This document shows, piece after piece, positions 1 through 64,000 of a DNA stretch of 64,000 nucleotides; the stretch's first letter is position 1; every line of letters begins with the position of its first letter. The notes beneath the pieces were generated by a model. The model was not told where the DNA came from, searched no databases, and saw only the letters and a program-made list of their open reading frames with translations. Location: contig JAUIKU010000001.1 in NCBI GenBank assembly GCA_030430675.1, positions 4,152-68,151 of the forward strand, in the 5' to 3' direction. The position numbers and the translations under genes were made by a program. This DNA comes from Bacteroidia bacterium. GTDB taxonomy: Bacteria > Bacteroidota > Bacteroidia > Cytophagales > Cyclobacteriaceae.

Positions 1-893
1 AGTTTGGCCACCAGTTTGAAAAAAGGATCTTAGATGTTAAGGATATTTCACACTTAAAGACTTGGAATCCTAATTTTAGGCATGGGGCGCAATTCATGGG
101 TATGAGTCCATTTGAGGCAGCAGGTTTAGCGATAGCGGCCGTTAACGAAGGACACCAGGCTAAAGTAAGAAAGTACCACTCAGGAGGCATAGAGGGGTTT
201 ATTTCAAAAGGTAGCGGGGCAGATTCAGTGTTTACTCCTGATCAGTCCGAGAAATTAACCAACTACCTGCAAACTAAATACGCTGGATACAAGCGCAGTT
301 TGTACGCTACCGGGGCAAATGCTAAGTGGAATTCAATAGGAATGTCAGTGGTGGACTTAGCTATTTTAGATGCGTTAAACGCTGATAAGAGAACTATTTG
401 CTCAATGCTCAATGTAGATTCTAAGTTACTCAATGACCCCGGAGCTTCTACTTATAACAACATGACTGAGGCTGAGAAGTCCACTTATCAAAAGGCTATT
501 ATTCCCAGGGTAGAAGATGGACTGGATGAGTTGAACTTATGGCTTACACCTGCCTATGAGAAAAACGGGCGTTTCCATGGGACGAAAGGAAAACTTTCCC
601 TGGAGGCTGATTATTCTAAGATTGAGTGTTTGCAGGAGGATAAAAGCGATTTAATTGACAGATTTAATAAGTTAATCGCTGTCCGTCCTAAAGATCAATT
701 AGAGGCTATGGGCTTGGATGTGCCCGAAGATCCCTTGTTGCAGGAATACTGGATAACCGTACCAGGGGGAAGAATTCCGTTAAGCGATTACCAGAATAGA
801 AACTTAGATACTAACTTGGAAGAGGAAGCCGAAAAGGTTATAAAAAGACTGGTGCAGGAGAATCATTACTTGTTGAATGGCACTTCTGACTAA
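1..893 (+). CDS. Phage portal protein (5' partial, continues upstream of window)
   Basis: The frame is open from base 3 with no stop before the tracked ATG at 96. It sits immediately upstream of the head-morphogenesis and protease genes. The sequence is portal-like (…GANAKWNSIGMSVVDLAILDALNADKRTICSMLNV…). Confidence 0.8.
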   Translation, partial: FGHQFEKRILDVKDISHLKTWNPNFRHGAQFMGMSPFEAAGLAIAAVNEGHQAKVRKYHSGGIEGFISKGSGADSVFTPDQSEKLTNYLQTKYAGYKRSLYATGANAKWNSIGMSVVDLAILDALNADKRTICSMLNVDSKLLNDPGASTYNNMTEAEKSTYQKAIIPRVEDGLDELNLWLTPAYEKNGRFHGTKGKLSLEADYSKIECLQEDKSDLIDRFNKLIAVRPKDQLEAMGLDVPEDPLLQEYWITVPGGRIPLSDYQNRNLDTNLEEEAEKVIKRLVQENHYLLNGTSD

Positions 894-1626
894 ATCGGTA
901 TCCTGGGACACTTTTGACCGGGCAACCCGTACCTATGAGCAGCCCGCAGATTGGTTAATACGCCAAGCCTTGAGAAAGCAGTTTAAGGCGGTGCAAGTCC
1001 ACCTGGACCAATCAGCCACGTTAGACCAGGCGTTGAACCTTCCTGACGGCATTATCGATGAGCAGCCTATGTTTAATGCCTATGAAAAGCTATACACCTT
1101 AGTTGGGCCTCCCTTTGCCAAGATGACCATTGAAGCTATTCAGGGTTCACAACAAAAGCAGTTTGATCACTTGACAGAGTACTTTAGAATATTCTCTCAG
1201 ACTATCGCAGGGGATAAGATCAAAAATATTGCTCTAAATACCTTGGATGCTATCCGTACTATGCTTACCACCATGCCAAACGAAATAATCGAAAAAGGCA
1301 TACCGGCAGTTGGTAGGGAGTTGCGCAGCCAATACGAGGTGTTCACCCGTTGGAAGTCTGAGCAGATAGCACGAACTGAATTAATCACAGCGGCCAACTC
1401 TGGGAGCTTAAAGGGAGCCAGGTCATTAGGTTTTGATATGGAAAAAGAATGGATTGCGGGAGGTGGCAATGTGCGGCCCTCACATGCGGAAGCTCACGGC
1501 CAAAGGGTACCTATGGCTAAGATGTTCAGGGTAGGAGCAGAGAGGGCAGATTTTCCGGGGGATCCAAGGTTAAGTGCGGCGGAAAGGATTAATTGCAAAT
1601 GCACCAGTGGATTTATTGTCTTATAA
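877..1626 (+). CDS. Phage head morphogenesis protein (SPP1 gp7 / Mu F-like minor head protein)
   Basis: It overlaps the portal stop and sits at the canonical position after portal. The C-terminal region (…GGNVRPSHAEAHGQRVPMAKMF…DPRLSAAERINCKC) resembles the gp7/F-like domain. Confidence 0.8.
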   Translation: MALLTKSVSWDTFDRATRTYEQPADWLIRQALRKQFKAVQVHLDQSATLDQALNLPDGIIDEQPMFNAYEKLYTLVGPPFAKMTIEAIQGSQQKQFDHLTEYFRIFSQTIAGDKIKNIALNTLDAIRTMLTTMPNEIIEKGIPAVGRELRSQYEVFTRWKSEQIARTELITAANSGSLKGARSLGFDMEKEWIAGGGNVRPSHAEAHGQRVPMAKMFRVGAERADFPGDPRLSAAERINCKCTSGFIVL

Positions 1627-1846
1627 ACCCCGGAGGATAACTAAAGTCAGGCAGAATAGTAAATATTCGAAATCCGTTGGAATCCTGAAATCCGGTGTCT
1701 TTGTACTTCCAAAGTGTTAAGTCTTTATCCTGGCCATCAACTTCAGGGCCTTCCTCGAGTGAGTTGTATTCGTCGCCATTGATGAACAAAACATGACCGT
1801 GCTCTGGCCCGCTAATTAGGATGCTATATTGTTTTTTCTCTACCAT
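1613..1846 (-). CDS. Small hypothetical protein (77 aa), fifth gene of the antisense micro-operon; paralog of 1982..2251
   Basis: It shares SGPEHG and WKYKDT…NGFRIFTILP with GGPKHG and EYKDT…EGHHIFAILP of the 89-aa ORF. Its ATG lies inside the end of the upstream 52-aa ORF. Confidence 0.55.
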   Translation of the reverse strand: MVEKKQYSILISGPEHGHVLFINGDEYNSLEEGPEVDGQDKDLTLWKYKDTGFQDSNGFRIFTILPDFSYPPGFIRQ

Positions 1847-1982
1847 TCAATTTCTCAATCCTATCCTTTATTTTCTTGCACATTCCGTAGTCCTCTTGCT
1901 TTTCGTAGATCACTAGTAGATCTTTTAGCTGTTTAAGGTCTAAGTGGTCTAGTGCGTTTATGTTGGCTTCAAGAGAGGGCAT
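1824..1982 (-). CDS. Small hypothetical protein (52 aa, below ORF-track cutoff), UVR-motif-like helical peptide
   Basis: Hand translation gives MPSLEANINALDHLDLKQLKDLLVIYEKQEDYGMCKKIKDRIEKLNGREKTI. Its ATG overlaps the upstream TAA as TAATG (1980-1984). Confidence 0.4.
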   Translation of the reverse strand: MPSLEANINALDHLDLKQLKDLLVIYEKQEDYGMCKKIKDRIEKLNGREKTI

Positions 1983-2251
1983 TAAGGCAATATAGCGAAA
2001 ATATGATGGCCCTCTGAAGTTTTCAGCCTTGTATCCTTATACTCGATGTAGTCAAGTTTATAATGCCTTGAAGGTGGGTTAGGATTAGCCATTGGAGGGC
2101 CATCCGGTTCTATGGGGAATTTTAGGTACGGGGTAAGCGTTTTGTACTTTTTGCCATGCTTAGGGCCACCGACCATTATAGCGAAAAAGAATTCCTCACC
2201 GACAACATCAACACTTTTAACGCGGACGTCAACCGTTTCTCGCTTTTTCAT
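1982..2251 (-). CDS. Small hypothetical protein (89 aa from ATG 2251; track lists a GTG start at 2257), paralog of 1613..1846
   Basis: The ATG at 2251-2249 overlaps the TGA of the upstream ORF (ATGA). Paralog motifs are shared with the 77-aa ORF. Confidence 0.55.
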   Translation of the reverse strand: MKKRETVDVRVKSVDVVGEEFFFAIMVGGPKHGKKYKTLTPYLKFPIEPDGPPMANPNPPSRHYKLDYIEYKDTRLKTSEGHHIFAILP

Positions 2252-2448
2252 AACCACCCTGGATTTTCATTCTTACCCTTATGCTGCTCGGCCTTCCTTC
2301 GCTCGTTCTGGAAGTAGTTGCTTAGCTGGCCATTTGCTTTCATCCAATTCATCTTCAGAATATCGTCAGTACTTCGCTGCTTGATTTTGGCTAAGAGCTT
2401 AATAGCATCCCTGACAGTGTATTCGTAGGGTTCGTTAGGGTTTTTCAT
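2248..2448 (-). CDS. Small hypothetical protein (66 aa), predicted helical
   Basis: ATGA overlaps occur on both sides (2445-2448 and 2248-2251). I recognise no family. Confidence 0.5.
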   Translation of the reverse strand: MKNPNEPYEYTVRDAIKLLAKIKQRSTDDILKMNWMKANGQLSNYFQNERRKAEQHKGKNENPGWL

Positions 2449-2612
2449 CTCAATAATTCTTCATAATCCTTACTGAAAATAATCCTTTCCATTAAAAACT
2501 TGGTGAGTTCAGAGTTAGTCTTTCCCAGACGCTTTTGCAAATGCTCAAAACGTTTCTTACTCTCGCCAAAAAGTCTAGTCCGGGGCTGGACGTAGTTGCG
2601 ATCTTCTCCCAT
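2445..2612 (-). CDS. Ribbon-helix-helix-like small DNA-binding protein (55 aa, below ORF-track cutoff), first gene of the antisense micro-operon
   Basis: Hand translation gives MGEDRNYVQPRTRLFGESKKRFEHLQKRLGKTNSELTKFLMERIIFSKDYEELLR. It shows a short N-terminal strand followed by two helices, as in CopG/Arc-type proteins. It lies directly downstream of the phased repeat array. Confidence 0.5.
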   Translation of the reverse strand: MGEDRNYVQPRTRLFGESKKRFEHLQKRLGKTNSELTKFLMERIIFSKDYEELLR

Positions 2613-2650
2613 CAATTTCACCCTGTTTCCACTACTAATTTAAAAAACTC

Positions 2651-2694
2651 TGACCACATATCGACCATAGGTTGACCAATATTTGACCGTTTAG
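2651..2694. promoter_or_regulatory. Operator-like array: four direct YGACCR repeats at exact 11-bp spacing
   Basis: TGACCA is at 2651, CGACCA at 2662, TGACCA at 2673 and TGACCG at 2684. The array lies in the divergent intergenic region between the RHH-led - strand operon and the prohead protease gene. Confidence 0.5.
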
Positions 2695-2736
2695 TTTAAA
2701 AATGTTTGGCATTCCGTACCATTGAGTTGTACGGTC

Positions 2737-3456
2737 ATGCTATACAAAGGATTTTATTGCAAAATTGAGGATCTGGACACCAAAGGAGCGAAGGGTGTCA
2801 TAGTAGCCTATGTTAATGCCTTTGGCAACAAAGACCTTGACGGTGACATATCTGCCCCGGGGAGTTTTGACAAAACCATCAAAGAGAACTTCCGCAAAAT
2901 CAAGCATTTCGTGGATCATAATGTGTGGTCAAATAAAGACCTGGTTGGTGTTCCTTTGGAGTTGGTTCCTGACAGCGTAGGGTTGAAGGTCACCAGCCAA
3001 CTTAATTTAGAAAAGCAGACCGCCAGGGACCTGTATTCTGACTACAAGCTATTCTTAGAGCTTGACCGAGACCTGGAGCATTCCATTGGTTACAATGTCA
3101 TTAAACGGGATGACAACGATCAGGCGGTCATTACCGAGTACCGTCTGCACGAATACTCAACTATTTCCTTTAGAGCAGCCAACCCTTTGAGTTTGGCCTT
3201 GGATGCTAAATCCAGTGGCGACCCTTTCACCCCTGCCGATATCCTGGACTGGATACACTACCTGGAGCAGGCTTTGAAGAAGGGTGATTTTACCGATAAG
3301 AAATTTTTACAGATAGAAACTTCCTTGGAAGGTCTCAACCAGACTTGGAAAACACTTGAAAAGCCGGGAGGGGATTCCCTTTCACTTTCTGAGCCGTTGC
3401 CAGACATCGACCTAGTAGGAAGCCTTGATAACATTTTTAAAAAACTAGCGAGTTAA
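2737..3456 (+). CDS. HK97-family prohead (maturation) protease
   Basis: The N-terminal signature is …GVIVAYVNAFGNKDLDGDISAPGSFDKTIKE…. It sits directly before the major capsid gene. I prefer ATG 2737 to the TTG at 2722 used by the track. Confidence 0.85.
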   Translation: MLYKGFYCKIEDLDTKGAKGVIVAYVNAFGNKDLDGDISAPGSFDKTIKENFRKIKHFVDHNVWSNKDLVGVPLELVPDSVGLKVTSQLNLEKQTARDLYSDYKLFLELDRDLEHSIGYNVIKRDDNDQAVITEYRLHEYSTISFRAANPLSLALDAKSSGDPFTPADILDWIHYLEQALKKGDFTDKKFLQIETSLEGLNQTWKTLEKPGGDSLSLSEPLPDIDLVGSLDNIFKKLAS

Positions 3457-3460
3457 GACA

Positions 3461-4786
3461 ATGGCAAAGACATTAGAAGAAGTTCATCAGGACGTGTTGA
3501 CGGTCGGCAAGAAATTGCAAGACCTTGGTCCTGAAATTGATAAGAAGATTGATCTGATTAACGATCAGATCCAGAAAGCGGGTACCGAGTGGAAGAAGGA
3601 AGTTAAAGGCGATCTAAAAGAAGCCCTCGACCTTTACAGCAAGCTATCCGGCGATAAGGAAAAAGGGGAAAAGGCTTGGCACGAATTAGCCACCGACCAA
3701 CTGGCAGAGCTTGAAAAAAGTATCCAGCAAATCCAGGAATGGAAACCCAATAACCCTGCTCCCGAGACCAATAAGTTTCACCAGAAATTTATGGAGGTCA
3801 CCGAGAACGGGGAACGCCTGAAGAAAATGAAAGGTGAAGACGGCAACCGGGGCCAGAAGGATGAGGTTGTTATGGAGATTGAGCGCAAGGCGGTAGTAAC
3901 CGAGGCCGGAGCTTTGACAGGGGATGTAATTGTTCATGGTCGCGCCCCTGGGTTCAAGGTGAAGCCTGAAGAAGCCAATCACATACGCCAAATCATGCGA
4001 ACTGGTTTTACTGCATCAAACCGTTGGTGGCATGTAGCGGAAACCGGATACACCAATAACACCGCAGCTATCGCGGAAGGTGCCGCTTTCCCTCAGAACG
4101 ACTTCGACCTGACTCAGGTAGAGACTGTGAACAAAAAGCTGGCCGCTCACAAGAAGCTGTCCAACGAGATTTTGCAGGATTTACCAGGTGTGATGACTTA
4201 CGCCCAGGGTCGATTGATGACCAAAATGTTCCTTTTAGAAGACAATGAGGTTCTTTTGGCTGATGGTACTGGTCAGCATGTGGATTCTATCAACAACCAG
4301 GCTACCGCTTACGGTCCTGGAGCGTTGTTCCAGAACCTTTACGGCACAGGGGCAACCCGAATTGATGTATTGGGGACTGCTATCAACCAGGCCAGGGTGA
4401 CCACATCGGAAGGTTTGTACAATCCTAACGTGATCATTGTCCATCCAAGTGATGTGACTGTTGCTCAGTCTATCAAGCTGACTGACGATGATTACCTGTT
4501 AAGGGCTGCTTTGCTTACCGATGCTCCATTGCGAGTGAAGGGAGTGGGAACCTTTGAAACTACCGTACAGACTGCGGGAACCTACACTGTGGGCGATTTC
4601 AATCAAGGTGCTGAGTTGATAGACTCAGAAACCATGACCATTGAGATTTCCAACTCTGACCAGGATGACTTCATCAAGGATTTGGTAACCATCCGAATCA
4701 AAGAGCGAATCATACTTCCTGTGTACTTCACCGGTGCATTCATCAGCGGAACTTTTGCAGCTGGCATCACTTATTTGAACGCGTAA
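3461..4786 (+). CDS. Major capsid protein, HK97 fold, with N-terminal coiled-coil delta/scaffold domain
   Basis: At 441 aa it follows the protease. The first ~130 residues are charged and helical, followed by a capsid-like body (…NVIIVHPSDVTVAQSIKLTDDDYLL…). Confidence 0.85.
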   Translation: MAKTLEEVHQDVLTVGKKLQDLGPEIDKKIDLINDQIQKAGTEWKKEVKGDLKEALDLYSKLSGDKEKGEKAWHELATDQLAELEKSIQQIQEWKPNNPAPETNKFHQKFMEVTENGERLKKMKGEDGNRGQKDEVVMEIERKAVVTEAGALTGDVIVHGRAPGFKVKPEEANHIRQIMRTGFTASNRWWHVAETGYTNNTAAIAEGAAFPQNDFDLTQVETVNKKLAAHKKLSNEILQDLPGVMTYAQGRLMTKMFLLEDNEVLLADGTGQHVDSINNQATAYGPGALFQNLYGTGATRIDVLGTAINQARVTTSEGLYNPNVIIVHPSDVTVAQSIKLTDDDYLLRAALLTDAPLRVKGVGTFETTVQTAGTYTVGDFNQGAELIDSETMTIEISNSDQDDFIKDLVTIRIKERIILPVYFTGAFISGTFAAGITYLNA

Positions 4787-4812
4787 TTATCAGGAACCTA
4801 AACATATAAGTA

Positions 4813-5178
4813 ATGGCAATTAGTAAAGCAAAAGATGTCTGCATAAAGCCTTTTTATGGTGATGTGCAAGGCAAAGACGGCAAAATGGAGGCGCGCAGGT
4901 TTGCGCCCGGAAATATCGTAACCGGCCAGCGTGAAGAGGACCGCGAAAAGCGAAAAGCCCGCGGTGTGATCGGCTCAGAGGAAGACTTGAAAAAGTCTGA
5001 TCCAAGCTTGAAAAAACTGGCTGAAGGAGTCTGGCAACCTGACCCGGCATGGTTCAAGAAAAACGAGGGTTCTAACAGCCTGAAAAACCAGGCGAAGGCC
5101 ATCGTTGAAGCGGCCAAGGCAGAAGCAGAACAAATTCTGAAAGACGCCAAGGCAGAAGCATCTAAAGCAACAAAGTAA
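4813..5178 (+). CDS. Hypothetical phage head-associated protein (Lys/Ala/Glu-rich C-terminus)
   Basis: It lies between the capsid and connector genes. No family was recognised. The antisense ORFs listed over it are discounted. Confidence 0.5.
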   Translation: MAISKAKDVCIKPFYGDVQGKDGKMEARRFAPGNIVTGQREEDREKRKARGVIGSEEDLKKSDPSLKKLAEGVWQPDPAWFKKNEGSNSLKNQAKAIVEAAKAEAEQILKDAKAEASKATK

Positions 5179-5181
5179 CCA

Positions 5182-5793
5182 ATGTTTGATACTGACAATA
5201 TCGGACTTCAAACTGAGGTGACCACAGATCCACAAGGGCCTCCGGTAACCACTCCGGAGGTTCTTAACTACCTCAAAGCCCAATACGGGACCGATGCTGT
5301 AGAGGATGCGCTTGTCGATATAATGACCAACAAAGCGGTGGATTTACTTCAGGATTATACGGGCTTGAGTTTTATCACTCAGACACGCAAGATCTTCTTA
5401 GAAAGCTATGGGGAGAAAGTGCCAATACCTTATGGCCCGGTGCAGTCAGTAACCAGTGTATCAAGATTGGAGAACGGTGTAGCAACCGCCTTAGTGCAAG
5501 GCACAGATTACTACCTGTTAGGACTTAATGAGAAGTATCTAAAGTTCAGCAAGGTTTGGAAATCTGGGGTCTTGACCGATTACTCATTGGAGGTGGAATA
5601 TATCGCGGGGTTTACCGATCACAATGAGTTAGAGGATTTCCCGGATGGTCTAAAGGAGCCAATTTTTAGGCAAATCAATGATGATTACTACTACCGCAGC
5701 GAGTATTCAGAAGACGGGTTAACAACCCTCTCAAAGAATGCTATGAACGCGATACCGCCTAATTATGTGAAAAAAGCAACGGGAATCTGGTGA
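5182..5793 (+). CDS. Head-tail connector protein (gp6-like, putative)
   Basis: The call rests on position and size in an HK97-like module. Its stop overlaps the next start. Confidence 0.55.
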   Translation: MFDTDNIGLQTEVTTDPQGPPVTTPEVLNYLKAQYGTDAVEDALVDIMTNKAVDLLQDYTGLSFITQTRKIFLESYGEKVPIPYGPVQSVTSVSRLENGVATALVQGTDYYLLGLNEKYLKFSKVWKSGVLTDYSLEVEYIAGFTDHNELEDFPDGLKEPIFRQINDDYYYRSEYSEDGLTTLSKNAMNAIPPNYVKKATGIW

Positions 5794-6197
5794 AAAGGCT
5801 AACACATAAATGCTGGATAGCAGAGGATCAAAAAGTAGCGGGACAGCCCTCAGACGGCAGTCCTACTTCTTCCATGATGCTACTGGCTAATGTGTGGTGT
5901 AGGGTTACTCAGCAATCGGCTTCTAAGGTGGACCAGATAAGTCAGGGCTTATCCCTGGACGTGAAAGAGTTTGAAATAAAGGCAGACGTGGACTTACCAG
6001 GTGCTTCTAAGCCGCTAGATCCGGCAGGGTTTTACATCGTGTTCAATGACAAATTATACCATATCCACAGTGTTGAGGATATCAGGGAAAGGGGATGGTG
6101 GAAACGTATAACAGCGCATTCCGATGCAAAGGAAACACTTTTAATTGATACCTCACCGGGAGCGGGAAACACCGTGGATCGATCATGGGACGCTTAG
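5790..6197 (+). CDS. Head closure / head-tail adaptor protein (putative)
   Basis: The call rests on position and on overlapping start and stop codons with both neighbours. Confidence 0.5.
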   Translation: MKRLTHKCWIAEDQKVAGQPSDGSPTSSMMLLANVWCRVTQQSASKVDQISQGLSLDVKEFEIKADVDLPGASKPLDPAGFYIVFNDKLYHIHSVEDIRERGWWKRITAHSDAKETLLIDTSPGAGNTVDRSWDA

Positions 6198-6529
6198 TAA
6201 AAGGGTTCAAGGATCAAAAGCTGATAAGAAAGTTTACCAGCTACCCAAAAGAGGTTGAGCAAAGAATACAGCAAGCGGCCATTAAAACCGCTTACGAAAT
6301 AAACCGGGAACAGAAAACCCGAGCCAAAGTGAAAACAGGCTTTATGAGGGCCAATATAGTGGTGATCATAAAAAAGCTTGGCGCGGTACTTCGAAGCAGG
6401 GCAAGCTATTCAAGCTTCCTGAATTGGGGTACAGCATTCATAAAGGCAGACTTCTTTTTTACCGGGCCAATTGAGCGAAAGCGGCCTATTTATTTACGAA
6501 GGTTGAAGCGTGCATTAAAAAGCCGTTAA
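6185..6529 (+). CDS. HK97 gp10-like neck/tail-attachment protein (putative)
   Basis: The call rests on position and a KTGFMRANI-type motif resembling gp10-family proteins. Confidence 0.5.
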   Translation: MGRLVKGFKDQKLIRKFTSYPKEVEQRIQQAAIKTAYEINREQKTRAKVKTGFMRANIVVIIKKLGAVLRSRASYSSFLNWGTAFIKADFFFTGPIERKRPIYLRRLKRALKSR

Positions 6530-6546
6530 CCTGAATTTTTTACGAA

Positions 6547-7020
6547 ATGAAAAGTCCATTAAAGCCTTTGCGAGAGGCTTATGTGAGCGAGTTGTATAGT
6601 AATGTGACCATCACCAAAAATGGTTCACCATACAACCTGTTTTTCTGGGATCGTGTACCCGCAGATGCCCAATATCCATACGTAAAATTCACCGACCCTC
6701 AAGTAACTGACCTGGTAAGAGAAGAAGAAAAGTGCAAGGGGGATGCCAACCTGTTCCATAAAAGGTGGCTTTTGGGTCTCCAGGTAATAGGAAAGTTCAC
6801 CGAAAACGCGGGGGGCTCTGGCCCGCTGGATGACATTACAAGCCAGATACTACAAATTATCATTCCCAGCCCCAACACTACACCCCTGGACCTGTCCCCG
6901 GACTTTGTGATCACCGATATCGACTTAAACGACATCAGCAAGCCACAGGAAGAAAGAAAAGCAAACCTGGTGTATATCAGCCAGACATTAGTAATAGAAC
7001 ATCAAATTCAAGAGCAATGA
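6547..7020 (+). CDS. Tail completion / neck protein (putative)
   Basis: Position only. Confidence 0.4.
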   Translation: MKSPLKPLREAYVSELYSNVTITKNGSPYNLFFWDRVPADAQYPYVKFTDPQVTDLVREEEKCKGDANLFHKRWLLGLQVIGKFTENAGGSGPLDDITSQILQIIIPSPNTTPLDLSPDFVITDIDLNDISKPQEERKANLVYISQTLVIEHQIQEQ

Positions 7021-7256
7021 GCGAACAAGAAAAAGTATTGACCAAAAGTGATGTGGGCCTGAAAGATGACCGGTTTATCTACATCCAACTTACCAAGGAT
7101 GTAATAGGACCACACTGCACGTGGCCGAAGGGCTTTATTATGCAGCAGAAGCGCAGAAGCGAAAGAGCAAAGGAACTTCTGGCCGATGGTCACAAAGAAG
7201 TCAGCCGCGCAAAGCACAAAGCAGCTGTGGACGGCAAACAAAGAAAGAAATATTAA
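7017..7256 (+). CDS. Hypothetical phage protein (79 aa, basic C-terminus)
   Basis: It is coupled to the upstream gene by an ATGA overlap. No family was recognised. Confidence 0.4.
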   Translation: MSEQEKVLTKSDVGLKDDRFIYIQLTKDVIGPHCTWPKGFIMQQKRRSERAKELLADGHKEVSRAKHKAAVDGKQRKKY

Positions 7257-7275
7257 CAACTAAAACTATACAGCT

Positions 7276-7683
7276 ATGGCAGAAGATGCGATTGATATAG
7301 GGGTAACCATAGGGGGCAATCTGGTTTCCTGTGCCACCGATATTAGTTGGGATTATGTACAAAATGTTGAGAACCCAGACCCCTGTAAAGGGGATGCGGC
7401 CAATCAGTACATAGCCCCGGCACGAAGTGGTAAGGAGGTCAGGGGAACCTTGCGAGGGCTCATAGATTATGCGTCCACACAGGGACACCAGGAACTTAAA
7501 ACCGCTTGGCTCAACAACACCGATATCACTATTGTGATTGCGGGGCCGGACTCAGGAGATGACCAGGATACTATTGTGGCTATCCTTACCCGGGTGGGTG
7601 GTCAGGCAGGCTCCACGGGAAAAGGCGGCTATGATGCTGACTTTGTGGGTGACGGTACCGCACCAGTAGTAGACACCGTGTAA
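7276..7683 (+). CDS. Major tail protein (putative)
   Basis: This 135-aa ORF lies immediately upstream of the chaperone pair and the tape measure gene. Confidence 0.6.
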   Translation: MAEDAIDIGVTIGGNLVSCATDISWDYVQNVENPDPCKGDAANQYIAPARSGKEVRGTLRGLIDYASTQGHQELKTAWLNNTDITIVIAGPDSGDDQDTIVAILTRVGGQAGSTGKGGYDADFVGDGTAPVVDTV

Positions 7684-7686
7684 GAA

Positions 7687-8133
7687 ATGAGGATGGCAAC
7701 GGAAAAAATCAATTTCGGAGGTCAGGAACGGCAATTCTTGTTTTCTGTTTACATCACTTCGGTTTTTTCAGACCGGTTTCCCTCAGACATACTTACCCTT
7801 TTAAGGCAAGATCAGATCATGTTCTTCTTGAAAGTGGGCATGGTGTGTTTGGAGGAGGGCGACAAAGATTTACCGAAAGACTTTGACTTTAGAATGTATT
7901 GCTCCTGGTGGGACGAAGCACCAAAATCGATCAAACAGCAGATCAAGCGGGGAATCCGCAAGGTCTACGACTTGGGAGGTGCTGAAGATGACATTATGGA
8001 GCAGTTCAAGGCACTGGTGGAAAGTATGACCGATGAGGAGCGGGCTAAGGCCAAGAAGATCATTGTAGATGGTCTACCAAAAAACGGGAAGGGGGCGAAA
8101 AGCCCCCAAGTCCCAGAACGTGGAGCCAAATAG
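7687..8133 (+). CDS. Tail assembly chaperone (G-like, zero-frame product)
   Basis: It lies between the major tail and tape measure genes and contains the slippery heptamer 16 codons before its stop. Confidence 0.7.
   Translation: MRMATEKINFGGQERQFLFSVYITSVFSDRFPSDILTLLRQDQIMFFLKVGMVCLEEGDKDLPKDFDFRMYCSWWDEAPKSIKQQIKRGIRKVYDLGGAEDDIMEQFKALVESMTDEERAKAKKIIVDGLPKNGKGAKSPQVPERGAK
8079..8085 (+). promoter_or_regulatory. -1 programmed ribosomal frameshift site A_AAA_AAC
   Basis: Zero-frame codons are CCA AAA AAC (…LPKNG…), with 8080 in phase with ATG 7687. The -1 frame is open from 8049 to 8432. Confidence 0.65.
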
Positions 8134-8432
8134 AGGAAATAGCCCTGGGAGAGTTGGGGCTTACTGTTGATGAGTTCTACTTCAATTATACCTGGTCGCG
8201 GCTATGGAATCATTACCGGGGGTTCAAGAGAAAAACAGAGTTAAACCTGGTCTTGCAGCGGGCAATATTTGCTGGGTTAGCCGGGAAGCCAGGGAAGGAG
8301 ATTTGGCCTTTTAGTATCGATGAGGAGGAGAGTAACAAGTTTGAGTTAATGACTAACCAAGAAGTTGACGACCACTTTGAAAAACTAGCAAAAAAATTCG
8401 GGGCAAAGCTACCGAAGAAAGATAATGTCTGA
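8085..8432 (+). CDS. Tail assembly chaperone, -1 frame extension (T-like part of the G-T fusion; track lists 8154..8432)
   Basis: The -1 frame is open across the G stop codon. The arrangement matches the conserved G/GT strategy of long-tailed phages. Confidence 0.6.
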   Translation, partial: REGGEKPPSPRTWSQIEEIALGELGLTVDEFYFNYTWSRLWNHYRGFKRKTELNLVLQRAIFAGLAGKPGKEIWPFSIDEEESNKFELMTNQEVDDHFEKLAKKFGAKLPKKDNV

Positions 8433-10074
8433 TTTAGCGGCGGAAATAGGAGCGGATATTAGTGAGTTAAGGCGGGACATGCGCCAGGCACTCGGAATCA
8501 TTGAAAATTTTGAGAAGGACGCTACCCGGAACACTAATAATTTAGGAGATGTCTTTAAAGGTGTCTTTGCCGGCACTATTGTAGCTGATTTCGCTCAACA
8601 AGGAATACGGGCTATTCGTGAAATGGTGGTTGAGGGCGTACACCTTGCTGATGTAATGGCAGGGGTAGAACCAGCCTTTGAAAGGTTGGGGGACCCGTTG
8701 TTATTGAAAGATTTAGTTGACGCTACGGGTGGGGCGGTTACTAACCTGAACTTAATGAAGCAGGCTGTCCAGGCCAATAACCTGGGCTTGCCTATTCAGA
8801 CCCTTGCCAATCTATTTCAGGCAGCGTCTATCAGGGCGCGAGAAACGGGGGAATCCGTTGACTTCTTAACTAACTCCATAGTAACAGGTATCGGACGTAA
8901 AAGTCCGCTTATATTGGATAATTTGGGCATCTCGGCAGCCCAATTAAAAGAAGAACTTGGCGGGGTTTCTGTACAGGCAGCAAGCATTGGTGAGGTTGCC
9001 CAAGCTGTGGGAAATATTTTCCAAAAACAGATGGGGGATATGGGAGGCTCTGTTGCCGATGTGGTCAGTGAGGCCGATAAGCTAAAAACCGCTTTCACCA
9101 ATATTGCCACCGAAATAGGTGCAGCCCTACATCCGGCAATAACCACCGCCCAGAAACTGCTTGCAGATTGGCTTACAGAAGCAAAAGAAGCTATCCAGTT
9201 TGCCAGAACCGGGCTTTCTCCATTAAGTGGCACTGATGTACAGGAAATAGAGGAGCTAACACGGGCTTTCCAAAAAATGGGGGACGCGGCACGGGCCGAA
9301 GAATACGATCGCTTACAGGGGGCTTTGGCGTTAGCTGAAGAAGATGTTGAAAAATTCTCGGAAGCCTTAAAGCAGGCTGAATTTGAAAGAGCGAAGCGAG
9401 GTCTGGGAGGGTTTAGTACCGAGGTGGAGGCTGCGGAACAAAAACTAGATTCGGCACAAAAAGCGGTTTTAGCAATAAACACGCTGTTTGATAACTATGA
9501 AACCATACTCAACGGAGTTAAGTCCAGCACGGATAACCTTGCAGTTTCCACCGATACCCTAAAGGGGTCTTTTGATAAGTTATTTGAGCTTGAAACCTCT
9601 CCCTTTGGAGATTTTGCAGCACAGCTAAAGGCTATCCAAGATGCTCAGAATGAATTCAACCTATTGCAGGATATCTCAGGCTTGGCGGTTGGGCCTCCCC
9701 CTTCAGAAGCAGAAATAAACCGCTTTGTGGCAGAGAATGCCCCTGAAGAAGAAAAGATTACCGAATCTCTTATTAAACCCATCGAAGATGCCGAAAAGGT
9801 AGCCCTAAACTATCAATCTACCCTTTCAAGTCTATTCCAGACCATTTTTACCGAAGGCACCAAAGCGAAAGACATATTAGCTGAATTGGCCACAGGATTG
9901 ATTCCCGGTTTGCTGTCCAGCATCCCGATAGTTGGGCCTGCCCTCGGGGGGATATTTGGCGGTACGGCAAGAGGAATATTTTCTGAGCCCGGAAGTGTGA
10001 TATTATCCAATGGCGACATACGGGCTTCCATAGCATCTAATTCACGCACCAGGGACAATTTTGGAGGGTTCTAG
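8425..10074 (+). CDS. Tape measure protein
   Basis: At 549 aa it is Ala/Glu/Leu-rich and helical, with a Gly-rich hydrophobic segment near the C-terminus (…GLIPGLLSSIPIVGPALGGIFGG…). Its position is canonical. Confidence 0.8.
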   Translation: MSDLAAEIGADISELRRDMRQALGIIENFEKDATRNTNNLGDVFKGVFAGTIVADFAQQGIRAIREMVVEGVHLADVMAGVEPAFERLGDPLLLKDLVDATGGAVTNLNLMKQAVQANNLGLPIQTLANLFQAASIRARETGESVDFLTNSIVTGIGRKSPLILDNLGISAAQLKEELGGVSVQAASIGEVAQAVGNIFQKQMGDMGGSVADVVSEADKLKTAFTNIATEIGAALHPAITTAQKLLADWLTEAKEAIQFARTGLSPLSGTDVQEIEELTRAFQKMGDAARAEEYDRLQGALALAEEDVEKFSEALKQAEFERAKRGLGGFSTEVEAAEQKLDSAQKAVLAINTLFDNYETILNGVKSSTDNLAVSTDTLKGSFDKLFELETSPFGDFAAQLKAIQDAQNEFNLLQDISGLAVGPPPSEAEINRFVAENAPEEEKITESLIKPIEDAEKVALNYQSTLSSLFQTIFTEGTKAKDILAELATGLIPGLLSSIPIVGPALGGIFGGTARGIFSEPGSVILSNGDIRASIASNSRTRDNFGGF

Positions 10075-12128
10075 TGATTAGCGAACTACGATATCGAGCC
10101 AACATCAAAAGCGAGAATGACCGCCACTGGCGTATATGGGTATATGTACCGGGTACCTCCTATGTTGTATCCAACAACAATGCTGCCCAGTGGTATAACG
10201 AGAATGGAGAAGGTGTATATCAAATAGGGAAATATATTAACACCGAAGTAGGGCATAGTTGGATAGTGTCAGGCAGCCAGTATGAATCTAATAACGGACG
10301 GCTAAAGTTCATAACGCAAATAACTACTGCGGGCAACGGTGATAAGAAGTATCATTTCTCTGATACGGTAACCGAAGGTTCAGAGCCAGACGATATAACA
10401 ATTAACGTGGAGCCGGTAGTGGAATTTGACACGTTAGAACCGATCTGGCAGCTAGGAAGGAAAACCAATATTTCAGCAACCAATATCACCAGCAAGTTTG
10501 AGGCCATCCAGCCAAGCGAGTTTATACTCCCCATGTTTGATCCTACCGGGGATAGTTATTCTGACATCTTCGAGGCCGGTCACCAGCAGTGCATAGTGCA
10601 GATATTCGAAGGGGTACTAAACTACCAGGACCCTTACTGGACGGGGCGAAGTGTGGCCCAGGAATGGAAAGAGCGGGCTCAGGATGTATTGTACTACAAG
10701 GAAGCGGTGTTTAGCTGTGGGTTACAATCGGCCTCTGAGACGGGGTTTCACTGGCAGGACAACCCCGATGGCAACCACAGCTGGATGAAGACAATTAAAA
10801 ACTGCTTCGCTGATGGTGCCGGGATTGCTTTACCTATTCATGAGAACATTAATATCTATCGCACTACTGATGATACAGATGATAACGACAGTGTATTAAC
10901 CCAAAGGGATTGGAGCATAGAGCGGTATTTCGGCCGGACTTTCCTAGACCCGGTTAGAGATATTATGCAGCAGACCGTTTCAAGGGTGTTCCAATGGAAC
11001 GGTGCATGGATACTGCAAAGGATTAATGAGCTATCAGGGGAGTATTTGCAAAGGAGTTTCGATGCTGACGGGGTATTTGTTTCCTCTCAATGGCTGGGAA
11101 GTTCAGCACAGAATATAGGATCCGTAGAGCAGTCCAGGGACAGCAACTTTATAATTACAGTGGGTGCTGCTCCTAAAGTGGTTGTTACTTATGATGGATA
11201 TTATCCGGAAGAAAACGCAGTTGTAAACGGGTGGTTTGAAGAGTGGGACAACGAAGGCAACCCGCCTGAAAGCTGGTCATTAACAGGGACCAACTTCATA
11301 GAAAGGAGCCTGGTTAGAGAGACAGGGAGTTACTCAATTAAGATAACGCCTACTTCCGGCGTATTCAACTACTTGCAACAAACTTTATTAGCCAGAACCG
11401 AAGGGGAGTTGACCTTTGTTGTCAAGCCGTTTGCCAATACTCCCACGGTGATCGCCCAGCAGAACAACGTTCTTTTCTGGTCCCTGCAAAACAACAGTAC
11501 CGGGAATTGGTATGATTTGGAGAATGATAACTGGTCAGCGGTAGAGGTCAAGAACGATTTGACTTTACAATTCAGCCAGACCTCCAACAGATTTTACCAA
11601 GTAAACTACACCATTGACCAAGACCCTGCCGGGGGTGGCACCTTTTCGACACTCAGGATTTATGAAAGAACTTTTACCGGAGGGGATGGCGTCTACCTAG
11701 ATAGGGTCACTTATTTGGATGCCAACAACGGAACAACGGTAAGCGGAGAGCCTATTTTTGATCCTAGAGAGATTCCTATTGAGGCCACTAATAACCCGGA
11801 GGAAATCGGCACGGATCCAGCCGACATACAGTACAATGTAGGGCAGCCCATTGATAATTGGAACCTGTGGAAACGAAGGGGAGAAAGCACGGGCCAGCAC
11901 CCCGCTCAGTTAATAGTTCAGACGCTAGAAGAGGAGTCCAACGAAAACCAGAAGGTGTTAAAGTGTGAATTTTCGCATGGGTTCTTAAACCTAATGCTGC
12001 CCATATCCTGGAAGGGAGACAGATATATCCAAAACGGAGTGGAGTTTAATTTGGCGAAAGGAACGTGGAAGGGGCAGTGGGTTCAATTGATTTCTTCACC
12101 TCACTATACTGAATTGCCACAGATATGA
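10074..12128 (+). CDS. Tail tip/baseplate protein with a carbohydrate-binding-like segment (putative)
   Basis: It follows the tape measure gene. The segment NGWFEEWDNEGNPPESWSLTG…YSIKITP resembles CBM-type jelly-roll starts. Confidence 0.5.
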   Translation: MISELRYRANIKSENDRHWRIWVYVPGTSYVVSNNNAAQWYNENGEGVYQIGKYINTEVGHSWIVSGSQYESNNGRLKFITQITTAGNGDKKYHFSDTVTEGSEPDDITINVEPVVEFDTLEPIWQLGRKTNISATNITSKFEAIQPSEFILPMFDPTGDSYSDIFEAGHQQCIVQIFEGVLNYQDPYWTGRSVAQEWKERAQDVLYYKEAVFSCGLQSASETGFHWQDNPDGNHSWMKTIKNCFADGAGIALPIHENINIYRTTDDTDDNDSVLTQRDWSIERYFGRTFLDPVRDIMQQTVSRVFQWNGAWILQRINELSGEYLQRSFDADGVFVSSQWLGSSAQNIGSVEQSRDSNFIITVGAAPKVVVTYDGYYPEENAVVNGWFEEWDNEGNPPESWSLTGTNFIERSLVRETGSYSIKITPTSGVFNYLQQTLLARTEGELTFVVKPFANTPTVIAQQNNVLFWSLQNNSTGNWYDLENDNWSAVEVKNDLTLQFSQTSNRFYQVNYTIDQDPAGGGTFSTLRIYERTFTGGDGVYLDRVTYLDANNGTTVSGEPIFDPREIPIEATNNPEEIGTDPADIQYNVGQPIDNWNLWKRRGESTGQHPAQLIVQTLEEESNENQKVLKCEFSHGFLNLMLPISWKGDRYIQNGVEFNLAKGTWKGQWVQLISSPHYTELPQI

Positions 12129-12595
12129 TACAGCAGGTAAAACATGGCGCGGTGTTGAGGTTGTTTGTCAACAATGAAGTGTTGGCATTGGCTAAGAACT
12201 ATACTCTAACCTGGACCACCGAACCGGTAGAGCGAACCCCTTCCAATGCCGGGAAATGGCGAAGTGTGAGGGGTGGTAAATGCGGGTGGTCTCTGTCAGC
12301 AGACTATCTAATAAGCAAGACCGAGGGGAACCTTCAGCGACTAGTGGGATGGTTTAAGCAAGGGGATTCGATCCCATTTACAATGGATGACACTGACAAC
12401 GAGATACATGACTATTTCGGTGACGGATTGATAACAAATATTCAAAAAACTGCTTTGTCTAACCGGTGGGCAGGATTCAACTTTCAGGTATTGGGTGACG
12501 GTGAGCTTAATGATGTAGCTCCAGAACACCAATTAGCTGTTGATGAGCTTGTTGATAATTGGGTTGATGAAAGCGGACTATTTATGGAGGGATAA
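12125..12595 (+). CDS. Phage tail-associated hypothetical protein
   Basis: It is coupled to its neighbour by an ATGA overlap. Position only. Confidence 0.4.
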   Translation: MIQQVKHGAVLRLFVNNEVLALAKNYTLTWTTEPVERTPSNAGKWRSVRGGKCGWSLSADYLISKTEGNLQRLVGWFKQGDSIPFTMDDTDNEIHDYFGDGLITNIQKTALSNRWAGFNFQVLGDGELNDVAPEHQLAVDELVDNWVDESGLFMEG

Positions 12596-12598
12596 GCT

Positions 12599-12970
12599 AT
12601 GCCATTTACTATTGACGATAAGGGTGCCGTTTCTTCGCTGGTTGACGGGGATTATATCCCGGTATGGGTGACCAGTTTAGGGCAGCAGAAGAAAATATCA
12701 AAAACCAACATGGCTAGCCAGCTGGGCGCGCTGGCTAAAACTCCGGTAGCTAATCAGGCGGTTTTAACCGCGCTTGAAATCAATGATCTTTCTAACGGAG
12801 AGATACGTGGGGTTGAGGATGTAAGGAAAGTTTATCAGTGGCAGGAAAACGCTACAACAGGAGACTTAGAGCCTGACGATAAAGGAAACCCGGGAGTTGA
12901 TCCGGGGTACTGGATTGATATTACAGGTGGCGGTTTTGATGGAAACGACGAAGCACCACTAGGAGGATGA
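12599..12970 (+). CDS. Tail fibre-like small protein (putative N-terminal anchor type)
   Basis: The N-terminus …VSSLVDGDYIPVWVTSLGQQKKISKTNMASQLG resembles fibre attachment N-termini. Confidence 0.4.
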   Translation: MPFTIDDKGAVSSLVDGDYIPVWVTSLGQQKKISKTNMASQLGALAKTPVANQAVLTALEINDLSNGEIRGVEDVRKVYQWQENATTGDLEPDDKGNPGVDPGYWIDITGGGFDGNDEAPLGG

Positions 12971-13704
12971 GAAAGCTCTGGAAAACCATATTAGCAAAAA
13001 AACAAGGTTCCTTTAACCCTATTATTCTGGGAGCAAACTTGCTTGCCCTGTGGGATGGAAACGACCCGTTATTGCCTGCTGATGATGCCGATGTTCTGAC
13101 TTGGACTTCTTTAGCTTCCGGTGGGCATGTAGCCACTTTCGGGACAGGAGATCGCGGGGTCATGAAAACCGATGGAAACGGGAACCGCTATTTGCAAACT
13201 GGTGGCGTTGCCAATGGGATTGTGGATTTAACTACAGGGCTAACAGAATCAGTAGGAGATTATTACACCATCTGTGTAGCGAAATATACCGGGGCTCTGG
13301 GTCCAACACCGGGACAGGGAAGAGCCTTTGATATTGGCGGTACCGGAAGGCACCTTTTGGGTTTGCCGGGAAACGTGGCTGATGAGGTTGGTTTCTTCGC
13401 AAATCCCGGGCCTGCTTTTGAATCAGGCGGAGCGTTAAACGGTGATTTACACATTTATGAATCTCGGTTAGAGTCTCCAAACTTCATTTGCTCTGTAGAT
13501 GGGGTCGAGGTAGTCAATGTAGCTACTTATTCCTCTCAGCAGATACTAGGGCCAGACGGAGGGACCATGGTACTATGCGATCAGGAAAACGGGGCGCAAG
13601 GAACACCGTTATTGGGTGATTTCTATTACCTGGGGATTGGAAAAGATTTAACAGCGCAGCAGAAAAGCGACTGGTACAGTATGGTTTCAGCAAGATACTT
13701 ATAA
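12967..13704 (+). CDS. Tail fibre-associated protein, possible lectin-like (ConA/LamG-type) fold
   Basis: The call rests on position and Gly-rich, beta-rich composition. It is weak. Confidence 0.4.
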   Translation: MRKLWKTILAKKQGSFNPIILGANLLALWDGNDPLLPADDADVLTWTSLASGGHVATFGTGDRGVMKTDGNGNRYLQTGGVANGIVDLTTGLTESVGDYYTICVAKYTGALGPTPGQGRAFDIGGTGRHLLGLPGNVADEVGFFANPGPAFESGGALNGDLHIYESRLESPNFICSVDGVEVVNVATYSSQQILGPDGGTMVLCDQENGAQGTPLLGDFYYLGIGKDLTAQQKSDWYSMVSARYL

Positions 13705-13706
13705 TT

Positions 13707-16103
13707 ATGGGAGTAACGCCATTACAAATACGAAGGGCCACGATGGCCGAGATAGATGCCGAGGCGGGGGCCGGGTATGTTGGAAGCCCTGTTTTATCAT
13801 CTGACGGGGGGTATTTGATTCTTCAGGATGGTTCTACACCAACTAACCAACTTGAAAAAATAGCCCCCACTGTTCAGGTCAATGTCAAACACTACGGGGT
13901 AAAAGAAGATTACACTGCCTTAGCCGATGTGTCCACTTCTGGAACGACCTTAACTAAAGTTGGGGGCGATGCTTTTACATCAGCAGACGTTGGAAAATCA
14001 ATAGGGTTTAATTGGGGTTTTGATCTGAATGCAAACGGCCATATGCCGGGAGGTGGTTCCAATCCAGGGCCATTTCCTACTCCTACCGTGGTAGCTGACA
14101 TTACTGCCCGTGATGCGTTAAGTCCTACTCACCAGGACATGGTAGAGGTTACGGATCCTTCAGCCGATGTAGGGGTAAACCTTCCGGCAGACTGGACCGG
14201 GAAAGCCTTTTATCTGAGGGTTTATACTACCTGGATGTGGGTAAACCACAAGGCCCGCCATTACACTACTATCGCAAGTATAACAAGTGATGACGTGGTA
14301 GAGTTAACCGATGCCCCGGATATAGACGTTTCAAATGTGACGGGATTCTACGCTACCGACAATTTCACAGCGGTAAGAACCTTGATAAATCAGTTTCCCG
14401 GTAAGAAGTTGCAGGTGTTCTTCCCTAAAGAGGCTTCAGGATATTATGTAGCCCCTCAGAGCGGGGTGTACTGGAACTTCACCAATGAGAATGTTGAATT
14501 ATTCTCTAATGGGGCTACTATCTACATTCAGAGCAGCCCTATTGCGGTATCTACTTTCATTTGGCCAGCAGGCAAAAGCAATATATCTATTAAGGGGCTA
14601 AAGTTTGTTTCCTGGATGGATGGGATTTCTCAGGATGCTACCTATGCCAATTTTAATAATGCCAACCTGGTAGTAATACGATTAGGCAACTCATCTGGAA
14701 GTGCGGGATCTGTCAATGAAAACTATGAACTTAAAGATTTAGAGTTTACCAATGTCGGCAACCCATTAACAGTAAAAGAGCAGAGTTCAACGGCCCTATA
14801 CTATACTAAGAATATCAATGTTGATGGGGTGAAAGTTGTGAACGGAGTAAATCCGATTTTCATTCAACAAGCCGATAAGGTTAGGTTTAACAATACCGAT
14901 GTAGACCATGAGATTACCGGAGACGGCCAGCACCACTTCTACATATCTCACGGGGTATCAAATATGAAGGTGGAGAATACCATTTGTCGTAGAGGTCAGG
15001 GGTATAACATCCAAATACAATCTGCACAGACGACTTTACCAATCAAAAGTATCTCATTCAAAAATATTCAGTTTGAGGATATGGTGTTTGGGTTCGTGTT
15101 CTCAGGGAACGTAAAAGGGGTTTCTATTCAGAACTTTATCGCTACGGTTGACACCTCTTTGGGTTCTGGTTCCGAGATAGTGATAAACGTCAATAGTGCG
15201 AACTCTGACAGGACTGTCGATGGAGTGGTAATAGATGGAGGTGAGATCTCAGGAGGCGGTTGGCTTTACACTGATTTTGACACAGGGGCCAATGGTTATA
15301 ATGAAAACGTTACCCTGAAAAACCTAAAAATATTTGGTAACACTTCAGGGATATTTCACCGGTATGCCAACCTTACTGTTGAAAACTGTGAATTTATCGC
15401 GGACAATACTGATAACGCGATCTTACAAGAGTACGGACTATCAGCAGATAAGCGAGTAGTATTCAGGAATAATACTTATCGCTTAACCGCAGGGGCGGGG
15501 AATGCTCAAGGGTTCCGGTTACTCAATGGTGCTGCTGGCGGTGTGTTTGTTCAGGGCAATACTTTGATTCAAACCGGCTCATGGGATTCCAATGCAAGGT
15601 TCTTTAACCTGGAATCGGGATACGGTTCGTGGGGGGCGATCAATGACAACACTATTGAGAACACCACACTTATCACTAATGACGGGTCATACGATGTAAC
15701 CAAGAACCTAAAACTGTACAACAACTTCCTGACAGACGGGGCAGAGCCACTAGCGAGTTACGGAGTGGTTAGAAGGCCATACGACTTAACCGGTACAGCA
15801 CAAACATTGAACCGAACTTTCCAACAGAGGTTTACGCGAACCACTAACGGTTCAGAAGTTACAATCACAATAAACGCCGATGGAAGTACTCCGCTAACAG
15901 ACATGGAGGCGCCTTTCCAAAAGTGCGGGGATGGTGATATAGTTTTTGCCTTCAACGGGGCAATTACCGTGGATGGGGTAGAGACAAGCCCCGGGTCGGG
16001 GGAATACCGCCAATCTATAAAGGGTGGAGTGGTATGGTTGAAAAGGACAGGCGCAAATACTTGGAGCATTTGGGGAGCATCATTAGGAGTTTCAGGAGGA
16101 TAG
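13707..16103 (+). CDS. Tailspike / depolymerase with right-handed parallel beta-helix repeats (putative)
   Basis: Repetitive N/G/I-V rungs are present (…NISIKGLKFVS…, …NMKVENTICRRGQGYNIQIQS…, …VTLKNLKIFGN…, …LTVENCEFIADN…). These are typical of pectate-lyase-fold spikes. Confidence 0.65.
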   Translation: MGVTPLQIRRATMAEIDAEAGAGYVGSPVLSSDGGYLILQDGSTPTNQLEKIAPTVQVNVKHYGVKEDYTALADVSTSGTTLTKVGGDAFTSADVGKSIGFNWGFDLNANGHMPGGGSNPGPFPTPTVVADITARDALSPTHQDMVEVTDPSADVGVNLPADWTGKAFYLRVYTTWMWVNHKARHYTTIASITSDDVVELTDAPDIDVSNVTGFYATDNFTAVRTLINQFPGKKLQVFFPKEASGYYVAPQSGVYWNFTNENVELFSNGATIYIQSSPIAVSTFIWPAGKSNISIKGLKFVSWMDGISQDATYANFNNANLVVIRLGNSSGSAGSVNENYELKDLEFTNVGNPLTVKEQSSTALYYTKNINVDGVKVVNGVNPIFIQQADKVRFNNTDVDHEITGDGQHHFYISHGVSNMKVENTICRRGQGYNIQIQSAQTTLPIKSISFKNIQFEDMVFGFVFSGNVKGVSIQNFIATVDTSLGSGSEIVINVNSANSDRTVDGVVIDGGEISGGGWLYTDFDTGANGYNENVTLKNLKIFGNTSGIFHRYANLTVENCEFIADNTDNAILQEYGLSADKRVVFRNNTYRLTAGAGNAQGFRLLNGAAGGVFVQGNTLIQTGSWDSNARFFNLESGYGSWGAINDNTIENTTLITNDGSYDVTKNLKLYNNFLTDGAEPLASYGVVRRPYDLTGTAQTLNRTFQQRFTRTTNGSEVTITINADGSTPLTDMEAPFQKCGDGDIVFAFNGAITVDGVETSPGSGEYRQSIKGGVVWLKRTGANTWSIWGASLGVSGG

Positions 16104-16106
16104 ATT

Positions 16107-17231
16107 ATGAAGAAGATACTAGTTGTAATACTAACACTATTTGCCCTGCAAGGGTGGGCGCAGACAGATGACTACCCGCAGGCGGTAGAGGATTTAATTT
16201 ATAATCCTATCCATCTTGATTCACTGGAAAAGGCCATAACACTTAACCTTTTCTTAGGGCACTTCGCAGATTCGGCAACATTGGCCGGGGCGTTCACCGC
16301 CTCTTCTTACGATGGCTATTGGGGCTTTACAGATGATGCGCCGTGGCGCATATTCATTTCAGATGGTTCTAACTGGAATGCTATTGCCGGCTCCGGTGGG
16401 GGAGGCGGTGGAATATCCGATGTTGTAGATGACACTACCCCTCAATTAGGGGGTAATTTGGACGCCCAAACTTTCACAATTTCCAATGCCGGAAACATAA
16501 CCATGGACGGAACATCAACCGTTGACGGCATAGATATTTCAGTAGATGTTGCAGCTAATACCGCCAAGGTTTCAGAAACAGTTATAACTACCGAGACAGA
16601 AACCGGGTCAACCAGGACTTTAGATGAAAACGATATTACCCACGTCAAAAGAGGGCTAACCATTAATGCGGCACCCACAGGAACCAAGCTGGATATCACT
16701 TTTGATCCTGGAACAGCTAATGACTGGTTTGAGATCATTCTTATTACTTCCGGGGATTCAGTAGAGTTTGAGGGCAACGGGGTAACCATTCACGGTGATA
16801 CCTTAATGACCTTTCAGTATCAATATGCACTTGCCCGCTACATCGATGCCACCAATGTAGTGCTGAAGATAGAGCAGCGGGAGCGGATAGAATTAATCTA
16901 TGCTATCAGTGATGAAAGCACAGCAATAACGGCAACTACGGGTTTAGTGCCAGACTTAATTACTCAGGCTTTCACTTTAACTGAAGTGGTAGCTTTTTGC
17001 TCAACTGGCCCAAGCGGGGGAGCTATTGTGTTTGATATTAACCTGGACGGGACCACAACATTGAGCACGAAGCTATCTATTGATTCGGGGGAACAAAGCT
17101 CAAGATCGGCAGCCACACCAGCGGTTATTTCGGATTCAGGTCTAGGGAACAATGAGGTCGTAAGTTTTGATGTGGAGAGCTCAAACGGATCTCCCGTAGG
17201 GGCAAAAATCCACCTAATAGGCTACAAATGA
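16107..17231 (+). CDS. Secreted fibre-like protein with Sec signal peptide and a poly-Gly / DDTTPQLGGNLD motif
   Basis: The N-terminus is MKKILVVILTLFALQGWAQ. The GGGGGGISDVVDDTTPQLGGNLDAQ motif is one I recall from phage fibre-type proteins. Confidence 0.55.
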   Translation: MKKILVVILTLFALQGWAQTDDYPQAVEDLIYNPIHLDSLEKAITLNLFLGHFADSATLAGAFTASSYDGYWGFTDDAPWRIFISDGSNWNAIAGSGGGGGGISDVVDDTTPQLGGNLDAQTFTISNAGNITMDGTSTVDGIDISVDVAANTAKVSETVITTETETGSTRTLDENDITHVKRGLTINAAPTGTKLDITFDPGTANDWFEIILITSGDSVEFEGNGVTIHGDTLMTFQYQYALARYIDATNVVLKIEQRERIELIYAISDESTAITATTGLVPDLITQAFTLTEVVAFCSTGPSGGAIVFDINLDGTTTLSTKLSIDSGEQSSRSAATPAVISDSGLGNNEVVSFDVESSNGSPVGAKIHLIGYK

Positions 17232-17995
17232 GAATACTAATCTTTCTTCTTTTCAGTATTCAGGTTTACGGGCAAAATCTTGTAAACCCGTATCGGTTTG
17301 CTACGGGTCCCGGAACCGATCCAGGCGCCCCGGATGCTCATTGGGATTTTGACAATGATCTTGATGATGATATAAATACCTATACGGAGGCAGACGGAAC
17401 CGCAGTTGGTACAATGTCTTATAGTTCAGGAGATAAAGTAGAGGGTACTCATTCGCTTGATCTGGATGGGTCTACTAATGCGGTTCTTATCAACAACTCA
17501 GGTGCCACCGATGACTTCATGCACCAAGCAAATGAGGACATTACTTTTTCGGGATGGATAAAGGTTGACACCGATGGCACAGATTACATCATCCTTGATG
17601 AGGGTGGTCAAGGCAAAGGGATGTATTTAGGGATCGGGGCAGCCGATGTGCTGGAGTTTGAAATTGACCCATCCTCCAGCACGGAATACACGGGGTCTGG
17701 GTCTTACCCCACCGATAATGGGTGGCATCATGTCGCGTTTGTTCTCGATGGTAGCGCCTCTACAGTAATTGTTTACCTGGACGGCTCATCTCTGTTTACG
17801 GTTAACATATCACCAGATACAGACTTTGAATCCCACAACGATAATGGGGGCTTTGGCCAGGTACATCAAAGCATAGCAGAGTTTGGAGTTAGTGACCAGG
17901 CCAGAAAATTCGATGGACATTTTGATGATTTCAAGTATTGGGAGAGCGCATTAACTGCGGACAATATTCTATGGCTATATCATGAGCATGATTAG
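17228..17995 (+). CDS. Secreted LamG/concanavalin-A-like lectin domain protein
   Basis: The signal peptide is MRILIFLLFSIQVYGQ. LamG-type motifs TFSGWIKV and GWHHVAFVLDG…VYLDG are present. Confidence 0.65.
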   Translation: MRILIFLLFSIQVYGQNLVNPYRFATGPGTDPGAPDAHWDFDNDLDDDINTYTEADGTAVGTMSYSSGDKVEGTHSLDLDGSTNAVLINNSGATDDFMHQANEDITFSGWIKVDTDGTDYIILDEGGQGKGMYLGIGAADVLEFEIDPSSSTEYTGSGSYPTDNGWHHVAFVLDGSASTVIVYLDGSSLFTVNISPDTDFESHNDNGGFGQVHQSIAEFGVSDQARKFDGHFDDFKYWESALTADNILWLYHEHD

Positions 17996-20900
17996 AATAC
18001 TAACCATATTAATACTATTCTCTTTGGGATGTGACGGACAATCCAGGGTAGGGTTTATTATCGCGGCAAAGAAAAGCCAGAACCCGGCACCCTATGTTGA
18101 GCCTGGTCAGGAATCCGGGATGTCATGGCCCGAATTAGTGGCTCCAACCAGCCCCGTAACTTTGAGTGCCTCAGATGAGGATACCGACAATGATGTATTG
18201 GGCGTTATAACCGACAATGAAAATACTTCCGAGTGGGTGCCTATAAACAGGTATTTGAGAGTAGCGAGTTACAAAGACTCAGTTTATGTATCCTATGTCG
18301 ATGATGCAAATCTAAGACCCAAGATTGGGGTAGTACATGTTGATGGAGGAAGCGTAACAACAGACTTTGTTGACAAGGATGAAACGGGTTGGAGTGTAAA
18401 TGACGATGACCATCATCATCCATCCTTTATAGTAGACGGAAACGGATATATTCACTATTGGGTAGACATGCACGTTTACCCACAGTCCAACGATTCACAC
18501 CTTCCCGCTGCCCGGTTAGATGAAGAAATAATGTGGTACATGAGCGACAACCCACAAGATATATCCTCATTTACTTTTATGGGCACACTGGATGCAGTAG
18601 AAGCCCCGCAAGGGTGGGGGTGGAGTTATTTGTATCCGTTCTTAACCCAAGACAGGGTATTGTTATTTAAAGCAAGGTCTGCTCCGTGGAGTACAAATGA
18701 CACTGAGAACACAGGTGACTATACCTTTCCGGGTGGCGCGGGACTATCTATGTACAAGTGGAACGGCTCAACATGGACAGGACTAGGGAACCCTCCCGAC
18801 GATCTTACCAATGGCGCTGGCACAAGGTATGGAACCTACCCTATGATATTTCAGGCTAACTACGGGGAGGAAAACCAGCCACCCGGAGAAAGTGACCCGC
18901 TCGACCAGTTTTACAATTCTATCTTTCATTACCCACGGGTAACATTTGATAACAAGATAGTAGCTATACAGGCCATCAATAAAGATTTTGAAATAGCCGA
19001 TGCCTCCACTATACTTTACGGGCACTCATGGGATTTAGGAGAGTCGTGGTTAAGCTGGAATGGTGACACCCTGACTACCCCAATAAGCTCCAATTCTATC
19101 CCCGGCATTCCTGCCCAAATGGATGGGGGAAACCATACGGGGGTAGACGGAAAAGGAAACCCTTATGTATCGTGGACAGCAGCATCCCCTTCAGGGACAT
19201 ATCAAAACACCAAATGGAAATATTACGATGGAAGTAGTTGGAGTGATTCGGCTGACTTTGAGCCGGAAAACGTATCGCGAAGTGCAGCATGGTATATTGA
19301 TGCCAATGAAGTTGTTTCCAGACTCGGCACAAACTTCTCAAGCGATATTTACAGATCATTAGGTGAGGATGCTACGGGGTATCAGGATGCTACATTAGGC
19401 ACACACTTCTTGCCGGGAGAACCCATCAGGGGGGCGGTGGATCACAATGCAATGTTTGGTGTAAGTTGGTCAGCTTCAACTTCTGGTGACCTACAAATAA
19501 GAAAGGTAAGGTGGGATCTAGCATCTATTCCTTCGATAGATTCTGAGTGGACTACAACTCAAATAGGTACATCTGCGGGAAGCACCGGAATATGGAACGG
19601 CATCTATCAAATGCAGTCAAGCGGTACTGGAATTTGGGGTGATGATATGGACTTGCAGTTTGTCCACAAAACAACTACAGGGGATTTTGATAGGGTGGTT
19701 CGGGTGAACGGCATTGAGTATGTGAGCGATTCAACTTTTACCGGATTAATGGTATCCGAGGAACTTGATGGAACCGGAGAATATATGGCGGTAACAATAT
19801 CCAACTATAATGGCTTGCGTGCAGACTCAAGAAATGAAAGCAATGTGAGAGACTCGGTTATAGTTCAAGATTATCCCGTTATTTGGTTGTGGCTAAAAAG
19901 AGAGGGTGACCAATTCACGGTTTACTATGGACACAACACTGTAACAGAGCCAACCTTATTGCTTCAGAAAGAGATCGCAATGGATGCAGTGGTGTATGTT
20001 GGTATAGTCACTGGATCCGGCCACTCATCTACCCAAACCCATGCCAGACTTTCCAGATATACAGAGATAGGGTACAGCCAGGAAGCTGCTCAGGCTATTG
20101 AGAACATAGGGTTGGAAGATGCTGAACCCTGGGAGGTGTCCGCTATTGCATGGGCGGTAGATTCATTGGTATTAGCCGGTCAATATGATGCGGCAGATTA
20201 TATCAACAGGTTGGGGGTAACGGTAACCCCGGCAAACTGGAAGGACGGGACCGACATTACAGAGGTTAATTCCCCTGAGTACTTGCAAGGCCAAGGGTAT
20301 AGATTGTTAGCAGATGATTCCACAGCCATAGACTTGAACTACCAGCCTTCAACAGATCGCAACGAGAACGTAACCTATATCTGGAAGGGCCGGCCAATAA
20401 ACAATTCATCCAACGATAACTATTTGTGGGGTGCAGATGACGGCACTGACAGGGCAGCGCTAAAGCTCAACACAGATGAAAATAATTGGGTATCATACAT
20501 TCATGCTAACGGTCTTTTGGGGCAGTACTTTTCAATTGATACCACTAACATTGTTTCAGTTACCAGGACTTACGATGATACCACAAGAATCTACAAAGAC
20601 GATACCGAACAATGGGAGAAAGTTGAAGCCTTTGACGGGCCGGTGGGTCAGGATATTCACATTGGAGCATTAGACAACAACGGTACTTTACAGCACTACT
20701 CAAGCCAGTTAGCTGAATGGTTTGTGGTTGGCGATTCTACCTTAGATTTATCGGTATGGCAGCGGGTAATGTATCGCACTGATTCGGTTTACTATGCTAA
20801 CTTAGGTAGTGCTTCCGATGAAACCGCACCAACAACCCCCGTAATAGCTTACAATTCCGGGTCAAGCACTTCACTTACTTTTGATATTACCACCCCCTCA

Positions 20901-21878
20901 ACTGATGCCAATGGGATTGCTCATTACCAGGTTGACCTAGACCAGACCTTTAACAAAAATATAGATGGTGGATCCACTCAGTTTACCGTTACCGGCCTGT
21001 CAGCTTCCACCGCTTACGATGTGAGGCTAAGTGCCTTTGACCCTTCGGGAAATCAATCTGCCACCTATGAGGTAACAAGTGTATCTACCGAGGCAGCAGG
21101 GGAAGAATTTACAGAGGACTTTGAAAGCGGTTTAGTTACCCCGCCTTTTGATACCAAGAATGGAGCCAACGACCCTACCTTTGGCGATGACCCTACCGAG
21201 GGCGGCAGTAATGATGTAATGATTTCCGACCTCCCGCCACCTACTACCTCATGGTCAAACATTGACCGCAGGAGCGAGATTAAGCGCACAGGGGGAACGT
21301 ATCAGGATGTGCCGGTATGGCACCCCAACGGCACCAGTTGGTCTTACCAGTTCAGGATATTTGTTCCCTCAGACCACTACTGCGACCCGGACTTTCCAGA
21401 GCTTATCGCACAGTGGCACCACAGCAATGTTAGCCCGGTCAGCGGTGGCCCGCCATTGATGATTAGAATTGAAGATTGCGAGATTAAAATAAAGTACCGC
21501 TATCAATCAACTGAAGGTGGTAGCGTGACAGAGAACACGGTAGCCTCCGGGCAAGACCTCACCTTGGATTCATGGAATTACTTTATCGTGGATGTTACCT
21601 GGGACTACTCCGGGTCGGGTTCGGTAGATGTGCATTGGGATGACGAAGGCTGGCCACTGGTGGGAGATGAGATTATAGATTACGATGGGGCTATTGGGTT
21701 TAATGACGGCGATGACCTGGGGGTAAACCAGGAGTTTGGAGTGTATAAATGGGACTTCAACAGCGCCACCGATGCCACCACATACAAAGATAACAGGGCG
21801 TCAAATTGCCCGGCCTGTGATGACAACAGGTTATTTTATTACGACGACATTACAATCCAGGAGGGGTTAGAGTTTTGA
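17982..21878 (+). CDS. 1298-aa putative lipoprotein: beta-propeller-like region + FN3-like module + C-terminal polysaccharide-lyase-like jelly roll
   Basis: A lipobox is present (…LILFSLGCDGQ). A His-rich block DDHHHPSFIVDGNGYIHYWVDMH is present. The FN3-like segment reads …TSLTFDITTPSTDANGIAHYQVDLDQ…YDVRLSAFDPSGNQS. The C-terminal segment reads RSEIKR…WSYQFRIFVP…IAQWHH…PPLMIRIE. Confidence 0.6.
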   Translation: MSMIRILTILILFSLGCDGQSRVGFIIAAKKSQNPAPYVEPGQESGMSWPELVAPTSPVTLSASDEDTDNDVLGVITDNENTSEWVPINRYLRVASYKDSVYVSYVDDANLRPKIGVVHVDGGSVTTDFVDKDETGWSVNDDDHHHPSFIVDGNGYIHYWVDMHVYPQSNDSHLPAARLDEEIMWYMSDNPQDISSFTFMGTLDAVEAPQGWGWSYLYPFLTQDRVLLFKARSAPWSTNDTENTGDYTFPGGAGLSMYKWNGSTWTGLGNPPDDLTNGAGTRYGTYPMIFQANYGEENQPPGESDPLDQFYNSIFHYPRVTFDNKIVAIQAINKDFEIADASTILYGHSWDLGESWLSWNGDTLTTPISSNSIPGIPAQMDGGNHTGVDGKGNPYVSWTAASPSGTYQNTKWKYYDGSSWSDSADFEPENVSRSAAWYIDANEVVSRLGTNFSSDIYRSLGEDATGYQDATLGTHFLPGEPIRGAVDHNAMFGVSWSASTSGDLQIRKVRWDLASIPSIDSEWTTTQIGTSAGSTGIWNGIYQMQSSGTGIWGDDMDLQFVHKTTTGDFDRVVRVNGIEYVSDSTFTGLMVSEELDGTGEYMAVTISNYNGLRADSRNESNVRDSVIVQDYPVIWLWLKREGDQFTVYYGHNTVTEPTLLLQKEIAMDAVVYVGIVTGSGHSSTQTHARLSRYTEIGYSQEAAQAIENIGLEDAEPWEVSAIAWAVDSLVLAGQYDAADYINRLGVTVTPANWKDGTDITEVNSPEYLQGQGYRLLADDSTAIDLNYQPSTDRNENVTYIWKGRPINNSSNDNYLWGADDGTDRAALKLNTDENNWVSYIHANGLLGQYFSIDTTNIVSVTRTYDDTTRIYKDDTEQWEKVEAFDGPVGQDIHIGALDNNGTLQHYSSQLAEWFVVGDSTLDLSVWQRVMYRTDSVYYANLGSASDETAPTTPVIAYNSGSSTSLTFDITTPSTDANGIAHYQVDLDQTFNKNIDGGSTQFTVTGLSASTAYDVRLSAFDPSGNQSATYEVTSVSTEAAGEEFTEDFESGLVTPPFDTKNGANDPTFGDDPTEGGSNDVMISDLPPPTTSWSNIDRRSEIKRTGGTYQDVPVWHPNGTSWSYQFRIFVPSDHYCDPDFPELIAQWHHSNVSPVSGGPPLMIRIEDCEIKIKYRYQSTEGGSVTENTVASGQDLTLDSWNYFIVDVTWDYSGSGSVDVHWDDEGWPLVGDEIIDYDGAIGFNDGDDLGVNQEFGVYKWDFNSATDATTYKDNRASNCPACDDNRLFYYDDITIQEGLEF

Positions 21879-22075
21879 CACAGAAAGAGCAAATACAGGA
21901 ACTTGATAAGAAGATTGGCCATATCGAAACCATACTTTTTGGGCATGACGGCAGCAACGGCATGAATGGCGATTTGAAAGAAATCAAGCGAAAGCAAACT
22001 GATATGATGATATGGGTCAGGGGTATAGCGTTGGCGGTTCCTTTTCTGCAATGGATTATTAATCATTTCCTATGA
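21875..22075 (+). CDS. Small membrane protein, holin candidate (66 aa, C-terminal TM)
   Basis: The TTG start overlaps the upstream stop. The hydrophobic C-terminus is IWVRGIALAVPFLQWIINHFL. It is the first gene of the lysis block. Confidence 0.4.
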   Translation: MTQKEQIQELDKKIGHIETILFGHDGSNGMNGDLKEIKRKQTDMMIWVRGIALAVPFLQWIINHFL

Positions 22076-22521
22076 AGCGGGCGAAGGTTAGCGGGGCATT
22101 ACTATTGATTACAGGGGTCTTATTGGGGGTTCTTATTACTTATCACCAATGCACCAGACCCTGGAAAGAAAAGTTCTATGAGTGGCAACAGAACACTTAT
22201 GGGGAGCCGGGTTATTATTCATGGTTGTGTAATCAGGTTGAAGCTGACCTAACCGATACATTCCATTATGATACCGTTTACTACTACGCTTTAGACAAGC
22301 CCAAATACCAGGAAGGGAAGATAATATTTGATGGTGACAATGTTACCTTTTCCCGGTCAGGGCAAGACTATTCTTACCATGCCGATCATAGCGGAGAAGG
22401 CTACTACTGGATATTAAAAGACGGCTACCCTACAGAGGTAATACAAAATGAGAACTCAGTAATAACCATGTCTTATGTGGCGGGTTACCCGCAATTGGAC
22501 ACTATAATCATTTATCACTGA
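22072..22521 (+). CDS. N-terminally membrane-anchored protein of the lysis block
   Basis: It has an ATGA overlap with the upstream gene and a TM segment GALLLITGVLLGVLITY. Confidence 0.4.
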   Translation: MKRAKVSGALLLITGVLLGVLITYHQCTRPWKEKFYEWQQNTYGEPGYYSWLCNQVEADLTDTFHYDTVYYYALDKPKYQEGKIIFDGDNVTFSRSGQDYSYHADHSGEGYYWILKDGYPTEVIQNENSVITMSYVAGYPQLDTIIIYH

Positions 22522-22886
22522 TGAGATTGGCCGACCATAAAACTAATGTTATCGGGGTTCACCCGGTTCTATTTTCTTACTGGTTTTTAGCAGATGAGGT
22601 TTGCCGAAAGATACTAGGCTATGAAATGATTATCACTCATTGCCTGGACGGGAAGCACATGGCGAAGTCATTGCATTATGTGGGGTTGGCATGGGATGTT
22701 AGGACGTGGACCACTCCAACAAGCGGCATTCAGATTGACCAGTATTTAAGAAGATTATTGGCTGAGACATTGCAAGAGGTTTTAGGGGATGCCTTTGATG
22801 TGGTAGAGCATGACACGCATTTACATATCGAACTGCAACCTAAGAATATTATAGAAGCAATAGAGGTGTTTAAACTATTATCATGA
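22521..22886 (+). CDS. Endolysin, LAS-type zinc peptidase (peptidase M15 family)
   Basis: The motifs are H-x6-D (SLHYVGLAWD) and H-x-H (HDTHLHIE). Size and position fit a phage lysin. Confidence 0.75.
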   Translation: MRLADHKTNVIGVHPVLFSYWFLADEVCRKILGYEMIITHCLDGKHMAKSLHYVGLAWDVRTWTTPTSGIQIDQYLRRLLAETLQEVLGDAFDVVEHDTHLHIELQPKNIIEAIEVFKLLS

Positions 22887-23080
22887 GACCGAAAAATAAA
22901 GGGCATCGAGAGCGCATAAGACAACACAAGTATAAGAAGCGAATTGAGGTTCTTGGGTTAAATCCTGGGGATTGGCAAGGGAAAAAATCGGACGCAAAAC
23001 CATGTAGTTGTTGGATGTGCAAAAACGAAAGGTATTCAAGAAAGGTAAAGCATACTATTGGAATAGAATCAATCGATTGA
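22883..23080 (+). CDS. Small basic Cys-containing protein (65 aa)
   Basis: It has an ATGA overlap with the lysin gene, is Lys/Arg-rich and carries CSCWMC. No family was recognised. Confidence 0.4.
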   Translation: MRPKNKGHRERIRQHKYKKRIEVLGLNPGDWQGKKSDAKPCSCWMCKNERYSRKVKHTIGIESID

Positions 23081-23096
23081 CCTTAAAACATTAAAT

Positions 23097-23399
23097 ATGG
23101 ACTTATTAGGATCAATAATATCAGGACTATTGGCCGGGGTGCTAATCCCATTTGGCCGAGCAGTGCAGCAAAAGTGGGCTGTTTTCAAATGGTCAATCTA
23201 TTGGAATGAAAACAAGTATAGACTAGCATGGGGGTTTTTATGCTCGGTAACTGCGGTATTGGCAACATGGTCACTCACACCAGAATCAATTAAGCAGATG
23301 GTAGATGTTTACAAGGGTGCTTTATTTGTGGCAGCAGCCAGCCCGGTAACCGTACTAAGTTTCCTGATAAAGAAGAATACACCAAAGGACAGTGACTAG
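23097..23399 (+). CDS. Small multi-TM membrane protein (holin-like)
   Basis: Three hydrophobic segments occur in 100 aa, followed by a charged C-terminus. Confidence 0.45.
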   Translation: MDLLGSIISGLLAGVLIPFGRAVQQKWAVFKWSIYWNENKYRLAWGFLCSVTAVLATWSLTPESIKQMVDVYKGALFVAAASPVTVLSFLIKKNTPKDSD

Positions 23400-23685
23400 C
23401 CTTAAAAAGACATTAGATAACCTGGAAAATCATATCAGGTCATCAAACAATATCACTAAAAGCAGAAAGATGAATATCAAGGGAGTTTTTGAGTATTTTG
23501 ATTTGGCCGCAATTTTTAAGCTAGCGGCAGTAGTGTTATTTATTGACCTTTCCTTTACAGCAAAGGTTGGTATAGTTATAGCTATTGGATTGTTTCTGGT
23601 GCATACCGGATACAAGCGGTATAAGCTAAAGAAAGCATCTTCAGTAGTTAGTAGCGAGGTGCCAAGTAAGGCGTTTAAGAACTAG
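23392..23685 (+). CDS. Small membrane protein (97 aa)
   Basis: It overlaps the upstream gene by 8 nt and has two adjacent hydrophobic segments. Confidence 0.4.
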   Translation: MTSLKKTLDNLENHIRSSNNITKSRKMNIKGVFEYFDLAAIFKLAAVVLFIDLSFTAKVGIVIAIGLFLVHTGYKRYKLKKASSVVSSEVPSKAFKN

Positions 23686-23686
23686 C

Positions 23687-24571
23687 ATGGCGTTGTACAA
23701 GGGCCGTGAGCTTTGGCGCAATGTTCACGAGGTAGAGATACCCGATGTAAGGAAAAAGGATAACCCTTTAGACCTGTTTCTTTGCTCGGATGTCCACATG
23801 GAGAGTAAGAAGTGTGATCTTGATTTATTCATTAAGCACTTAGATGAAGCGAAGCGCAAGGGGGCATTGATAGCAATCATTGGTGACCTGTTCGATTTAA
23901 TGGAGGGACGGTATGACCCCCGAAGCAACAAGGGGGTATTGAATGAGGAGATAGTGAAACTCTCAGTAGACAATAGCATTCCTTATTTGAGCGCAGTGGT
24001 AGAGTGGGCGTTTAGAATACTTGAGCCGTACGCTGAGAACATCTGTTTGATAGGAAAGGGTAACCATGAAACCAATATCGAAAAGCGGGCAGAGTTCGAT
24101 TTAATAAATGCCCTGGTACACCGGCTGAACATGGTCAGTAATACACAGGTATTTCGTGGCGGTTATTCAGGATATTTAAAATTCAAGATGCCTAAAACCG
24201 GCACTCCATGGTTATCCTATCTGGTGAAGTACCACCACGGGTTTGGTGGAGCCAAGCGAAGCAAGGGAAGTTTAAACGTGGATCTCAACGCCGCTAATTG
24301 GCCAAGTGCCGATTTAGTTATTACCGGGCACACACACCACAAATGGATAATTCCAAAGCAACGTGAAATTCTCACGCAATACGGAAAGCTGACCAATACC
24401 GTGCAGTACCATATCTGTTTAGGAGGTTACAAAAATGACGTTGAGGATGGTTACGGTGGTTGGGCTGTGGAGCGTGGTTTTGAATCACTGGCATTAGGTG
24501 GCTGGTGGGGCAAACTATGGTTGTCCGGTCATGCGCAGAAGAATGTTTTACAGGAATGGGTTATGGCATGA
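23687..24571 (+). CDS. Calcineurin-like metallophosphoesterase
   Basis: The motifs occur in the canonical order: CSDVH, IGDLFD, GNHE, GHTHH. Confidence 0.8.
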   Translation: MALYKGRELWRNVHEVEIPDVRKKDNPLDLFLCSDVHMESKKCDLDLFIKHLDEAKRKGALIAIIGDLFDLMEGRYDPRSNKGVLNEEIVKLSVDNSIPYLSAVVEWAFRILEPYAENICLIGKGNHETNIEKRAEFDLINALVHRLNMVSNTQVFRGGYSGYLKFKMPKTGTPWLSYLVKYHHGFGGAKRSKGSLNVDLNAANWPSADLVITGHTHHKWIIPKQREILTQYGKLTNTVQYHICLGGYKNDVEDGYGGWAVERGFESLALGGWWGKLWLSGHAQKNVLQEWVMA

Positions 24572-25143
24572 GAATGACAGATTTAATTATCATAGCGGCC
24601 ATATTGATTTTGCTGGGTGGCGGCATTGGCTGGCTAACCAATACAGATAAGGAGCGCAATAAGATTGAGCAACTTGAGCGGGCTTCACAGTTTCAACAAC
24701 AGCGTGCCGATAGTTTACATAGAGTAAACAAATCTTTATTAAGCGAACTCGCTATTAAAGAAAATGAGGCAAAACTTAAAAAGCAGGACTATGATAGTTT
24801 CAAGGTTGAGGCGAACAAGCGTATAAGTGAGCTTACACAGCAACTGGATACCGGAAAAACTTCAGCACCATTCAGGGAGTATGCCCATATCAAGGCACAG
24901 CAGATTAAGAAACTTGAATCTGCCTACGCCAATTTAGATGCCTTGAGTATCAAAAAAGACAGCATTATTCATATCCAGGCAAAGCAGATTGAGCATTTAA
25001 ATAAAGTTCTCGATTACCGGAACGAGCAGCTAAAATCTTATGAAAAGATGGTTCGCAAGAAAGAACTAGGAGGTGCCAAAGGTGTCTTATTTGCCTTGGG
25101 TGCTTTTGTTACCGGCATGGTATTAGGAATGGTTGGGCAGTAA
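24568..25143 (+). CDS. Membrane protein with N- and C-terminal TM segments flanking a coiled coil
   Basis: I prefer the ATG at 24568, which overlaps the upstream TGA (ATGA). The track starts at 24505. TM1 is LIIIAAILILLGGGIGW and TM2 is VLFALGAFVTGMVLGMV. Confidence 0.5.
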   Translation: MRMTDLIIIAAILILLGGGIGWLTNTDKERNKIEQLERASQFQQQRADSLHRVNKSLLSELAIKENEAKLKKQDYDSFKVEANKRISELTQQLDTGKTSAPFREYAHIKAQQIKKLESAYANLDALSIKKDSIIHIQAKQIEHLNKVLDYRNEQLKSYEKMVRKKELGGAKGVLFALGAFVTGMVLGMVGQ

Positions 25144-25298
25144 CCCATCCCCACTTATCACCTACCCATATTAAATACAGGGGGCCTTCCTTAATTCCCT
25201 GGATAGTACCTGTATATTCCTTCCCTTTATAGGAGAAGCGAACCGTTTGATTGACTGAATATTTGGGCATGGGTTTACCTGAAAATTTACCCTCATAT

Positions 25299-25333
25299 AT
25301 AAAAAACGCCCCATACGTTCAGTATAAGGCGTT
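25299..25333 (-). terminator. Rho-independent terminator downstream of tRNA-Gln
   Basis: On the - strand the stem is AACGCC…GGCGTT, extended by ATAC/GTAT, and is followed by TTTTTT (plus-strand A-run 25301-25306). Confidence 0.5.
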
Positions 25334-25338
25334 TATAG

Positions 25339-25411
25339 TTGCCCGACCAGGGCTCGAACCTGGACTCTTCTGAACCAAAATCAGACGTGTTGCCAGTTAC
25401 ACCATCGGGCA
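25339..25411 (-). tRNA. tRNA-Gln (anticodon UUG)
   Basis: Hand-folded cloverleaf with a 7-bp acceptor stem including U1-A72. The D stem is GTGT/ACAC and the anticodon stem is TCTGA/TCAGA. The anticodon loop is TT-TTG-GT. The T arm is CCAGG-TTCGAGC-CCTGG. No CCA is encoded. Confidence 0.9.
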
Positions 25412-25485
25412 TTCCATTTTAGAAGCACAAATGTAGAACTATTTTGACTTAAGAAAAAACAATCTTTTAATCAATTATTCTATCC

Positions 25486-28400
25486 CTACAATTGTTCTTG
25501 CTGCTGGCCGATTTGCGCTGCCACCCAATTCCGGGCATTGGCAAATGCTTCCATCCAGGGGGTAACCCGGGCGTTATCAGGCAAACCGGCTTTGTGAGCC
25601 CAGTGCCAGGGAAAGATCGATCGTTCCAGGTGTGGCATCATGGCCAGATGTCTGCCGTCTTCCGAACAGATAGCGGCGGCGTTGTATTGCGACCCGTTGG
25701 GGTTGCCTGGATATTGTTCATAACCATAAGTGGCAGCGATATGGTAGTGATTTGGTTCCATGGGAAATTGGAACTGACCTTCACCATGTGCCACCCAGAT
25801 ACCCAGTCGGGAACCAACCAGGGATCGTAACATGATACTGGGAGTTTCATGGATGTCCACACTTAAAAAGGCCGATTCGAATTTGCCCGATTGGTTATGC
25901 AGCATCCTGGGATGTTCCCGGTGTTCCGGATGGATCAATCCCAGCTCCATCATCAACTGGCAACCATTGCAGACCCCCAGGCTAAGAGTATCCGGTCTGC
26001 TGTAAAAGCTGTCCAGAGCTTCCTTAGCTTTTTCATTATAACGAAAGGCCCCTGCCCATCCCTTGGCAGACCCCAATACATCGGAATTGCTGAAGCCGCC
26101 TACAAATACGATGAAGTTGATATCTTCCAGTGTTTCACGTCCGGTTACCAAATCCGTCATATGCACATCTTTGACTTCAAATCCGGCCAGGTATAGAGAA
26201 TAAGCCATCTCACGATCACCATTGACTCCTTTTTCCCTGATAATGGCAGCCTTGCAGGGGCTGGGAGCAGTGTGCGTCGGGCTTAGTGATAAAGAAGCGT
26301 GTGTTCCGGTAAAATGATCCGGAATCCGGAAATCAAGAGGTTGCTGATTATAATTTTGATACCGTTGCCTGGCCAATTCGGGTTTGGTCTGATGCTGATC
26401 CAGCAGGTAGGATGTTTCAAACCATTGATTCCGGTATCGGTGAATATCCAGACTGTAATTTCCAGCGCCTACCTTTATTTTGGCGGTGGGTGCACCGGTG
26501 ACTTCACCGAGTATTTGATAACCTATTTCCTGCCCCTGCAAAATAGCGGCTACTTCCTGAATTTCGGATACCTGGAGAACAACCGCAGGATTTTCATTGA
26601 ACAGAATCTTTACTTCATCTGGTCCCAAAGAGGATAGATCAATTGAGAACCCGGTGGATACATTGGGAAATGTCATTTCCAACAGGGCTACCAGAAGGCC
26701 ACCTTCACTTACATCATGTCCTGCTAACACCAGGCCCTCCAATATCAATTGCTGTACCGCCGTAAACCCGCGTTTGAAATAATTGATATCCGATATATCG
26801 GGAGTGGAACCTCCCAGTTGGTTTAACACCTGTCCTAAACTGGATCCTCCCAAATTATGGGGGCAAGACGACAGGTCGATATAGACCAACTTGCTATGTT
26901 CTGCGTGCTTTAGTTCCGGGGTGACCACCCGGGTAATGTCACTTACTTCGGAACAAGCTGAAACGATCACGGTTCCGGGTGCCGGCACGGTGGTACCATC
27001 GGGATATTTTTGCTTAAGGCTTAGGGAGTCTTTTCCGGTGGGGACGTTTATTCCCAGCTGGCAAGCCATATCGCTAAGGGCTTTCACCGCGCTGTATAGC
27101 CGCGCATCTTCGCCATCGGATTTTGCCGGCCACATCCAGTTGGCACTCAGGGATACTCCTGCTAATCCATTGGATAACGGGGCCCAGACCAGGTTGGTTA
27201 ATGCCTCAGCTACGGAGAGCCGGGATCCTGCCGCCGCATCCAATAACGCGGGTACCGGGGCATGGCCTATTGAGGTGGCTACACCTTTATTGCCGGCATA
27301 ATCCAAGGCCGCTACTCCCAGGTTGTTAAGTGGCAATTGTAGGGCACCGGTGGTTTGTTGCAGAGCTACCTTGCCAGTTACGGAGCGGTCCACCTTATTG
27401 GTAAGCCAGTCTTTACAACCTACACTTTCCAGTTGCAGTACCATTGAAAGATATGATTCAATTTTATCCGGTTCATAAGATAACGGAGTGAAATTGCTCT
27501 CCCGTGTTTTATCATTCAACACTGTTTTGGGAGAGCTGCCGAACAGATGTTTGAGCTCCATGTCCATGGGGTTCGGCGGGTTTTTCGACTCGAACTTCAG
27601 ATGATGATCTCCGGTTATTTCACCTACCTGATAGATAGGGGCCCGCTCTCTTTCTGATACCGTTCTCAGCAAATCCACATCCTGTGATTTAAGTACCAGT
27701 CCCATGCGCTCCTGGCTTTCATTGCCCACAATTTCTTTGGCGCTCAGGGTAGGATCGCCCACCGGTAATTTATCCATGGAAATGGTGCCCCCTGTATCTT
27801 CGACCAGTTCCGAGAGACAGTTGAGATGCCCACCGGCACCATGGTCGTGTATGGATACAATGGGATTTGAATCACTTTCGGCCATGGCCCGGATGGCGTT
27901 GGCCACTCTTTTTTGCATTTCCGGATTGGCCCGTTGTACCGCATTTAACTCCAGGCTGTGATGGTATTCACCGGTAGCTACGGAGCTAACCGCGCCACCA
28001 CCCATACCAATGCGATAGTTATCGCCTCCCAGTACTATGATCTGATCACCTTTATGCGGGTGGTCTTTCCTGCTATGATTGGCATTGGCAAATCCGATGC
28101 CACCGGCCAGCATAATCACTTTGTCATAGCCTGTAATCTGATCCTGACCCTGGTGTTCGAAGGTCAATACACTGCCGCATATTAGCGGCTGACCAAACTT
28201 GTTGCCAAAGTCGCTGGCACCATTAGAGGCCTTGATCAACAGGTCCAAAGGTGTCTGGTAGCGCCAGCTTCTGGCGGGGATCTTAGATTCCCATGGCTTG
28301 GGCTGGCTCAGGCGGCTATAAGGTGTCATGTAAACCGCAGTACCCGCCAGAGGGATACTGGCCTTTCCTCCCGCCAACCGATCCCTGATTTCACCTCCGG

Positions 28401-29190
28401 TACCGGTAGAGGCCCCGTTGAACGGTTCCACGGTGGTGGGGAAATTATGTGTTTCCGCCTTTAAAGAGATTACCGATTCAATTTCCCTGGTCTGGAAAAA
28501 ATCGGGTCCATGCGATGTCCTGGGGGCAAATTGTTCAATCACCGGTCCCGTAATGAAGGCCACATTGTCCTTATAGGCAGAGACCAGGTTATCGGGACTG
28601 GCCTTTGAGGTGTCCTTGATCATCTGGAATAATGACTTCTCCTGGGTTATGCCATCGATGATGAATTGTCCGTTGAAGATCTTGTGCCGACAGTGCTCCG
28701 AGTTGACCTGAGAGAATCCGAACACCTCACTATCGGTCAGACTACGTCCTAACTCCCGACTTACACCCTCCAAATAGTCCACTTCATCCTGGCTAAGTGC
28801 CAGTCCTTCCTGCTGGTTATAGCTGTTGATATCATCTATATAGATCACCGGGTCTGCCTGTTTGTCCACGGTAAAAATTGATTGGTCCAGGCCCTGGTAT
28901 TTTACCTGTAGCATGGGGTCAACCTGGTAATCTGGCTCAATCCGGGTAAACTCTTCAATCCTGGCAATACCCACAATGCCCATATTCTGCGTTATTTCCA
29001 CCGCATTGGTACTCCAGGGAGTGATCATTTCCTTGCGGGGGCCACAGAAAACACCGCCCACGGAAGAATCCGGTGATTTATCCGCTCCACCAAAGAGCCA
29101 TTGCAATTTTTCCAGGTCGGAGTTTGAGAGTTCGGAAGAGGTTTGGATTGCGAAAATAGTAGTATCAGGTACTAAAAAAAAAGTCACCAT
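25486..29190 (-). CDS. purL: Phosphoribosylformylglycinamidine synthase (single-chain large PurL)
   Basis: At 1234 aa it has an FGAM synthetase body and a C-terminal glutamine amidotransferase domain (…LSLGVCNGCQLMMELG…, …VAHGEG…). Confidence 0.95.
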   Translation of the reverse strand: MVTFFLVPDTTIFAIQTSSELSNSDLEKLQWLFGGADKSPDSSVGGVFCGPRKEMITPWSTNAVEITQNMGIVGIARIEEFTRIEPDYQVDPMLQVKYQGLDQSIFTVDKQADPVIYIDDINSYNQQEGLALSQDEVDYLEGVSRELGRSLTDSEVFGFSQVNSEHCRHKIFNGQFIIDGITQEKSLFQMIKDTSKASPDNLVSAYKDNVAFITGPVIEQFAPRTSHGPDFFQTREIESVISLKAETHNFPTTVEPFNGASTGTGGEIRDRLAGGKASIPLAGTAVYMTPYSRLSQPKPWESKIPARSWRYQTPLDLLIKASNGASDFGNKFGQPLICGSVLTFEHQGQDQITGYDKVIMLAGGIGFANANHSRKDHPHKGDQIIVLGGDNYRIGMGGGAVSSVATGEYHHSLELNAVQRANPEMQKRVANAIRAMAESDSNPIVSIHDHGAGGHLNCLSELVEDTGGTISMDKLPVGDPTLSAKEIVGNESQERMGLVLKSQDVDLLRTVSERERAPIYQVGEITGDHHLKFESKNPPNPMDMELKHLFGSSPKTVLNDKTRESNFTPLSYEPDKIESYLSMVLQLESVGCKDWLTNKVDRSVTGKVALQQTTGALQLPLNNLGVAALDYAGNKGVATSIGHAPVPALLDAAAGSRLSVAEALTNLVWAPLSNGLAGVSLSANWMWPAKSDGEDARLYSAVKALSDMACQLGINVPTGKDSLSLKQKYPDGTTVPAPGTVIVSACSEVSDITRVVTPELKHAEHSKLVYIDLSSCPHNLGGSSLGQVLNQLGGSTPDISDINYFKRGFTAVQQLILEGLVLAGHDVSEGGLLVALLEMTFPNVSTGFSIDLSSLGPDEVKILFNENPAVVLQVSEIQEVAAILQGQEIGYQILGEVTGAPTAKIKVGAGNYSLDIHRYRNQWFETSYLLDQHQTKPELARQRYQNYNQQPLDFRIPDHFTGTHASLSLSPTHTAPSPCKAAIIREKGVNGDREMAYSLYLAGFEVKDVHMTDLVTGRETLEDINFIVFVGGFSNSDVLGSAKGWAGAFRYNEKAKEALDSFYSRPDTLSLGVCNGCQLMMELGLIHPEHREHPRMLHNQSGKFESAFLSVDIHETPSIMLRSLVGSRLGIWVAHGEGQFQFPMEPNHYHIAATYGYEQYPGNPNGSQYNAAAICSEDGRHLAMMPHLERSIFPWHWAHKAGLPDNARVTPWMEAFANARNWVAAQIGQQQEQL

Positions 29191-29269
29191 ATTCAGAAGG
29201 AAGCGATGGGTTATCTATACCGGCAAATGTACCTAATATAGAGATAAGTTTGTAGTGTTAAGATTTAAC

Positions 29270-30343
29270 TTATTGTACGGATTCAACAGCGTACAACGCT
29301 ATCGGTTTTTCTTTTCCCCTGGGTACCGTTTCTTCAATAAACTCTATTTTCAGCCCATTTTGACTATTGATTTTTTCAGCAACTTGACCTGAGATCAACA
29401 GGTCATGCCCCAGCCGCTTACAATCCTCCTGGATTCGTGCAGTGGTATTCATAACGTCTCCGATGAAAAGTATTTCTTTCTTTAATTCTCCTACCCAGGT
29501 GACCAATACCTGTCCCACATGGATACCAGTACGAAACCTGGGTAAGTGGCCATATTTTTGACCATAATACTCCGCAAGATTATCAATGGTTTGTTGTATT
29601 CCGATAATGCAATCAATTACATTGTTGTTTTCAAATCCCCGATGAGGCTCCCAGCAAAGAATTATTTCATCCCCTACATATTGATAAATTTCTGCTTTGG
29701 TATTACTGATAGGTTTGGAAATATCTGAGTAGTAGTCTTTGAGAAACTGTCCAAACTTGCGATGGCCGAGATGTTCGGCAATGGTGGTAGATCCCACCAG
29801 ATCAATAAAAGCAAATATTCTTTCCACTTCCTTGGGTTGATGATACCTGCCGCTAATAAAGTCCAGTAGTTCTCCCTTTCGATGAAGACTGTTGATCTGG
29901 ACCACCGAAGAATGAATAAGAATCAGGAGAAATATTGTCCATAGATTTATTACAAACATCTCTGAATTCAGGTATTCAATCATGCCTTCCAGAAATTCTT
30001 TTCCATTGATCATCTCCCAGATGCCGTTAACCAGTATCAGGCTTGAAGAAAGAATCAGGGTATAGCTAATGGCTTTTACCAGTACCAGGTATAAAAATGT
30101 TCGTTTCCTGAAGTGATTGATAAAAGTAAGATCAAAAACTCCGATCAGCGTGCCTATTAACATACCGCTTATTCCCGCTCTAAGAATTAATGGCCATAAA
30201 GGCTTGGGATCCGTACTTTGAGTAAGGGCATGTTCTATTATGGCATAAATTACCCCAATGAACAGAAAGGGTAGACCGTGTTTGGCAATAATCGATTTGA
30301 CGGATTTCATCCGCCCAGCTTTAATAGTGAGTACATGCTTCAA
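29270..30343 (-). CDS. Membrane-bound class III adenylate/guanylate cyclase
   Basis: The N-terminal half has multiple TM segments. The cyclase domain carries FAFIDLVGSTTIAE…YVGDEII…GIHVGQV…GDVMNTTARIQ. Confidence 0.8.
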   Translation of the reverse strand: MKHVLTIKAGRMKSVKSIIAKHGLPFLFIGVIYAIIEHALTQSTDPKPLWPLILRAGISGMLIGTLIGVFDLTFINHFRKRTFLYLVLVKAISYTLILSSSLILVNGIWEMINGKEFLEGMIEYLNSEMFVINLWTIFLLILIHSSVVQINSLHRKGELLDFISGRYHQPKEVERIFAFIDLVGSTTIAEHLGHRKFGQFLKDYYSDISKPISNTKAEIYQYVGDEIILCWEPHRGFENNNVIDCIIGIQQTIDNLAEYYGQKYGHLPRFRTGIHVGQVLVTWVGELKKEILFIGDVMNTTARIQEDCKRLGHDLLISGQVAEKINSQNGLKIEFIEETVPRGKEKPIALYAVESVQ

Positions 30344-30416
30344 CTAAAGTGCATAAATTTCCCTGTTCATGCAACTCAGGCTTACAAGTCCCTGTATTGG
30401 TGATAGCAGGTATTTT

Positions 30417-30827
30417 CTACAAGTGCTTTATATCGATCTTACGTCGTTGGTCTTCGGTGATTTCCTGAAACGGCAGTATAATCTGCAGCTGTCCGGGCTG
30501 GTAGTGTGCCACAATATTGGCGGTATCGACATAAGCTGGCAAATTAAACGTACGTGTCATTATAGGATGGTATGCGGCGGCTTCCGTATAGGGATGGGGT
30601 AGATTGACAGCTATATTTAGCCTGTTCAGATCAAGCATAATGTCATAGGCGTCCATGCTTACGCCTGGAGCAGTTATTTTTATTACAAATTCATTTTGAT
30701 GCTGTTTTACACTTACTCCAACCTGTACACGCCCCCCGTTCAATGTGTTTAATACATCACCGTGTTTCAATAAATTGATCAGCGCTTTCTTATTCTTCAA
30801 CAAATTCATCATTTCTCCTCTTTTCAC
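30417..30827 (-). CDS. Hsp20/alpha-crystallin family small heat-shock protein
   Basis: An alpha-crystallin-like core is present (…EFVIKITAPGVSMDAYDIMLDLNRLNIAV…AHYQPGQLQIILP). Confidence 0.75.
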   Translation of the reverse strand: MKRGEMMNLLKNKKALINLLKHGDVLNTLNGGRVQVGVSVKQHQNEFVIKITAPGVSMDAYDIMLDLNRLNIAVNLPHPYTEAAAYHPIMTRTFNLPAYVDTANIVAHYQPGQLQIILPFQEITEDQRRKIDIKHL

Positions 30828-30896
30828 ACTGGTAATTGAGCAAAATGTGTACCAGGTGACAAAATCGCTGTTTTTATGACAGAATGACCGGGTTCA

Positions 30897-30924
30897 ATTA
30901 AGGATTAAGGATTAAGGATTAAGA
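30897..30924. repeat. Tandem heptamer array (ATTAAGG) x4
   Basis: Read directly: attaagg attaagg attaagg attaaga. Confidence 0.9.
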
Positions 30925-30941
30925 ATGCTCCATGCCCCATA

Positions 30942-31004
30942 CCCTCTGCTCTAAGCTCTCTGCCCTCTGCTCTCTGCTCTCTGCTCTCTGCCCTCTGCCC
31001 TCCG
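30942..31004. repeat. Tandem heptamer array (CYCTCTG) x9, G-tract-rich on the - strand
   Basis: Read directly: CCCTCTG CTCTAAG CTCTCTG CCCTCTG CTCTCTG CTCTCTG CTCTCTG CCCTCTG CCCTCCG. The array lies between the lipoprotein stop and the hsp20 upstream region. Confidence 0.9.
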
Positions 31005-31005
31005 C

Positions 31006-31533
31006 CTATTCCGGAGCCGCATACTGAAACCGGGTGAAGATTTCGACAATTTTTTGTTCTACCTTTTCCAGGTTGTCATCTCTCCGGGGTTTAAGAGTAA
31101 GGTCTGCACTACCGGTCCATACGGTTTTCTTGGAGCCAGCCTCAATCATTTCAATTTCCACCAAAGCTTCAACGTCCTGAGGTTGGACAGAATAATCATA
31201 GGTGGGATAGTACCAGTAGTAGGAGTACCGATCGTATCGTTGGTTTGGAGTATTTTGACTCAGTCCGGTGCTAATATCGTAATCAATTATCAGATCGGGA
31301 TCGTGACTGTATTGATAGCCTCTGGATTGCATTTGATCAGCAATTAACTGGTCAACCCTTTCAAAAGTATCACGAGCTTTATTGGAGAGCTCCTTTATTT
31401 TTGAATGGGGTTTAATGCTAAAACTGCGGTAGCGGTCAAACTCGGCGCCGGCATGCGCATAGGTTATTATTCGCGGGGAGCTGCATCCGAAGCAAAAGCA
31501 CAGCAGCAATAAGGTCAGAAGTCTGGTCTTCAT
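31006..31533 (-). CDS. Lipoprotein (DUF4136-like)
   Basis: The lipobox is LLLLCFCFGCSS. Size and composition match DUF4136-type lipoproteins as I recall them. Confidence 0.6.
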   Translation of the reverse strand: MKTRLLTLLLLCFCFGCSSPRIITYAHAGAEFDRYRSFSIKPHSKIKELSNKARDTFERVDQLIADQMQSRGYQYSHDPDLIIDYDISTGLSQNTPNQRYDRYSYYWYYPTYDYSVQPQDVEALVEIEMIEAGSKKTVWTGSADLTLKPRRDDNLEKVEQKIVEIFTRFQYAAPE

Positions 31534-31798
31534 TATTCAGAAATTTACAAAACAAAAAGTAGTCAGCAAAACAACACTCAGCACACCAGGCTCAATCCTG
31601 GAATATTGTTCGAAATCCAGACTGGCATTCTTCCGATTTTACCTGTTATCTTGCCATAAGGGTTTACACCGGTAGTACCGTCTTTTCTTTAACAACCAAT
31701 GGAAAAAGCGCGCTGTTCATCTAACCTTGTCAGATGAATAGCATTACTGAAAGCGGCAAAACTAAAATTTAAATCTTACTATATAAACACCTGTAACT

Positions 31799-33193
31799 AT
31801 GAAAGAACAATCGAACCAATCTACCCGCAGGGGCTTCTTAAATACCTTGGGATTAGGTGGGCTGAGCCTGGCAGGAATGGCCTTTTCGCCCATCGAAGAG
31901 CAGCTGGAATATTCCACCCAAAAGGTAAATAGAAATTCTGCGCCATCGGATTTGAAGATAACCGATATGCGAATTGCTGAAATAAGTGGAGTGGTTTTTA
32001 GAACCCCCATCGTGAGAATTTATACCAACCAGGGTATTATCGGACACGGTGATGTGCGCGATGGAGCTGCCAAGGAATATGCCTTGTTCCTGAAGAGCCG
32101 GATACTGGGCGAAAACCCCTGTAACGTGGAGCGCCTGTTTAAGATCATAAAGCAATTTGGGCATCACGGTCGACAGGGGGGTGGTGTTTCGGGAGTTGAA
32201 ATGGCCCTTTGGGATATCGTAGGAAAAGCTTATGGGGTACCGGTATACCAGCTGCTGGGTGGAAAATACCGGGACCGGGTTCGGGTTTACTGCGATACCA
32301 CGGTTTCTAACGATCCTCATGAATACGCCAAAAGAATGCAGGAGCGGATCGATAAGGGTTATACGGCGCTAAAAATGGATATAGGCACCAGGCTGCTGAG
32401 TAATTTCCCGGGAACTTTGATCAACGCCCCCGACGGTCCCTATGATCCATACAAATACGAATACCGGAACTATCGACTAACCCAGCATCCGTTTACCCGA
32501 ATGCAGGTGACCGATAAGGGCGTTGCAAAGCTTTGTGAATTTCTGGAGGTAATGCGCAATCAGATCGGCTACGAAATTCCTATGGGTACTGATCACTGGG
32601 GCCATTTTGGGGTAAATGAAGCCATTAAGATCGCCCGGGCGGTAGAGAAGTACAACCTGGCGTATATCGAAGACATCATTCCCTGGCATTACACCGATCA
32701 GTGGCGGGAGATTACCACCTCTACCACCACCCCCACCCAGACAGGAGAGGACATATTTGCTTTGGAAGGAGGGTTTATAGATTTGATTGACAACCGTGCA
32801 GTAGATATCGTTCACCCTGATCCCAATACCGCTGGTGGTATACTGGAGACCAAGCGAATCGGTGATTATGCCTCCAGTCGTGGTATCGGCTTTATGCACC
32901 ATCACGCGGCCGGGCCGGTCTCATTCCTGGGCTGTGTCCACAGCGCTGCTGCCACTGAGAACTTCATGTGGTTGGAACACCATGCCGTGGATAAACCCAA
33001 GTGGGAAGATTTAGTGACCGGTATTGAGAAGCCTATTGTTCAGGATGGATACGTTAAGGTTCCTGAAAAGCCCGGCATTGGCGTCGAACTCAACGAAGAT
33101 GTAGTCAAAGAATTTCTGGTGGAGGGAGAAAAGTTATTTGCTCCAACACCTGAATGGGATGAGATCAGGGCCAATGACAGGTTATGGAGCTAG
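31799..33193 (+). CDS. Enolase-superfamily enzyme (mandelate racemase/muconate lactonizing family, sugar-acid dehydratase-like) with Tat-type signal
   Basis: The N-terminus is STRRGFLNTLGLGGLSLAG. MR/MLE-like segments are present (…GVSGVEMALWDIVGKAYGVPVYQLLGG…, …YIEDIIP…). Confidence 0.8.
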   Translation: MKEQSNQSTRRGFLNTLGLGGLSLAGMAFSPIEEQLEYSTQKVNRNSAPSDLKITDMRIAEISGVVFRTPIVRIYTNQGIIGHGDVRDGAAKEYALFLKSRILGENPCNVERLFKIIKQFGHHGRQGGGVSGVEMALWDIVGKAYGVPVYQLLGGKYRDRVRVYCDTTVSNDPHEYAKRMQERIDKGYTALKMDIGTRLLSNFPGTLINAPDGPYDPYKYEYRNYRLTQHPFTRMQVTDKGVAKLCEFLEVMRNQIGYEIPMGTDHWGHFGVNEAIKIARAVEKYNLAYIEDIIPWHYTDQWREITTSTTTPTQTGEDIFALEGGFIDLIDNRAVDIVHPDPNTAGGILETKRIGDYASSRGIGFMHHHAAGPVSFLGCVHSAAATENFMWLEHHAVDKPKWEDLVTGIEKPIVQDGYVKVPEKPGIGVELNEDVVKEFLVEGEKLFAPTPEWDEIRANDRLWS

Positions 33194-33201
33194 CCCCTGG
33201 G

Positions 33202-33322
33202 GAATGTTGAATGTCGACTGTCGAATACGGAATGCCCAATGAATGCGGAAGGTTAATATTTAATTTCAGAAGTTAGAGATTTAAAATTAACTTGGGTGTT
33301 CGACATCCGGCATTCAACATTC
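33202..33322. repeat. Imperfect inverted repeat flanking an AT-rich spacer, GAATG-rich
   Basis: The left arm is gaatgttgaatgtcga (33202-33217). The right arm is tcgac[atccggc]attcaacattc (33300-33322). GAATG/CATTC is reiterated. Confidence 0.6.
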
Positions 33323-33329
33323 GATATTC

Positions 33330-34175
33330 ATGAGGCTCTTAGTTTCAAACGATACAATTTTGGGTGAAGGTCCCGCATGGGATCACAGAAACAACACCCT
33401 ATACTGGGTTGATATCCAAAGGGGACACCTGCAGGCCTATGATTATGCTTCTGGCGAAAACAGTATTTACCCCATGGGTGAATTTGTAGGTGCAGCTGTT
33501 CCCACTACCGATGGCAGATTAATAGTAGCACTTCAGAATAGGCTGGGCATTTTTGATGTTGAGACCAGGCAGTTGGATATTGTCTGTACCCCGGAGCCGG
33601 GTCAGATTTCAAATCGTTTTAATGATGGAAAATGTGATCCGGCAGGGAGATTCTGGATTGGTTCCACCCAAATTAACCATCAGGATCCCACTGGAAAGCT
33701 GTATTGTGTGGCACCCTCTTTTGCTTTCTCATCGAAGTTGGACGATCTGTTGATATCCAACGGTTTGGCCTGGTCCCTCGACCACAAAACCATGTACTTT
33801 ATCGATAGCCCCACTCACAAAGTGGGAGAATTCGATTATGATGAAACTTCCGGCGAAATTGAGTTTCGACGAAACGCGCTCTCTTTCGACCAGCGGCAGG
33901 GCACTCCCGATGGTATGTGTATCGATTCAGAAGGTATGTTGTGGATAGCTTTCTATGGAGGAGGTAAAGTGGCTTGCTATGATCCTGGGAGTGGTCGATG
34001 CCTGAAGGAGATACCGGTTCCTGCCCGAAATACTACGTCCTGTTGTTTTGGAGGCCCCGATTTGGATGTTTTATTTATTACCACTGCCAAAAGGGACGAT
34101 CCTCAGGGTGGAGGACTGTATTGCTGTAGCCCTGGAGTTGGCGGGCTCCCTACTAATTTTTTTGGTAAACCATGA
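33330..34175 (+). CDS. SMP-30/gluconolactonase/LRE-family protein
   Basis: It carries LGEGPAWDHRNNTLYWVDI and other beta-propeller lactonase hallmarks. Confidence 0.85.
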   Translation: MRLLVSNDTILGEGPAWDHRNNTLYWVDIQRGHLQAYDYASGENSIYPMGEFVGAAVPTTDGRLIVALQNRLGIFDVETRQLDIVCTPEPGQISNRFNDGKCDPAGRFWIGSTQINHQDPTGKLYCVAPSFAFSSKLDDLLISNGLAWSLDHKTMYFIDSPTHKVGEFDYDETSGEIEFRRNALSFDQRQGTPDGMCIDSEGMLWIAFYGGGKVACYDPGSGRCLKEIPVPARNTTSCCFGGPDLDVLFITTAKRDDPQGGGLYCCSPGVGGLPTNFFGKP

Positions 34176-35752
34176 AAGTGAATAACCTGTACAGGTTGGT
34201 ACTGGGAATTTCCCTGTTGGGAAGTCTGATGCTGGTTCCCTCCTGTAAAAAGCCTAATACCAATTACAACGTATTGTTTATCCTGGTAGATGATCTGGGC
34301 CATAGAGACCTCAGCATTACCGGCAGTCAGTTTTATGAAACCCCCAATGTAGATGCTATCGCCAGGGAGGGCATGGTATTTACCCAGGGGTATGCCGGAT
34401 CCAGGGTCTGTAGTCCCTCCAGGGCTACCCTTATGACAGGGAAGTTTACTGCCCGGCATGGCATTACAGACTGGATAGGGGCCAGGTATGGAGAAGACTG
34501 GAGGCTACACCAACGCCATGATAAATTACTCCCGGCGGCATACAACTCCCATCTCGATCATGCTGAAGTCACCCTGGCAGAAGCCTTGAGATCAAAAGGT
34601 TATAAAACGTTCTATGCGGGAAAATGGCATCTGGGTGATGCGGGTTCCTATCCCGAGGACCATGGGTTTGATATTAATAAAGGTGGATGGGAAAAGGGAT
34701 CTCCTATGGGTGGGTATTTCTCTCCCTGGGAAAACCCCAGTTTACCAAACCACAGTCCCGGTGAGAATTTATCCATGCGATTGGCCCGGGAAACCGCTTC
34801 ATTTATCAAGGAAAACAAAGACTCCGCTTTTTTTGCTGTACTGGCATTCTACGCCGTTCACAGCCCCATCCAGACCACCAGGGAAAAATGGCATAAATAT
34901 CGCCGGAAAGCGGAACAGGCAGGGATAGATTCCACGGGCTTCGACATGGAGCGGGTGCTGCCGATACGAGAGGTCCAGGACAATCCGGTTTACGGAGGCC
35001 TGGTGGAAACTATGGATGATGCCGTGGGGCTGGTACTGGATGAACTGACCCGGCTGGGATTGGATGATAATACCATCGTGGTTTTTACCTCCGACAATGG
35101 CGGTGTCTCCTCCGGAGATAATTACTCTACTTCAAATTTGCCACTTAGAGGAGGAAAGGGCTATCAGTGGCAAGGGGGCTTAAGGGTGCCTTTTTTTATC
35201 CGGGTACCCGGATTGCCAGCCGGTAGCAGCGATTACCCCGTTACCGGTGCGGATTTTTACCCCACGTTGCTGGATTTGTTGGGGTTGCCTTTGAACCCCG
35301 ATCAGCATCAGGACGGGATAAGTGTGAAGTCCGTCATTGAAGGCCAGGAAGACCCAACTCCCAGGGCTTTGTTTTGGCATTATCCGCACTATGGAAACCA
35401 GGGGGGAGAGCCTTCATCTATTGTGTTGGATCATCCCTGGAAGTTGATCCATTATTGGGAAGATAACAGAGTGGAACTATACCAGATTACGGAAGATATC
35501 CATGAGGATCGTAACGTATCGGATCAGTTTCCGGATAAAAGAGACCAGTTATCTCAGCAGTTGGATAACTATCTAAATAGGATGGAAGCCAGTTTGCCCG
35601 ATCCTGATCCGGAATTTGATTCTCTTCAGGCAATCAACAGAAGGCATTATTTAACTACGGAGTGGAAATCCCGGTTGGAAAAACAAAGACTGGGTTTTTT
35701 ATCTCCCGATTTTCAGCCTGACAGTACCTGGTGGGGCAGTGAACCGCAGTAA
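34172..35752 (+). CDS. Sulfatase (formylglycine-dependent), lipoprotein
   Basis: The C-x-P-x-R motif is present (RVCSPSRATLMTGK) with a lipobox-like LMLVPSCKK. Its start overlaps the lactonase gene as ATGA. Confidence 0.9.
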   Translation: MKVNNLYRLVLGISLLGSLMLVPSCKKPNTNYNVLFILVDDLGHRDLSITGSQFYETPNVDAIAREGMVFTQGYAGSRVCSPSRATLMTGKFTARHGITDWIGARYGEDWRLHQRHDKLLPAAYNSHLDHAEVTLAEALRSKGYKTFYAGKWHLGDAGSYPEDHGFDINKGGWEKGSPMGGYFSPWENPSLPNHSPGENLSMRLARETASFIKENKDSAFFAVLAFYAVHSPIQTTREKWHKYRRKAEQAGIDSTGFDMERVLPIREVQDNPVYGGLVETMDDAVGLVLDELTRLGLDDNTIVVFTSDNGGVSSGDNYSTSNLPLRGGKGYQWQGGLRVPFFIRVPGLPAGSSDYPVTGADFYPTLLDLLGLPLNPDQHQDGISVKSVIEGQEDPTPRALFWHYPHYGNQGGEPSSIVLDHPWKLIHYWEDNRVELYQITEDIHEDRNVSDQFPDKRDQLSQQLDNYLNRMEASLPDPDPEFDSLQAINRRHYLTTEWKSRLEKQRLGFLSPDFQPDSTWWGSEPQ

Positions 35753-36310
35753 ATCCGCACCAGCCCAGGTGTGGCCTGAAAGCCTTTTTGCTGCTCCGTT
35801 AATGACTGGTGGCAGCCCATTGCCACTTAAGGCAAAGGTTTTTATCGAGAAGTCTACATCATTTCGCCTAAGTTCACCCAGGTATAAAGTCTTGATATCC
35901 GATTGGTCACGTACGGCTTTTTGCACCGGTCCGGATAAGTATATTCCACCCGGCTCAGCAATAGCCCGCAGCCGGGAAGCAATAATTTCGCAGTCATTTG
36001 AGATCTCACTTTCCTCTTTTTGAATTTTTCCCAGATGAATACCGATACGCAACTCCAAATCATATTCCCTTAGATGTTCCTGAATTTCCAGGGCACAGTA
36101 AACTGCATCGGAAGCTTGGTTGAAAGTACTCATTGCACCGTCACCCACTTCTTTCCACCAATTTCCTTCGAATTCCTCTACCAGGCGCTTTTGAACGGTC
36201 CTGCTCAGCTGCATATCGTTTAGCGCCTTGGTTTCGTTCTTTCCCATCAGGGCACTATATCCAACTATATCTGTGAACATTATTGCAGTCAGATATCTTC
36301 CCTGTGACAT
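35699..36310 (-). CDS. Soluble class III adenylate/guanylate cyclase domain protein
   Basis: It carries AIMFTDIVGYSALMG…EVGDGAMSTF…GIHLGKI. Its 3' end overlaps the sulfatase 3' end by 54 nt (convergent). Confidence 0.75.
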   Translation of the reverse strand: MSQGRYLTAIMFTDIVGYSALMGKNETKALNDMQLSRTVQKRLVEEFEGNWWKEVGDGAMSTFNQASDAVYCALEIQEHLREYDLELRIGIHLGKIQKEESEISNDCEIIASRLRAIAEPGGIYLSGPVQKAVRDQSDIKTLYLGELRRNDVDFSIKTFALSGNGLPPVINGAAKRLSGHTWAGADLLRFTAPPGTVRLKIGR

Positions 36311-36510
36311 GAATATTGGTTTAACTCTTTAATATAAACTATCCGGTACTTAAAAAACGAGCGTCGTACGGGCACGGTATTCGGGATACAGTTCACTTTA
36401 ATACACCAGTTAGTAGTTGGGATTAAAATAGGTAACCCGGGCGCGATGTAAATTTTTTTGTATCTTTTCTAGGTTACTTTTTCCGGTAACAATTACCAAT
36501 CAGTAGCAAC

Positions 36511-37071
36511 ATGTCAGAACAGGAGATATTTGAGAATATTCAAGCGGGTGATAAAAAGGCCCTGGAACAAGTGTATAGATCCAATCGGGAATCAATAATT
36601 AACTGGATTACCAGAAAACACAGTTGTTCACTGGAAGAGGCCAAAGATATATATCAGGACGCCATTGTGATTTTTTACAACAATGCGGTAAAGGGTAAAA
36701 TATCCGAGATCAACTTTAGTATCAGCTCTTATTTACACGAAGTGGTGAGAAGACAATTTTTAAACAAATTAAAGAAAGAGAACCGGATGAGCCGGGGGCT
36801 TTCGGGCTTTTTACAGGCTCCGGAGGCGTCGAATCTGGAAAGCGAACACCTCTTCGAGCAGAAATTAGAACTGGTACACAAAGCGATGCAGGAGATGAGT
36901 GAAGCCTGTAAGCAACTCATTAAACTAAGGTATTATTCCAACATGGACATGCAGGCCATATGCCAGCAGCTGGGCTATAAAAACCCGGATACCGCCAAGA
37001 ATTTAAAGTATAAATGCATGCGCATTCTCAGGAGGAAGGTCAATACCATGACCATGGGAATGCAAATATAA
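36511..37071 (+). CDS. ECF-type RNA polymerase sigma-70 family factor
   Basis: Region 2-like (…DIYQDAIVIFYNN…) and region 4-like (…CKQLIKLRYYSNMDMQAICQQLGYKNPDTAKNLKYKCMRIL) segments are present. Confidence 0.8.
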   Translation: MSEQEIFENIQAGDKKALEQVYRSNRESIINWITRKHSCSLEEAKDIYQDAIVIFYNNAVKGKISEINFSISSYLHEVVRRQFLNKLKKENRMSRGLSGFLQAPEASNLESEHLFEQKLELVHKAMQEMSEACKQLIKLRYYSNMDMQAICQQLGYKNPDTAKNLKYKCMRILRRKVNTMTMGMQI

Positions 37072-37077
37072 CAGCCA

Positions 37078-37860
37078 ATGAAGAGTGAATATATAGATAT
37101 GTTTGATACCTACTTCTCCGGAATGCTCACTGAGCAGGAGCGGATGGATTTTGAGACTAGATTGAAATCCGATTCAAAACTAGATCAGGCATTTCAGGAG
37201 TACAGCCATTTAAGACGAGGTATAGATTATTCCATTATGAAATCCTTGAAAGAAGAACTACAGGAGCTGGAAGCCAGTCTGCCTGAGATCGAACTGGAAC
37301 CAGATGTTAAACGGATCATTAACCGAAAAACCCACGGGCATCGCAACCTGTGGTGGAGAGCAGCGGCAATTATTGTCATCGTGGCGATTTCCGCTACTGT
37401 TCTCCTGTTACAGATGCAGCGACCCTCAAACCCCCAGGATCTTTTCAGCCAGCATTTCGAACCCTATGAAAACCAATTTGTAAGCGCCAAAAGAGGAGAT
37501 GATATAGCTTCTGATCCGTTGGTGCAGGCATTTCAGGCATATGATGCAGGAGACTATGCTGCTGCCGTTGCCGGGTTCGAATCGATCCTGGGGCATGAGA
37601 GGTACCAGGAGGAAAACAACATGCTGCTATTTTTTATGGGTAGTGCACAACTGGCCCAGGATCAAAGTCAGCAGGCCATTATTACTTTCGAACAGTTTCT
37701 GGAGCAATCAGGAGAGCATGTCGCAGAGGCCAAATGGTACCTGGCGTTGAGCTATCTGAATGAAAACAGGGTCGATGATGCTCAAGGCCTGTTGGTTGAG
37801 CTACGGTCAAATGAGAAATATGAAAAAGAGGCTGACAGTATACTGAAGCAGTTGAAATAA
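37078..37860 (+). CDS. Putative anti-sigma factor: single-pass membrane protein with periplasmic TPR-like domain
   Basis: It starts 6 nt after the sigma gene. The TM segment is WWRAAAIIVIVAISATVLLL. The C-terminus has helical repeats (…AAVAGFESIL…AIITFEQFL…KWYLALSYL…). Confidence 0.55.
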   Translation: MKSEYIDMFDTYFSGMLTEQERMDFETRLKSDSKLDQAFQEYSHLRRGIDYSIMKSLKEELQELEASLPEIELEPDVKRIINRKTHGHRNLWWRAAAIIVIVAISATVLLLQMQRPSNPQDLFSQHFEPYENQFVSAKRGDDIASDPLVQAFQAYDAGDYAAAVAGFESILGHERYQEENNMLLFFMGSAQLAQDQSQQAIITFEQFLEQSGEHVAEAKWYLALSYLNENRVDDAQGLLVELRSNEKYEKEADSILKQLK

Positions 37861-37900
37861 TAGTCCAGAGGCACCCTTATTTCCCCTAGAACGTATTAAT

Positions 37901-37920
37901 TTAAGTATTCGAATACTTAA
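37901..37920. promoter_or_regulatory. Perfect 20-bp palindrome TTAAGTATTCGAATACTTAA
   Basis: Read directly. It lies 28 nt upstream of the ATG at 37948 and 41 nt after the anti-sigma stop. Confidence 0.6.
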
Positions 37921-37947
37921 TATCTAACCTTAAAATTTTAAAAAATT

Positions 37948-38424
37948 ATGCCAGTTGAAGCAGATAGTCAGGACTCAAGAGATCCTAATTCTCCCCAGTG
38001 GGGTTATGTAAAAGTTCAGAATCCGGAAGACGGTTTACAATATCCGGCAAAGGATGATAACTGGAATGAGTATGTCATGTTTGTTCATGATCAACAGGTA
38101 ATCCCCATAGAGGGATTTGACCCCAAGCAGGGAAAAGTACCTGCCAGAACAAAACTTGAATGCGTTATGGTTCCGGCTAGCTTGACTATTGGCAGTCACA
38201 AACAGCTAAAACAACAAATAACCAGTGCGATTAACTCCTGCAATCCGGCTGATCAAAGGACTTTGAACGAATTAAATAAAACTTTGGCGTACCTGGAAGA
38301 AAAAGAATTTGATGAAATTTCCATTCCAAGCCGGCAAAAGCAAGAAAAGAATGCATCCGATGATGGCACATTGATACCAGATCGCACTACGCTTTGGGTA
38401 GCCCTGGTGGTTGGGTCAAAGTAG
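37948..38424 (+). CDS. Hypothetical protein (158 aa)
   Basis: The ORF has an ATG start and no recognised family. Its 3' end overlaps the CHAT gene 3' end by 9 nt (convergent). Confidence 0.45.
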   Translation: MPVEADSQDSRDPNSPQWGYVKVQNPEDGLQYPAKDDNWNEYVMFVHDQQVIPIEGFDPKQGKVPARTKLECVMVPASLTIGSHKQLKQQITSAINSCNPADQRTLNELNKTLAYLEEKEFDEISIPSRQKQEKNASDDGTLIPDRTTLWVALVVGSK

Positions 38425-41400
38425 GTTAAGGCCCACCGGATCCTTACGTTTTTTTAGCGCTTTTATTACAACTATCGCTAAGATTAGTGCGGTTAAGGCA
38501 ATTGCCGTAAACAACCAGGTGTTGGATGGTTTCACCACCGGCATTGTGGTTCCATGGACCACCATAGCTGCCCAGTAGTTGGGGTGTGACAGTGCTCCGG
38601 AATTTTCTGATAAGTATTTTAGTTTGGCCCCGCGCAAGGCCTGATCGACGCCCTCACCATTCTTAATTTGATGATAAAACTGTCCCAGGATTTCCGGGGT
38701 AGTTTTATCGCTTATTTTCCACAGGCTCATTACCGTCGTGGGGCAACCTGCGTAGGAGAAAGCTCTGGACATGCTGTAAACACCTTCACCACGGAAATTC
38801 CTTCCGGTCCCTGATTCACAGGCACTTAAAACTGCCAATCGGGCAGTTAGTCTCAAGTTATATAGTTCATAGGTATACAGGGGGTCGCTTTTGTTTTGGT
38901 CGTCAGGGGTCCGAAAAAGTAGACGGTTATTCAAGCGGGAAATAGTATCCGAGATCCCGTGGATAGCCAGATGAACAATGTCGAAGTCCCCGGCCTGGTT
39001 GAGGAACTGTTGTTTGGTTGCTTTCAGGCCTGAAAAAAACTGACCCTGGAGCTGTCCCTTTAAAAGTTCTATTTCTACTGCGGTTCCGGACAATTCGTTC
39101 TTTCCCCGCATGGCCTGTGGGTTGGGGTCGCTATGGCTAAATCCCAGGACTTTTAATTTTTGCCGTTGAGCGGTTGGTGCCATGGCCCAGAGATTAGCCG
39201 AATAGACGTAACTGGTAGAAAAATGATTTACCAGGTAATCCAGTTTGCTGTAGTCGTTATTGGGGCTTACCGGCTGGGTTATCACTAATCCTTCAAAAGG
39301 AATAAAGCGCAAAGGGCCATCAGCGGCGATTACCAGGGCATTACCTTCCAGTTCAATTCCGTAAAACAACTGCTGGTAAAGGTCCTGGGCAGTTTTAACA
39401 TAGTCGCGGAACTGGGATTCCTGGTTGGAGAATTGTGGAGGTGTCAGCAAATGACGCTGATAATCCAAAACCAATTGATTAACCGCTTTTATCGGTTTTT
39501 TGAAGAAGTCAATTTGCTGACCCCGCAGTACTACTGAAAATATGGAGCTGTCACCCCAGAAATAATTTATCAACGTTTGATTCTCTTGCCGGGACTGATG
39601 CTGAATGCGGGACAGATCCAGTAATTCATTTTCTAAGGCAGAAGCATAGGAGGGATAAGCAGCTTCCAGAGATTCCTTAAACTCATCTAGTGCAACAGTA
39701 GCTTCGAACAATTGGTCTTCCAGGTTTCTGATTTTCTGTACGTCCACCGTACTGCTGGCTTTTTCGTTTTCAAGATCCCTGGAAACGGAATCCATCCTGG
39801 ATCTAATGTTATTCTCTAAATGGATTAACGAGTCCGGCACGCCCACCATGCGACTTTGTTGCAAGTCACTAAAAGTATCAAACAGCAGCCTGGCCTTGCT
39901 GCTTTCGATAACAAAAAAAGCTGTTTCCAAATAAGTGTTGCTGCCGGTAAACTTATAAAGGGAATAACACAGGTTTAGGGCTTCTTCGAACAAGCCGTAA
40001 TAATCTTCAGCCATCAACAGGGTGGAGCCTTCCAGCAGGTACAACTGTTGATTTTGATCCATCAACTCCATTGCCAATAGCAACGTTTCCAATGAAAGCT
40101 CAAGCGTCTTCAGGTCTTTATTCGTGGTATAAGTCCGGTGCAATACTTTGCCTTTGCTGTACAGAGCCTGCAACAGGTTACCATCATCATCGTGAGAGTG
40201 CAGTGCTAATGTAGGATTGTCGGAAAGTTTATCACTGATGAATTCAGGACCTGAACCCGCAATTATGGCTTGCTGATGGTAGTATAAGGCAGAATCCAGT
40301 TGTCCCAGGTTTTCATAAAAAGTGCCCTTGGCACGCAAACTGGCAGAGGTTCTGAAATGTTTGGGACCATGGATCCGTTTTCTCAGCGCTATAGCCCGGG
40401 ACAGATAATAGTTAGCGGAATCGTAATGACCCAGTCCGTAATAATTGGTTCCTATATTTTGGTAAGCCAGAATGACCCCGTTCTGATCATTGATTCCGTG
40501 GTAAATTTCAAGTGATTGCTGATAATATTTATGAGCGCTGTGGTAATTATGGGTACTGGTATGGATACTACCAATCGACTGCAAGTAATTCGCCAGATTT
40601 CTTTGTTGAGAAATACTCAACGGTTTATGTTCCTGCAAAAGGTTAATGGCGATCGCATTGTAAGAAAGAGACTTTTCGAATTCATTTTTGTCCTGTAAAA
40701 CATTGGCGATCAGGCTATAACAGCGGGATTTTTTGAATGGGTTATTTTCGAAGAGAGAAAGTGTCTTTAACCCGTAGATCTCCGCTTTTTCCAAATCTCT
40801 CATTCCCCGGTAAGTCGATGCCAGGCTGTAGTAAATGTCGCCAACCGCTGTTGAATTCTCACAGTTAAGGCTGGCCAGTATATCATCCGCTTTTGACAGA
40901 TATTCCAGGGCCTTTAGGTTTTGGTCATCAAATGCCAACATATCTCCAATGCCGCGGTACCCTCTGGCCACATCTATATGATTCTCTCCGAAAAGATCAA
41001 TACGAAGTCCCAAGGACTGGTTGTACTCTGCCAGTGCTTTCTCTTTTTGTCCGTCCCAATCATAGCATATCCCGGTTATAAAATGTACCTCTGCAAGTTC
41101 AGAAGGGTTGTTCCCAAGATGTTTCTCAATGATCTCCAGATTCTCCTGAAGCATAGGGAAGGCACTATCTCTTCGTGAAGTGAATCGTAGACAATCTGCC
41201 CAGCGATTGCGGGCTTTTAGTAACCCTTCCCAATTTTGTTGTTGCTCAAACCTTTCTGCGGCCAACTGATAAAGAGCAAGTGCCTCGGTAAAGCGTTCTA
41301 CACTATATAACCTGTCTGCCTTATCGAGATAGGAATGCCGGTATGAAAGTTCCCAATAATCTGTGCAAGGATCAATGGTATTGGTGACGGAACCATTTAT

Positions 41401-41463
41401 TTGCGAATAAAGAGAAAAAAAATGAAGTGTAAACAGCAGGTTTAATAGTAATAACCGACCCAT
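38416..41463 (-). CDS. Secreted TPR-repeat CHAT-domain (caspase-like) protease with C-terminal TM anchor
   Basis: The signal peptide is MGRLLLLNLLFTLHFFSLYSQ. There are many TPR-like repeats. The CHAT dyad context is FDIVHLAIHG and LAVLSACESGTG. The C-terminal TM segment is WLFTAIALTALILAIVVI. Confidence 0.85.
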   Translation of the reverse strand: MGRLLLLNLLFTLHFFSLYSQINGSVTNTIDPCTDYWELSYRHSYLDKADRLYSVERFTEALALYQLAAERFEQQQNWEGLLKARNRWADCLRFTSRRDSAFPMLQENLEIIEKHLGNNPSELAEVHFITGICYDWDGQKEKALAEYNQSLGLRIDLFGENHIDVARGYRGIGDMLAFDDQNLKALEYLSKADDILASLNCENSTAVGDIYYSLASTYRGMRDLEKAEIYGLKTLSLFENNPFKKSRCYSLIANVLQDKNEFEKSLSYNAIAINLLQEHKPLSISQQRNLANYLQSIGSIHTSTHNYHSAHKYYQQSLEIYHGINDQNGVILAYQNIGTNYYGLGHYDSANYYLSRAIALRKRIHGPKHFRTSASLRAKGTFYENLGQLDSALYYHQQAIIAGSGPEFISDKLSDNPTLALHSHDDDGNLLQALYSKGKVLHRTYTTNKDLKTLELSLETLLLAMELMDQNQQLYLLEGSTLLMAEDYYGLFEEALNLCYSLYKFTGSNTYLETAFFVIESSKARLLFDTFSDLQQSRMVGVPDSLIHLENNIRSRMDSVSRDLENEKASSTVDVQKIRNLEDQLFEATVALDEFKESLEAAYPSYASALENELLDLSRIQHQSRQENQTLINYFWGDSSIFSVVLRGQQIDFFKKPIKAVNQLVLDYQRHLLTPPQFSNQESQFRDYVKTAQDLYQQLFYGIELEGNALVIAADGPLRFIPFEGLVITQPVSPNNDYSKLDYLVNHFSTSYVYSANLWAMAPTAQRQKLKVLGFSHSDPNPQAMRGKNELSGTAVEIELLKGQLQGQFFSGLKATKQQFLNQAGDFDIVHLAIHGISDTISRLNNRLLFRTPDDQNKSDPLYTYELYNLRLTARLAVLSACESGTGRNFRGEGVYSMSRAFSYAGCPTTVMSLWKISDKTTPEILGQFYHQIKNGEGVDQALRGAKLKYLSENSGALSHPNYWAAMVVHGTTMPVVKPSNTWLFTAIALTALILAIVVIKALKKRKDPVGLNLL

Positions 41464-41565
41464 AACAATTGTGAAAAGTGCATAATTTAGAGATTTTAGC
41501 TCCTTGATACAATGACTATCACTCAGAAATAATATATTGTCTCAGCCCCTGATTTAGCGAAGGAT

Positions 41566-42624
41566 ATGAATGCCAAGATCAATTACCGTACGGTAAATTT
41601 TACCACCAACCTGTTTCTTTTCTGCCTGATTGTATTCATTCTGGTAATTGCCAAGAACTTCCTGGTACCCATAGCCTGGGCCCTGCTGATCAGCCTGGCA
41701 TCACTAAGATTCCTGGAACGCATGCATGAAAAGCTCAAAATTAAATGGGGGTTGCTGATATTAATTCACTTGTTGTTGTTGATGATCATTATTCTGGGTG
41801 TGTTAACTTTTCTCTTTGCAGAAGTTAAGTTGATTATTGAGAATTCACCGGAGATTGACCAAAAGATCCAATTGATCGACCAGAATTTCAGAGGCTGGCT
41901 GACCGGGATGGGGGTCGATACCCATGAGATTTACAGCGTTCGGTCCTTGGCCAAGAGATTGTCCGACTTTTCTCAATACCTGGTAGAGTTCGTGGGCAAT
42001 GTGGGTCATGTTTTCGGAGATATCGTGTTGAGCCTTATCTATTCTTTCTTTTTTCTCTTCTACAAGGATGTGTTGGAGCGATTCTTTATAATGAAGTATC
42101 ACGAAGGCAGCAGGTTGAAAAAAATAAAGGGCATAGCCAATAACTCCCTGTCCATCATAAGCGACTATCTTTTTGGAACATTAATTATGACAGTATTGAT
42201 GGGTGTCTTGATTTATGTAATGCTGCTGGCGTTGGGCATCCGGTATGCACTATTCTGGGCGGTGTTTGCCGCGGTACTCAATTTGATTCCCTACATCGGT
42301 AACGCTATTGCATTAATCGCACTGGTGGCTTATGCCCTTTTGACAAAAGACGGTCTGTGGTATCCGGTATTGGCAGCCGGTGCCCTGTTTTTTGCAAATA
42401 CCATACAGGAGAATATACTGAGACCACTGGTAGTGGGAGATAAGCTCAGCCTCAATGCACTGACAGTTTTTATTTCGGTGATTGCAGGAGGCATGTTGTG
42501 GGGCGTTACTGGAATGATTGTTTTCATACCTATTGCCGGAATAATCAAGATTGTCCTGGAAAGCAGGGAGCAGACCAGACCGTATTCCTTGTTTTTTGGT
42601 GAGCCTCAAATACCTGATGAATAA
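41566..42624 (+). CDS. AI-2E family (PerM-like) transporter
   Basis: It is a multi-TM protein of 352 aa with family-typical segments (…NFLVPIAWALLISL…, …LNLIPYIGN…). Confidence 0.75.
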   Translation: MNAKINYRTVNFTTNLFLFCLIVFILVIAKNFLVPIAWALLISLASLRFLERMHEKLKIKWGLLILIHLLLLMIIILGVLTFLFAEVKLIIENSPEIDQKIQLIDQNFRGWLTGMGVDTHEIYSVRSLAKRLSDFSQYLVEFVGNVGHVFGDIVLSLIYSFFFLFYKDVLERFFIMKYHEGSRLKKIKGIANNSLSIISDYLFGTLIMTVLMGVLIYVMLLALGIRYALFWAVFAAVLNLIPYIGNAIALIALVAYALLTKDGLWYPVLAAGALFFANTIQENILRPLVVGDKLSLNALTVFISVIAGGMLWGVTGMIVFIPIAGIIKIVLESREQTRPYSLFFGEPQIPDE

Positions 42625-42734
42625 ATAACCAGGATCAAAATTCAAATCTCTAATCACGCATTCCAAATCCCGAACAAGTTCCGAATTCTCAATCTCAAAA
42701 TATGAGCTATTTTCGGGAAAGAAATTCTTTACCG

Positions 42735-43844
42735 TCAAAATGCTTCGTTTACACCGAAATAGAAGCCGCTGTTATCGTCTTTACCCAAACCAACATCCAG
42801 ACGCAGTACGGTATTCTGGTCTTTGACCAGTTTGAATCTTACCCCGCCTCCCACGCTGGGCTTGAGATCGTCAAAATACTCACCGGGAATTTCGGCTACT
42901 TCACCCACTAAGGCAAACCCTGCCAAAGTCCACCTCGGGTGAAATTTGTGACGGTATTCAGCCTGCAATACATACTGGTTATTATCGATAAACCTGCCCC
43001 TGAAATAGCCCCGTGCTCTTTCTCCACCACCGAACCAGGCCATGGCCTGGAAGGGAACATCTCCAAAGGTACTTTCAGAATATGCCTGCAGTGCCAGAAT
43101 ATTCTTTGCCCCCATCGGAATGTAAGTCCGTAAATCGAATATGAACTTGTTAAAACTGGAAGTGGCACCGAGAATTTCGCTGGAAAACCGGGCATTCAAT
43201 TGCAGAAAGTGGCCCTTGGTAGGGGCTTCTACGATATCACGGCTGTCCAGATTAAAAACTACACCCAGTCCGCTTACTATGGCTTTATCAGCTCCTGGTA
43301 TATCTCCTGTATCCAGCATGCCTCCTTCTTCCACCATGGTTACATTGTGATATTGATAGTGGTACTCAAATCCAAAATTCAGGGATGGGGGTAATCGCTT
43401 CAGGAAGCGGGTCTGCAACTCGAAGGAAGTCATGTCGTAGGACTCCTCATTCTCTTCCGGAGTTTTGTTCCCTATACCCCAAAAACTGTTGGGGAAAATG
43501 CGAAATTTCAAAATGTTATCTAAAAAATAGTTGCCCCGCTCCAGGTATATCTGGGGCTTGGCTTCAAACATGAATTGTTCCTTGGTGGTGTATATGGCGC
43601 TGACAAACATGTTGGAAAGCCTGGCATTGTAAATATTGCTTTTTCTCAACATGAACATCTGTGCTCCTGCTCCAAAACCGAACCCGGTTTCCGGGGTGGA
43701 GAATACCACCGGTAATGCAATGATCCTGAATTTTTTACCCTGACCCAGGGTGTCGAATTGATATACTGCCCCCTGGTCCTGTTGTGCCCTTAAAGTCCCA
43801 TTCAGGCCTGTTATAAAAATCAACAGAAATAGCGCTTTTTTCAC
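42735..43844 (-). CDS. Omp85/BamA-family-like outer-membrane beta-barrel protein lacking POTRA region
   Basis: It has a signal peptide, alternating beta-strand pattern, a terminal …YFGVNEAF and a surface-antigen-like C-terminal half. Confidence 0.6.
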   Translation of the reverse strand: MKKALFLLIFITGLNGTLRAQQDQGAVYQFDTLGQGKKFRIIALPVVFSTPETGFGFGAGAQMFMLRKSNIYNARLSNMFVSAIYTTKEQFMFEAKPQIYLERGNYFLDNILKFRIFPNSFWGIGNKTPEENEESYDMTSFELQTRFLKRLPPSLNFGFEYHYQYHNVTMVEEGGMLDTGDIPGADKAIVSGLGVVFNLDSRDIVEAPTKGHFLQLNARFSSEILGATSSFNKFIFDLRTYIPMGAKNILALQAYSESTFGDVPFQAMAWFGGGERARGYFRGRFIDNNQYVLQAEYRHKFHPRWTLAGFALVGEVAEIPGEYFDDLKPSVGGGVRFKLVKDQNTVLRLDVGLGKDDNSGFYFGVNEAF

Positions 43845-44494
43845 TAGAAAAAGAATTGGTCCAACACGACATTAAACCCAAATGAAAAGATGACAGTACC
43901 AATATGAATATTGGCCTTGTTGACAGATCTACTGGCATCGAACTCTCTGTTAGCTCCAATCCAGGTATTATTAACCCCCAGTCCCAGATCAAATACTATG
44001 TGGTCATGGAGCACGTATGAGTATCCTAATTGTACAAACAACCCAAATCCTCCTCCTTCCAGTACTTCCTGAGTGGGAGTGGTTGCGATCAGAACCACTG
44101 TTTTTTCTCTGAAGCGAGCATATCCTGGAGCCATGGAAAAGAAGATGGAACCCTGAGGGTTATCGGTCAGATAATAACTTAGAATAGGGCCAACCAACAG
44201 TGATTCGGATTCCAGTTCCACAAACTGCCGACTGTTGTCTCTTTGCATTCTCAAGATCCCGCCCAGAAGCCATTTGTCCTTAAAAAATTTTCCGGTGCTA
44301 AAATCGAAGGCATATTGATTGCCAAAGGCGCGTTGCGAGGCAGTGTCCAGTTTGGTACTCGATGAACTTATGCCTCCGGACAGTCCGGTTAACCATCTTC
44401 CCTTGCGAAAGGGGGTAGATAGCGAATCCGAGCTCTGGGCAAGAGCTGCACCAGCCAAGAAAGTCAAAAGTAATGCAAAGGTGATAAGTCGCAC
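43844..44494 (-). CDS. Outer-membrane beta-barrel protein (porin-family-like)
   Basis: The signal peptide is MRLITFALLLTFLAGAALAQ. It has a beta-strand pattern and a terminal Phe (…LDQFFF). Its stop abuts the next start. Confidence 0.55.
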   Translation of the reverse strand: MRLITFALLLTFLAGAALAQSSDSLSTPFRKGRWLTGLSGGISSSSTKLDTASQRAFGNQYAFDFSTGKFFKDKWLLGGILRMQRDNSRQFVELESESLLVGPILSYYLTDNPQGSIFFSMAPGYARFREKTVVLIATTPTQEVLEGGGFGLFVQLGYSYVLHDHIVFDLGLGVNNTWIGANREFDASRSVNKANIHIGTVIFSFGFNVVLDQFFF

Positions 44495-44581
44495 CGGCCT
44501 CAGTTTTCAAGAAAATTAATATACCTATAACCTGCTAAATAACCTACCAGCGAGCTGGTTGACAATACATGTATAATAGAT

Positions 44582-46030
44582 TTAAGCCCTTTGGAAGGAT
44601 AAAATAAAGGTAGTTCCTTTACCGGGCTCACTATCAACTTCAATGTTCGCATTATGGCTGTTCAGTATATTTAGGGTGGTGGTTAATCCCAATCCCAGGC
44701 CTTTCTTCTTGTTAGTATAGAATGGATCGAATAGTTGATTGAGCCGGTCCTGGGGAATTCCCACACCATTATCAGTGATCTCTACGATGCACTCCTCATC
44801 AGTCAGCCTGGTAGAAATATAAAGTAGTCCGTGGTCTTTCATGGCTTCTACCGCATTGATAATAATGTTCAATATGGCAACTTTCAATTTCTCCTGGTCC
44901 AGCGACAACTCACACATGTCTTGCTGATAATCCTTGGCAACTTCGATCTCTCTTAGCTTAATCCTGTCAAGAGCCAGAGACAGTGCATCATCTAAAATAT
45001 GGTTGATGTTGTAATTGCCCATTTGCATCTCTGCCTGCTTGGCCGAGTCCATCAATTGCTGGATCAACCCTTCGATACGGTTGCAGTTTCTGGAGATGAG
45101 GTCCAGAAACAGTTCGGAATCTTCAGGATCATTTTGGGCTTTAAGCTGTTCAGTGGCCAAAGTGATATTGGTAAGGGGATTTCGAATCTCATGGGCAATT
45201 GATCTGGCCAACCGTTCACTGCTGGCCACTTTCTCCATTTGTTTTGCCTTCTTCTGAGACTTTACCAGTGCCTGTTGCTGGGCTTTTTCAGCGGTCACAT
45301 CTTTTATAATCCCCAGGTACTCCTGGATCTCGTTTTCCTCATTTAGCTTGGGAACAGCCCTGGCTTCCAAATGCTTGATAGCATGGTTTGGCTTGATCCT
45401 GAATGTGATTTCATATGGCAACCCGTTGTTGATGGCTTCACTGATGGTTTTTTCAACAAACGGCTGATCCTCATCAATTACCTGTTCCAGCAGGAATGTG
45501 TAACTGGGAGTAAAGCCTTCCCTGCTTGTTTCAAAAATATCATACACCTTGTTGGACCAGTTGACGGTATTGTTGGCCAAATCCCAGGACCAACTTCCCA
45601 GGTTGGCCAGATCCTGGGCTTCAGATAATAACTTTTCTTTGCGAACCAGCTCATTTTCAAAATGCTTGAGCTTGGAAATGTCCAGAAAGGTCACCACAAA
45701 ACCGTCGTCAAGTTTCACCGCCTGCACATGAAACCAACTGTCAACCAGGCGGTCGTGATATTGAATATCAAAGATGCTCGATTCCCCTGTTTCCACTACT
45801 TTCAGGTATTGATCGAATAAGCCCAACTCGCGATTGCCGGGCATTTCCTTTAAGAGCTTTTTGCCTACTAGCTGTTCCGGGTTTCGATCAACCAATATGC
45901 CCGCCTGGGCATTTACAAAGGTCCATTCAAAATCGATAATTTCATGCTGGCTGTTCCTGACTGATTTGAAGACCATTATTCCGTTCAGGGAACTGTCCAG
46001 AATTTTTAATAATGCATCTAAGGATTTCAA
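44582..46030 (-). CDS. PAS-domain sensor histidine kinase
   Basis: Two PAS-like regions are present. The H-box is SIAHEIRNPLT, with N/G boxes (…IINAVEAM…, …DNGVGIP…, GLGLGL). Confidence 0.85.
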   Translation of the reverse strand: MKSLDALLKILDSSLNGIMVFKSVRNSQHEIIDFEWTFVNAQAGILVDRNPEQLVGKKLLKEMPGNRELGLFDQYLKVVETGESSIFDIQYHDRLVDSWFHVQAVKLDDGFVVTFLDISKLKHFENELVRKEKLLSEAQDLANLGSWSWDLANNTVNWSNKVYDIFETSREGFTPSYTFLLEQVIDEDQPFVEKTISEAINNGLPYEITFRIKPNHAIKHLEARAVPKLNEENEIQEYLGIIKDVTAEKAQQQALVKSQKKAKQMEKVASSERLARSIAHEIRNPLTNITLATEQLKAQNDPEDSELFLDLISRNCNRIEGLIQQLMDSAKQAEMQMGNYNINHILDDALSLALDRIKLREIEVAKDYQQDMCELSLDQEKLKVAILNIIINAVEAMKDHGLLYISTRLTDEECIVEITDNGVGIPQDRLNQLFDPFYTNKKKGLGLGLTTTLNILNSHNANIEVDSEPGKGTTFILSFQRA

Positions 46031-46051
46031 TCTCGATAAGGTTGAGGAAGT

Positions 46052-47413
46052 TTAAAGTTCGATGTTGTAGGCTTTGAGCTTGTTGTAAAGTGTTTTGCGA
46101 TGAATTTTCAGAATATTGGCCGTCATGGTTTTGTTGTTACCGGTCTTTTCCAAAATTTCCAGAATGGCTTTCTTTTCAGCCACTTCGGCCACAGATTTTA
46201 AATCATCGGAGTTCTTTGACTTCGCCACTTCCGCAGACAGGCCAGGGTCCTCAATCGTATATATGGGATTTGCAATTTCTTGAGGCAAATGGTCCTCGGT
46301 TATCTGATCTCCGTCACACAACAGAACGGCTCGTTTAATTACATTCTTTAGTTCTCTCAGGTTGCCGTGCCAGTAATAGTTCTGAAGTTTGGTGGAAGCC
46401 GGGCCATCGAATGACTTTATTGATTTACCCAGTGATTGATTGGCCAACTCCAGAAAATGCTCACTGTATACCAGAATATCCTGTTTTCTTTCACGTAAGG
46501 GAGCAAGGTTTATGGTAAACTCGTTAAACCTGTAGAACAGGTCCTCTCTGAATTTCCCTTCCCGTACCGCCTGGATAAGATCTTCATTGGTGGCGGTAAG
46601 TACCCTGACATCTACCTTCACCTGTTTATTACTGCCTAAGCGCTTTATTTTTTTCTCCTGTAGCACTCGAAGCAGCTTAACTTGATTCTCATAGGACAAA
46701 TTCCCAATTTCATCTAAAAATAAGGTGCCGCCGTCGGCATATTCAAAACTTCCTTGTTTGTCTTTTATGGCCCCTGTAAATGCTCCTTTTACGTGTCCGA
46801 ACAATTCGCTCCCAGCCAACTGCTCCGGAAGGGCACCGCAGTCTACAGTTACGAAAGGACCTTTTTTTCGTTCGCTTTTGTCGTGGATGGCCCGGGCCAC
46901 GTATTCTTTGCCAGTACCTGTTTCTCCCAGGATTACTACCGACATATCGGTTGGAGCAATTAGGGTGATGTGCTTGAATACCTGTTTAGCCTGATTGCTG
47001 GAACCCTTTATATATTTGTTGACAGGAGATCTTTTTTTCTTTCTGGGGCTGCGTTTGTTGGTTAGCGCTTCTTTAACCAGTTGCAGGAATTCATCGGGAT
47101 ACAACGGTTTGGTTACGTAGTCGTATACGCCCAGCTTCATCGCTTTGACAGCCACTTTTACATCGGAATAGCCGGTAATCATAATAATCTGACACTCATG
47201 ATCGAGAACCTTTATCTTTTGCACCAGTTCCAACCCGGTGTCATCCGGCAGTTTGAAATCGCATACGATTAGATCAAACTTCGACTTCCTCAATAGCATG
47301 AGTGCCTGCTTACTTCCTTCTGCCTCTTCGGTGCTATACCCTTCTTTTTCAAGAAACCGTGACAACAATAGGCGTATATCCCTGTCATCATCAATAATCA
47401 AGATGCGACTCAT
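46052..47413 (-). CDS. Sigma-54-dependent response regulator (NtrC family)
   Basis: It has a receiver domain and an AAA+ domain (GETGTGKE, GAFTGA, ESELFGH-like) followed by a C-terminal HTH. Confidence 0.9.
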   Translation of the reverse strand: MSRILIIDDDRDIRLLLSRFLEKEGYSTEEAEGSKQALMLLRKSKFDLIVCDFKLPDDTGLELVQKIKVLDHECQIIMITGYSDVKVAVKAMKLGVYDYVTKPLYPDEFLQLVKEALTNKRSPRKKKRSPVNKYIKGSSNQAKQVFKHITLIAPTDMSVVILGETGTGKEYVARAIHDKSERKKGPFVTVDCGALPEQLAGSELFGHVKGAFTGAIKDKQGSFEYADGGTLFLDEIGNLSYENQVKLLRVLQEKKIKRLGSNKQVKVDVRVLTATNEDLIQAVREGKFREDLFYRFNEFTINLAPLRERKQDILVYSEHFLELANQSLGKSIKSFDGPASTKLQNYYWHGNLRELKNVIKRAVLLCDGDQITEDHLPQEIANPIYTIEDPGLSAEVAKSKNSDDLKSVAEVAEKKAILEILEKTGNNKTMTANILKIHRKTLYNKLKAYNIEL

Positions 47414-47416
47414 AGT

Positions 47417-47779
47417 TTAATTAATACAATTGTCAACAATTGATTTAGTGATAGTTTGCATATCGAAGGGCTTCTTTACAAATGCAAAAGCACCTTCCCT
47501 AAGGGCCTGGTCTTTTTTATCCTCATAGGCACTAATAACCATAAAAGCGGCCCTTTGTTTTTTCAGGCTGGGAATCATGTCCAATCCTGAACCGTCCGGT
47601 AAATTGATATCCAACAGCACAATATCCGGTTGGTATTGTTCCAATTTTTCACCGGCATCTTCCAGGTTCAGCGCATATTCAATATTATAACCAAGCCGTG
47701 ATAATGCATATGTCAATAATATACAAAGCTCCTCCTCGTCATCAATGATCAAAATAGTCTGTAAAGTTTGCCTGTTCAC
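47417..47779 (-). CDS. Stand-alone response regulator receiver protein
   Basis: The CheY-like motifs ILIIDDEEE…VLLDINLPDGSG…K are present. Confidence 0.85.
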   Translation of the reverse strand: MNRQTLQTILIIDDEEELCILLTYALSRLGYNIEYALNLEDAGEKLEQYQPDIVLLDINLPDGSGLDMIPSLKKQRAAFMVISAYEDKKDQALREGAFAFVKKPFDMQTITKSIVDNCIN

Positions 47780-47939
47780 AATAATTTCGATTTTAAAAAA
47801 CTAGCAACAACGTTTGTGCCAGTAGTGATGTGTTGTCATTGCTTCCTTCAGGCCAATGTGCCGGCCGAATTGGATAAAGTTTACCCCGCAGTGTGCAATA
47901 ATTTACACAAAAAAATAGACTTGCACAGGTTGGAGGAGA

Positions 47940-49061
47940 TTACCCTATTCCTTTTAGTATTTTTTGCCTGGCTTGCTTTTCTTCATGCCCTCCGGCGGAA
48001 GGGACAGGTTGCTGTTTGGTGGCTGCAGGATCGTATTCCAATTCTGCGAAAATGGGAAAATGATCTGAACCGATATTGGGTAGTCTGCTGATTCGGGATA
48101 GTTTGAAGTGACTGGAGTGAAAAATATGGTCCAGAGGCCACCTTAAAAAGGGATAGTTGGCATGAAAGGTATTGAAAAACCCCCTTCCTTTTCGAGGGTC
48201 CAACAGACCGCTTACCTTTTGAAACAAGCGGGTATTGAATGACCAGGCTACATCGTTCAAATCACCCATAACAATAGTCGGTATTTCCCCCGTTTTTACT
48301 GTTTTGGCCACCAGCATTAATTCGGCATCTCTTTCAATGGTGGTATCATTTTGAGTGGGCACCGGAGGTGCAGGGTGCAGGCAGTGCAATTGAATGGTCA
48401 ATTCGCTGCTTATAGCAACTTTTGCATGAATACTGGGAACGTCTTTTTCTACCAGGTAGAGCACCTCATTCTCTATGAATTCATATTTGGAGAATAGCAA
48501 CATTCCATAGGTGTTATCCTGGGGCACAGCCACTTGATGGGGGTATTTTTTTGATAATGGTCTGGTTTGCTGTTGCCACCATTGGTCGGTTTCCACCAAC
48601 AGTACGATATCGGGGTCTAATTCCGAAATCACCTCCAGACAAGACTCTACTTCCCGGTTTTCCATAAATACATTGCCTGCCAGTAGCTTGAGACCAATAC
48701 CTATACCGGATTTTTGCATAACCTCTTTATTGGCCAGAGTAGTGTAAGGGTATAGAATATAGCACTGATAGACCAGGCCGGACAGAAGGGCAATTACCAC
48801 TGCTGAATTCAAAAAACTCCAGGGTAATAGAGTGACTGCCAGCACCAAACTGACAAATGTTAGAAAAGTAAGCTGGGCATGGGGAAAATCAAATATCCTT
48901 ACCCACCATTTGTGGTGTGCCAACAGGGGAATCAATGTGGCAATTACGCAAAATCCCGTTAACAAATAAATAGCCAGATCCAAGGTCCTTAACGGTATCT
49001 CATTACTGTCGAATATAGCAACTAAAGTTAATACCCGGCTAATGTACACCTTTATAAGCAT
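47940..49061 (-). CDS. Endonuclease/exonuclease/phosphatase (EEP) family protein with N-terminal TM domain
   Basis: Several N-terminal TM segments are present, with EEP motifs GDLND and GSDHFPI. Confidence 0.7.
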   Translation of the reverse strand: MLIKVYISRVLTLVAIFDSNEIPLRTLDLAIYLLTGFCVIATLIPLLAHHKWWVRIFDFPHAQLTFLTFVSLVLAVTLLPWSFLNSAVVIALLSGLVYQCYILYPYTTLANKEVMQKSGIGIGLKLLAGNVFMENREVESCLEVISELDPDIVLLVETDQWWQQQTRPLSKKYPHQVAVPQDNTYGMLLFSKYEFIENEVLYLVEKDVPSIHAKVAISSELTIQLHCLHPAPPVPTQNDTTIERDAELMLVAKTVKTGEIPTIVMGDLNDVAWSFNTRLFQKVSGLLDPRKGRGFFNTFHANYPFLRWPLDHIFHSSHFKLSRISRLPNIGSDHFPIFAELEYDPAATKQQPVPSAGGHEEKQARQKILKGIG

Positions 49062-49198
49062 GAATTATCCACCGATATTCACAGGTCCTGATTAGAGTTA
49101 ATAAACCTGGCATGATGTTTTTACTGTAATTGATGATCGTGAAAGAAACGCTTTCACCGCGGGCAACCGCACCTCATGAGAAAACTTTTTAATAATAT

Positions 49199-49699
49199 AT
49201 GAATAAAGAAAATAATTTGCTTTCAGCTAAGATCCTGTCTGGAATGGATGTGGTGAATCCCACCCATGAAGCACTGGGAGAAATCGAGGACATCATGATC
49301 GATCCCGCTACCGGGAACATTGTGTATGCTGTGCTAACCTTTGGCGGATTTATGGGTTTTGGAGAAAAATACTTTGCCATACCCTGGGAGGCATTTTACC
49401 TGGATACCAAAAATGAAGATGTAGTAATTCTGAACATACCAAGAGAAAAACTGGAGAACGCTCCTGGTTTTGATAAAAATGACTGGCCAGACAATGGGCA
49501 GTGGGAGTTTGTGGACAAGATCTACCGTCACTTCGGTTACCGGGCTTACACCAATAATATCCCGTTGGGGAAGAAACGAGAAATTCCCACTGAGGTGGTT
49601 TTGAAAGGCAATTCAGGACTGGGTAACTCCGGAAAATTGTCTTCGTTCAAGGATGGAAAAATAGTAAGCAGCAGAATTAAACAAAGTGGAATCTCCTGA
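49199..49699 (+). CDS. PRC-barrel domain protein
   Basis: The segment …GEIEDIMIDPATGNIVYAVLTFGGFMGFGEKYFAIPWEAF is typical of PRC-barrel stress proteins. Confidence 0.7.
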   Translation: MNKENNLLSAKILSGMDVVNPTHEALGEIEDIMIDPATGNIVYAVLTFGGFMGFGEKYFAIPWEAFYLDTKNEDVVILNIPREKLENAPGFDKNDWPDNGQWEFVDKIYRHFGYRAYTNNIPLGKKREIPTEVVLKGNSGLGNSGKLSSFKDGKIVSSRIKQSGIS

Positions 49700-49731
49700 T
49701 CTTAAAGGTCAGCAGAACTACCCATCGACCA

Positions 49732-49759
49732 AGCCAGCAAACTCTTGCTGGCTTTTTTT
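49732..49759 (+). terminator. Rho-independent terminator
   Basis: The hairpin is AGCCAGCAA-ACTC-TTGCTGGCT followed by TTTTTT. Confidence 0.75.
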
Positions 49760-49960
49760 ATACAGGAATCACCCCAAGGGAATCCGGATAGAAATTTGTG
49801 CAATTATTTACACAACAGCTGAGACTTTAGGTGCCGTTATTTTTTAAGAAGTGATCTTAAATACCTCATAATCAGATACATGCTAAAATTTAAATAAACT
49901 GGAACGATCTTTTTAGTTGGGTACAGTAAAAATTTAAAACAAAAAATTAACACGAGTATA

Positions 49961-50470
49961 ATGGAAGTTCAAACTGAAAATAATACCAAAAAGAGAAAAG
50001 CATATGTACATCTGGGCTTCAGACCGCTGGAGGCCGCTGAACTGGTGATCAAGTTGAACCAGCTTTTGGCCAATTATCATGTACACTACCAGAAGTTGAG
50101 GAATTTTCACTGGAATGTAAAAGGTGGAGATTTTTTCGATCTCCATGAAAAATTCGAAATACAATACAATCAGGCCAAAGTCAATATCGACGAGATAGCG
50201 GAACGGGTTAGGGTTTTTGGTAAAACTCCCTACAGCACCATGCAGGAGTATCTTGAACAAAGTGAAATAAAAGAAGTAGGAACCAATCTCACTGCCACCG
50301 AGATGGTGAACGAAGTATTGGCCGATTACCGAATACTATTGGAGCATATGGTAGATGTGGTCGACTCGGCTATTGATGTAGGAGATATAGGCACCCAGGA
50401 TCTGGTAAATACTTTTATAAAGAACATAGAGAAAAGTCATTGGATGTTTAGCGCATTCATACAAAAGTAA
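49961..50470 (+). CDS. dps: Dps-family DNA-protection/ferritin-like protein
   Basis: It carries NFHWNVKGGDFFDLHEKFE and is of Dps size. Confidence 0.85.
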   Translation: MEVQTENNTKKRKAYVHLGFRPLEAAELVIKLNQLLANYHVHYQKLRNFHWNVKGGDFFDLHEKFEIQYNQAKVNIDEIAERVRVFGKTPYSTMQEYLEQSEIKEVGTNLTATEMVNEVLADYRILLEHMVDVVDSAIDVGDIGTQDLVNTFIKNIEKSHWMFSAFIQK

Positions 50471-50500
50471 CAGCTATTCCCAACAGACCAGTAACCGAAG

Positions 50501-51403
50501 ATGTTAGAACAATTCACCGTCAGTATTGATAAATTATTCGAAAAGCTGCAGTCCTGGTTGGACCAGTTGATCCTTATGTTTCCCAACCTGGTTCTGGCCC
50601 TGATCATCGTGCTGTTGTTTGCCCTGATGGCAAAACTGACTCAAAAATTGACAGGCAAGGCATTGAGGCGGCTTTCGGATAACCTGGCGGTCAATAGGTT
50701 GCTTTCCAGTGTTGCCTATCTGGTGGTAATTACCATAGGGATTTTTGTGGCGCTGGGAGTGCTTCAACTGTCGAAAACAGTTACTTCGTTATTGGCCGGA
50801 GTGGGAGTGGTGGGTCTAGCTTTGGGATTTGCCTTTCAGAATACCGCAGCAAATTTTATTTCAGGGATATTCATGGCTACCCGCCACCCAATCAATGTTG
50901 GTGATGTGGTGGAAGCCAATGGGTTTTTTGGCAAGGTAGAAACCATTGATATGAGATTTACCAAAATCAAAAGTCCACAGGGCCAGCGAGTGATTATTCC
51001 CAATCGCACCATCCTGGAAAACCCGCTGATCAATTATTCCATCAGCGGTGAACGGAGGGTCGATTTGAGCTGCGGTATTAGTTATGGAGAGGATCTGGAA
51101 AAGGTAAAACAGGTTGCGTTGTCATGTATAAAGCAAAACGTGGATTTTAACAAGACCAAGCCGCTGGAATTTATGTTCAAAGAGTTTGGAGACAGCTCTA
51201 TCAATTTCGTTCTGCGTTTTTGGATTGACGAGACGGCTCAAAGTGAATATCTGAAGACGCTGAGTCAGGCTATTGTTTCCTTAAAACAGGCCTTTGACGA
51301 CCAGGGAATCGTGATACCGTTTCCCATTCGAACATTGGATTTTGGGATCAAGGCAGGAGCAACTCTGGGCGATGTGTTACCCATGGAACTATCTAAAAGT
51401 TAA
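50501..51403 (+). CDS. Mechanosensitive ion channel (MscS family)
   Basis: Three TM segments are followed by the beta domain (…GDVVEANGFFGKVETIDMRFTKIKSPQGQRVIIPN). Confidence 0.85.
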   Translation: MLEQFTVSIDKLFEKLQSWLDQLILMFPNLVLALIIVLLFALMAKLTQKLTGKALRRLSDNLAVNRLLSSVAYLVVITIGIFVALGVLQLSKTVTSLLAGVGVVGLALGFAFQNTAANFISGIFMATRHPINVGDVVEANGFFGKVETIDMRFTKIKSPQGQRVIIPNRTILENPLINYSISGERRVDLSCGISYGEDLEKVKQVALSCIKQNVDFNKTKPLEFMFKEFGDSSINFVLRFWIDETAQSEYLKTLSQAIVSLKQAFDDQGIVIPFPIRTLDFGIKAGATLGDVLPMELSKS

Positions 51404-51413
51404 GCAAATAACA

Positions 51414-51764
51414 ATGAAAATATTGCTAATTACAATTATACCGGCTGTGGTGCTGACCTTGTCTTTTAACCAGACTGCCAGTGCTAAAACCCTGGCAATG
51501 TTTCACCCGAATGGGGTGGAGGTAGACCAGGAAGTTGACAGCCCGAAACAGTTCATAAAGGAATTAAAGCGGTTCGTCCGATCCGTCAACAAGGAACGGT
51601 ATCAACCCGATGGTTACTGGGATGAAGTGGATGATTTATGGGAGTCGCTGCAGGTCCGCAAGGAAATTTTAAGCGATCAGTTTAGTAAATCACAATGGTC
51701 GCAGGTGAAATCCCTGGAACGTAAATTCCAGAACCTCAGAAAGAAAAAAACCCGGCTGTCCTGA
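51414..51764 (+). CDS. Secreted hypothetical protein (116 aa)
   Basis: I prefer the ATG at 51414 (MKILLITIIPAVVLTLSFNQTASA signal) to the track start at 51342, which overlaps mscS. Confidence 0.5.
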   Translation: MKILLITIIPAVVLTLSFNQTASAKTLAMFHPNGVEVDQEVDSPKQFIKELKRFVRSVNKERYQPDGYWDEVDDLWESLQVRKEILSDQFSKSQWSQVKSLERKFQNLRKKKTRLS

Positions 51765-51798
51765 AAGTCATCGCTTCTTACCATTCCAAACCCACCAC

Positions 51799-54036
51799 AT
51801 GAGTCTTTCCAATAAGACCACTTCCAGGAAATCTGGTATGGGAACCGCTCCGGTCTTTCTCACCGCTATATCTACCATTCTGGGAGCGGTGTTGTTTCTG
51901 CGTTTCGGATATGCAGTAGGCAGCGTGGGATTTTTGGGAGCCCTGGGCGTTATTGTAATCGGCCATCTGGTCACCATTCCCACCTCTATGGCCATTGCTG
52001 AGATTGCTACCAATCAAAAAGTTGAGGGTGGTGGAGAATACTACATTATTTCCCGTTCATTCGGGCTAACTATCGGCGGTACTATCGGTATTGCCCTGTT
52101 TTTTTCTCAAGCCATCAGTGTAGCGTTTTACATCATTGCTTTTGCAGAAGCTTTTTCCCCAGCGCTGGATTGGCTGGCCTCAGAATTGTCACTGGAGGCC
52201 ATCGATAAACGATTCATCAGTGTACCCACGTTGCTGCTTTTTGCCGGTCTGATGCTCACAAAGGGGGCAAATGCAGGGGTGAAATTACTTTATGCGGTAG
52301 TAAGTGTGTTGTTTTTGGCACTGGTGTTGTTTTTCCTGGGGAATACCGGTTATCAACCGGAACAGGGAGTCAACGTGCTGTTGGACAAAGTCGATCAGCC
52401 GGATCCGTTTTTTACTGTTTTCGCAATAATTTTCCCGGCATTTACCGGGATGACCGCAGGGGTGGGGCTTTCGGGAGACCTGAAAGAACCTGGCCGCAGC
52501 ATTCCCCTGGGAACCATTGCGGGTACCCTGGTAGGGATGGTTATGTATATTTTTATCGCCTACAAGCTGGCGATTTCTGTTACCCCGGAACGTATGGTGG
52601 AGGACCAGCTGGTAATGGGATATGTAGCATTGTGGGCTCCTGTAATCCCTATTGGCCTGGCTTGTGCAACGGTTTCTTCTGCACTGGGATCGGTAATGGT
52701 GGCACCCAGGACCTTGCAGGCGCTGGGCAGGGACCAGATTTTCCCCAGCAAAATGCTTAATAACTGGCTGGCCTTTGGTAAGCGGGAGACAAATGAGCCC
52801 TACAATACCAGCATTATTACCTGTATGCTGGCATTGGTGATCATCATTATGGGTGATATCGATTTCGTGGCAAAAATTATATCGATGTTTTTTATGGTAA
52901 CCTATGGGTCATTATGCCTCATTTCATTCCTGGAACATTTTGCCAGCAATCCTGCCTATCGTCCACGCTTTAAGTCCCGGTGGTATATCTCCCTTTTGGG
53001 AGCAATCATGTGCGTCTGGCTGATGTTCAAGATGAATACCACCTACGCCTTTATTTCAATTATTTTGATTTTACTTATCTACTTTACTATCAGCCGTTTT
53101 AAAAGAGATGAGAGAAGTATGGCGGCGATCTTTCGGGGAGTTATCTTTCAGATGAGCCGTACCTTACATGTGTTTTTGCAGAAGCGGAGTCATACTTCTG
53201 TCACCGAAGAATGGCGACCCTCGGTTGTCAGTATCACCAGCGACTCTCCCGATAACATGGACCAGTTTAACTTGATCAGATGGATCTCTGAAAGATACGG
53301 CTTCGGTACGCATATTCATTTACACAAGGGATATCTTTCTCACGAATCGGTAGACGAATCGGAAAAGTCGCTTACCCAGTTGCTGGCTATGACCGAACAC
53401 ACCGGCAGCAATGTCTATATGGATACCATCGTAAGCCCCTCCTATACCACTGCCATCGCCCAGGCCATCCAGCTTCCGGGGATTTCCGGGAAAGCCAACA
53501 ACATGATATTACAGAGCTATATCAAACATTCTCCCCATAACCTCCAGGAAATTATAGAAAACATCCCACTGGTAAAATGTCTGTATTTCGATATCATGAT
53601 CCTGGCCAGTTCCGACCGTGGATTCGGCATGAAAAAAGAGATCCAGATATGGATCAGGCCAAAGGACTATGTAAATGCCAACCTCATGATCCTTCTGGGT
53701 TATGTGATCCTGGGACACAAAGACTGGTCTAAGGCCAATATGAAGATCAATGCTATCTATCCCGCAGATCAGATGGAAGATAAACGCAAGGAATTGTTTA
53801 ATTTGATTGATGAGGGCCGGTTGCCGATATCAATGAAAAACGTAAATATTATATCCCAGGAGCCGGAGAAAAGTATAAAATCAATAATAAACCAGCACTC
53901 CAGGTTCAGCGACCTAACTTTAATTGGGTTCAGGACAGAAACAATTAAGAAAAAGGGTGTTGAAGCTTTTAGCGGTTATGACGAAGTGGGGAACATTCTG
54001 TTTGTAAATGCTTCCAGTCTGATAAAGATTCATTAA
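51799..54036 (+). CDS. APC-superfamily permease with large cytoplasmic C-terminal domain (cation-chloride cotransporter/SLC12-like)
   Basis: It has about 12 TM segments followed by a ~300-aa soluble C-terminus. The N-terminal GTAPVFLTAISTILGAVLFLRFGY is SLC12/APC-like. Confidence 0.65.
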   Translation: MSLSNKTTSRKSGMGTAPVFLTAISTILGAVLFLRFGYAVGSVGFLGALGVIVIGHLVTIPTSMAIAEIATNQKVEGGGEYYIISRSFGLTIGGTIGIALFFSQAISVAFYIIAFAEAFSPALDWLASELSLEAIDKRFISVPTLLLFAGLMLTKGANAGVKLLYAVVSVLFLALVLFFLGNTGYQPEQGVNVLLDKVDQPDPFFTVFAIIFPAFTGMTAGVGLSGDLKEPGRSIPLGTIAGTLVGMVMYIFIAYKLAISVTPERMVEDQLVMGYVALWAPVIPIGLACATVSSALGSVMVAPRTLQALGRDQIFPSKMLNNWLAFGKRETNEPYNTSIITCMLALVIIIMGDIDFVAKIISMFFMVTYGSLCLISFLEHFASNPAYRPRFKSRWYISLLGAIMCVWLMFKMNTTYAFISIILILLIYFTISRFKRDERSMAAIFRGVIFQMSRTLHVFLQKRSHTSVTEEWRPSVVSITSDSPDNMDQFNLIRWISERYGFGTHIHLHKGYLSHESVDESEKSLTQLLAMTEHTGSNVYMDTIVSPSYTTAIAQAIQLPGISGKANNMILQSYIKHSPHNLQEIIENIPLVKCLYFDIMILASSDRGFGMKKEIQIWIRPKDYVNANLMILLGYVILGHKDWSKANMKINAIYPADQMEDKRKELFNLIDEGRLPISMKNVNIISQEPEKSIKSIINQHSRFSDLTLIGFRTETIKKKGVEAFSGYDEVGNILFVNASSLIKIH

Positions 54037-55421
54037 TGATAAACATGACGGGAATAGAAAAAGATCCGGTAGATGTTTGGTTGGTTGATCCCATAAAGGT
54101 CTTTATCAATAACTCCTCAATGAGCGGGGTAGTGTTGTTTGTTTCCGCCCTGGTGGCCCTGGCCATTTCCAACTCCCCCTGGGGACATGCCTATCACGAA
54201 TTCTGGGAGATGGAGATCTCCATTAAAATCGGCGAAGCTTTTATTGAGAAATCCCTTCATCACTGGATAAACGACGGACTGGTGGCGGTTTTCTTTTTTG
54301 TGGTGGGCCTGGAATTAAAACGCGAAGTGCTGGCCGGAGAACTGAGTACACCCCGGCATGCCATACTTCCCCTGGCCGCTGCTGTCGGCGGTATGGTGGT
54401 GCCAGCGGTAATTTACCTGTTGGTAAATCCTCAGGGACCTGCCTCAGACGGCTGGGGAATTCCCATGGCCACCGATATTGCTTTTGCACTTGGTGTGGTC
54501 TATTTGCTGGGTGACCGGGTACCGGTGGCGCTGAAAGTATTTCTCACTACCCTGGCCATTGCCGATGACCTGGGCGCGGTGTTGGTCATCGCTTTCTTTT
54601 ACACTTCACAAATAGATGTGACCAGTTTAAGTCTGGGATTAGGGTTTTTATTATTGCTGGTCCTGTCAAATAAAATGGGGATACGCAGTACACTTTACTA
54701 TGCAGTAGTTGGAATTGCAGGCCTGTGGTTGACTTTTTTAATGTCAGGTATCCATCCTACCATAGCAGCGGTACTGGTGGCTTTTACCATTCCGGCCCGT
54801 CCCAAGATTTCCAAACCCGCCTTCAGAGACATTCTTGAAAAGAAAATCAATCGCCTGAAACAGGCCAATACTATTGACGCTCCGGTGGTGAGTGAAGAAC
54901 GGCGAGAAATCCTGTACAACATCCAGAAGGCTTCCAAACTTGCCGGGACTCCATTGCAAAGGCTGGAGCATGGTCTGCATCCATTCGTTTCGTTTGTAGT
55001 GATGCCCATCTTTGCCCTGAGTAACGCCGGGGTCTCTTTTTCTGACCCTTTCCTGGAGAATCTGATGTCTCCGGTGGCTATTGGGGTGATGTTAGGACTT
55101 CTGGTGGGTAAGGTCCTGGGCATTAGTTCAATAGTCTGGCTGCTGGTTCGTTTTGGCCTTGCAAAACTGCCGCATGAGATGAATAGCCGGCATGTATTGG
55201 GGGCGGGATTCCTGGCGGGAATAGGTTTTACCATGTCGTTGTTTGTATCAGGACTGGCTTTTACCAACCCCGATAATTTGGAACAGGCAAAAATTGCCAT
55301 TTTGGTATCTTCTTCAATTGCCAGCATCGCAGGTTATCTGCTGTTAAAATCTACTGCCAGAGCACCTTCAGAGAAACCAGCTGAAACAACGGAGGCAGCA
55401 CCTGCGGATCCTGTCTGGTAA
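54036..55421 (+). CDS. nhaA: Na+/H+ antiporter NhaA
   Basis: NhaA hallmarks are present (…WINDGLVAVFFFVVGLELKRE…, …LAIADDLGAV…). Its start overlaps the upstream stop. Confidence 0.9.
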   Translation: MINMTGIEKDPVDVWLVDPIKVFINNSSMSGVVLFVSALVALAISNSPWGHAYHEFWEMEISIKIGEAFIEKSLHHWINDGLVAVFFFVVGLELKREVLAGELSTPRHAILPLAAAVGGMVVPAVIYLLVNPQGPASDGWGIPMATDIAFALGVVYLLGDRVPVALKVFLTTLAIADDLGAVLVIAFFYTSQIDVTSLSLGLGFLLLLVLSNKMGIRSTLYYAVVGIAGLWLTFLMSGIHPTIAAVLVAFTIPARPKISKPAFRDILEKKINRLKQANTIDAPVVSEERREILYNIQKASKLAGTPLQRLEHGLHPFVSFVVMPIFALSNAGVSFSDPFLENLMSPVAIGVMLGLLVGKVLGISSIVWLLVRFGLAKLPHEMNSRHVLGAGFLAGIGFTMSLFVSGLAFTNPDNLEQAKIAILVSSSIASIAGYLLLKSTARAPSEKPAETTEAAPADPVW

Positions 55422-55589
55422 TATGTGTAGAATATTGCACACACCTGGTGGTGTTGGTTACACCCTTTAGCAGTTCTTTCTTACAGATTGGTGCTCTAGC
55501 GAAAGCCCTGTAGCGGTTTAAGGCCAGAAGCGGGGCCTGGCATGGTTTTTCCACTATGTAAGTCAAACAGGAGTTAAAAAATAAACTCA

Positions 55590-56444
55590 ATGTCAAAAAA
55601 GAAACACATACTAATTCCCATACATCTCAATGAACAGGGTGCAGGTGTAGTAGCTTATGGTGTATCACTAGCTCGTGACCTGGGTCTTGGTGTCAAATTG
55701 TTGCACGTCCTGAGCATGCACGGCGTACCATCTCCTGTTACCGCCCATGCGGGGACAGCAGATTACAACGTACCCATAGGTGAGATAACCGAGGAAAAGA
55801 TTAAACTGGCCAATACCAAGCTTGAGGCCCTGGCCACCAGGATAAAAGAAGAAAGCCGGGTAAGGTGCGAATATGAATGCACCACCGGATTTGTGGACAT
55901 ACAAATTCTGGAACATACGGAACAGGGAGATATTGCCATGGTGGTAATGGGTACGCCCAGAAGCGATACTTTACTCAATCAACTGCTGGGATCACGGTCG
56001 CTCAAGGTAGTGAACCACAGTAAGACACCGGTACTGCTTGTACCCAAGCTAAGTACCTACCTGCCGGTAAAGAAAATTGTAGTAGGCGTTAGCTATCAGG
56101 ATTACAGCAGTGAGCAAAATCGATGGTTGTTGCAGATGGCGTCAGCTTTACAGGCCGACCTGCATTTTGTAAGAATAGTGGAAGAGAACACCGACAAGCA
56201 ACAGCTGATGTTCGACGGTTATCAGAAGCAGTTACAAAGCAGTATGCCGGAAGGTACAAACGGAACATTTAAACTGCTTAGAGAAAGCTCAATAGATGAG
56301 GGTTTAAGAAATTATCGACGGCAAGTCAATGCCGACCTGATCGCGCTACAGCGTTCCGGTAAATCTGCCTGGGACCACTTGTTTGCCACTGATGTGTCCC
56401 AGGAGCTGGCGTTAGATACCAGCGTTCCACTACTAGTTTACTAG
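55590..56444 (+). CDS. Tandem-domain universal stress protein (UspA family)
   Basis: Two Usp-like halves are present (…MVVMGTPRS…LGSRSLKVVNHSKTPVLLVP…). Confidence 0.8.
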   Translation: MSKKKHILIPIHLNEQGAGVVAYGVSLARDLGLGVKLLHVLSMHGVPSPVTAHAGTADYNVPIGEITEEKIKLANTKLEALATRIKEESRVRCEYECTTGFVDIQILEHTEQGDIAMVVMGTPRSDTLLNQLLGSRSLKVVNHSKTPVLLVPKLSTYLPVKKIVVGVSYQDYSSEQNRWLLQMASALQADLHFVRIVEENTDKQQLMFDGYQKQLQSSMPEGTNGTFKLLRESSIDEGLRNYRRQVNADLIALQRSGKSAWDHLFATDVSQELALDTSVPLLVY

Positions 56445-56472
56445 ACATAGGGGGAAGGAAAAAAATAAATGA

Positions 56473-56766
56473 ATGTTTAACCAAATGAATAACAATAAAA
56501 TGAATAAAGAATTGAAAATAGTCTCGGGATTTATGTTAGGAGCGGTAACTGGTGCCGCCATAGGAATTTTATATGCGCCATACAGCGGAAAGAGGACCCG
56601 AAAAAAAATCAAAAAGAAAACAGTTAGAATGGTCGACGATGCAAAAGATACCCTGGTAGAGGTCGCAGATGACGCAGTTGACAAAGCAAATGAAGGTATT
56701 CAGGATATTTCTGAAAAGACCAAAGAGTCGATGGTAAGACTGAGAGAGAAAATAGCCGCTAACTAA
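56473..56766 (+). CDS. YtxH-domain stress protein
   Basis: It has an N-terminal TM segment followed by GILYAPYSGKRTRKKI and a charged helical tail. The start among several ATGs is uncertain. Confidence 0.7.
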   Translation: MFNQMNNNKMNKELKIVSGFMLGAVTGAAIGILYAPYSGKRTRKKIKKKTVRMVDDAKDTLVEVADDAVDKANEGIQDISEKTKESMVRLREKIAAN

Positions 56767-56795
56767 TCAAAATAACAACTTAAATACATATAATC

Positions 56796-56960
56796 ATGCT
56801 TAGATGGATATTGATCTTCCTGGTGATCGCGCTGATCGCCGCCTTGTTAGGATTTGGTGGCATAGCTGCGGGAGCAGCCGGGATCGCAAAAATTATTTTT
56901 TACGTTTTCCTGGTATTACTGGCGGTTTCGGTGGTAATGCATTTGGTTAAAAGGGTCTGA
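56796..56960 (+). CDS. DUF1328 (UPF0391) family small membrane protein (54 aa, below ORF-track cutoff)
   Basis: Hand translation gives [54 protein letters not shown], which matches the family consensus as I recall it. Confidence 0.7.
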
Positions 56961-56975
56961 CCGGACCCTTTTTTC
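56949..56975 (+). terminator. Rho-independent terminator
   Basis: The stem is AAGGGTC/GACCCTT with loop TGACCG, followed by a T-run. Confidence 0.65.
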
Positions 56976-56991
56976 CTCTTTTAAATGATAA

Positions 56992-57684
56992 ATGGTAACC
57001 ATGCAAATCTCAAAGAAAGAAATCTTATTTATATACAATTCAAACGATCTACAGGACCGGCAGGCACTGGGTTATGCCAAAAGTCTGCCCAACCATAAGG
57101 TGAAAGAACTGGATCTGCAAAAAGACAACTTTACGGAAACGCAGGTCAAGCAGATTGCGGACCTGTTGGAAGTAGAGCCCGTGTCACTGATGGATCGAAG
57201 TTCCGATACTTTTAAAAAGAGCTTTGCCAATGTTGATTTGTCGGGTAGCGATGCATTGAAAGCGATGGCTTCGAAACCGGAACTGATAAAAACCCCCATT
57301 GCGGTTTATAACGATCAGGCGGTTTCGATACGATCTCCATTTCAGCTGGTAAAGCAGGATTTGGATCAACTGCCATCCATACAAGACTATTCGGCACCGT
57401 CAAATGGAATCGAGATAGTCCACGATACGGGCAATCATAAGTTTTTCGCAAACTTGGGCAAAGAACAAATGGTGCTGGAATATCAACCATTGTCACCCGG
57501 TGCCATTGATTTCACTTCTACTTATGTGCCTGTTGATTACCGGAACCAGGGTCTTGGGACCAAGCTGGTGAGCTTTGCATTGAGATACGCCGATGTAGAA
57601 AACCTGAAAGTCAGGGCATCCTGCCCATTTGTAGCGGAATATTTGGAGGACCACCCAAAGTACAGTCATCTGTTGATGAAATAG
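56992..57684 (+). CDS. Fusion protein: ArsC/Spx-like thioredoxin-fold N-domain (no Cys at the usual position) + small GNAT-like C-domain
   Basis: The N-terminal part reads …ILFIYNSNDLQDRQALGYAK…ELIKTPIAVY…. The C-terminal part reads …NQGLGTKLVSFALRYADVENLKVRASCPFVAEYLEDHPKYSHLL. Confidence 0.5.
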   Translation: MVTMQISKKEILFIYNSNDLQDRQALGYAKSLPNHKVKELDLQKDNFTETQVKQIADLLEVEPVSLMDRSSDTFKKSFANVDLSGSDALKAMASKPELIKTPIAVYNDQAVSIRSPFQLVKQDLDQLPSIQDYSAPSNGIEIVHDTGNHKFFANLGKEQMVLEYQPLSPGAIDFTSTYVPVDYRNQGLGTKLVSFALRYADVENLKVRASCPFVAEYLEDHPKYSHLLMK

Positions 57685-57828
57685 ATATGCCTGGCTACAG
57701 GTCATCTTTCTGTTGCCGGGGTTTATTGAAAGTAAGTTTACCGGATAGTGTTTCCCTTGTCGGCAGCCCATATCATTAACCACCAGTTTATCGTAAATAG
57801 AGATACAGATATTAACCAATCCCAATCA

Positions 57829-60546
57829 ATGAACACAGGCAATAACCCGGATAAACCTCAGAAAGTAGATCTATCAAAGTTTGATCAGATAAAGAATTTA
57901 CCTTTTTCCATTCGGATCCTGCTGGAAAATGCAGTGCGTAATCAGGATGGACTGGCAGTTACCAAACAGCATGTGGACACCCTGGCCCATTGGGATCCCC
58001 GGGGAACCAGCAAGGATATCCCTTTCAAGCCCGCCCGGGTACTCATGCAGGATTTTACCGGGGTGCCTGCGGTGGTTGATATTGCTTCCATTCGCTCTGA
58101 AGTGATCCGTAAAGGCCGGGATGGTACTAAGATCAATCCGCTTATTCCTGTTGACCTGGTGGTCGATCACTCGGTCCAGGTAGATTTTTTTGCGTCGGAA
58201 CAGGCCTATGAGAAAAACGTGGCCCGTGAATACCAGCGCAATGCCGAACGGTATGCCCTACTAAAGTGGGCCCAAAAGAATTTCGACAATTTTACAGTAG
58301 TACCTCCGGGCATGGGTATCTGTCACCAGGTAAACCTGGAATACCTGGCACAAGGTGTGGTGGAAAGAGACCACTGGTGGTTTCCCGACACTGTGGTAGG
58401 CACAGATTCACATACCCCCATGGTGAATGGGATCGGTGTACTGGGGTGGGGAGTTGGAGGTATCGAAGCTGAAGCAGCCATGTTGGGCCAGCCCATCTAT
58501 TTTACCTGCCCCGAAGTGATCGGTCTGGAACTAACCGGACAATTGCCGGAAGGGGTAACGGCTACTGACATGGTGTTGGGGATCACCTCCTTGCTGAGAA
58601 GCTACGGAGTGGTTGGAAAATTCGTGGAAGTATTCGGTGAGGGACTGGATCACCTTTCGGTTCCGGACCGCGCCACCATTTCCAATATGTCACCCGAGTT
58701 TGGTTGTACTGCCACCTACTTTCCCATCGACGCCCAGACCATCAGGTATATGGAAAGCACCAACCGGCCCGGACCAGTCTTGGAACGGGTGGAATCGTAT
58801 TGCCGGGAGAATTACCTGTGGCGTACCGGGACGGAGCAGATCAACTACACGGATACGCTGCACTTTGACCTCTCATCTCTGGAACCTACCGTATCCGGCC
58901 CTAGCAGGCCTCAGGACAAGATAGCCGTGAGGGAGCTGAAAAAGACTTTTTACCAGCTGATAAAAGAAGTTTATGATAAGGATGCCACGGTCCCCGCGGA
59001 AGCGGAGTCAAAATGGCTGGATGAAGGTGGGGCTGTTGCGGAAGTGACGGTTGAAGCGATGGATCCAAAACTGGATGTCCAGCTGAAATCTGCTCCGGTA
59101 CATTACCGGGAACAGGATTTTGAACTTTATGATGGGTCGGTGGTAATTGCTGCCATTACCAGCTGTACCAACACCAGCAACCCATCGGTAATGGTTGGCG
59201 CGGGATTGGTTGCCCGCAAAGCTCGTGAAAAGGGTCTTCAGGTAAAACCCTGGGTAAAAACCAGCCTGGCCCCCGGATCGAAGGTAGTGACCCGCTACCT
59301 GGAAAAATCCGGACTGCAGGATGACCTGGAAGCGCTTAACTTTCATACCGTGGGGTACGGTTGTACATCATGTATAGGCAACAGCGGCCCCTTGCCAGAT
59401 CCCATAGCGGAAGCGGTCACCAAATTCGATTTGAATGTCTCGGCCGTACTATCGGGTAACAGGAACTTCGAAGCCCGGGTGCATCCACAGGTACGCATGA
59501 ACTTCCTTGCCTCGCCCATGCTGGTAGTGATATATGCACTCACCGGCAAGGTAAACATCGACCTTTTCACCGAACCAATTGGAGAGGATCAGCAAGGTAA
59601 ACCGGTTTTTATGAAAGACCTGTGGCCTTCCGGACAGGAGATCAATGAGATCATTCACAATTCCTTATACCAGGATGATTTTAAGGAAACGTACCAGGTG
59701 ATCTATGAGGGAGAGACACAGTGGAAGCAACTTGAAGCTCCTGCAGCCATCGACTACCAGTGGCAGCCAGATTCCACTTATATAAAGGAGGCACCATTTT
59801 TTAAGGAAATTTCCGAACAACCGATCCCTCATGGTAATATTAAGGAGGCACGGGTACTGCTTAAGCTGGGAGATTCCATCACTACCGATCATATTTCTCC
59901 TGCGGGTGCCTTCTCCGTGGAAACCCCTGCCGGCAAATACCTTTTAGAATCGGGTATTGAACCATCGTCGTTCAATTCATACGGATCGAGAAGGGGCAAC
60001 CACGAAGTGATGGTACGGGGAACATTTGCCAATGTGAGGCTCAAGAACCAGTTGGTGCAGAAAGAGGGTAATTTCACCCGGTATTTTCCGGAGAATAAGG
60101 TTATGTCGGTCTTTGAAGCATCCATGAAGTATCAGAACAGCGGTACCGACCTGATCGTGCTGGCAGGCAAGGAATATGGCAGTGGCTCCTCCCGGGATTG
60201 GGCAGCCAAAGGTACCAGTCTGCTGGGTATCAAAGCGGTGATTGCGGAAAGCTATGAAAGGATACACCGCAGCAATCTCATTGGTATGGGAGTTCTTCCA
60301 TTGCAATTTATTGAAGGTGAAAGTACCGAAACACACGGGCTGGAAGGGGAGGAGGTCTTCAATATCGAAGGACTACAGCAGGACCTGGAGCCAAACCAAA
60401 CATTGCGGGTTACTGCCAAAAATAAAGAAGGTAACACCACTTCATTTGAAGTAACCACCCGGCTGGATTCTGCCATTGAAATCGAATACTACCGGCACCG
60501 GGGAATACTTCATTACGTATTGCGCAAATTCTTATATGACAGCTGA
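57829..60546 (+). CDS. acnA: Aconitate hydratase A
   Basis: The Fe-S cluster Cys context is present (…ITSCTNTSNP…, …GCTSCIGNSG…) and the swivel domain follows. I prefer ATG 57829 (MNTGNNPDKPQK) to the track start at 57748. Confidence 0.9.
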   Translation: MNTGNNPDKPQKVDLSKFDQIKNLPFSIRILLENAVRNQDGLAVTKQHVDTLAHWDPRGTSKDIPFKPARVLMQDFTGVPAVVDIASIRSEVIRKGRDGTKINPLIPVDLVVDHSVQVDFFASEQAYEKNVAREYQRNAERYALLKWAQKNFDNFTVVPPGMGICHQVNLEYLAQGVVERDHWWFPDTVVGTDSHTPMVNGIGVLGWGVGGIEAEAAMLGQPIYFTCPEVIGLELTGQLPEGVTATDMVLGITSLLRSYGVVGKFVEVFGEGLDHLSVPDRATISNMSPEFGCTATYFPIDAQTIRYMESTNRPGPVLERVESYCRENYLWRTGTEQINYTDTLHFDLSSLEPTVSGPSRPQDKIAVRELKKTFYQLIKEVYDKDATVPAEAESKWLDEGGAVAEVTVEAMDPKLDVQLKSAPVHYREQDFELYDGSVVIAAITSCTNTSNPSVMVGAGLVARKAREKGLQVKPWVKTSLAPGSKVVTRYLEKSGLQDDLEALNFHTVGYGCTSCIGNSGPLPDPIAEAVTKFDLNVSAVLSGNRNFEARVHPQVRMNFLASPMLVVIYALTGKVNIDLFTEPIGEDQQGKPVFMKDLWPSGQEINEIIHNSLYQDDFKETYQVIYEGETQWKQLEAPAAIDYQWQPDSTYIKEAPFFKEISEQPIPHGNIKEARVLLKLGDSITTDHISPAGAFSVETPAGKYLLESGIEPSSFNSYGSRRGNHEVMVRGTFANVRLKNQLVQKEGNFTRYFPENKVMSVFEASMKYQNSGTDLIVLAGKEYGSGSSRDWAAKGTSLLGIKAVIAESYERIHRSNLIGMGVLPLQFIEGESTETHGLEGEEVFNIEGLQQDLEPNQTLRVTAKNKEGNTTSFEVTTRLDSAIEIEYYRHRGILHYVLRKFLYDS

Positions 60547-60613
60547 TTTATTCCCAATTAGGACCCATGGCCAATAAATTTAACAAAGCCTTCATCAAAA
60601 CTTAATTTCTCCT

Positions 60614-60621
60614 TACTTTTG
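60614..60621 (+). promoter_or_regulatory. Candidate Bacteroidota sigma-A -7 box TACTTTTG
   Basis: It matches TAnnTTTG exactly and lies ~95 nt upstream of tRNA-Leu. No clear -33 TTG was seen. Confidence 0.3.
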
Positions 60622-60632
60622 CACACCAAATT

Positions 60633-60686
60633 GAGTGTGAGTGTGAGTGTGGGTGTGGGTGTGAGTTTTAGGTGTGGGTGTGAGGG
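60633..60686. repeat. GT-rich hexamer array (GRGTGT)n with four GGG tracts
   Basis: Read directly: GAGTGT x3, GGGTGT x2, then degenerate copies. It lies directly upstream of tRNA-Leu. Confidence 0.9.
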
Positions 60687-60716
60687 TTGATAACACTTAA
60701 TCAAGGCCACTTATTT

Positions 60717-60800
60717 GCCCAGGTGGCGGAATTGGTAGACGCGTTGGTCTCAAACACCAATGTCTTCACGGACGTGCCGGTTCGACTCCGGCCCTGGGTA
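60717..60800 (+). tRNA. tRNA-Leu (anticodon CAA), type II with long variable arm
   Basis: Hand-folded. The acceptor is GCCCAGG/CCTGGGT with a G1-U72 wobble. The anticodon stem is TTGGT/ACCAA with loop CT-CAA-AC. The T arm is GCCGG-TTCGACT-CCGGC. Confidence 0.9.
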
Positions 60801-60814
60801 CAAAAATACTGTTT

Positions 60815-60839
60815 AAACCGCCTTTATGGCGGTTTTTTT
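60815..60839 (+). terminator. Rho-independent terminator after tRNA-Leu
   Basis: The hairpin is AAACCGCC-TTTAT-GGCGGTTT followed by TTTT. Confidence 0.75.
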
Positions 60840-61073
60840 GTTTGCTGGCGGCTACCCCATCTGAACAACCAAATAAAATAGCCGATGTACTAATTGATTA
60901 TTTTAAGAATTAACGGCAATACTGAAATCAGATGCTGTCGTACACCATAAATCCGAACCGCTTTCCTGATATTTTGGTGCCGTTGACAGTGCCTATGGTG
61001 ATTATCAAAGTCAAGGGTGGATTGTTAATAAGCCAGAGAATTTGTAAATTCCATAGGTGATGTCAAGTTTATC

Positions 61074-61778
61074 GTGACTGTATTTTCAAACCGTGGACGC
61101 TTGGCTAGACTTCTAAGTCTGGTAGTCTTTTCAATGTTTGGGGGCATCAATGGTTTCTCTCAAACCGTTGGAACTTTCATGCCCAATCCAGATAGAACCT
61201 TCATGGCGGGAAATTCTTATCCTTGGCCGGATGATAGAAACTATGAGCCTACTCCTTATCTTTTTGATGATTTCATTGCGGGCAATTTATATTTTCAGGG
61301 TGACCTGTTATTCGCGCAATTACCAATTAGGCTGAACCTTTACAACGATGAAATAGAATTTCTGAGAAACGATTCTGTCTTTGTGCTGCCGCCCTATATA
61401 AAAGTTGACCAAATAATCACCAATGGACAGGTACTACTGTTTCTCGATGGAGAGTATAACCACATGGTTGAGGGAATTGTTAAAACCTGGAGCACTGATT
61501 TTCCAACGGTGCTGACTAAGATGAACAAGTTTTATATTTGGGAATCTTATAAACCTTACGTGGTAAAACCGACGCTATTTAATCGAGTTGACAAACACTT
61601 TGTTTGGGTTTCTGAAGATAAACTCCTCGAGGTAAATACTGTAAAGCAGCTCATTAAAGCATTGGGCAACTCAACTCAACTTACTGCTTTTGCTAAAGAG
61701 CAGAAGATCTCGGTGAATAACCCGGTTGAGTTAACAAAATTATTGGATCATTATCGTTTTCTGACAGAAGAACAATGA
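61074..61778 (+). CDS. Secreted hypothetical protein, paralog A
   Basis: It has a signal-like N-terminus. It shares LPIRLNLYNDEIEF and KTWSTDFPTVLTKM motifs with the next gene. Confidence 0.5.
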   Translation: MTVFSNRGRLARLLSLVVFSMFGGINGFSQTVGTFMPNPDRTFMAGNSYPWPDDRNYEPTPYLFDDFIAGNLYFQGDLLFAQLPIRLNLYNDEIEFLRNDSVFVLPPYIKVDQIITNGQVLLFLDGEYNHMVEGIVKTWSTDFPTVLTKMNKFYIWESYKPYVVKPTLFNRVDKHFVWVSEDKLLEVNTVKQLIKALGNSTQLTAFAKEQKISVNNPVELTKLLDHYRFLTEEQ

Positions 61779-62548
61779 GTCAGGCAGCCAAAAAAATCAC
61801 TAAGTTAAAATATGTCTCATTGGAATTTATGGCGCTGCCAATAGGGATTTATTCCGGCATGAAGTGGTGTTTGTTTGTACTCATTTATTTGCTAACAGTT
61901 ATAAACCTTTTTTCTCAGGGTTTTCCTTACCCCATGTACGATCAGCAAAATCTGCCTGATCTTGAACCGGAAATCGAGTTGGATGATGTGGAGGGCACAG
62001 CATATTTGAATGAGGAATTTATATTCGGAGCCATCCATTATGGTGGAGGTAAGAAAATAACACAGATTCCATTGAGGCTAAATATCTATCATGACAGACT
62101 CGAGTATCAAGATGAGAATGGAAAGATCATGGCTTTTGGTAATCCGGAGTTCATTGATTACATCGTGATGGAAAAAGAGGTATTCGTTTACCTAAGGAAG
62201 AGCAAGGCATACAAGGTTTCTGGATTTGTTAAAATGTGGCACTTGTACTTGCCAACTTTATTAACGAAAATGGAGGTGAAGTTCCTTAAAGGAGAAGGGA
62301 AAAAACCATTTGATCTTCATGAATCACCAAATCAAAGACGTTTAGAGCGTATTCCAGACATTCACTACGTTATGAAAAGCAGAGATGAAATTGAAAAAGT
62401 AACCTCTGTTAAAAAACTCATTGAGTACCTGGGGACGCACGAGGATGAACTGAATGAATTTGTGGAGAATGCCGAAATATCCACCAAGGAGCCAGAAAAA
62501 TTAGCCTTACTCCTCAATTTTTATCACCAACTTGATCAAAATCCGTAG
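61775..62548 (+). CDS. Secreted/membrane-anchored hypothetical protein, paralog B
   Basis: It has an ATGA overlap with paralog A. Its motifs IPLRLNIYHDRLEY and KMWHLYLPTLLTKM mirror paralog A. Confidence 0.5.
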   Translation: MSQAAKKITKLKYVSLEFMALPIGIYSGMKWCLFVLIYLLTVINLFSQGFPYPMYDQQNLPDLEPEIELDDVEGTAYLNEEFIFGAIHYGGGKKITQIPLRLNIYHDRLEYQDENGKIMAFGNPEFIDYIVMEKEVFVYLRKSKAYKVSGFVKMWHLYLPTLLTKMEVKFLKGEGKKPFDLHESPNQRRLERIPDIHYVMKSRDEIEKVTSVKKLIEYLGTHEDELNEFVENAEISTKEPEKLALLLNFYHQLDQNP

Positions 62549-62661
62549 CCGGGGACAATTGCAAATTGCCCAATGCTAATTACAACCGCTTTACAGCTGC
62601 TCACCTACTAGATACTGCTATCCTTTTAAATTGGTGGGTCTTGCAGACCGGTGCAACTTCT

Positions 62662-62820
62662 TTATTCGCCGCGGAGGCTCTCCACCGGGTTAATATGGGC
62701 AGCTTTAAATGTCTGAATACCCACTGTTAGCCAGGCGATTGTCAAGGTGATTGCGGCCACCAGGGGAAATATCGCAGTGCAAATGGCTACCCCCAATGCA
62801 ATTCCCAAAGCGAGTTTATT
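62662..62820 (-). pseudogene. Remnant of the C-terminus of an FtsX-like (MacB-type) ABC transporter permease
   Basis: Hand translation gives NKLALGIALGVAICTAIFPLVAAITLTIAWLTVGIQTFKAAHINPVESLRGE*, with an in-frame TGA directly upstream and no start codon. The ending resembles the …NPV.SLR.E tail of these permeases. Confidence 0.5.
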
Positions 62821-62968
62821 TCATTTTTCATCTGTTTAAATAGACCCGGCGGCTCAGGCATTGACTCGATTATTCCTGATCAAAACCTTCGATTACCCTG
62901 GTCAAAAGGATTTTCGCGGTATTTGTAAGTTTCAATGCCCAATATCCGTCATATTGAACAAAACGCAA

Positions 62969-63463
62969 TTGGTGGTTGATGAAAAAAAATTTACAGAGTT
63001 GCTCTATGAGAACCAGGGTATAGTTCATAAAATATGCAATTTATACTTTATGGACAGGCCTGAAAAAGAGGACTATCATCAAGAGCTTATTATTCAACTT
63101 TGGAAGGCTTTTCCCAGCTTTAATAACTCTTCCAAATTTTCTACCTGGATGTATCGTGTTTGCATTAACGCAGCTATCGATATTATCAGGAAGGAAAGCA
63201 GACGGTTAAAGCAGGTGAGATTATCTGAGATCAATACCCAAAATATACCTGTCAGCACTGATATGATCTGTTCCGATCAGGAAAAACTGTATCAGGCCAT
63301 AAGCAGATTATCAGATGTTGAAAAGGCTATTATTACTTTATATCTGGATGAATACAGTTATAAGGAAATATCCGAGATAATAGGTATTTCAGAAACGTAT
63401 ACCGGTGTTAAAATAAATCGTATCAAGTCGAAACTTATAAAATCATTTGATAATGGAGATTAA
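62969..63463 (+). CDS. ECF-type sigma-70 family factor (start uncertain; TTG 62969 or GTG 62972; track starts at TTG 62861)
   Basis: Region 2-like (…YHQELIIQLWKAF…FSTWMYRVCINAAIDIIRKE) and region 4-like (…EKAIITLYLDEYSYKEISEIIGISETYTGVKINRIKSKL) segments are present. Confidence 0.75.
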   Translation: MVVDEKKFTELLYENQGIVHKICNLYFMDRPEKEDYHQELIIQLWKAFPSFNNSSKFSTWMYRVCINAAIDIIRKESRRLKQVRLSEINTQNIPVSTDMICSDQEKLYQAISRLSDVEKAIITLYLDEYSYKEISEIIGISETYTGVKINRIKSKLIKSFDNGD

Positions 63464-64000
63464 TGAATTAAAGAAGATCTGGAACACGCTGGCCCATGAA
63501 AAGCTGATAGATCGGAGTCTGGCCAGAGAAAACATTTTGGAAATCATTACCCAAAAAGGCAATGGAGTGATAAATAAATTACAGCGTAAGCACCGTCGTG
63601 ATTTTAATGGATACTTAGGCGTAGTGATCCTGATACCATTCGGTATCCTATTCCTCTTATACCGTGATAGTCAGGGATTAATTCCCCCCAACAGCTCACT
63701 TCTTGGTGGACCTTATCTCATCCCATGTCTTATTGAAGCATTTATGATTTATTGCCTGATGAGCATACGAAACAACTTGAATTTTTTGAAGATTACCTAT
63801 AACACGGACTCATTAAAGGAATCATTGGTTAATGTGAAGTCCTACTTTAAAAGGATAACTGGAAAGGGTTTCTGGATAGGCACAATTTCCCTGATGGCTA
63901 TTCTGGCATTTATTGAAGTGGACACATTAGTTAAAATTGGCGGGGTTAAGAACATTAATATTTTTACCGGCCCCTACTTATACGAATCTTATTTTTCAAT
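63453..64000 (+). CDS. Membrane protein downstream of the ECF sigma (putative anti-sigma partner), 3' partial
   Basis: The ATG at 63453 overlaps the sigma stop. By hand translation the frame stays open to the window end (MEINELKKIWNTLAHEKLIDRSL…). Hydrophobic segments follow. Confidence 0.5.
   Translation, partial: MEINELKKIWNTLAHEKLIDRSLARENILEIITQKGNGVINKLQRKHRRDFNGYLGVVILIPFGILFLLYRDSQGLIPPNSSLLGGPYLIPCLIEAFMIYCLMSIRNNLNFLKITYNTDSLKESLVNVKSYFKRITGKGFWIGTISLMAILAFIEVDTLVKIGGVKNINIFTGPYLYESYFS

Follow-up and report, generated by a model that had tools for sequence, protein, structure and literature searches.

What is the function of the genes located between the putative endolysin gene of a prophage and its attachment site? 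The window (the whole stretch of 64,000 nucleotides analysed here) contains such a block at positions 22883–25143. An earlier note described it as a post-lysin accessory block, or a group of morons, which encodes a small basic protein, two membrane proteins, a calcineurin-like metallophosphoesterase (MPE) and a protein with two membrane anchors. Indeed, all five genes are present on the plus strand and are tightly coupled (Table 1). Yet the interpretation as a whole is supported only in part. From the gene arrangement and the sequence comparisons below, the best explanation is probably one late lysis operon, in which MPE is a lysis-linked late gene.

Table 1. Positions of the cassette genes and of the attachment-site features in the window.
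Feature	Positions	Strand	Remark
66-aa protein, helical N-terminal part and C-terminal TM (44–62)	21875–22075	+	holin-like or tail-anchored; first cassette gene
149-aa protein, N-terminal anchor TM 6–24	22072–22521	+	ATGA-type overlap on both sides
121-aa candidate LAS-type (M15-like) zinc peptidase, presumed endolysin	22521–22886	+	hhalign, weak
65-aa basic protein, pI 10.1, CSCWMC motif	22883–23080	+	start overlaps stop of 121-aa gene
100-aa membrane protein, about 3 TM, charged C-terminal tail	23097–23399	+	holin-like
97-aa membrane protein, TM 33–51 and 53–71, charged C-terminal tail	23392–23685	+	holin- or antiholin-like
MPE, 294 aa, soluble, phage-specific clade (PHROG 7339)	23687–24571	+	PF00149, phrog_7339
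191-aa orphan, spanin-like candidate, TM 6–24 and 172–190	24568–25143	+	last cassette gene
Terminator-like hairpin	25304–25334	-	directly after tRNA-Gln 3' end, phage side of attachment core
Attachment core AGTTGCCCGACCAGGGCT, 18 bp	25337–25354	.	covers tRNA-Gln 3' end
tRNA-Gln(UUG), integration target	25338–25411	-	ARAGORN; 3' end towards phage

Position and Coupling of the Genes

The prophage terminates at the tRNA-Gln attachment core AGTTGCCCGACCAGGGCT, beyond the last gene of the block, in agreement with the position on the attachment-site side given in the earlier note. The core occurs only once more in the genome, as an exact copy on another contig (C182). That copy has a terminator hairpin outside and an N-terminal fragment of an integrase inside. 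The integrase fragments appear to be of the tyrosine type when read by eye. The region 5' of the lysis genes is a head-to-tail structural module, composed of genes for head morphogenesis, protease, major head protein, adaptor and tape measure. The host belongs to Bacteroidota and is thus diderm; its genome contains nine SusD genes.

Positions 21875–25143 would represent a single operon for late lysis functions in a siphovirus-like prophage, integrated into the chromosome of a member of Bacteroidota; the block at 22883–25143 would be the distal half of this operon. The order would be the tail-anchored 66-aa protein, the N-anchored 149-aa protein, the candidate LAS-type peptidase, the small basic protein, the holin-like proteins with three and two TMs, the soluble MPE, and the terminal double-anchored coiled-coil protein. 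Overlaps or 1-nt gaps are seen throughout the cassette. The 97-aa gene overlaps the 100-aa gene by 8 nt, and its stop codon is placed 1 nt before the start of MPE. The stop codon of MPE (24569–24571) overlaps the ATG at 24568 of the 191-aa gene, generating the ATGA already noticed in the earlier note. A sequence scan of 21500–25500 revealed no separate promoter or terminator signal for MPE and the 191-aa gene; promoter-like sites there number 6 against 9.6 expected from shuffles, which is not above chance.

These observations bear on the moron interpretation, in which the prophage would express MPE and the membrane protein to the advantage of its host or for its protection, superinfection exclusion being one example. 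The end of a prophage next to the attachment site is the classic slot for morons, and the GC content of the block (0.41–0.44) is slightly lower than that of the structural genes. However, the lack of separate signals in the scan, the 1-nt gap and the ATGA overlap that tie the genes to their neighbours, the overwhelmingly viral distribution of the MPE family and its conserved synteny with endolysins make this interpretation extremely unlikely. The supposed accessory genes are translationally coupled to the holin-like proteins and end with a protein whose N-terminal anchor and coiled coil are i-spanin-like, while relatives usually carry MPE in the operon of the endolysin.

Proteins Upstream of the Metallophosphoesterase

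The 66-aa protein shows no family match in Pfam or PHROG, and proteins of the same architecture are found beside endolysins in related loci (e.g., L084_-2, family f13). The 149-aa protein has no significant match in the same two databases, and the 65-aa protein has none in Pfam, PHROG or PADLOC. No family match was obtained for the 100-aa protein. Its TMs 1–19 and 73–91 come from a hydropathy scan, and the third stretch, at about 44–60, was recognized by eye only. A PADLOC scan of seven cassette proteins yielded no match.

The 121-aa protein was called an endolysin in the earlier note; here it is retained as a candidate. When it is compared by hhalign with the Peptidase_M15_3 endolysins of related loci, the match is weak (E = 1.4e-3, probability 18%), and in this match the motifs SxHxxGxAxD (SLHYVGLAWD) and HxH (HLH) are aligned. 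The zinc motifs expected of LAS peptidases, H-x(3-6)-D and H-x-H, are thereby represented. It has no Pfam or PHROG match, and no homologues were found. Its PDB matches include the hedgehog N-domain, a LAS fold, at a non-significant E of about 1.4. The single-sequence AF2 model (pLDDT 45) is unusable.

The Active Site and Fold of the Metallophosphoesterase

MPE belongs to the calcineurin-like metallophosphoesterase superfamily and contains a complete active site. It matches Metallophos of Pfam (PF00149) with E = 2.4e-7 and 31.8 bits, against the curated cut-off of 21.5, and phrog_7339 with E = 2e-16. The earlier note recognized four metal-binding motifs. Five are present in order (D35xH37, G66D67, G125N126H127E, H184, and G214HxH217), and all of them are invariant in alignments of 29 and 38 relatives. 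By its sequence, MPE is predicted to be catalytically intact. It has no signal peptide. The AF2 model (pLDDT 91, pTM 0.90) shows the beta-sandwich alpha/beta fold of MPEs in one domain of 294 aa, and its significant Foldseek matches are all MPEs, such as UniProt H9YSH0 (TM 0.88, 38% identity). The best PDB fold matches are PolD DP1, LpxH, Vps29, and Mre11, with TM 0.3–0.5 (0.36–0.38 for Mre11). The family-invariant residues R79, R86, Y248, and K249 and the Gly-rich loop after motif IV are located in flexible loops of the model.

The profile and structure searches proposed in the earlier note discriminate in part among its options for the enzyme. The signatures of PPP phosphatases are GDxHG, GDxVDRG, GNHE, and a single His in the last motif. 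MPE has SDVHME as motif I, GDLFDLM as motif II and GHTH as the last motif, and no PPP enzyme is seen among the top 50 PDB fold matches; a protein phosphatase of the lambda-PPase type was thus rejected. A nuclease subunit of the Mre11/SbcD type was rejected as well, because MPE has no capping domain and the cassette contains no gene for a partner ATPase. Class III phosphodiesterases (CpdA/Rv0805) gave no NCBIfam or Pfam subfamily match and are absent from the top 50 fold matches; because all solved MPEs are equally remote, such an activity may still be present.

LpxH (UDP-2,3-diacylglucosamine diphosphatase) was also considered. The scores are 23.1 bits for TIGR01854 against the cut-off of 190, and 19.5 bits for NF003743 against 134, and only residues 30–94 are aligned. 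The helical, acyl-chain-binding lid of LpxH lies between motifs IV and V. In MPE, 31 residues with one short helix are present between H184 and H215. LpxH was rejected on these grounds. It is nevertheless the only subfamily that gives a sequence-level signal, far below the cut-off.

A Large Phage-Specific Family

MPE is a member of a very large, phage-specific, soluble, single-domain clade. A database search detected 108 homologues, and the family is seen in at least 588 IMG/VR contigs. The clusters at 50% identity number 4018 at E ≤ 1e-3, 2312 at E ≤ 1e-10, and 1029 at E ≤ 1e-30. Matches in cellular genomes are rare: 12 among the GTDB species genomes, and one among the 301 genomes of the host's order. 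The median length of 258 relatives is 289 aa; none of them has an N-terminal hydrophobic segment, and in one a single internal segment exceeds the threshold. Among the 150 best cluster representatives, no fusion with a wall- or membrane-binding domain is found, and seven clusters contain inteins at catalytic motifs. The MPE of the window forms a long branch: its identity to the MPEs of the sampled loci does not exceed 47%, and its best database match is 65% identical.

PHROG 7339, annotated by transfer as "DNA repair exonuclease", is the same family. No member of it is characterized, and thus this annotation does not represent a tested function. Other members are UniProt H9YSH0 and, in Rhodobacteraceae phage LS06-2018-MD07, the hypothetical protein WBK39924.1 (34% identity). 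The latter likewise follows an endolysin, a hypothetical protein, a membrane protein, and a double-anchored coiled-coil protein. The clade is uncharacterized, and no description of its endolysin-linked context was found.

Association with Endolysins

In the branch to which the window belongs, MPE is normally located immediately 3' of the endolysin gene, whichever family the endolysin belongs to. An endolysin domain is encoded on the same strand as MPE within 500 nt in 48 of 96 loci, and within 1.5 kb in 53. On the MPE tree, an endolysin is adjacent in 41 of the 48 rows of the half that contains the window, and 36 of the 48 rows in the other half have no recognized endolysin nearby. The 80 viral loci of this survey are the best matches to the query and are therefore related, not independent. 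About ten unrelated endolysin families are represented, including M15_3, Amidase_2, two GH24 types, GH25, GH108, GH19-like, M15_4, CHAP, and the candidate LAS peptidase of the window. The endolysin family switches at least 15 times on the tree, once or more inside a clade with 99% support.

The gap upstream of the MPE gene has a median of 1 nt and is 25 nt or less in 81% of loci, while the downstream gap is 70 nt or more in 37%. Judging from this spacing, MPE is probably co-translated with the upstream gene. The intact active site of a phage-specific clade, the adjacency to endolysins, and the coupling together indicate a lysis-linked late gene rather than an independently expressed moron.

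An endolysin gene is close by even in Bacillus phage Staley, whose MPE is 24% identical; the order there is MPE, HNH, and endolysin. At loci with no recognized endolysin nearby, the neighbours of MPE are genes for capsid or portal proteins, for giant virion or SprT-like proteins, or for nucleases of the RusA or PDDEXK type. As half of the loci have no recognized endolysin near MPE, the link may be to the late region or to the operon end instead of lysis itself.

Possible Substrates of the Metallophosphoesterase

By analogy, MPE might be a phosphodiesterase of the Mn/Fe type, which would act on nucleic acid or a nucleotide-derived substrate late, at the end of the cycle. This is a tentative assignment, to which we give somewhat less than an even chance. 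One possible role would be that of a DNase or exonuclease which, at lysis or afterwards, removes DNA of the host or DNA left unpackaged. This proposal comes from the remote fold likeness to PolD DP1 and Mre11 and from the analogy with predicted nuclease-type phage MPEs, such as A1 of phage T5. PolD DP1, the archaeal proofreading exonuclease, and Mre11/SbcD are the top structural neighbours, with TM of just 0.37–0.49, and share motifs of the GDLFD and GNHE types with MPE and T5 A1. These nuclease-type MPEs differ from the MPE of the window, which has neither a capping or OB domain nor a Rad50/SbcC partner. A1 is 556 aa long and, as another difference, is encoded by a pre-early gene. It is a predicted metallophosphatase resembling double-strand break repair and proofreading nucleases (10.64898/2026.04.02.716235). 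The two phage proteins are thus likened to the same nucleases, and nuclease activity is a prediction for both. A point against a nuclease is that Foldseek matches solved structures only weakly (TM ≤ 0.5), with non-nucleases among them.

Alternatively, MPE could be an auxiliary lysis enzyme. As a phosphodiesterase or pyrophosphatase of the LpxH kind, MPE would attack either a membrane phospholipid or an envelope precursor linked to a nucleotide or lipid (UDP-MurNAc-pentapeptide, lipid II, and UDP-diacylglucosamine are suggested), and would stop envelope synthesis or weaken the membranes at lysis. This idea fits the fact that MPE is persistently coupled to endolysins from many families, and the missing signal peptide fits release via holin holes, as in canonical endolysins. 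The only family-level signal is that of LpxH, seen at residues 30–94 in 6 of 38 members for TIGR01854 and in 12 of 38 for NF003743. PDB sequence matches to LpxH, its place among the top fold matches, and the name LpxH given by JGI to some homologues point in the same direction. The likeness comprises the MPE fold and the N-terminal 60 residues, which align from motif I to the GDLFDxM/W-G segment. The equivalog cut-off is about 8-fold above the score of the window's MPE. In motif III, this MPE has GNHE and LpxH has GNRD. Insertions are present between motifs II and III and between motifs III and IV, but not at the IV–V position of the lid. The MPE of the window is phage-encoded and predicted to be late. 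Besides, no wall- or membrane-binding fusions are seen, many relatives are not near lysis genes, and some seem to come from phages of monoderm hosts (multidomain GH25 lysins, a Bacillales MAG). An auxiliary lysis enzyme is therefore unlikely.

The option of an anti-defence phosphodiesterase, raised in the earlier note for cyclic nucleotides, is neither supported nor excluded by the sequence comparisons, and we consider it unlikely. In this reading, MPE would degrade NAD-derived molecules or a nucleotide immune signal (cGAMP, cA3, cUMP/cCMP, or gcADPR). Its production would coincide with that of the late triggers of CBASS, Pycsar, Thoeris, or Avs-type systems; otherwise it could travel in the virion and be injected. 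Late proteins are what many abortive-infection systems detect. MPE has an intact phosphodiesterase active site, and the four invariant residues and the Gly-rich loop, read as near the active site, would fit a small anionic ligand. The phage-specific family is rare in cellular genomes, and some of its members adjoin giant virion proteins or head genes. On the other hand, the MPE fold is not known from any anti-defence phosphodiesterase (Acb1, Apyc1, ring nucleases). No PADLOC or other match was obtained, and the top 50 structural matches contain no class III phosphodiesterase. Anti-defence genes tend to be in early or accessory regions and to vary between close relatives, whereas the MPE gene is syntenic and coupled with the endolysin.

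A role in replication or recombination is suggested by gp47 of mycobacteriophage Bxb1, a protein of the MPE fold that is required for DNA replication and is also a recombination directionality factor (RDF). By that logic, the MPE gene would be placed beside the attachment site, as it is in the window. Mycobacteriophage RDFs are calcineurin-like MPEs with inteins at a conserved MPE motif (PMC5050341), and the family of the window also hosts inteins at catalytic motifs. At several loci, MPE borders recombination genes (RusA, PDDEXK, RecE/RecT). Nevertheless, no sequence link between the two groups is detectable: mycobacteriophages are absent from the tblastn matches at E ≤ 1e-3 in 50,697 phage records. 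RDFs of the gp47 type serve serine integrases, unlike the tyrosine type read here by eye. The gp47 gene is in the early arm of Bxb1, whereas the MPE of the window is at the end of the lysis operon, and the tight coupling to endolysins and late operons speaks against an early or replication role. No sign of lysogeny is seen in the sampled viral contigs (integrases lay outside that look). A gp47-like factor is thus very unlikely.

The Terminal Coiled-Coil Protein

The last plus-strand gene before the attachment site encodes the double-anchored coiled-coil protein, as the earlier note described. Its start is ambiguous, with GTG at 24505 and ATG at 24556, 24568, or 24574, and the N-terminal TM is retained in all cases. 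The middle part is K/E/Q/L-rich and helical, with a Gly/Pro break or hinge at about 95–101 by heuristic secondary structure. The C-terminal hydrophobic segment is Gly-rich. No homologues are detectable in 5.8 billion proteins, and therefore the pair of MPE and this gene is not conserved. The earlier note had named a lack of co-conservation of the two genes as a refuting result, and this is what was observed.

It could well be that the 191-aa protein is in charge of the outer-membrane step in lysis; judged from its architecture, the chance is slightly below even. Its N-terminal TM would be placed in the inner membrane, the hinged coiled coil would cross the periplasm, and the Gly-rich C-terminal segment could enter the second membrane with no lipid anchor. 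The comparison is with the lambda Rz i-spanin and the T1 gp11 u-spanin (Kongari et al. 2018, PMC6139136). As in Rz, an N-terminal TMD precedes a pair of helical segments with a linker between them. As in gp11, hydrophobic anchors including a C-terminal TMD are present at both ends, and the periplasmic part has no Cys. As with both, the gene is the last of the lysis cassette. As differences, the 191-aa protein has no lipobox, no o-spanin partner, and no detectable homology; the periplasmic part of the u-spanin is beta-rich, while that of the 191-aa protein is alpha-helical. The matches to Rz-like spanin PHROGs (phrog_739, E = 1.6e-3; phrog_214, E = 3.9e-3) are marginal, and coiled-coil composition could explain them. 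In other phages, spanin-like proteins with a lipobox and a C-terminal TM are encoded as neighbours of MPE (L020_-2, L062_+1, and L087_+1, the last from Flagellimonas sp. SN16).

The two standard spanin types do not fit in full. A complete two-component spanin requires a cognate o-spanin lipoprotein gene, and no lipobox ORF is found in any plus-strand frame of 21700–25340. A canonical u-spanin of the T1 gp11 type has a lipobox Cys; the 191-aa protein contains no Cys and hence no lipobox.

It can be speculated, although we regard this as rather unlikely, that the lysis cassettes of aquatic phages hold a fourth component, the enzymatic, non-membrane MPE, and that the cassette here adds a new alpha-helical u-spanin free of a lipid anchor. 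If so, a dedicated MPE, co-translated with the endolysin, would be required for efficient host destruction or virion release in many uncultured aquatic phages. Its task might be the cleavage of an envelope precursor or lipid, or the removal of DNA at lysis, and its partner in the prophage described here would be the 191-aa protein, a spanin that bridges both membranes via its two hydrophobic ends.

Gene Block and Prophage Setting

The region 22883-25143 contains five genes in the same direction (Table). Their junctions are overlaps or 1-nt gaps, and the stop codon of the metallophosphoesterase (MPE) gene shares the sequence ATGA with the start codon of the gene that follows. The MPE matches Pfam Metallophos with a score past the curated cut-off, and all five of its motifs are invariant among 38 relatives. 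The ORF listing, the hydropathy scans, the Pfam match and the motifs agree with the earlier note in its description of five genes, among them an MPE with its metal-binding motifs.

The note had also put this block at the attachment-site (att) side of the prophage, and this placement holds. The 3' end of a tRNA-Gln(UUG) gene faces the phage. An 18-bp core at this site has one more copy in the assembly. This copy, on contig C182, is flanked on the outer side by a terminator hairpin and on the inner side by an N-terminal fragment of an integrase gene. Contig C220, which holds the window, starts with a C-terminal integrase fragment. These facts place the block at the end of an integrated phage, on its att side. 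The genes upstream of the cassette form a head-to-tail structural module. The host genome carries nine SusD genes, and thus the host is a member of Bacteroidota and diderm.

The integrase fragment on C182 ends in a stop codon, and there is no overlap between C182 and C220. Their join could represent a collapsed repeat, what is left of an earlier insertion, or a rearrangement. Over C220:355-1815 and positions 1-22000 of the window, just two small ORFs are seen between the C220 fragment and the small terminase gene. The ~29.5 kb between integrase and att show no repressor and no replication module; the element may be defective or may have its early genes on another contig. Between the lysis operon and att, a 53-aa ORF (MPKYSVNQTVRFSYKGKEYTG...) on the opposite strand runs into the gene of the 191-aa protein and shares its last 35 nt. 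It shows a weak, sub-threshold Pfam match to BPL_C, and could be a real att-proximal gene. The last 11 kb of the phage has no match among phage records by megablast.

Table. Features of the prophage end and of related contigs and loci. Positions without a prefix are those of the window.
Feature	Position	Basis or property
66-aa tail-anchored, 149-aa N-anchored and 121-aa proteins	21875-22886	three genes upstream of the block
65-aa basic protein	within 22883-25143	CSCWMC motif, pI 10.1; ORF listing and hydropathy scan
100-aa membrane protein and 97-aa membrane protein	within 22883-25143	ORF listing and hydropathy scan
294-aa MPE	23687-24571 (+)	Pfam and motifs
191-aa protein	24568-25143	hydrophobic stretches, residues 6-24 and 172-190
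53-aa ORF	25109-25270 (-)	
18-bp core	25337-25354	
tRNA-Gln(UUG)	25338-25411	
Integrase N-terminal fragment, then ABC-ATPase gene	C182:1-1075	fragment ~265 aa
Integrase C-terminal fragment	C220:1-354	upstream of the window
Homing-endonuclease-like gene, Flagellimonas sp. SN16 prophage	L087:6013-6675	HNH/AP2-type, by eye
N-anchored protein of locus L002	L002:5492-6004	170 aa

Probable Lysis Operon

The 121-aa protein encoded just upstream of the block contains the motifs H-x6-D and H-x-H. Its alignment by hhalign to Peptidase_M15_3 endolysins from related phages is weak (E=1.4e-3). It has no family match, a homologue search found the query alone, and its AF2 model, built without an alignment, is unusable (pLDDT 45). 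Based on the motifs and the alignment, it is a candidate endolysin. The eight genes from the 66-aa protein through the 191-aa protein, including two for multi-TM proteins, are read as a single lysis operon. Sigma-70-like promoter sites are fewer here than in shuffled sequence, in a scan that does not cover Bacteroidota promoters.

What the earlier note observed stands, and its interpretation is supported in part. The MPE is intact, but the view of the genes as an accessory or moron block is not supported, as they read as the end of a lysis operon. For the MPE itself, a role as a moron is the least probable of all the readings considered here.

Family and Fold of the Metallophosphoesterase

A word-indexed search found 108 homologues of ~280 aa with 32-65% identity, and at least 588 contigs of IMG/VR carry a relative. 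By an exhaustive HMMER search, the relatives fall into 4018, 2312 and 1029 clusters at 50% identity, with thresholds of E<=1e-3, 1e-10 and 1e-30, respectively. Almost all of them have a single domain; the median length is 289 aa. The MPE is rare in cellular genomes: it is seen in one of 301 genomes of the host's order, the window's own, and the GTDB species genomes gave 12 matches. Most of these 12 are from Flavobacteriaceae, Saprospiraceae, Chitinophagaceae, Methylococcus, alphaproteobacteria and Verrucomicrobium, and the rest include one Bacillales MAG and one "archaeon" MAG (two contigs).

An N-terminal hydrophobic segment is absent from all 258 relatives examined; in one of them, a single internal window exceeds the threshold. 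The 150 best cluster representatives show no fusions to wall-binding or lysin domains, just inteins and one weak HTH extension. The inteins, with Hint and LAGLIDADG domains, are found in seven of these 150 (P0122, P0124, P0134, P0159, P0185, P0211 and P0236), whose lengths are 598-653 aa. Four have their insertion point immediately behind GNHE (motif III), ahead of T129 in the window's MPE; the other three lie further downstream, near motif V. The presence of inteins at two catalytic motifs indicates a strongly constrained enzyme. The window's protein is a genuine and intact representative of an uncharacterised clade of phage-specific MPEs.

With the family alignment, AF2 gave a confident model (pLDDT 91). 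Its matches in BFVD come from its own family (H9YSH0, TM 0.88) and from further phage MPEs that are likewise uncharacterised. The best fold matches in PDB are the PolD DP1 exonuclease, LpxH, Vps29 and Mre11, with TM 0.3-0.5, and the top 50 include neither a PPP phosphatase nor a CpdA-type phosphodiesterase. The PPP signatures GDxHG and GDxVDRG are absent from the MPE. It has no Mre11-type capping domain, and there is no SbcC/Rad50 gene. The lambda-PPase (PPP) and Mre11/SbcD options raised earlier were accordingly dropped.

The sole sequence-level neighbour of the MPE is LpxH. The LpxH match scores 23 bits versus 190 and covers only the first 60 residues, and the spacing of 31 residues between motifs IV and V leaves no room for an LpxH-type lid. 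In sequence searches of PDB, neither the single protein nor the family profile gave more than insignificant matches to the N-terminus of LpxH, and NCBIfam gave only sub-threshold LpxH matches. An envelope-precursor pyrophosphatase is an unlikely identity for the MPE. PADLOC gave no match, and it is just as doubtful that the MPE is an anti-defence enzyme hydrolysing a signal.

Residues M72, D77, R79, R86, E88, Y100, Y248 and K249, and a Gly-rich loop after H184, are invariant and specific to the family. They fall in low-confidence loops of the AF2 model, which are taken to be flexible. These residues may be located in the active site and be suited to an anionic substrate. The protein A1 of phage T5 is described as a predicted metallophosphatase resembling DSB-repair and proofreading nucleases (preprint 10.64898/2026.04.02.716235). 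Based on the family tests, the fold matches and the analogy to T5 A1, the reading placed first, tentatively, is that the MPE might be a nucleic-acid or nucleotide phosphodiesterase acting late.

Genomic Neighbourhood

The survey included 96 loci: 80 IMG/VR contigs, one cultured roseophage (Rhodobacteraceae phage LS06-2018-MD07), two Logan contigs, 12 genome contigs and the window. ORFs were called per locus, and neighbours were classified by Pfam and local profiles. In this sample, which is biased to relatives of the query and whose loci are not phylogenetically independent, an endolysin domain is encoded on the same strand within 500 nt of the MPE in 48 of the 96 loci, and within 1.5 kb in 53. 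It is upstream of the MPE in 49 of these 53. By reasoning and not by a computed control, chance adjacency would be about 4% for a random gene in a phage of 40-60 genes. The adjacent endolysins belong to Peptidase_M15_3, Amidase_2, two GH24 types, GH25, GH108, a GH19-like type, M15_4/VanY and CHAP, in addition to the LAS candidate of the window. The median distance from the upstream gene to the MPE is 1 nt, with 81% at 25 nt or less, and 37% of the downstream gaps are 70 nt or longer. These gaps indicate that the MPE is typically the last or penultimate gene of its operon.

In a maximum-likelihood tree of the MPEs, the half with the window has an adjacent endolysin in 41 of its 48 rows. The family of the neighbouring endolysin switches at least 15 times on the tree, also within a clade with 99% support, and therefore the adjacency has outlasted repeated replacement of the endolysin. 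No endolysin is recognised nearby in 36 of the 48 loci of the other half; there, the MPE adjoins head or portal genes, giant virion proteins, RusA/PDDEXK nucleases or a SprT-like protein. A gp47-like factor, acting in replication or as a recombination directionality factor, is a very improbable reading of the MPE. The clade has its conserved place at the lysis operon's end; put most cautiously, the MPE is a late gene that is usually located there. In the distantly related Bacillus phage Staley (24% identity), the order is MPE-HNH-endolysin.

The HNH gene of Staley separates the MPE from the endolysin, and likewise the Flagellimonas sp. SN16 prophage has a homing-endonuclease-like gene inserted after its M15-like endolysin and before the MPE. 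The gene right after the MPE encodes a conserved family of 88-155 aa in at least 13 loci (L004, L005, L007, L008, L010-L012, L018, L031, L032, L035, L084 and L085). The N-terminus is basic and disordered, the motif RWSAKRTVGG is present, and a TM segment lies at the C-terminus; it looks like a tail-anchored membrane protein. In eight other loci, the MPE is directly followed by a ~90-aa HExxH protein with a weak Pfam match to SprT-like (E=1.1e-3). Two of them are L002 and L003, and the other six (L030, L039-L041, L044 and L046) have no endolysin recognised nearby.

Possible Late Function

Lysis of diderm hosts is taught as three steps, by holin, endolysin and spanin. Here, a soluble phosphoesterase keeps its place beside the endolysin gene across at least 15 exchanges of endolysin family. 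Its family, with more than 1000 clusters at 50% identity and no characterised member, is conserved enough to carry inteins at catalytic motifs. The endolysin linkage, the family size and this conservation suggest an unrecognised late function: lysis itself, clearing of nucleic acid for virion release, or countering of late-triggered immunity. If the enzyme is an ordinary nuclease, the outcome is merely a better annotation of a very common phage gene. Full-text searches of the literature turned up no account of an MPE linked or coupled to an endolysin. A flavophage paper reports a calcineurin-like phosphoesterase four ORFs after an amidase, named an auxiliary metabolic gene ("AMG") without evidence (PMC11267871).

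The 191-aa Protein

The middle of the 191-aa protein is rich in K, E, Q and L and helical, with a break at about residues 96-101. A search of 5.8 billion proteins returned the query alone, and therefore the pair of MPE and membrane protein genes is not conserved by sequence. Five double-anchored proteins were found within three genes of an MPE, four of them in other loci; with so few, a double-anchored partner is not a family trait.

The unimolecular spanin (u-spanin) architecture is defined as a lipobox plus a C-terminal TM segment (PMC6139136). Three loci encode a protein of this architecture next to the MPE: L020, L062 and L087 (Flagellimonas sp. SN16 prophage). Coiled-coil proteins with a signal or TM segment plus a C-terminal TM segment are seen in the roseophage and L070. 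The 191-aa protein resembles Rz in its N-terminal anchor and hinged coiled coil, and shows weak matches to Rz PHROGs (E about 2e-3). Its C-terminal hydrophobic segment is Gly-rich. It contains neither Cys nor a lipobox, and no ORF for an outer spanin was found in the searched region. Judged by these sequence features, the chance that this protein is a non-canonical spanin is slightly below even. This orphan is an added candidate for outer-membrane disruption in Bacteroidota phages, whose cassettes, as here, show no recognisable canonical spanin.

Two other loci encode N-anchored proteins adjoining the endolysin, seemingly beta-rich by eye: the protein of L002 listed in the Table, and a 213-aa protein of L057 encoded two genes before the MPE. 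Their C-termini are similar, GLAIKIK and GAAFKIK, respectively. They may represent another envelope-disrupting lysis class, in phages of Bacteroidota-like hosts.

Follow-up and report, generated by a model that had tools for sequence, protein, structure and literature searches.

Organization of the locus

The analyzed stretch of DNA, 64 kb in length and referred to here as the window, originates from a biofloc metagenome, and the sequencing runs that hold it consist of metagenomic DNA only. The four genes listed in a preliminary description of the locus were all recovered at the positions reported there: an ECF-type sigma factor of 186 aa (36511..37071, + strand), an anti-sigma candidate of 260 aa (37078..37860, +), a small protein of 158 aa, hereafter orf158 (37948..38424, +), and an exported, C-terminally anchored TPR-CHAT protease of 1015 aa (38416..41463, −). 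The start coordinate 35699 in that description belongs to a fifth, unlisted gene, which encodes a truncated and decayed class III nucleotide cyclase of 203 aa (35699..36310, −) and is divergent from the sigma gene. The neighbors of the module in the window are a sulfatase, an AI-2E transporter, and Omp85. Apart from generic matches to TPR proteins and a weak one to a cyclase, a PADLOC search for defence systems (CBASS/CRISPR) returned nothing, and no cas genes were found; with no relevant match, a defence-island reading as in DdvA was dropped.

The sigma factor matched the NCBIfam ECF superfamily model TIGR02937 with 66.1 bits against a cut-off of 42.9, and the Pfam models for sigma70 region 2 (23.3 vs. 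a cut-off of 24) and region 4_2 (20 vs. 25.7) were both just missed. It consists of sigma2 and sigma4 only, and its length falls within the class range of about 170–200 aa; it is an ECF (group 4) sigma-70 factor. The sigma4 motif KNLKYKC marks its subgroup, and the same subgroup adjoins CHAT homologues in distant loci.

The gene of the anti-sigma candidate begins 6 nt past the sigma stop codon. The protein comprises, in order, a cytoplasmic N-domain, a single TM helix, WRAAAIIVIVAISATVLLLQM (residues 93–113, nt 37354–37416), a periplasmic tether, and a small TPR domain, which gave weak TPR matches at residues 187–245. The match to the anti-sigma family model NF052375 (24.8 bits) was below its cut-off of 100. 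No His/Cys motif of the ZAS zinc type (HxxxCxxC) was present in residues 1–90, and the protein is not a class I/ZAS anti-sigma factor. Three features suggest an anti-sigma role: the location 6 nt behind the sigma gene, the presence of only one TM helix, and conservation together with the sigma factor.

The TPR-CHAT protease

The 1015-aa protein matched the CHAT domain (PF12770) with 167.6 bits (E = 5e-49), in addition to a TPR_12 array. The motifs HLAIHG (residue 831) and LSACESG (residue 879), earlier interpreted as an intact dyad, contain His835 (codon 38959..38961, −) and Cys882 (codon 38818..38820, −), each of which is invariant in 33/33 and 84/84 homologues. The glycine that follows the catalytic histidine is conserved in all clan CD families; here, G836 is also invariant, as are many surrounding residues, across sequences that are 21–28% identical. 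The N-terminus resembles a signal peptide, MGRLLLLNLLFTLHFFSLYS (41401–41463, −), with Q after the predicted cut, and a C-terminal TM anchor (residues 983–1005; 38449–38517, −) is followed by KKRK. This arrangement, which the preliminary description had also recognized, recurs in nearly all Bacteroidota-type CHAT homologues.

In the AF2 model (pLDDT 86.5, pTM 0.83), H835-G836 follow strand 829–833 and C882 follows strand 876–879. The domain match, together with the modeled position of the His-Gly and Cys dyad at the ends of consecutive strands, assigns the protein to the CHAT/clan CD caspase-like group. The model also has the architecture of separase, craspase, and DdvA, with a TPR superhelix packed on the C-terminal CHAT domain. 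The top Foldseek matches were DdvA (8rw5/8rot, E = 8.6e-15), Csx29 (8eey_B, 1.3e-14), and separase (4e-14). When the isolated CHAT domain was compared with the PDB by sequence, DdvA was the sole match (E = 0.003); the same search with the full protein or a profile was swamped by TPR proteins. A contig scan with the single CHAT protein as query returned one locus. Judging from its sequence and fold, the CHAT protease looks active and periplasmic. At the level of sequence and model, the active site lies close to the periplasmic face of the membrane, because the C-terminal helix begins only about 10 residues past the protease domain.

The small protein, the palindrome, and the cyclase

No match for orf158 was found in Pfam or NCBIfam. 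It nevertheless belongs to a real but narrow family, which has only 38 representatives among 1.8 billion proteins and is marked by the signatures QDSRxPxSPQWGY at the N-terminus and LWVAxV at the C-terminus, and one to three paralogues occupy the same position in L002, L003, and L086, the relatives that share the whole neighborhood with the window (sulfatase, cyclase, AI-2E transporter). The model of orf158 (pLDDT 68.8) consists of five strands and a helical hairpin, and no match to the fold was found in the PDB, where Foldseek returned only tRNA-synthetase OB domains at insignificant values (E > 1). A cold-shock/OB-fold identity, considered from the strand pattern, was left as unproven, as there was no Pfam hit and no CSD relative among the 38 members. 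The protein is probably a lineage-specific output of the sigma operon. A perfect 20-bp palindrome, TTAAGTATTCGAATACTTAA (37901..37920), between the anti-sigma gene and orf158 was not conserved in L002, L003, or L086.

The orthologues of the cyclase are 435–474 aa long and have TM helices and a FlgO-like periplasmic domain. The alignment of the window cyclase to them ends after residue 183, and the conserved GDxxxxGVN stretch is lost. The gene is possibly a former member of the sigma regulon that lies outside the core module.

Promoter motifs

The motif GGTTAC (36472..36477, +) precedes the sigma ATG by 39 nt and follows an A/T-rich tract, and a second, inverted copy faces the cyclase gene (36432..36437, −). 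These are the only two copies in an A/T-rich intergenic context across the window, and both are conserved in L002 and L003. The sigma-side motif occurs at the same position (−39 to −44) in L004, L007, L038, L048, L064, and L065. Overall, GGTTAC was found about 40 nt 5′ of the sigma genes in 7/31 loci, against 0.07 expected, which makes the copy at 36472..36477 a candidate for a sigma-dependent, autoregulatory promoter element.

Upstream of the CHAT genes, the sigma-side motif was absent, with GGTTAC in 1 of 28 cases. A TAnnTTTG box was mildly enriched there (6/28 vs. 1.5 expected), which hints that the CHAT gene is probably read from its own housekeeping-type promoter and not from a sigma-dependent one. 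The comparison of regions 36311–36510 and 41464–41565, suggested earlier as a search for a shared promoter, revealed none, as the conserved blocks in the alignment with L002 and L003 differed.

Conservation of the gene module

Co-occurrence of the ECF pair with the CHAT gene had been named as a check on their linkage. Among 47 homologues that were TM-anchored and had at least 2.5 kb of downstream sequence, 31 had a sigma gene of the same subgroup within 3 kb, mostly in a convergent layout; for about a third of the anchored homologues, no sigma gene was seen within the available flank. As a rule, the genes run sigma → anti-sigma → ← CHAT, and the 3′ ends abut. Thus, the convergent orientation, previously regarded as a weakness of the linkage, is the conserved one. 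The CHAT gene is co-directional with the sigma or anti-sigma gene, or overlaps it, in L005, L037, L055, L088, L091, and L092.

A functional link between the ECF pair and the exported TPR-CHAT protein is supported, as the linkage held in distant loci with unrelated flanks. A sigma gene lies beside the CHAT gene in L004 (28% identity, unrelated flanks), L001 (27%, Saprospiraceae), and L005 (26%), and the anti-sigma gene is mostly there too. In a reverse look-up, the distant anti-sigma homologues P0133, P0158, and P0156 each had a nearby CHAT gene (3/3). The sigma factor, its putative membrane inhibitor, and the exported CHAT protein form a gene module that is conserved across Bacteroidota.

Covariation between the tether and the CHAT domain

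The preliminary description had considered cleavage of the TPR anti-sigma protein; the candidate target is its juxtamembrane tether and not its TPR domain. In the aligned anti-sigma proteins, one tether column is occupied by R in 26/31, M in three, and K in one, and the following residue is G or S in 19/23. In the window, this column corresponds to R139, 26 residues outside the TM helix (about 25–35 across homologues), and R139-G140 (codons 37492..37497, +) represent the predicted CHAT cleavage site (P1-P1′).

An unbiased scan of anti-sigma columns against CHAT columns ranked R139-E797 first among 636 column pairs. With the raw automated alignment, p was 1.7e-3, which falls short after correction for 636 tests; the stronger figure was obtained after three obvious misalignments had been fixed and two false anti-sigma hits removed. 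The curated table contained 32 loci with R/K and E and four loci with M/M/M/V and G/F/A/F, respectively, with no discordant locus. For a prospective test, three more non-E797 homologues were picked before their loci were seen, and their anti-sigma proteins had L-G, M-S, and M-G, respectively, at the P1-P1′ position of the tether. The final pairing count was 32:0/0:7 (Fisher p about 6.5e-8, without phylogenetic correction), and all seven non-Arg loci combined Met, Leu, or Val at the tether site with a non-acidic residue 797. The non-E797 rows fall in at least three places in the tree, although its deep branches have poor resolution. A GLPxxM context is common to four of the seven loci without the tether Arg, which may represent one lineage, so that there may be only 3–4 independent events.

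Column 797 is E in 79/84 locus homologues and in 110/118 database homologues, and the tether Arg is absent in every non-E797 case with a visible anti-sigma protein. It is the sole CHAT column that is at least 80% conserved and yet different in all three Met-type loci. E797 is also kept in CHAT homologues with no visible sigma or anti-sigma gene and thus may serve other substrates as well. In the model, Glu797 (codon 39073..39075, −) is located in a helix (794–804) between strands 772–776 and 807–811, which corresponds to α1 of the caspase fold. The residue that reads P1 in proteases of clan CD is located on α1, for example D365 in MALT1, D163 in gingipain R, D95 in TbMCA2, and A47 in the Leu-specific MARTX-CPD (PMC4357240). 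By this topology and the family analogy, E797 would be near the H835/C882 dyad and is predicted to be the S1 specificity residue.

Proposed mechanism and alternative explanations

The covariation of R139 with E797 gives direct sequence support to the earlier idea of a site-1-like protease. We consider it reasonably probable that the module is a split analogue of DdvA/DdvS, in which the CHAT protein would act as the site-1 protease of the anti-sigma factor, with the predicted cut just outside the membrane. At rest, the cytoplasmic N-domain of the anti-sigma protein, as in known families, would hold the ECF sigma factor at the inner membrane, and the exported TPR-CHAT protein would be tethered in the same membrane with its active site near the periplasmic face. 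The long TPR array is the probable sensor of the cue. CHAT would then cleave the tether after Arg139 (R|G), with Glu797 as the S1 reader of the P1 Arg, as the covariation and the clan CD precedent suggest. Loss of the TPR domain would leave a stub open to an RseP-type site-2 protease and free the sigma factor, by analogy with regulated intramembrane proteolysis (RIP) and DdvA. The released sigma factor would transcribe its own operon from the GGTTAC promoter, and the output would include the lineage-specific small β-rich protein(s) 3′ of the anti-sigma gene and, in relatives, probably the divergent membrane cyclase.

The covariation is equally well explained by an uncut pseudosubstrate in the active site, since it reveals engagement of the active site and not cleavage. 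In such a securin-like arrangement, the tether would place R139 in the CHAT S1 pocket and inhibit or dock the protease, CHAT would cut other envelope proteins, and the sigma pathway would either monitor dissociation or be set free by it, with no cut in the anti-sigma protein. Securin holds separase in this way, the prodomain Arg of gingipain R occupies S1 without efficient cleavage (PMC4357240), and the retention of E797 in homologues with no visible anti-sigma protein is also in line with it. However, a small P1′ residue, as seen here, typically marks a site that can be cleaved, a location in the linker from the TM helix to a folded domain fits site-1 logic and the DdvA proposal, and a stable 1:1 inhibitor would more often be co-transcribed with its target, whereas the genes here are usually convergent. 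Overall, we regard this arrangement as unlikely. It is quite improbable that the TPR-CHAT protein is only a periplasmic co-receptor or scaffold on the anti-sigma TPR domain, its protease being irrelevant or self-directed: TPR modules in both proteins would suit protein–protein contacts and the CHAT site of DdvA was described as incomplete (PMC11506125), but the invariance of H835, C882, and the Gly after the His over 21–28% identity argues against it, and the covarying residue is situated in the protease domain and not in the TPR array.

The suggestion that CHAT is an ECF-regulated effector, i.e., an output of the sigma factor such as an envelope quality-control or defence protease that does not act on the anti-sigma protein, appears very improbable. 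Co-expression with the sigma and anti-sigma genes would be expected in the co-directional or overlapping loci; however, the dominant layout is convergent, GGTTAC precedes the sigma genes and not the CHAT genes, and the R139/E797 covariation would be left unexplained. As for coincidence or simple synteny among close relatives, the shared neighborhood of L002, L003, and L086 alone indeed proves nothing, but the linkage persists at 24–30% identity with unrelated flanks. Taking about 22 ECFs per Bacteroidetes genome (PMC7826278), we estimate that any ECF gene would be expected within 3 kb in a few percent of cases, and the observed linkage greatly exceeds this base rate. The neighborhood count and the reverse look-ups refute this explanation, and its probability is negligible.

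Significance of the split module

ECF sigma factors form the third major branch of signal transduction in bacteria, with about 22 per Bacteroidota genome (PMC7826278). DdvA is the only TPR-CHAT anti-sigma factor studied. The split module places the protease and its putative substrate in separate proteins, and the covariation names a predicted scissile bond (R139|G140) and a predicted specificity residue, E797. If the site-1 mechanism is confirmed, caspase-like proteases will be counted among the initiators of regulated anti-sigma proteolysis, and many unexplained “CHAT domain-containing protein” genes will become easier to annotate.

Specificity appears to co-evolve pair by pair, because the minority modules combine a Met/Leu/Val P1 with a non-acidic residue 797. 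A broader and more tentative proposal, to which we give slightly less than an even chance, is that exported TPR-CHAT proteases constitute a widespread, undescribed class of dedicated site-1 enzymes for Bacteroidota ECF anti-sigma factors, each matched to its own anti-sigma factor by a P1/S1 code that evolves jointly, in which Arg goes with Glu797 and Met, Leu, or Val goes with a small or hydrophobic residue. If true, such a code would insulate parallel pathways and make the substrate predictable from sequence.

Comparison with known systems

A periplasmic CHAT protein beside an ECF pair has a precedent in DdvA (PMC11506125), and the Craspase-Csx30-RpoE system (PMC10028731) is a further link between CHAT and ECF. 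For DdvA of Myxococcus, an anti-sigma factor with a fused periplasmic TPR-CHAT region, self-cleavage of the tether by the CHAT domain, ahead of RseP, was proposed (PMC11506125). The module shares with DdvA/DdvS of Myxococcus xanthus (8rot/8rw5) an ECF sigma factor, a single-pass membrane protein, and a periplasmic His-Cys TPR-CHAT region, and in both systems the proposed cleavage occurs in a flexible tether beside the TM helix and is followed by RseP. In contrast to the single polypeptide of DdvA, two polypeptides are encoded here by convergent genes, and the CHAT protein carries a cleavable signal peptide and is anchored at its C-terminus, whereas the CHAT domain of DdvA follows an N-terminal anti-sigma domain and a TM helix. 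In addition, the anti-sigma candidate lacks a CHCC/ZAS zinc motif, its TPR part is reduced to a small domain, neither a CBASS nor a CRISPR regulon lies nearby, and a candidate P1/S1 pair (R139/E797) is defined. Reports of DdvA-like fusions are confined to Myxococcota and a single Comamonas (PMC11506125), whereas the present module belongs to Bacteroidota. One criterion of the DdvA type is a CHAT active site without the three-helix motif of craspase and separase; the CHAT protein described here has no anti-sigma domain and would work like DdvA without being a member of that type.

Craspase (Cas7-11/Csx29/Csx30/RpoE) cleaves the sigma-binding protein Csx30 (PMC10028731), and both systems tie a TPR-CHAT protease to a binder of an ECF-type sigma factor, although cleavage here is predicted. 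Csx29 ranked second among the fold matches (8eey_B, with a TM-score of 0.57 on the target). Unlike Craspase, which is cytoplasmic, RNA-guided, and CRISPR-associated, the present module is periplasmic, membrane-tethered, and without cas genes; it has no Cas7-11, Csx30, or CRISPR array association and is not a Craspase. In Actinobacteria, carboxypeptidase, subtilase, and CHAT proteins occur in the genetic context of ECF54 (PMC8999054), for which proteolytic control was proposed. Both cases thus place a CHAT gene in a conserved ECF sigma neighborhood, but ECF54, which has no anti-sigma factor, belongs to another phylum and has another architecture.

In RIP of the DegS/RseP-RseA type, a periplasmic site-1 cut of the anti-sigma factor is followed by an intramembrane site-2 cut and release of the sigma factor, and in the known RIP systems the site-1 enzyme is a shared serine protease. 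The order of cuts proposed here is the same, whereas the first cut would be made by a cysteine protease of clan CD that is encoded by a gene adjacent to that of its substrate and has a dedicated, co-evolving P1/S1 pair.

Organization of the locus

All four ORFs listed in the preliminary description, namely those of the sigma factor, the TM/TPR anti-sigma candidate, the 158-aa protein, and the convergent 1015-aa protein, were present as described. The start coordinate of its module span, however, belongs to an unlisted fifth gene, a class III cyclase remnant (35699–36310, minus strand) divergent from the sigma gene. The ECF sigma factor (36511–37071, plus strand, 186 aa) matched TIGR02937, the NCBIfam ECF superfamily model, with 66.1 bits versus a cut-off of 42.9; matches to Pfam sigma70 region 2 and region 4_2 were weak. 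The first base of the anti-sigma candidate gene (37078–37860, plus strand, 260 aa) lies six bases past the sigma stop. Its product has a single TM helix at residues 93–113, and its last 110 residues match TPR models weakly. The following gene, orf158 (37948–38424, plus strand, 158 aa), had no family match in Pfam and NCBIfam.

The convergent gene (38416–41463, minus strand) encodes a 1015-aa TPR-CHAT protein with a CHAT match of 167.6 bits and a TPR_12 array. Its hydrophobic N-terminus ends in LYS followed by Q; exported Bacteroidota proteins usually have Gln directly behind the cleavage site (“Q-rule”). At the C-terminus, a TM helix (983–1005) is followed by KKRK. The motifs HLAIHG and LSACESG begin at residues 831 and 879, and the dyad that they carry, H835 and C882, was invariant in 33/33 aligned homologues and 84/84 locus-encoded homologues. 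The signal peptide, TPR array, dyad motifs, and C-terminal TM helix with a basic tail attributed to this protein earlier were thus all seen. Signal peptide, anchor, and basic tail recur across the Bacteroidota-type homologues, whereas more distant (Acidobacteriota-like) relatives keep the signal peptide but have no anchor. The AlphaFold2 model of the protein was confident (pLDDT 86.5, pTM 0.83), and its best structural matches were DdvA (8rw5, 8rot), the craspase protease Csx29 (8eey_B), and separases. When the isolated CHAT domain was compared with PDB sequences, the sole match was DdvA (E = 0.003), in an alignment spanning both catalytic motifs.

Conservation of the module

The close orthologous loci L002 (62% identity), L003 (43%), and L086 have the entire neighbourhood in common with the window and therefore do not by themselves prove linkage. 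More distant relatives with unrelated flanks indicate that the module itself is kept. In L004 (28% identity), flanked by gyrase and fatty-acid hydroxylase genes, the CHAT gene faces genes for a TPR protein and an ECF sigma factor; in L001 (27%, Saprospiraceae), it faces those of a 300-aa protein and a sigma factor; and in L005 (26%), there is a 4-bp overlap between the sigma gene and the CHAT stop codon. The latter locus (8871–9443, plus strand; 3979–5304, minus strand) carries a rearranged version of the module, with a 441-aa anti-sigma-like gene upstream of the CHAT gene and divergent from it.

A metagenome scan with the 33-sequence alignment as a query yielded 80 loci with 23–55% identity, on whose six-frame ORFs we ran HMMs trained on the sigma and anti-sigma sequences collected until then. 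Of the TM-anchored homologues, 47 had 2.5 kb or more of sequence downstream, and in 31 of these a sigma gene from the same subgroup lay no more than 3 kb away. Most had the layout of the window, with the sigma and anti-sigma genes converging on the CHAT gene and the 3′ ends abutting or overlapping; a minority was co-directional. The convergent arrangement is thus itself the conserved one. In the reverse direction, the contigs carrying anti-sigma orthologues matched those carrying CHAT orthologues in length, and a CHAT gene was found within a few kb of all three divergent anti-sigma homologues examined. The linkage, which had been caveated as resting on adjacency only, therefore gained firm support from both directions.

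Covariation of the anti-sigma tether with CHAT residue 797

The TM helix of the anti-sigma proteins is followed by the motif (L)[FY]xx[YF][FY]xP[YF]......R[GS], and the first TPR helix (AxxxYxxGxY) begins 15–17 residues past R[GS]. In the window, the site is R139-G140, located 26 residues past the TM helix. Across 31 non-redundant sequences, the Arg column contained R in 26, M in three, K in one, and a misaligned R in one; the residue after it was G or S in 19/23.

In the three loci with Met in place of this Arg, only one of the 55 conserved CHAT columns deviated in all of them, namely Glu797, in place of which they had G, F, and A. When 12 anti-sigma columns were paired with 53 CHAT columns in an all-against-all scan, R139-E797 came first of 636 pairs; the raw p value was just 1.7e-3, as a result of three Arg residues being placed wrongly in the automated alignment and of two false anti-sigma matches in it. 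After correction of the former and removal of the latter, Arg or Lys occurred with Glu797 in 32 loci, L008, L037, L056, and L089 combined Met, Met, Met, and Val with Gly, Phe, Ala, and Phe, respectively, and no locus was discordant.

A prospective set was formed from database homologues with an intact dyad and a residue other than Glu at position 797 (P0045, F; P0046, L; P0050, S; P0044, V), chosen before their loci were fetched. A sigma/anti-sigma pair was present in three of the four loci, the fourth contig being too short to show one. The three tethers read PTTL-GYAD, PVLM-SQSE, and PVAM-GAST, with Arg in none of them. The overall tally was 32:0 against 0:7 (Fisher p ~6.5e-8, uncorrected for phylogeny). 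On the maximum-likelihood tree, the non-Glu proteins occupied at least three places, with weak deep branches. The context GLPxxM was common to four of the seven non-Arg loci, and these four may represent one lineage.

In the structural model, strand 772–776, helix 794–804, strand 807–811, helix 817–826, and strand 829–833 precede His835, and strand 876–879 precedes Cys882. This order of elements before the dyad identifies helix 794–804 as alpha1 of the caspase fold. The S1 specificity of clan CD sits on alpha1/L1, L4, and L5; enzymes with P1 Arg have an acidic alpha1 residue (MALT1 D365; gingipain R D163, in a bidentate salt bridge; TbMCA2 D95), and the Leu-specific MARTX-CPD has Ala47 at the alpha1 position (PMC4357240). 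A P1/S1 relationship thus predicts that Glu on alpha1 accompanies Arg in the tether and that a hydrophobic or small residue accompanies Met, Leu, or Val, which is the pattern seen. By this analogy, the model suggests that Glu797 reads the tether Arg as the S1 residue for P1.

Promoter regions

Conserved blocks upstream of the sigma gene were common to the window, L002, and L003, including GGTTAC 39–40 nt before the ATG; GGTTAC also occurred at −39 to −44 in six additional, distant loci. Overall, it preceded the sigma gene in 7/31 loci versus 0.07 expected from shuffles, and we infer that it marks a sigma-dependent promoter. Upstream of the CHAT genes, GGTTAC was essentially absent (1/28), and the TAnnTTTG box of the Bacteroidetes housekeeping type was mildly enriched (6/28 versus 1.5 expected). 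The comparison proposed in the preliminary description thus revealed no promoter common to the sigma and CHAT genes. With GGTTAC on the sigma side and not on the CHAT side, the CHAT gene seems to lie outside the sigma regulon, which weakens the suggestion that it is an ECF-regulated effector; independent expression, as expected of an upstream component, appears more likely from these upstream sequences.

The sigma/cyclase intergenic region of the window contains a second, inverted GGTTAC copy facing the cyclase gene, and these two copies are the only A/T-rich intergenic ones within the 64-kb window. They flank a common A/T tract (36432–36477). The two sites resemble divergent promoters of one type, which would bring the cyclase into the regulon in relatives; alternatively, they may form a palindromic operator.

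Lineage-specific genes

The orf158 family is narrow (38 representatives among 1.8 billion proteins) and has an invariant N-terminal motif, QDSRxPxxxQxG. One to three paralogues occur between the anti-sigma and CHAT genes in Cyclobacteriaceae-like relatives only, one orthologue contig being labelled Cyclobacteriaceae; in most of the distant loci, this position holds no gene. The model, of moderate confidence, contains five strands and a helical hairpin, with no fold match in the PDB. Rather than belonging to the core, the protein probably represents an output of the operon; the third paralogue in L086 has a GGTTAC copy in front of it. One family member in this locus (7321–8013, plus strand) is extended at its C-terminus by a segment containing several hydrophobic helices, indicating that some members are membrane proteins. 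A perfect 20-bp palindrome, TTAAGTATTCGAATACTTAA, located between the anti-sigma gene and orf158 (37901–37920), was not conserved in L002, L003, and L086, which instead have in common a AACCTTAAAT-like element ~20 nt before each small gene.

The cyclase orthologues in the same three loci are 435–474 aa long and contain both TM helices and a periplasmic domain resembling FlgO. In the window copy, the alignment ends at residue 183, the reading runs into the 3′ end of a sulfatase gene, and the conserved stretch GDIFS(E/D)GVN (GDxxxxGVN) is replaced by SEISNDCEI. The apparent minimal soluble cyclase therefore looks like a decayed copy. A second cyclase near such a triad was observed in an unrelated locus, L091, where the gene of a class III cyclase that also has TM2 and TPR domains (11089–12456, minus strand) lies 3 kb from sigma, anti-sigma, and CHAT genes of the Met type.

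Other genes intervene between the CHAT and anti-sigma genes elsewhere: a 263-aa protein weakly matching thermolysin (M4) in L004 (9014–9805, plus strand), 651-aa and 151-aa proteins without an assigned family in L089 (1227–3641, minus strand), and a 410-aa exported Q/N-rich protein in L090 (7875–9107, plus strand). Such genes may encode outputs or substrates peculiar to their lineages.

Proposed mechanism

We propose that the anti-sigma protein keeps the sigma factor at the membrane until a signal, presumably sensed by the TPR array of ~600 residues, leads CHAT to cut between R139 and G140. A site-2 protease would then take away the anti-sigma stub, and the freed sigma factor would transcribe the operon that encodes it from the GGTTAC promoter. 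The protease domain is only ~10 residues from its own C-terminal TM helix, which places it at the periplasmic face, where it should be able to reach the tether site, 26 residues away from the anti-sigma TM helix. The gene linkage, topology signals, invariant dyad, tether motif, covariation, and promoter difference are observed in the sequences; the cut itself, the site-2 step, the nature of the signal, and the promoter role of GGTTAC are predictions.

The main competing explanation is that the tether acts as a securin-like pseudosubstrate, occupying CHAT as an inhibitor; the covariation between the tether and residue 797 is compatible with this as well. The same covariation strengthens the earlier idea of a site-1-like protease, with tether cleavage as its putative step. 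The finding turns the question of mechanism into one for straightforward mutant and cleavage assays.

Comparison with known systems

Although the original observation of the module stands, the idea that a periplasmic CHAT protein beside an ECF pair has no precedent is weakened by DdvA/DdvS and craspase. The literature search found no paper on the split Bacteroidota module. In ECF54, CHAT genes occur in the neighbourhood, as here, but, unlike here, an anti-sigma factor is absent (PMC8999054). Craspase likewise links a TPR-CHAT protein to an ECF sigma factor, but is cytoplasmic (PMC10028731). The closest system is DdvA/DdvS, which has the same components and proposed logic but is fused, zinc-binding, and tied to a CBASS-CRISPR island; DdvA-like fusions have been reported only from Myxococcota and one Comamonas (PMC11506125), whereas the module described here is from Bacteroidota.
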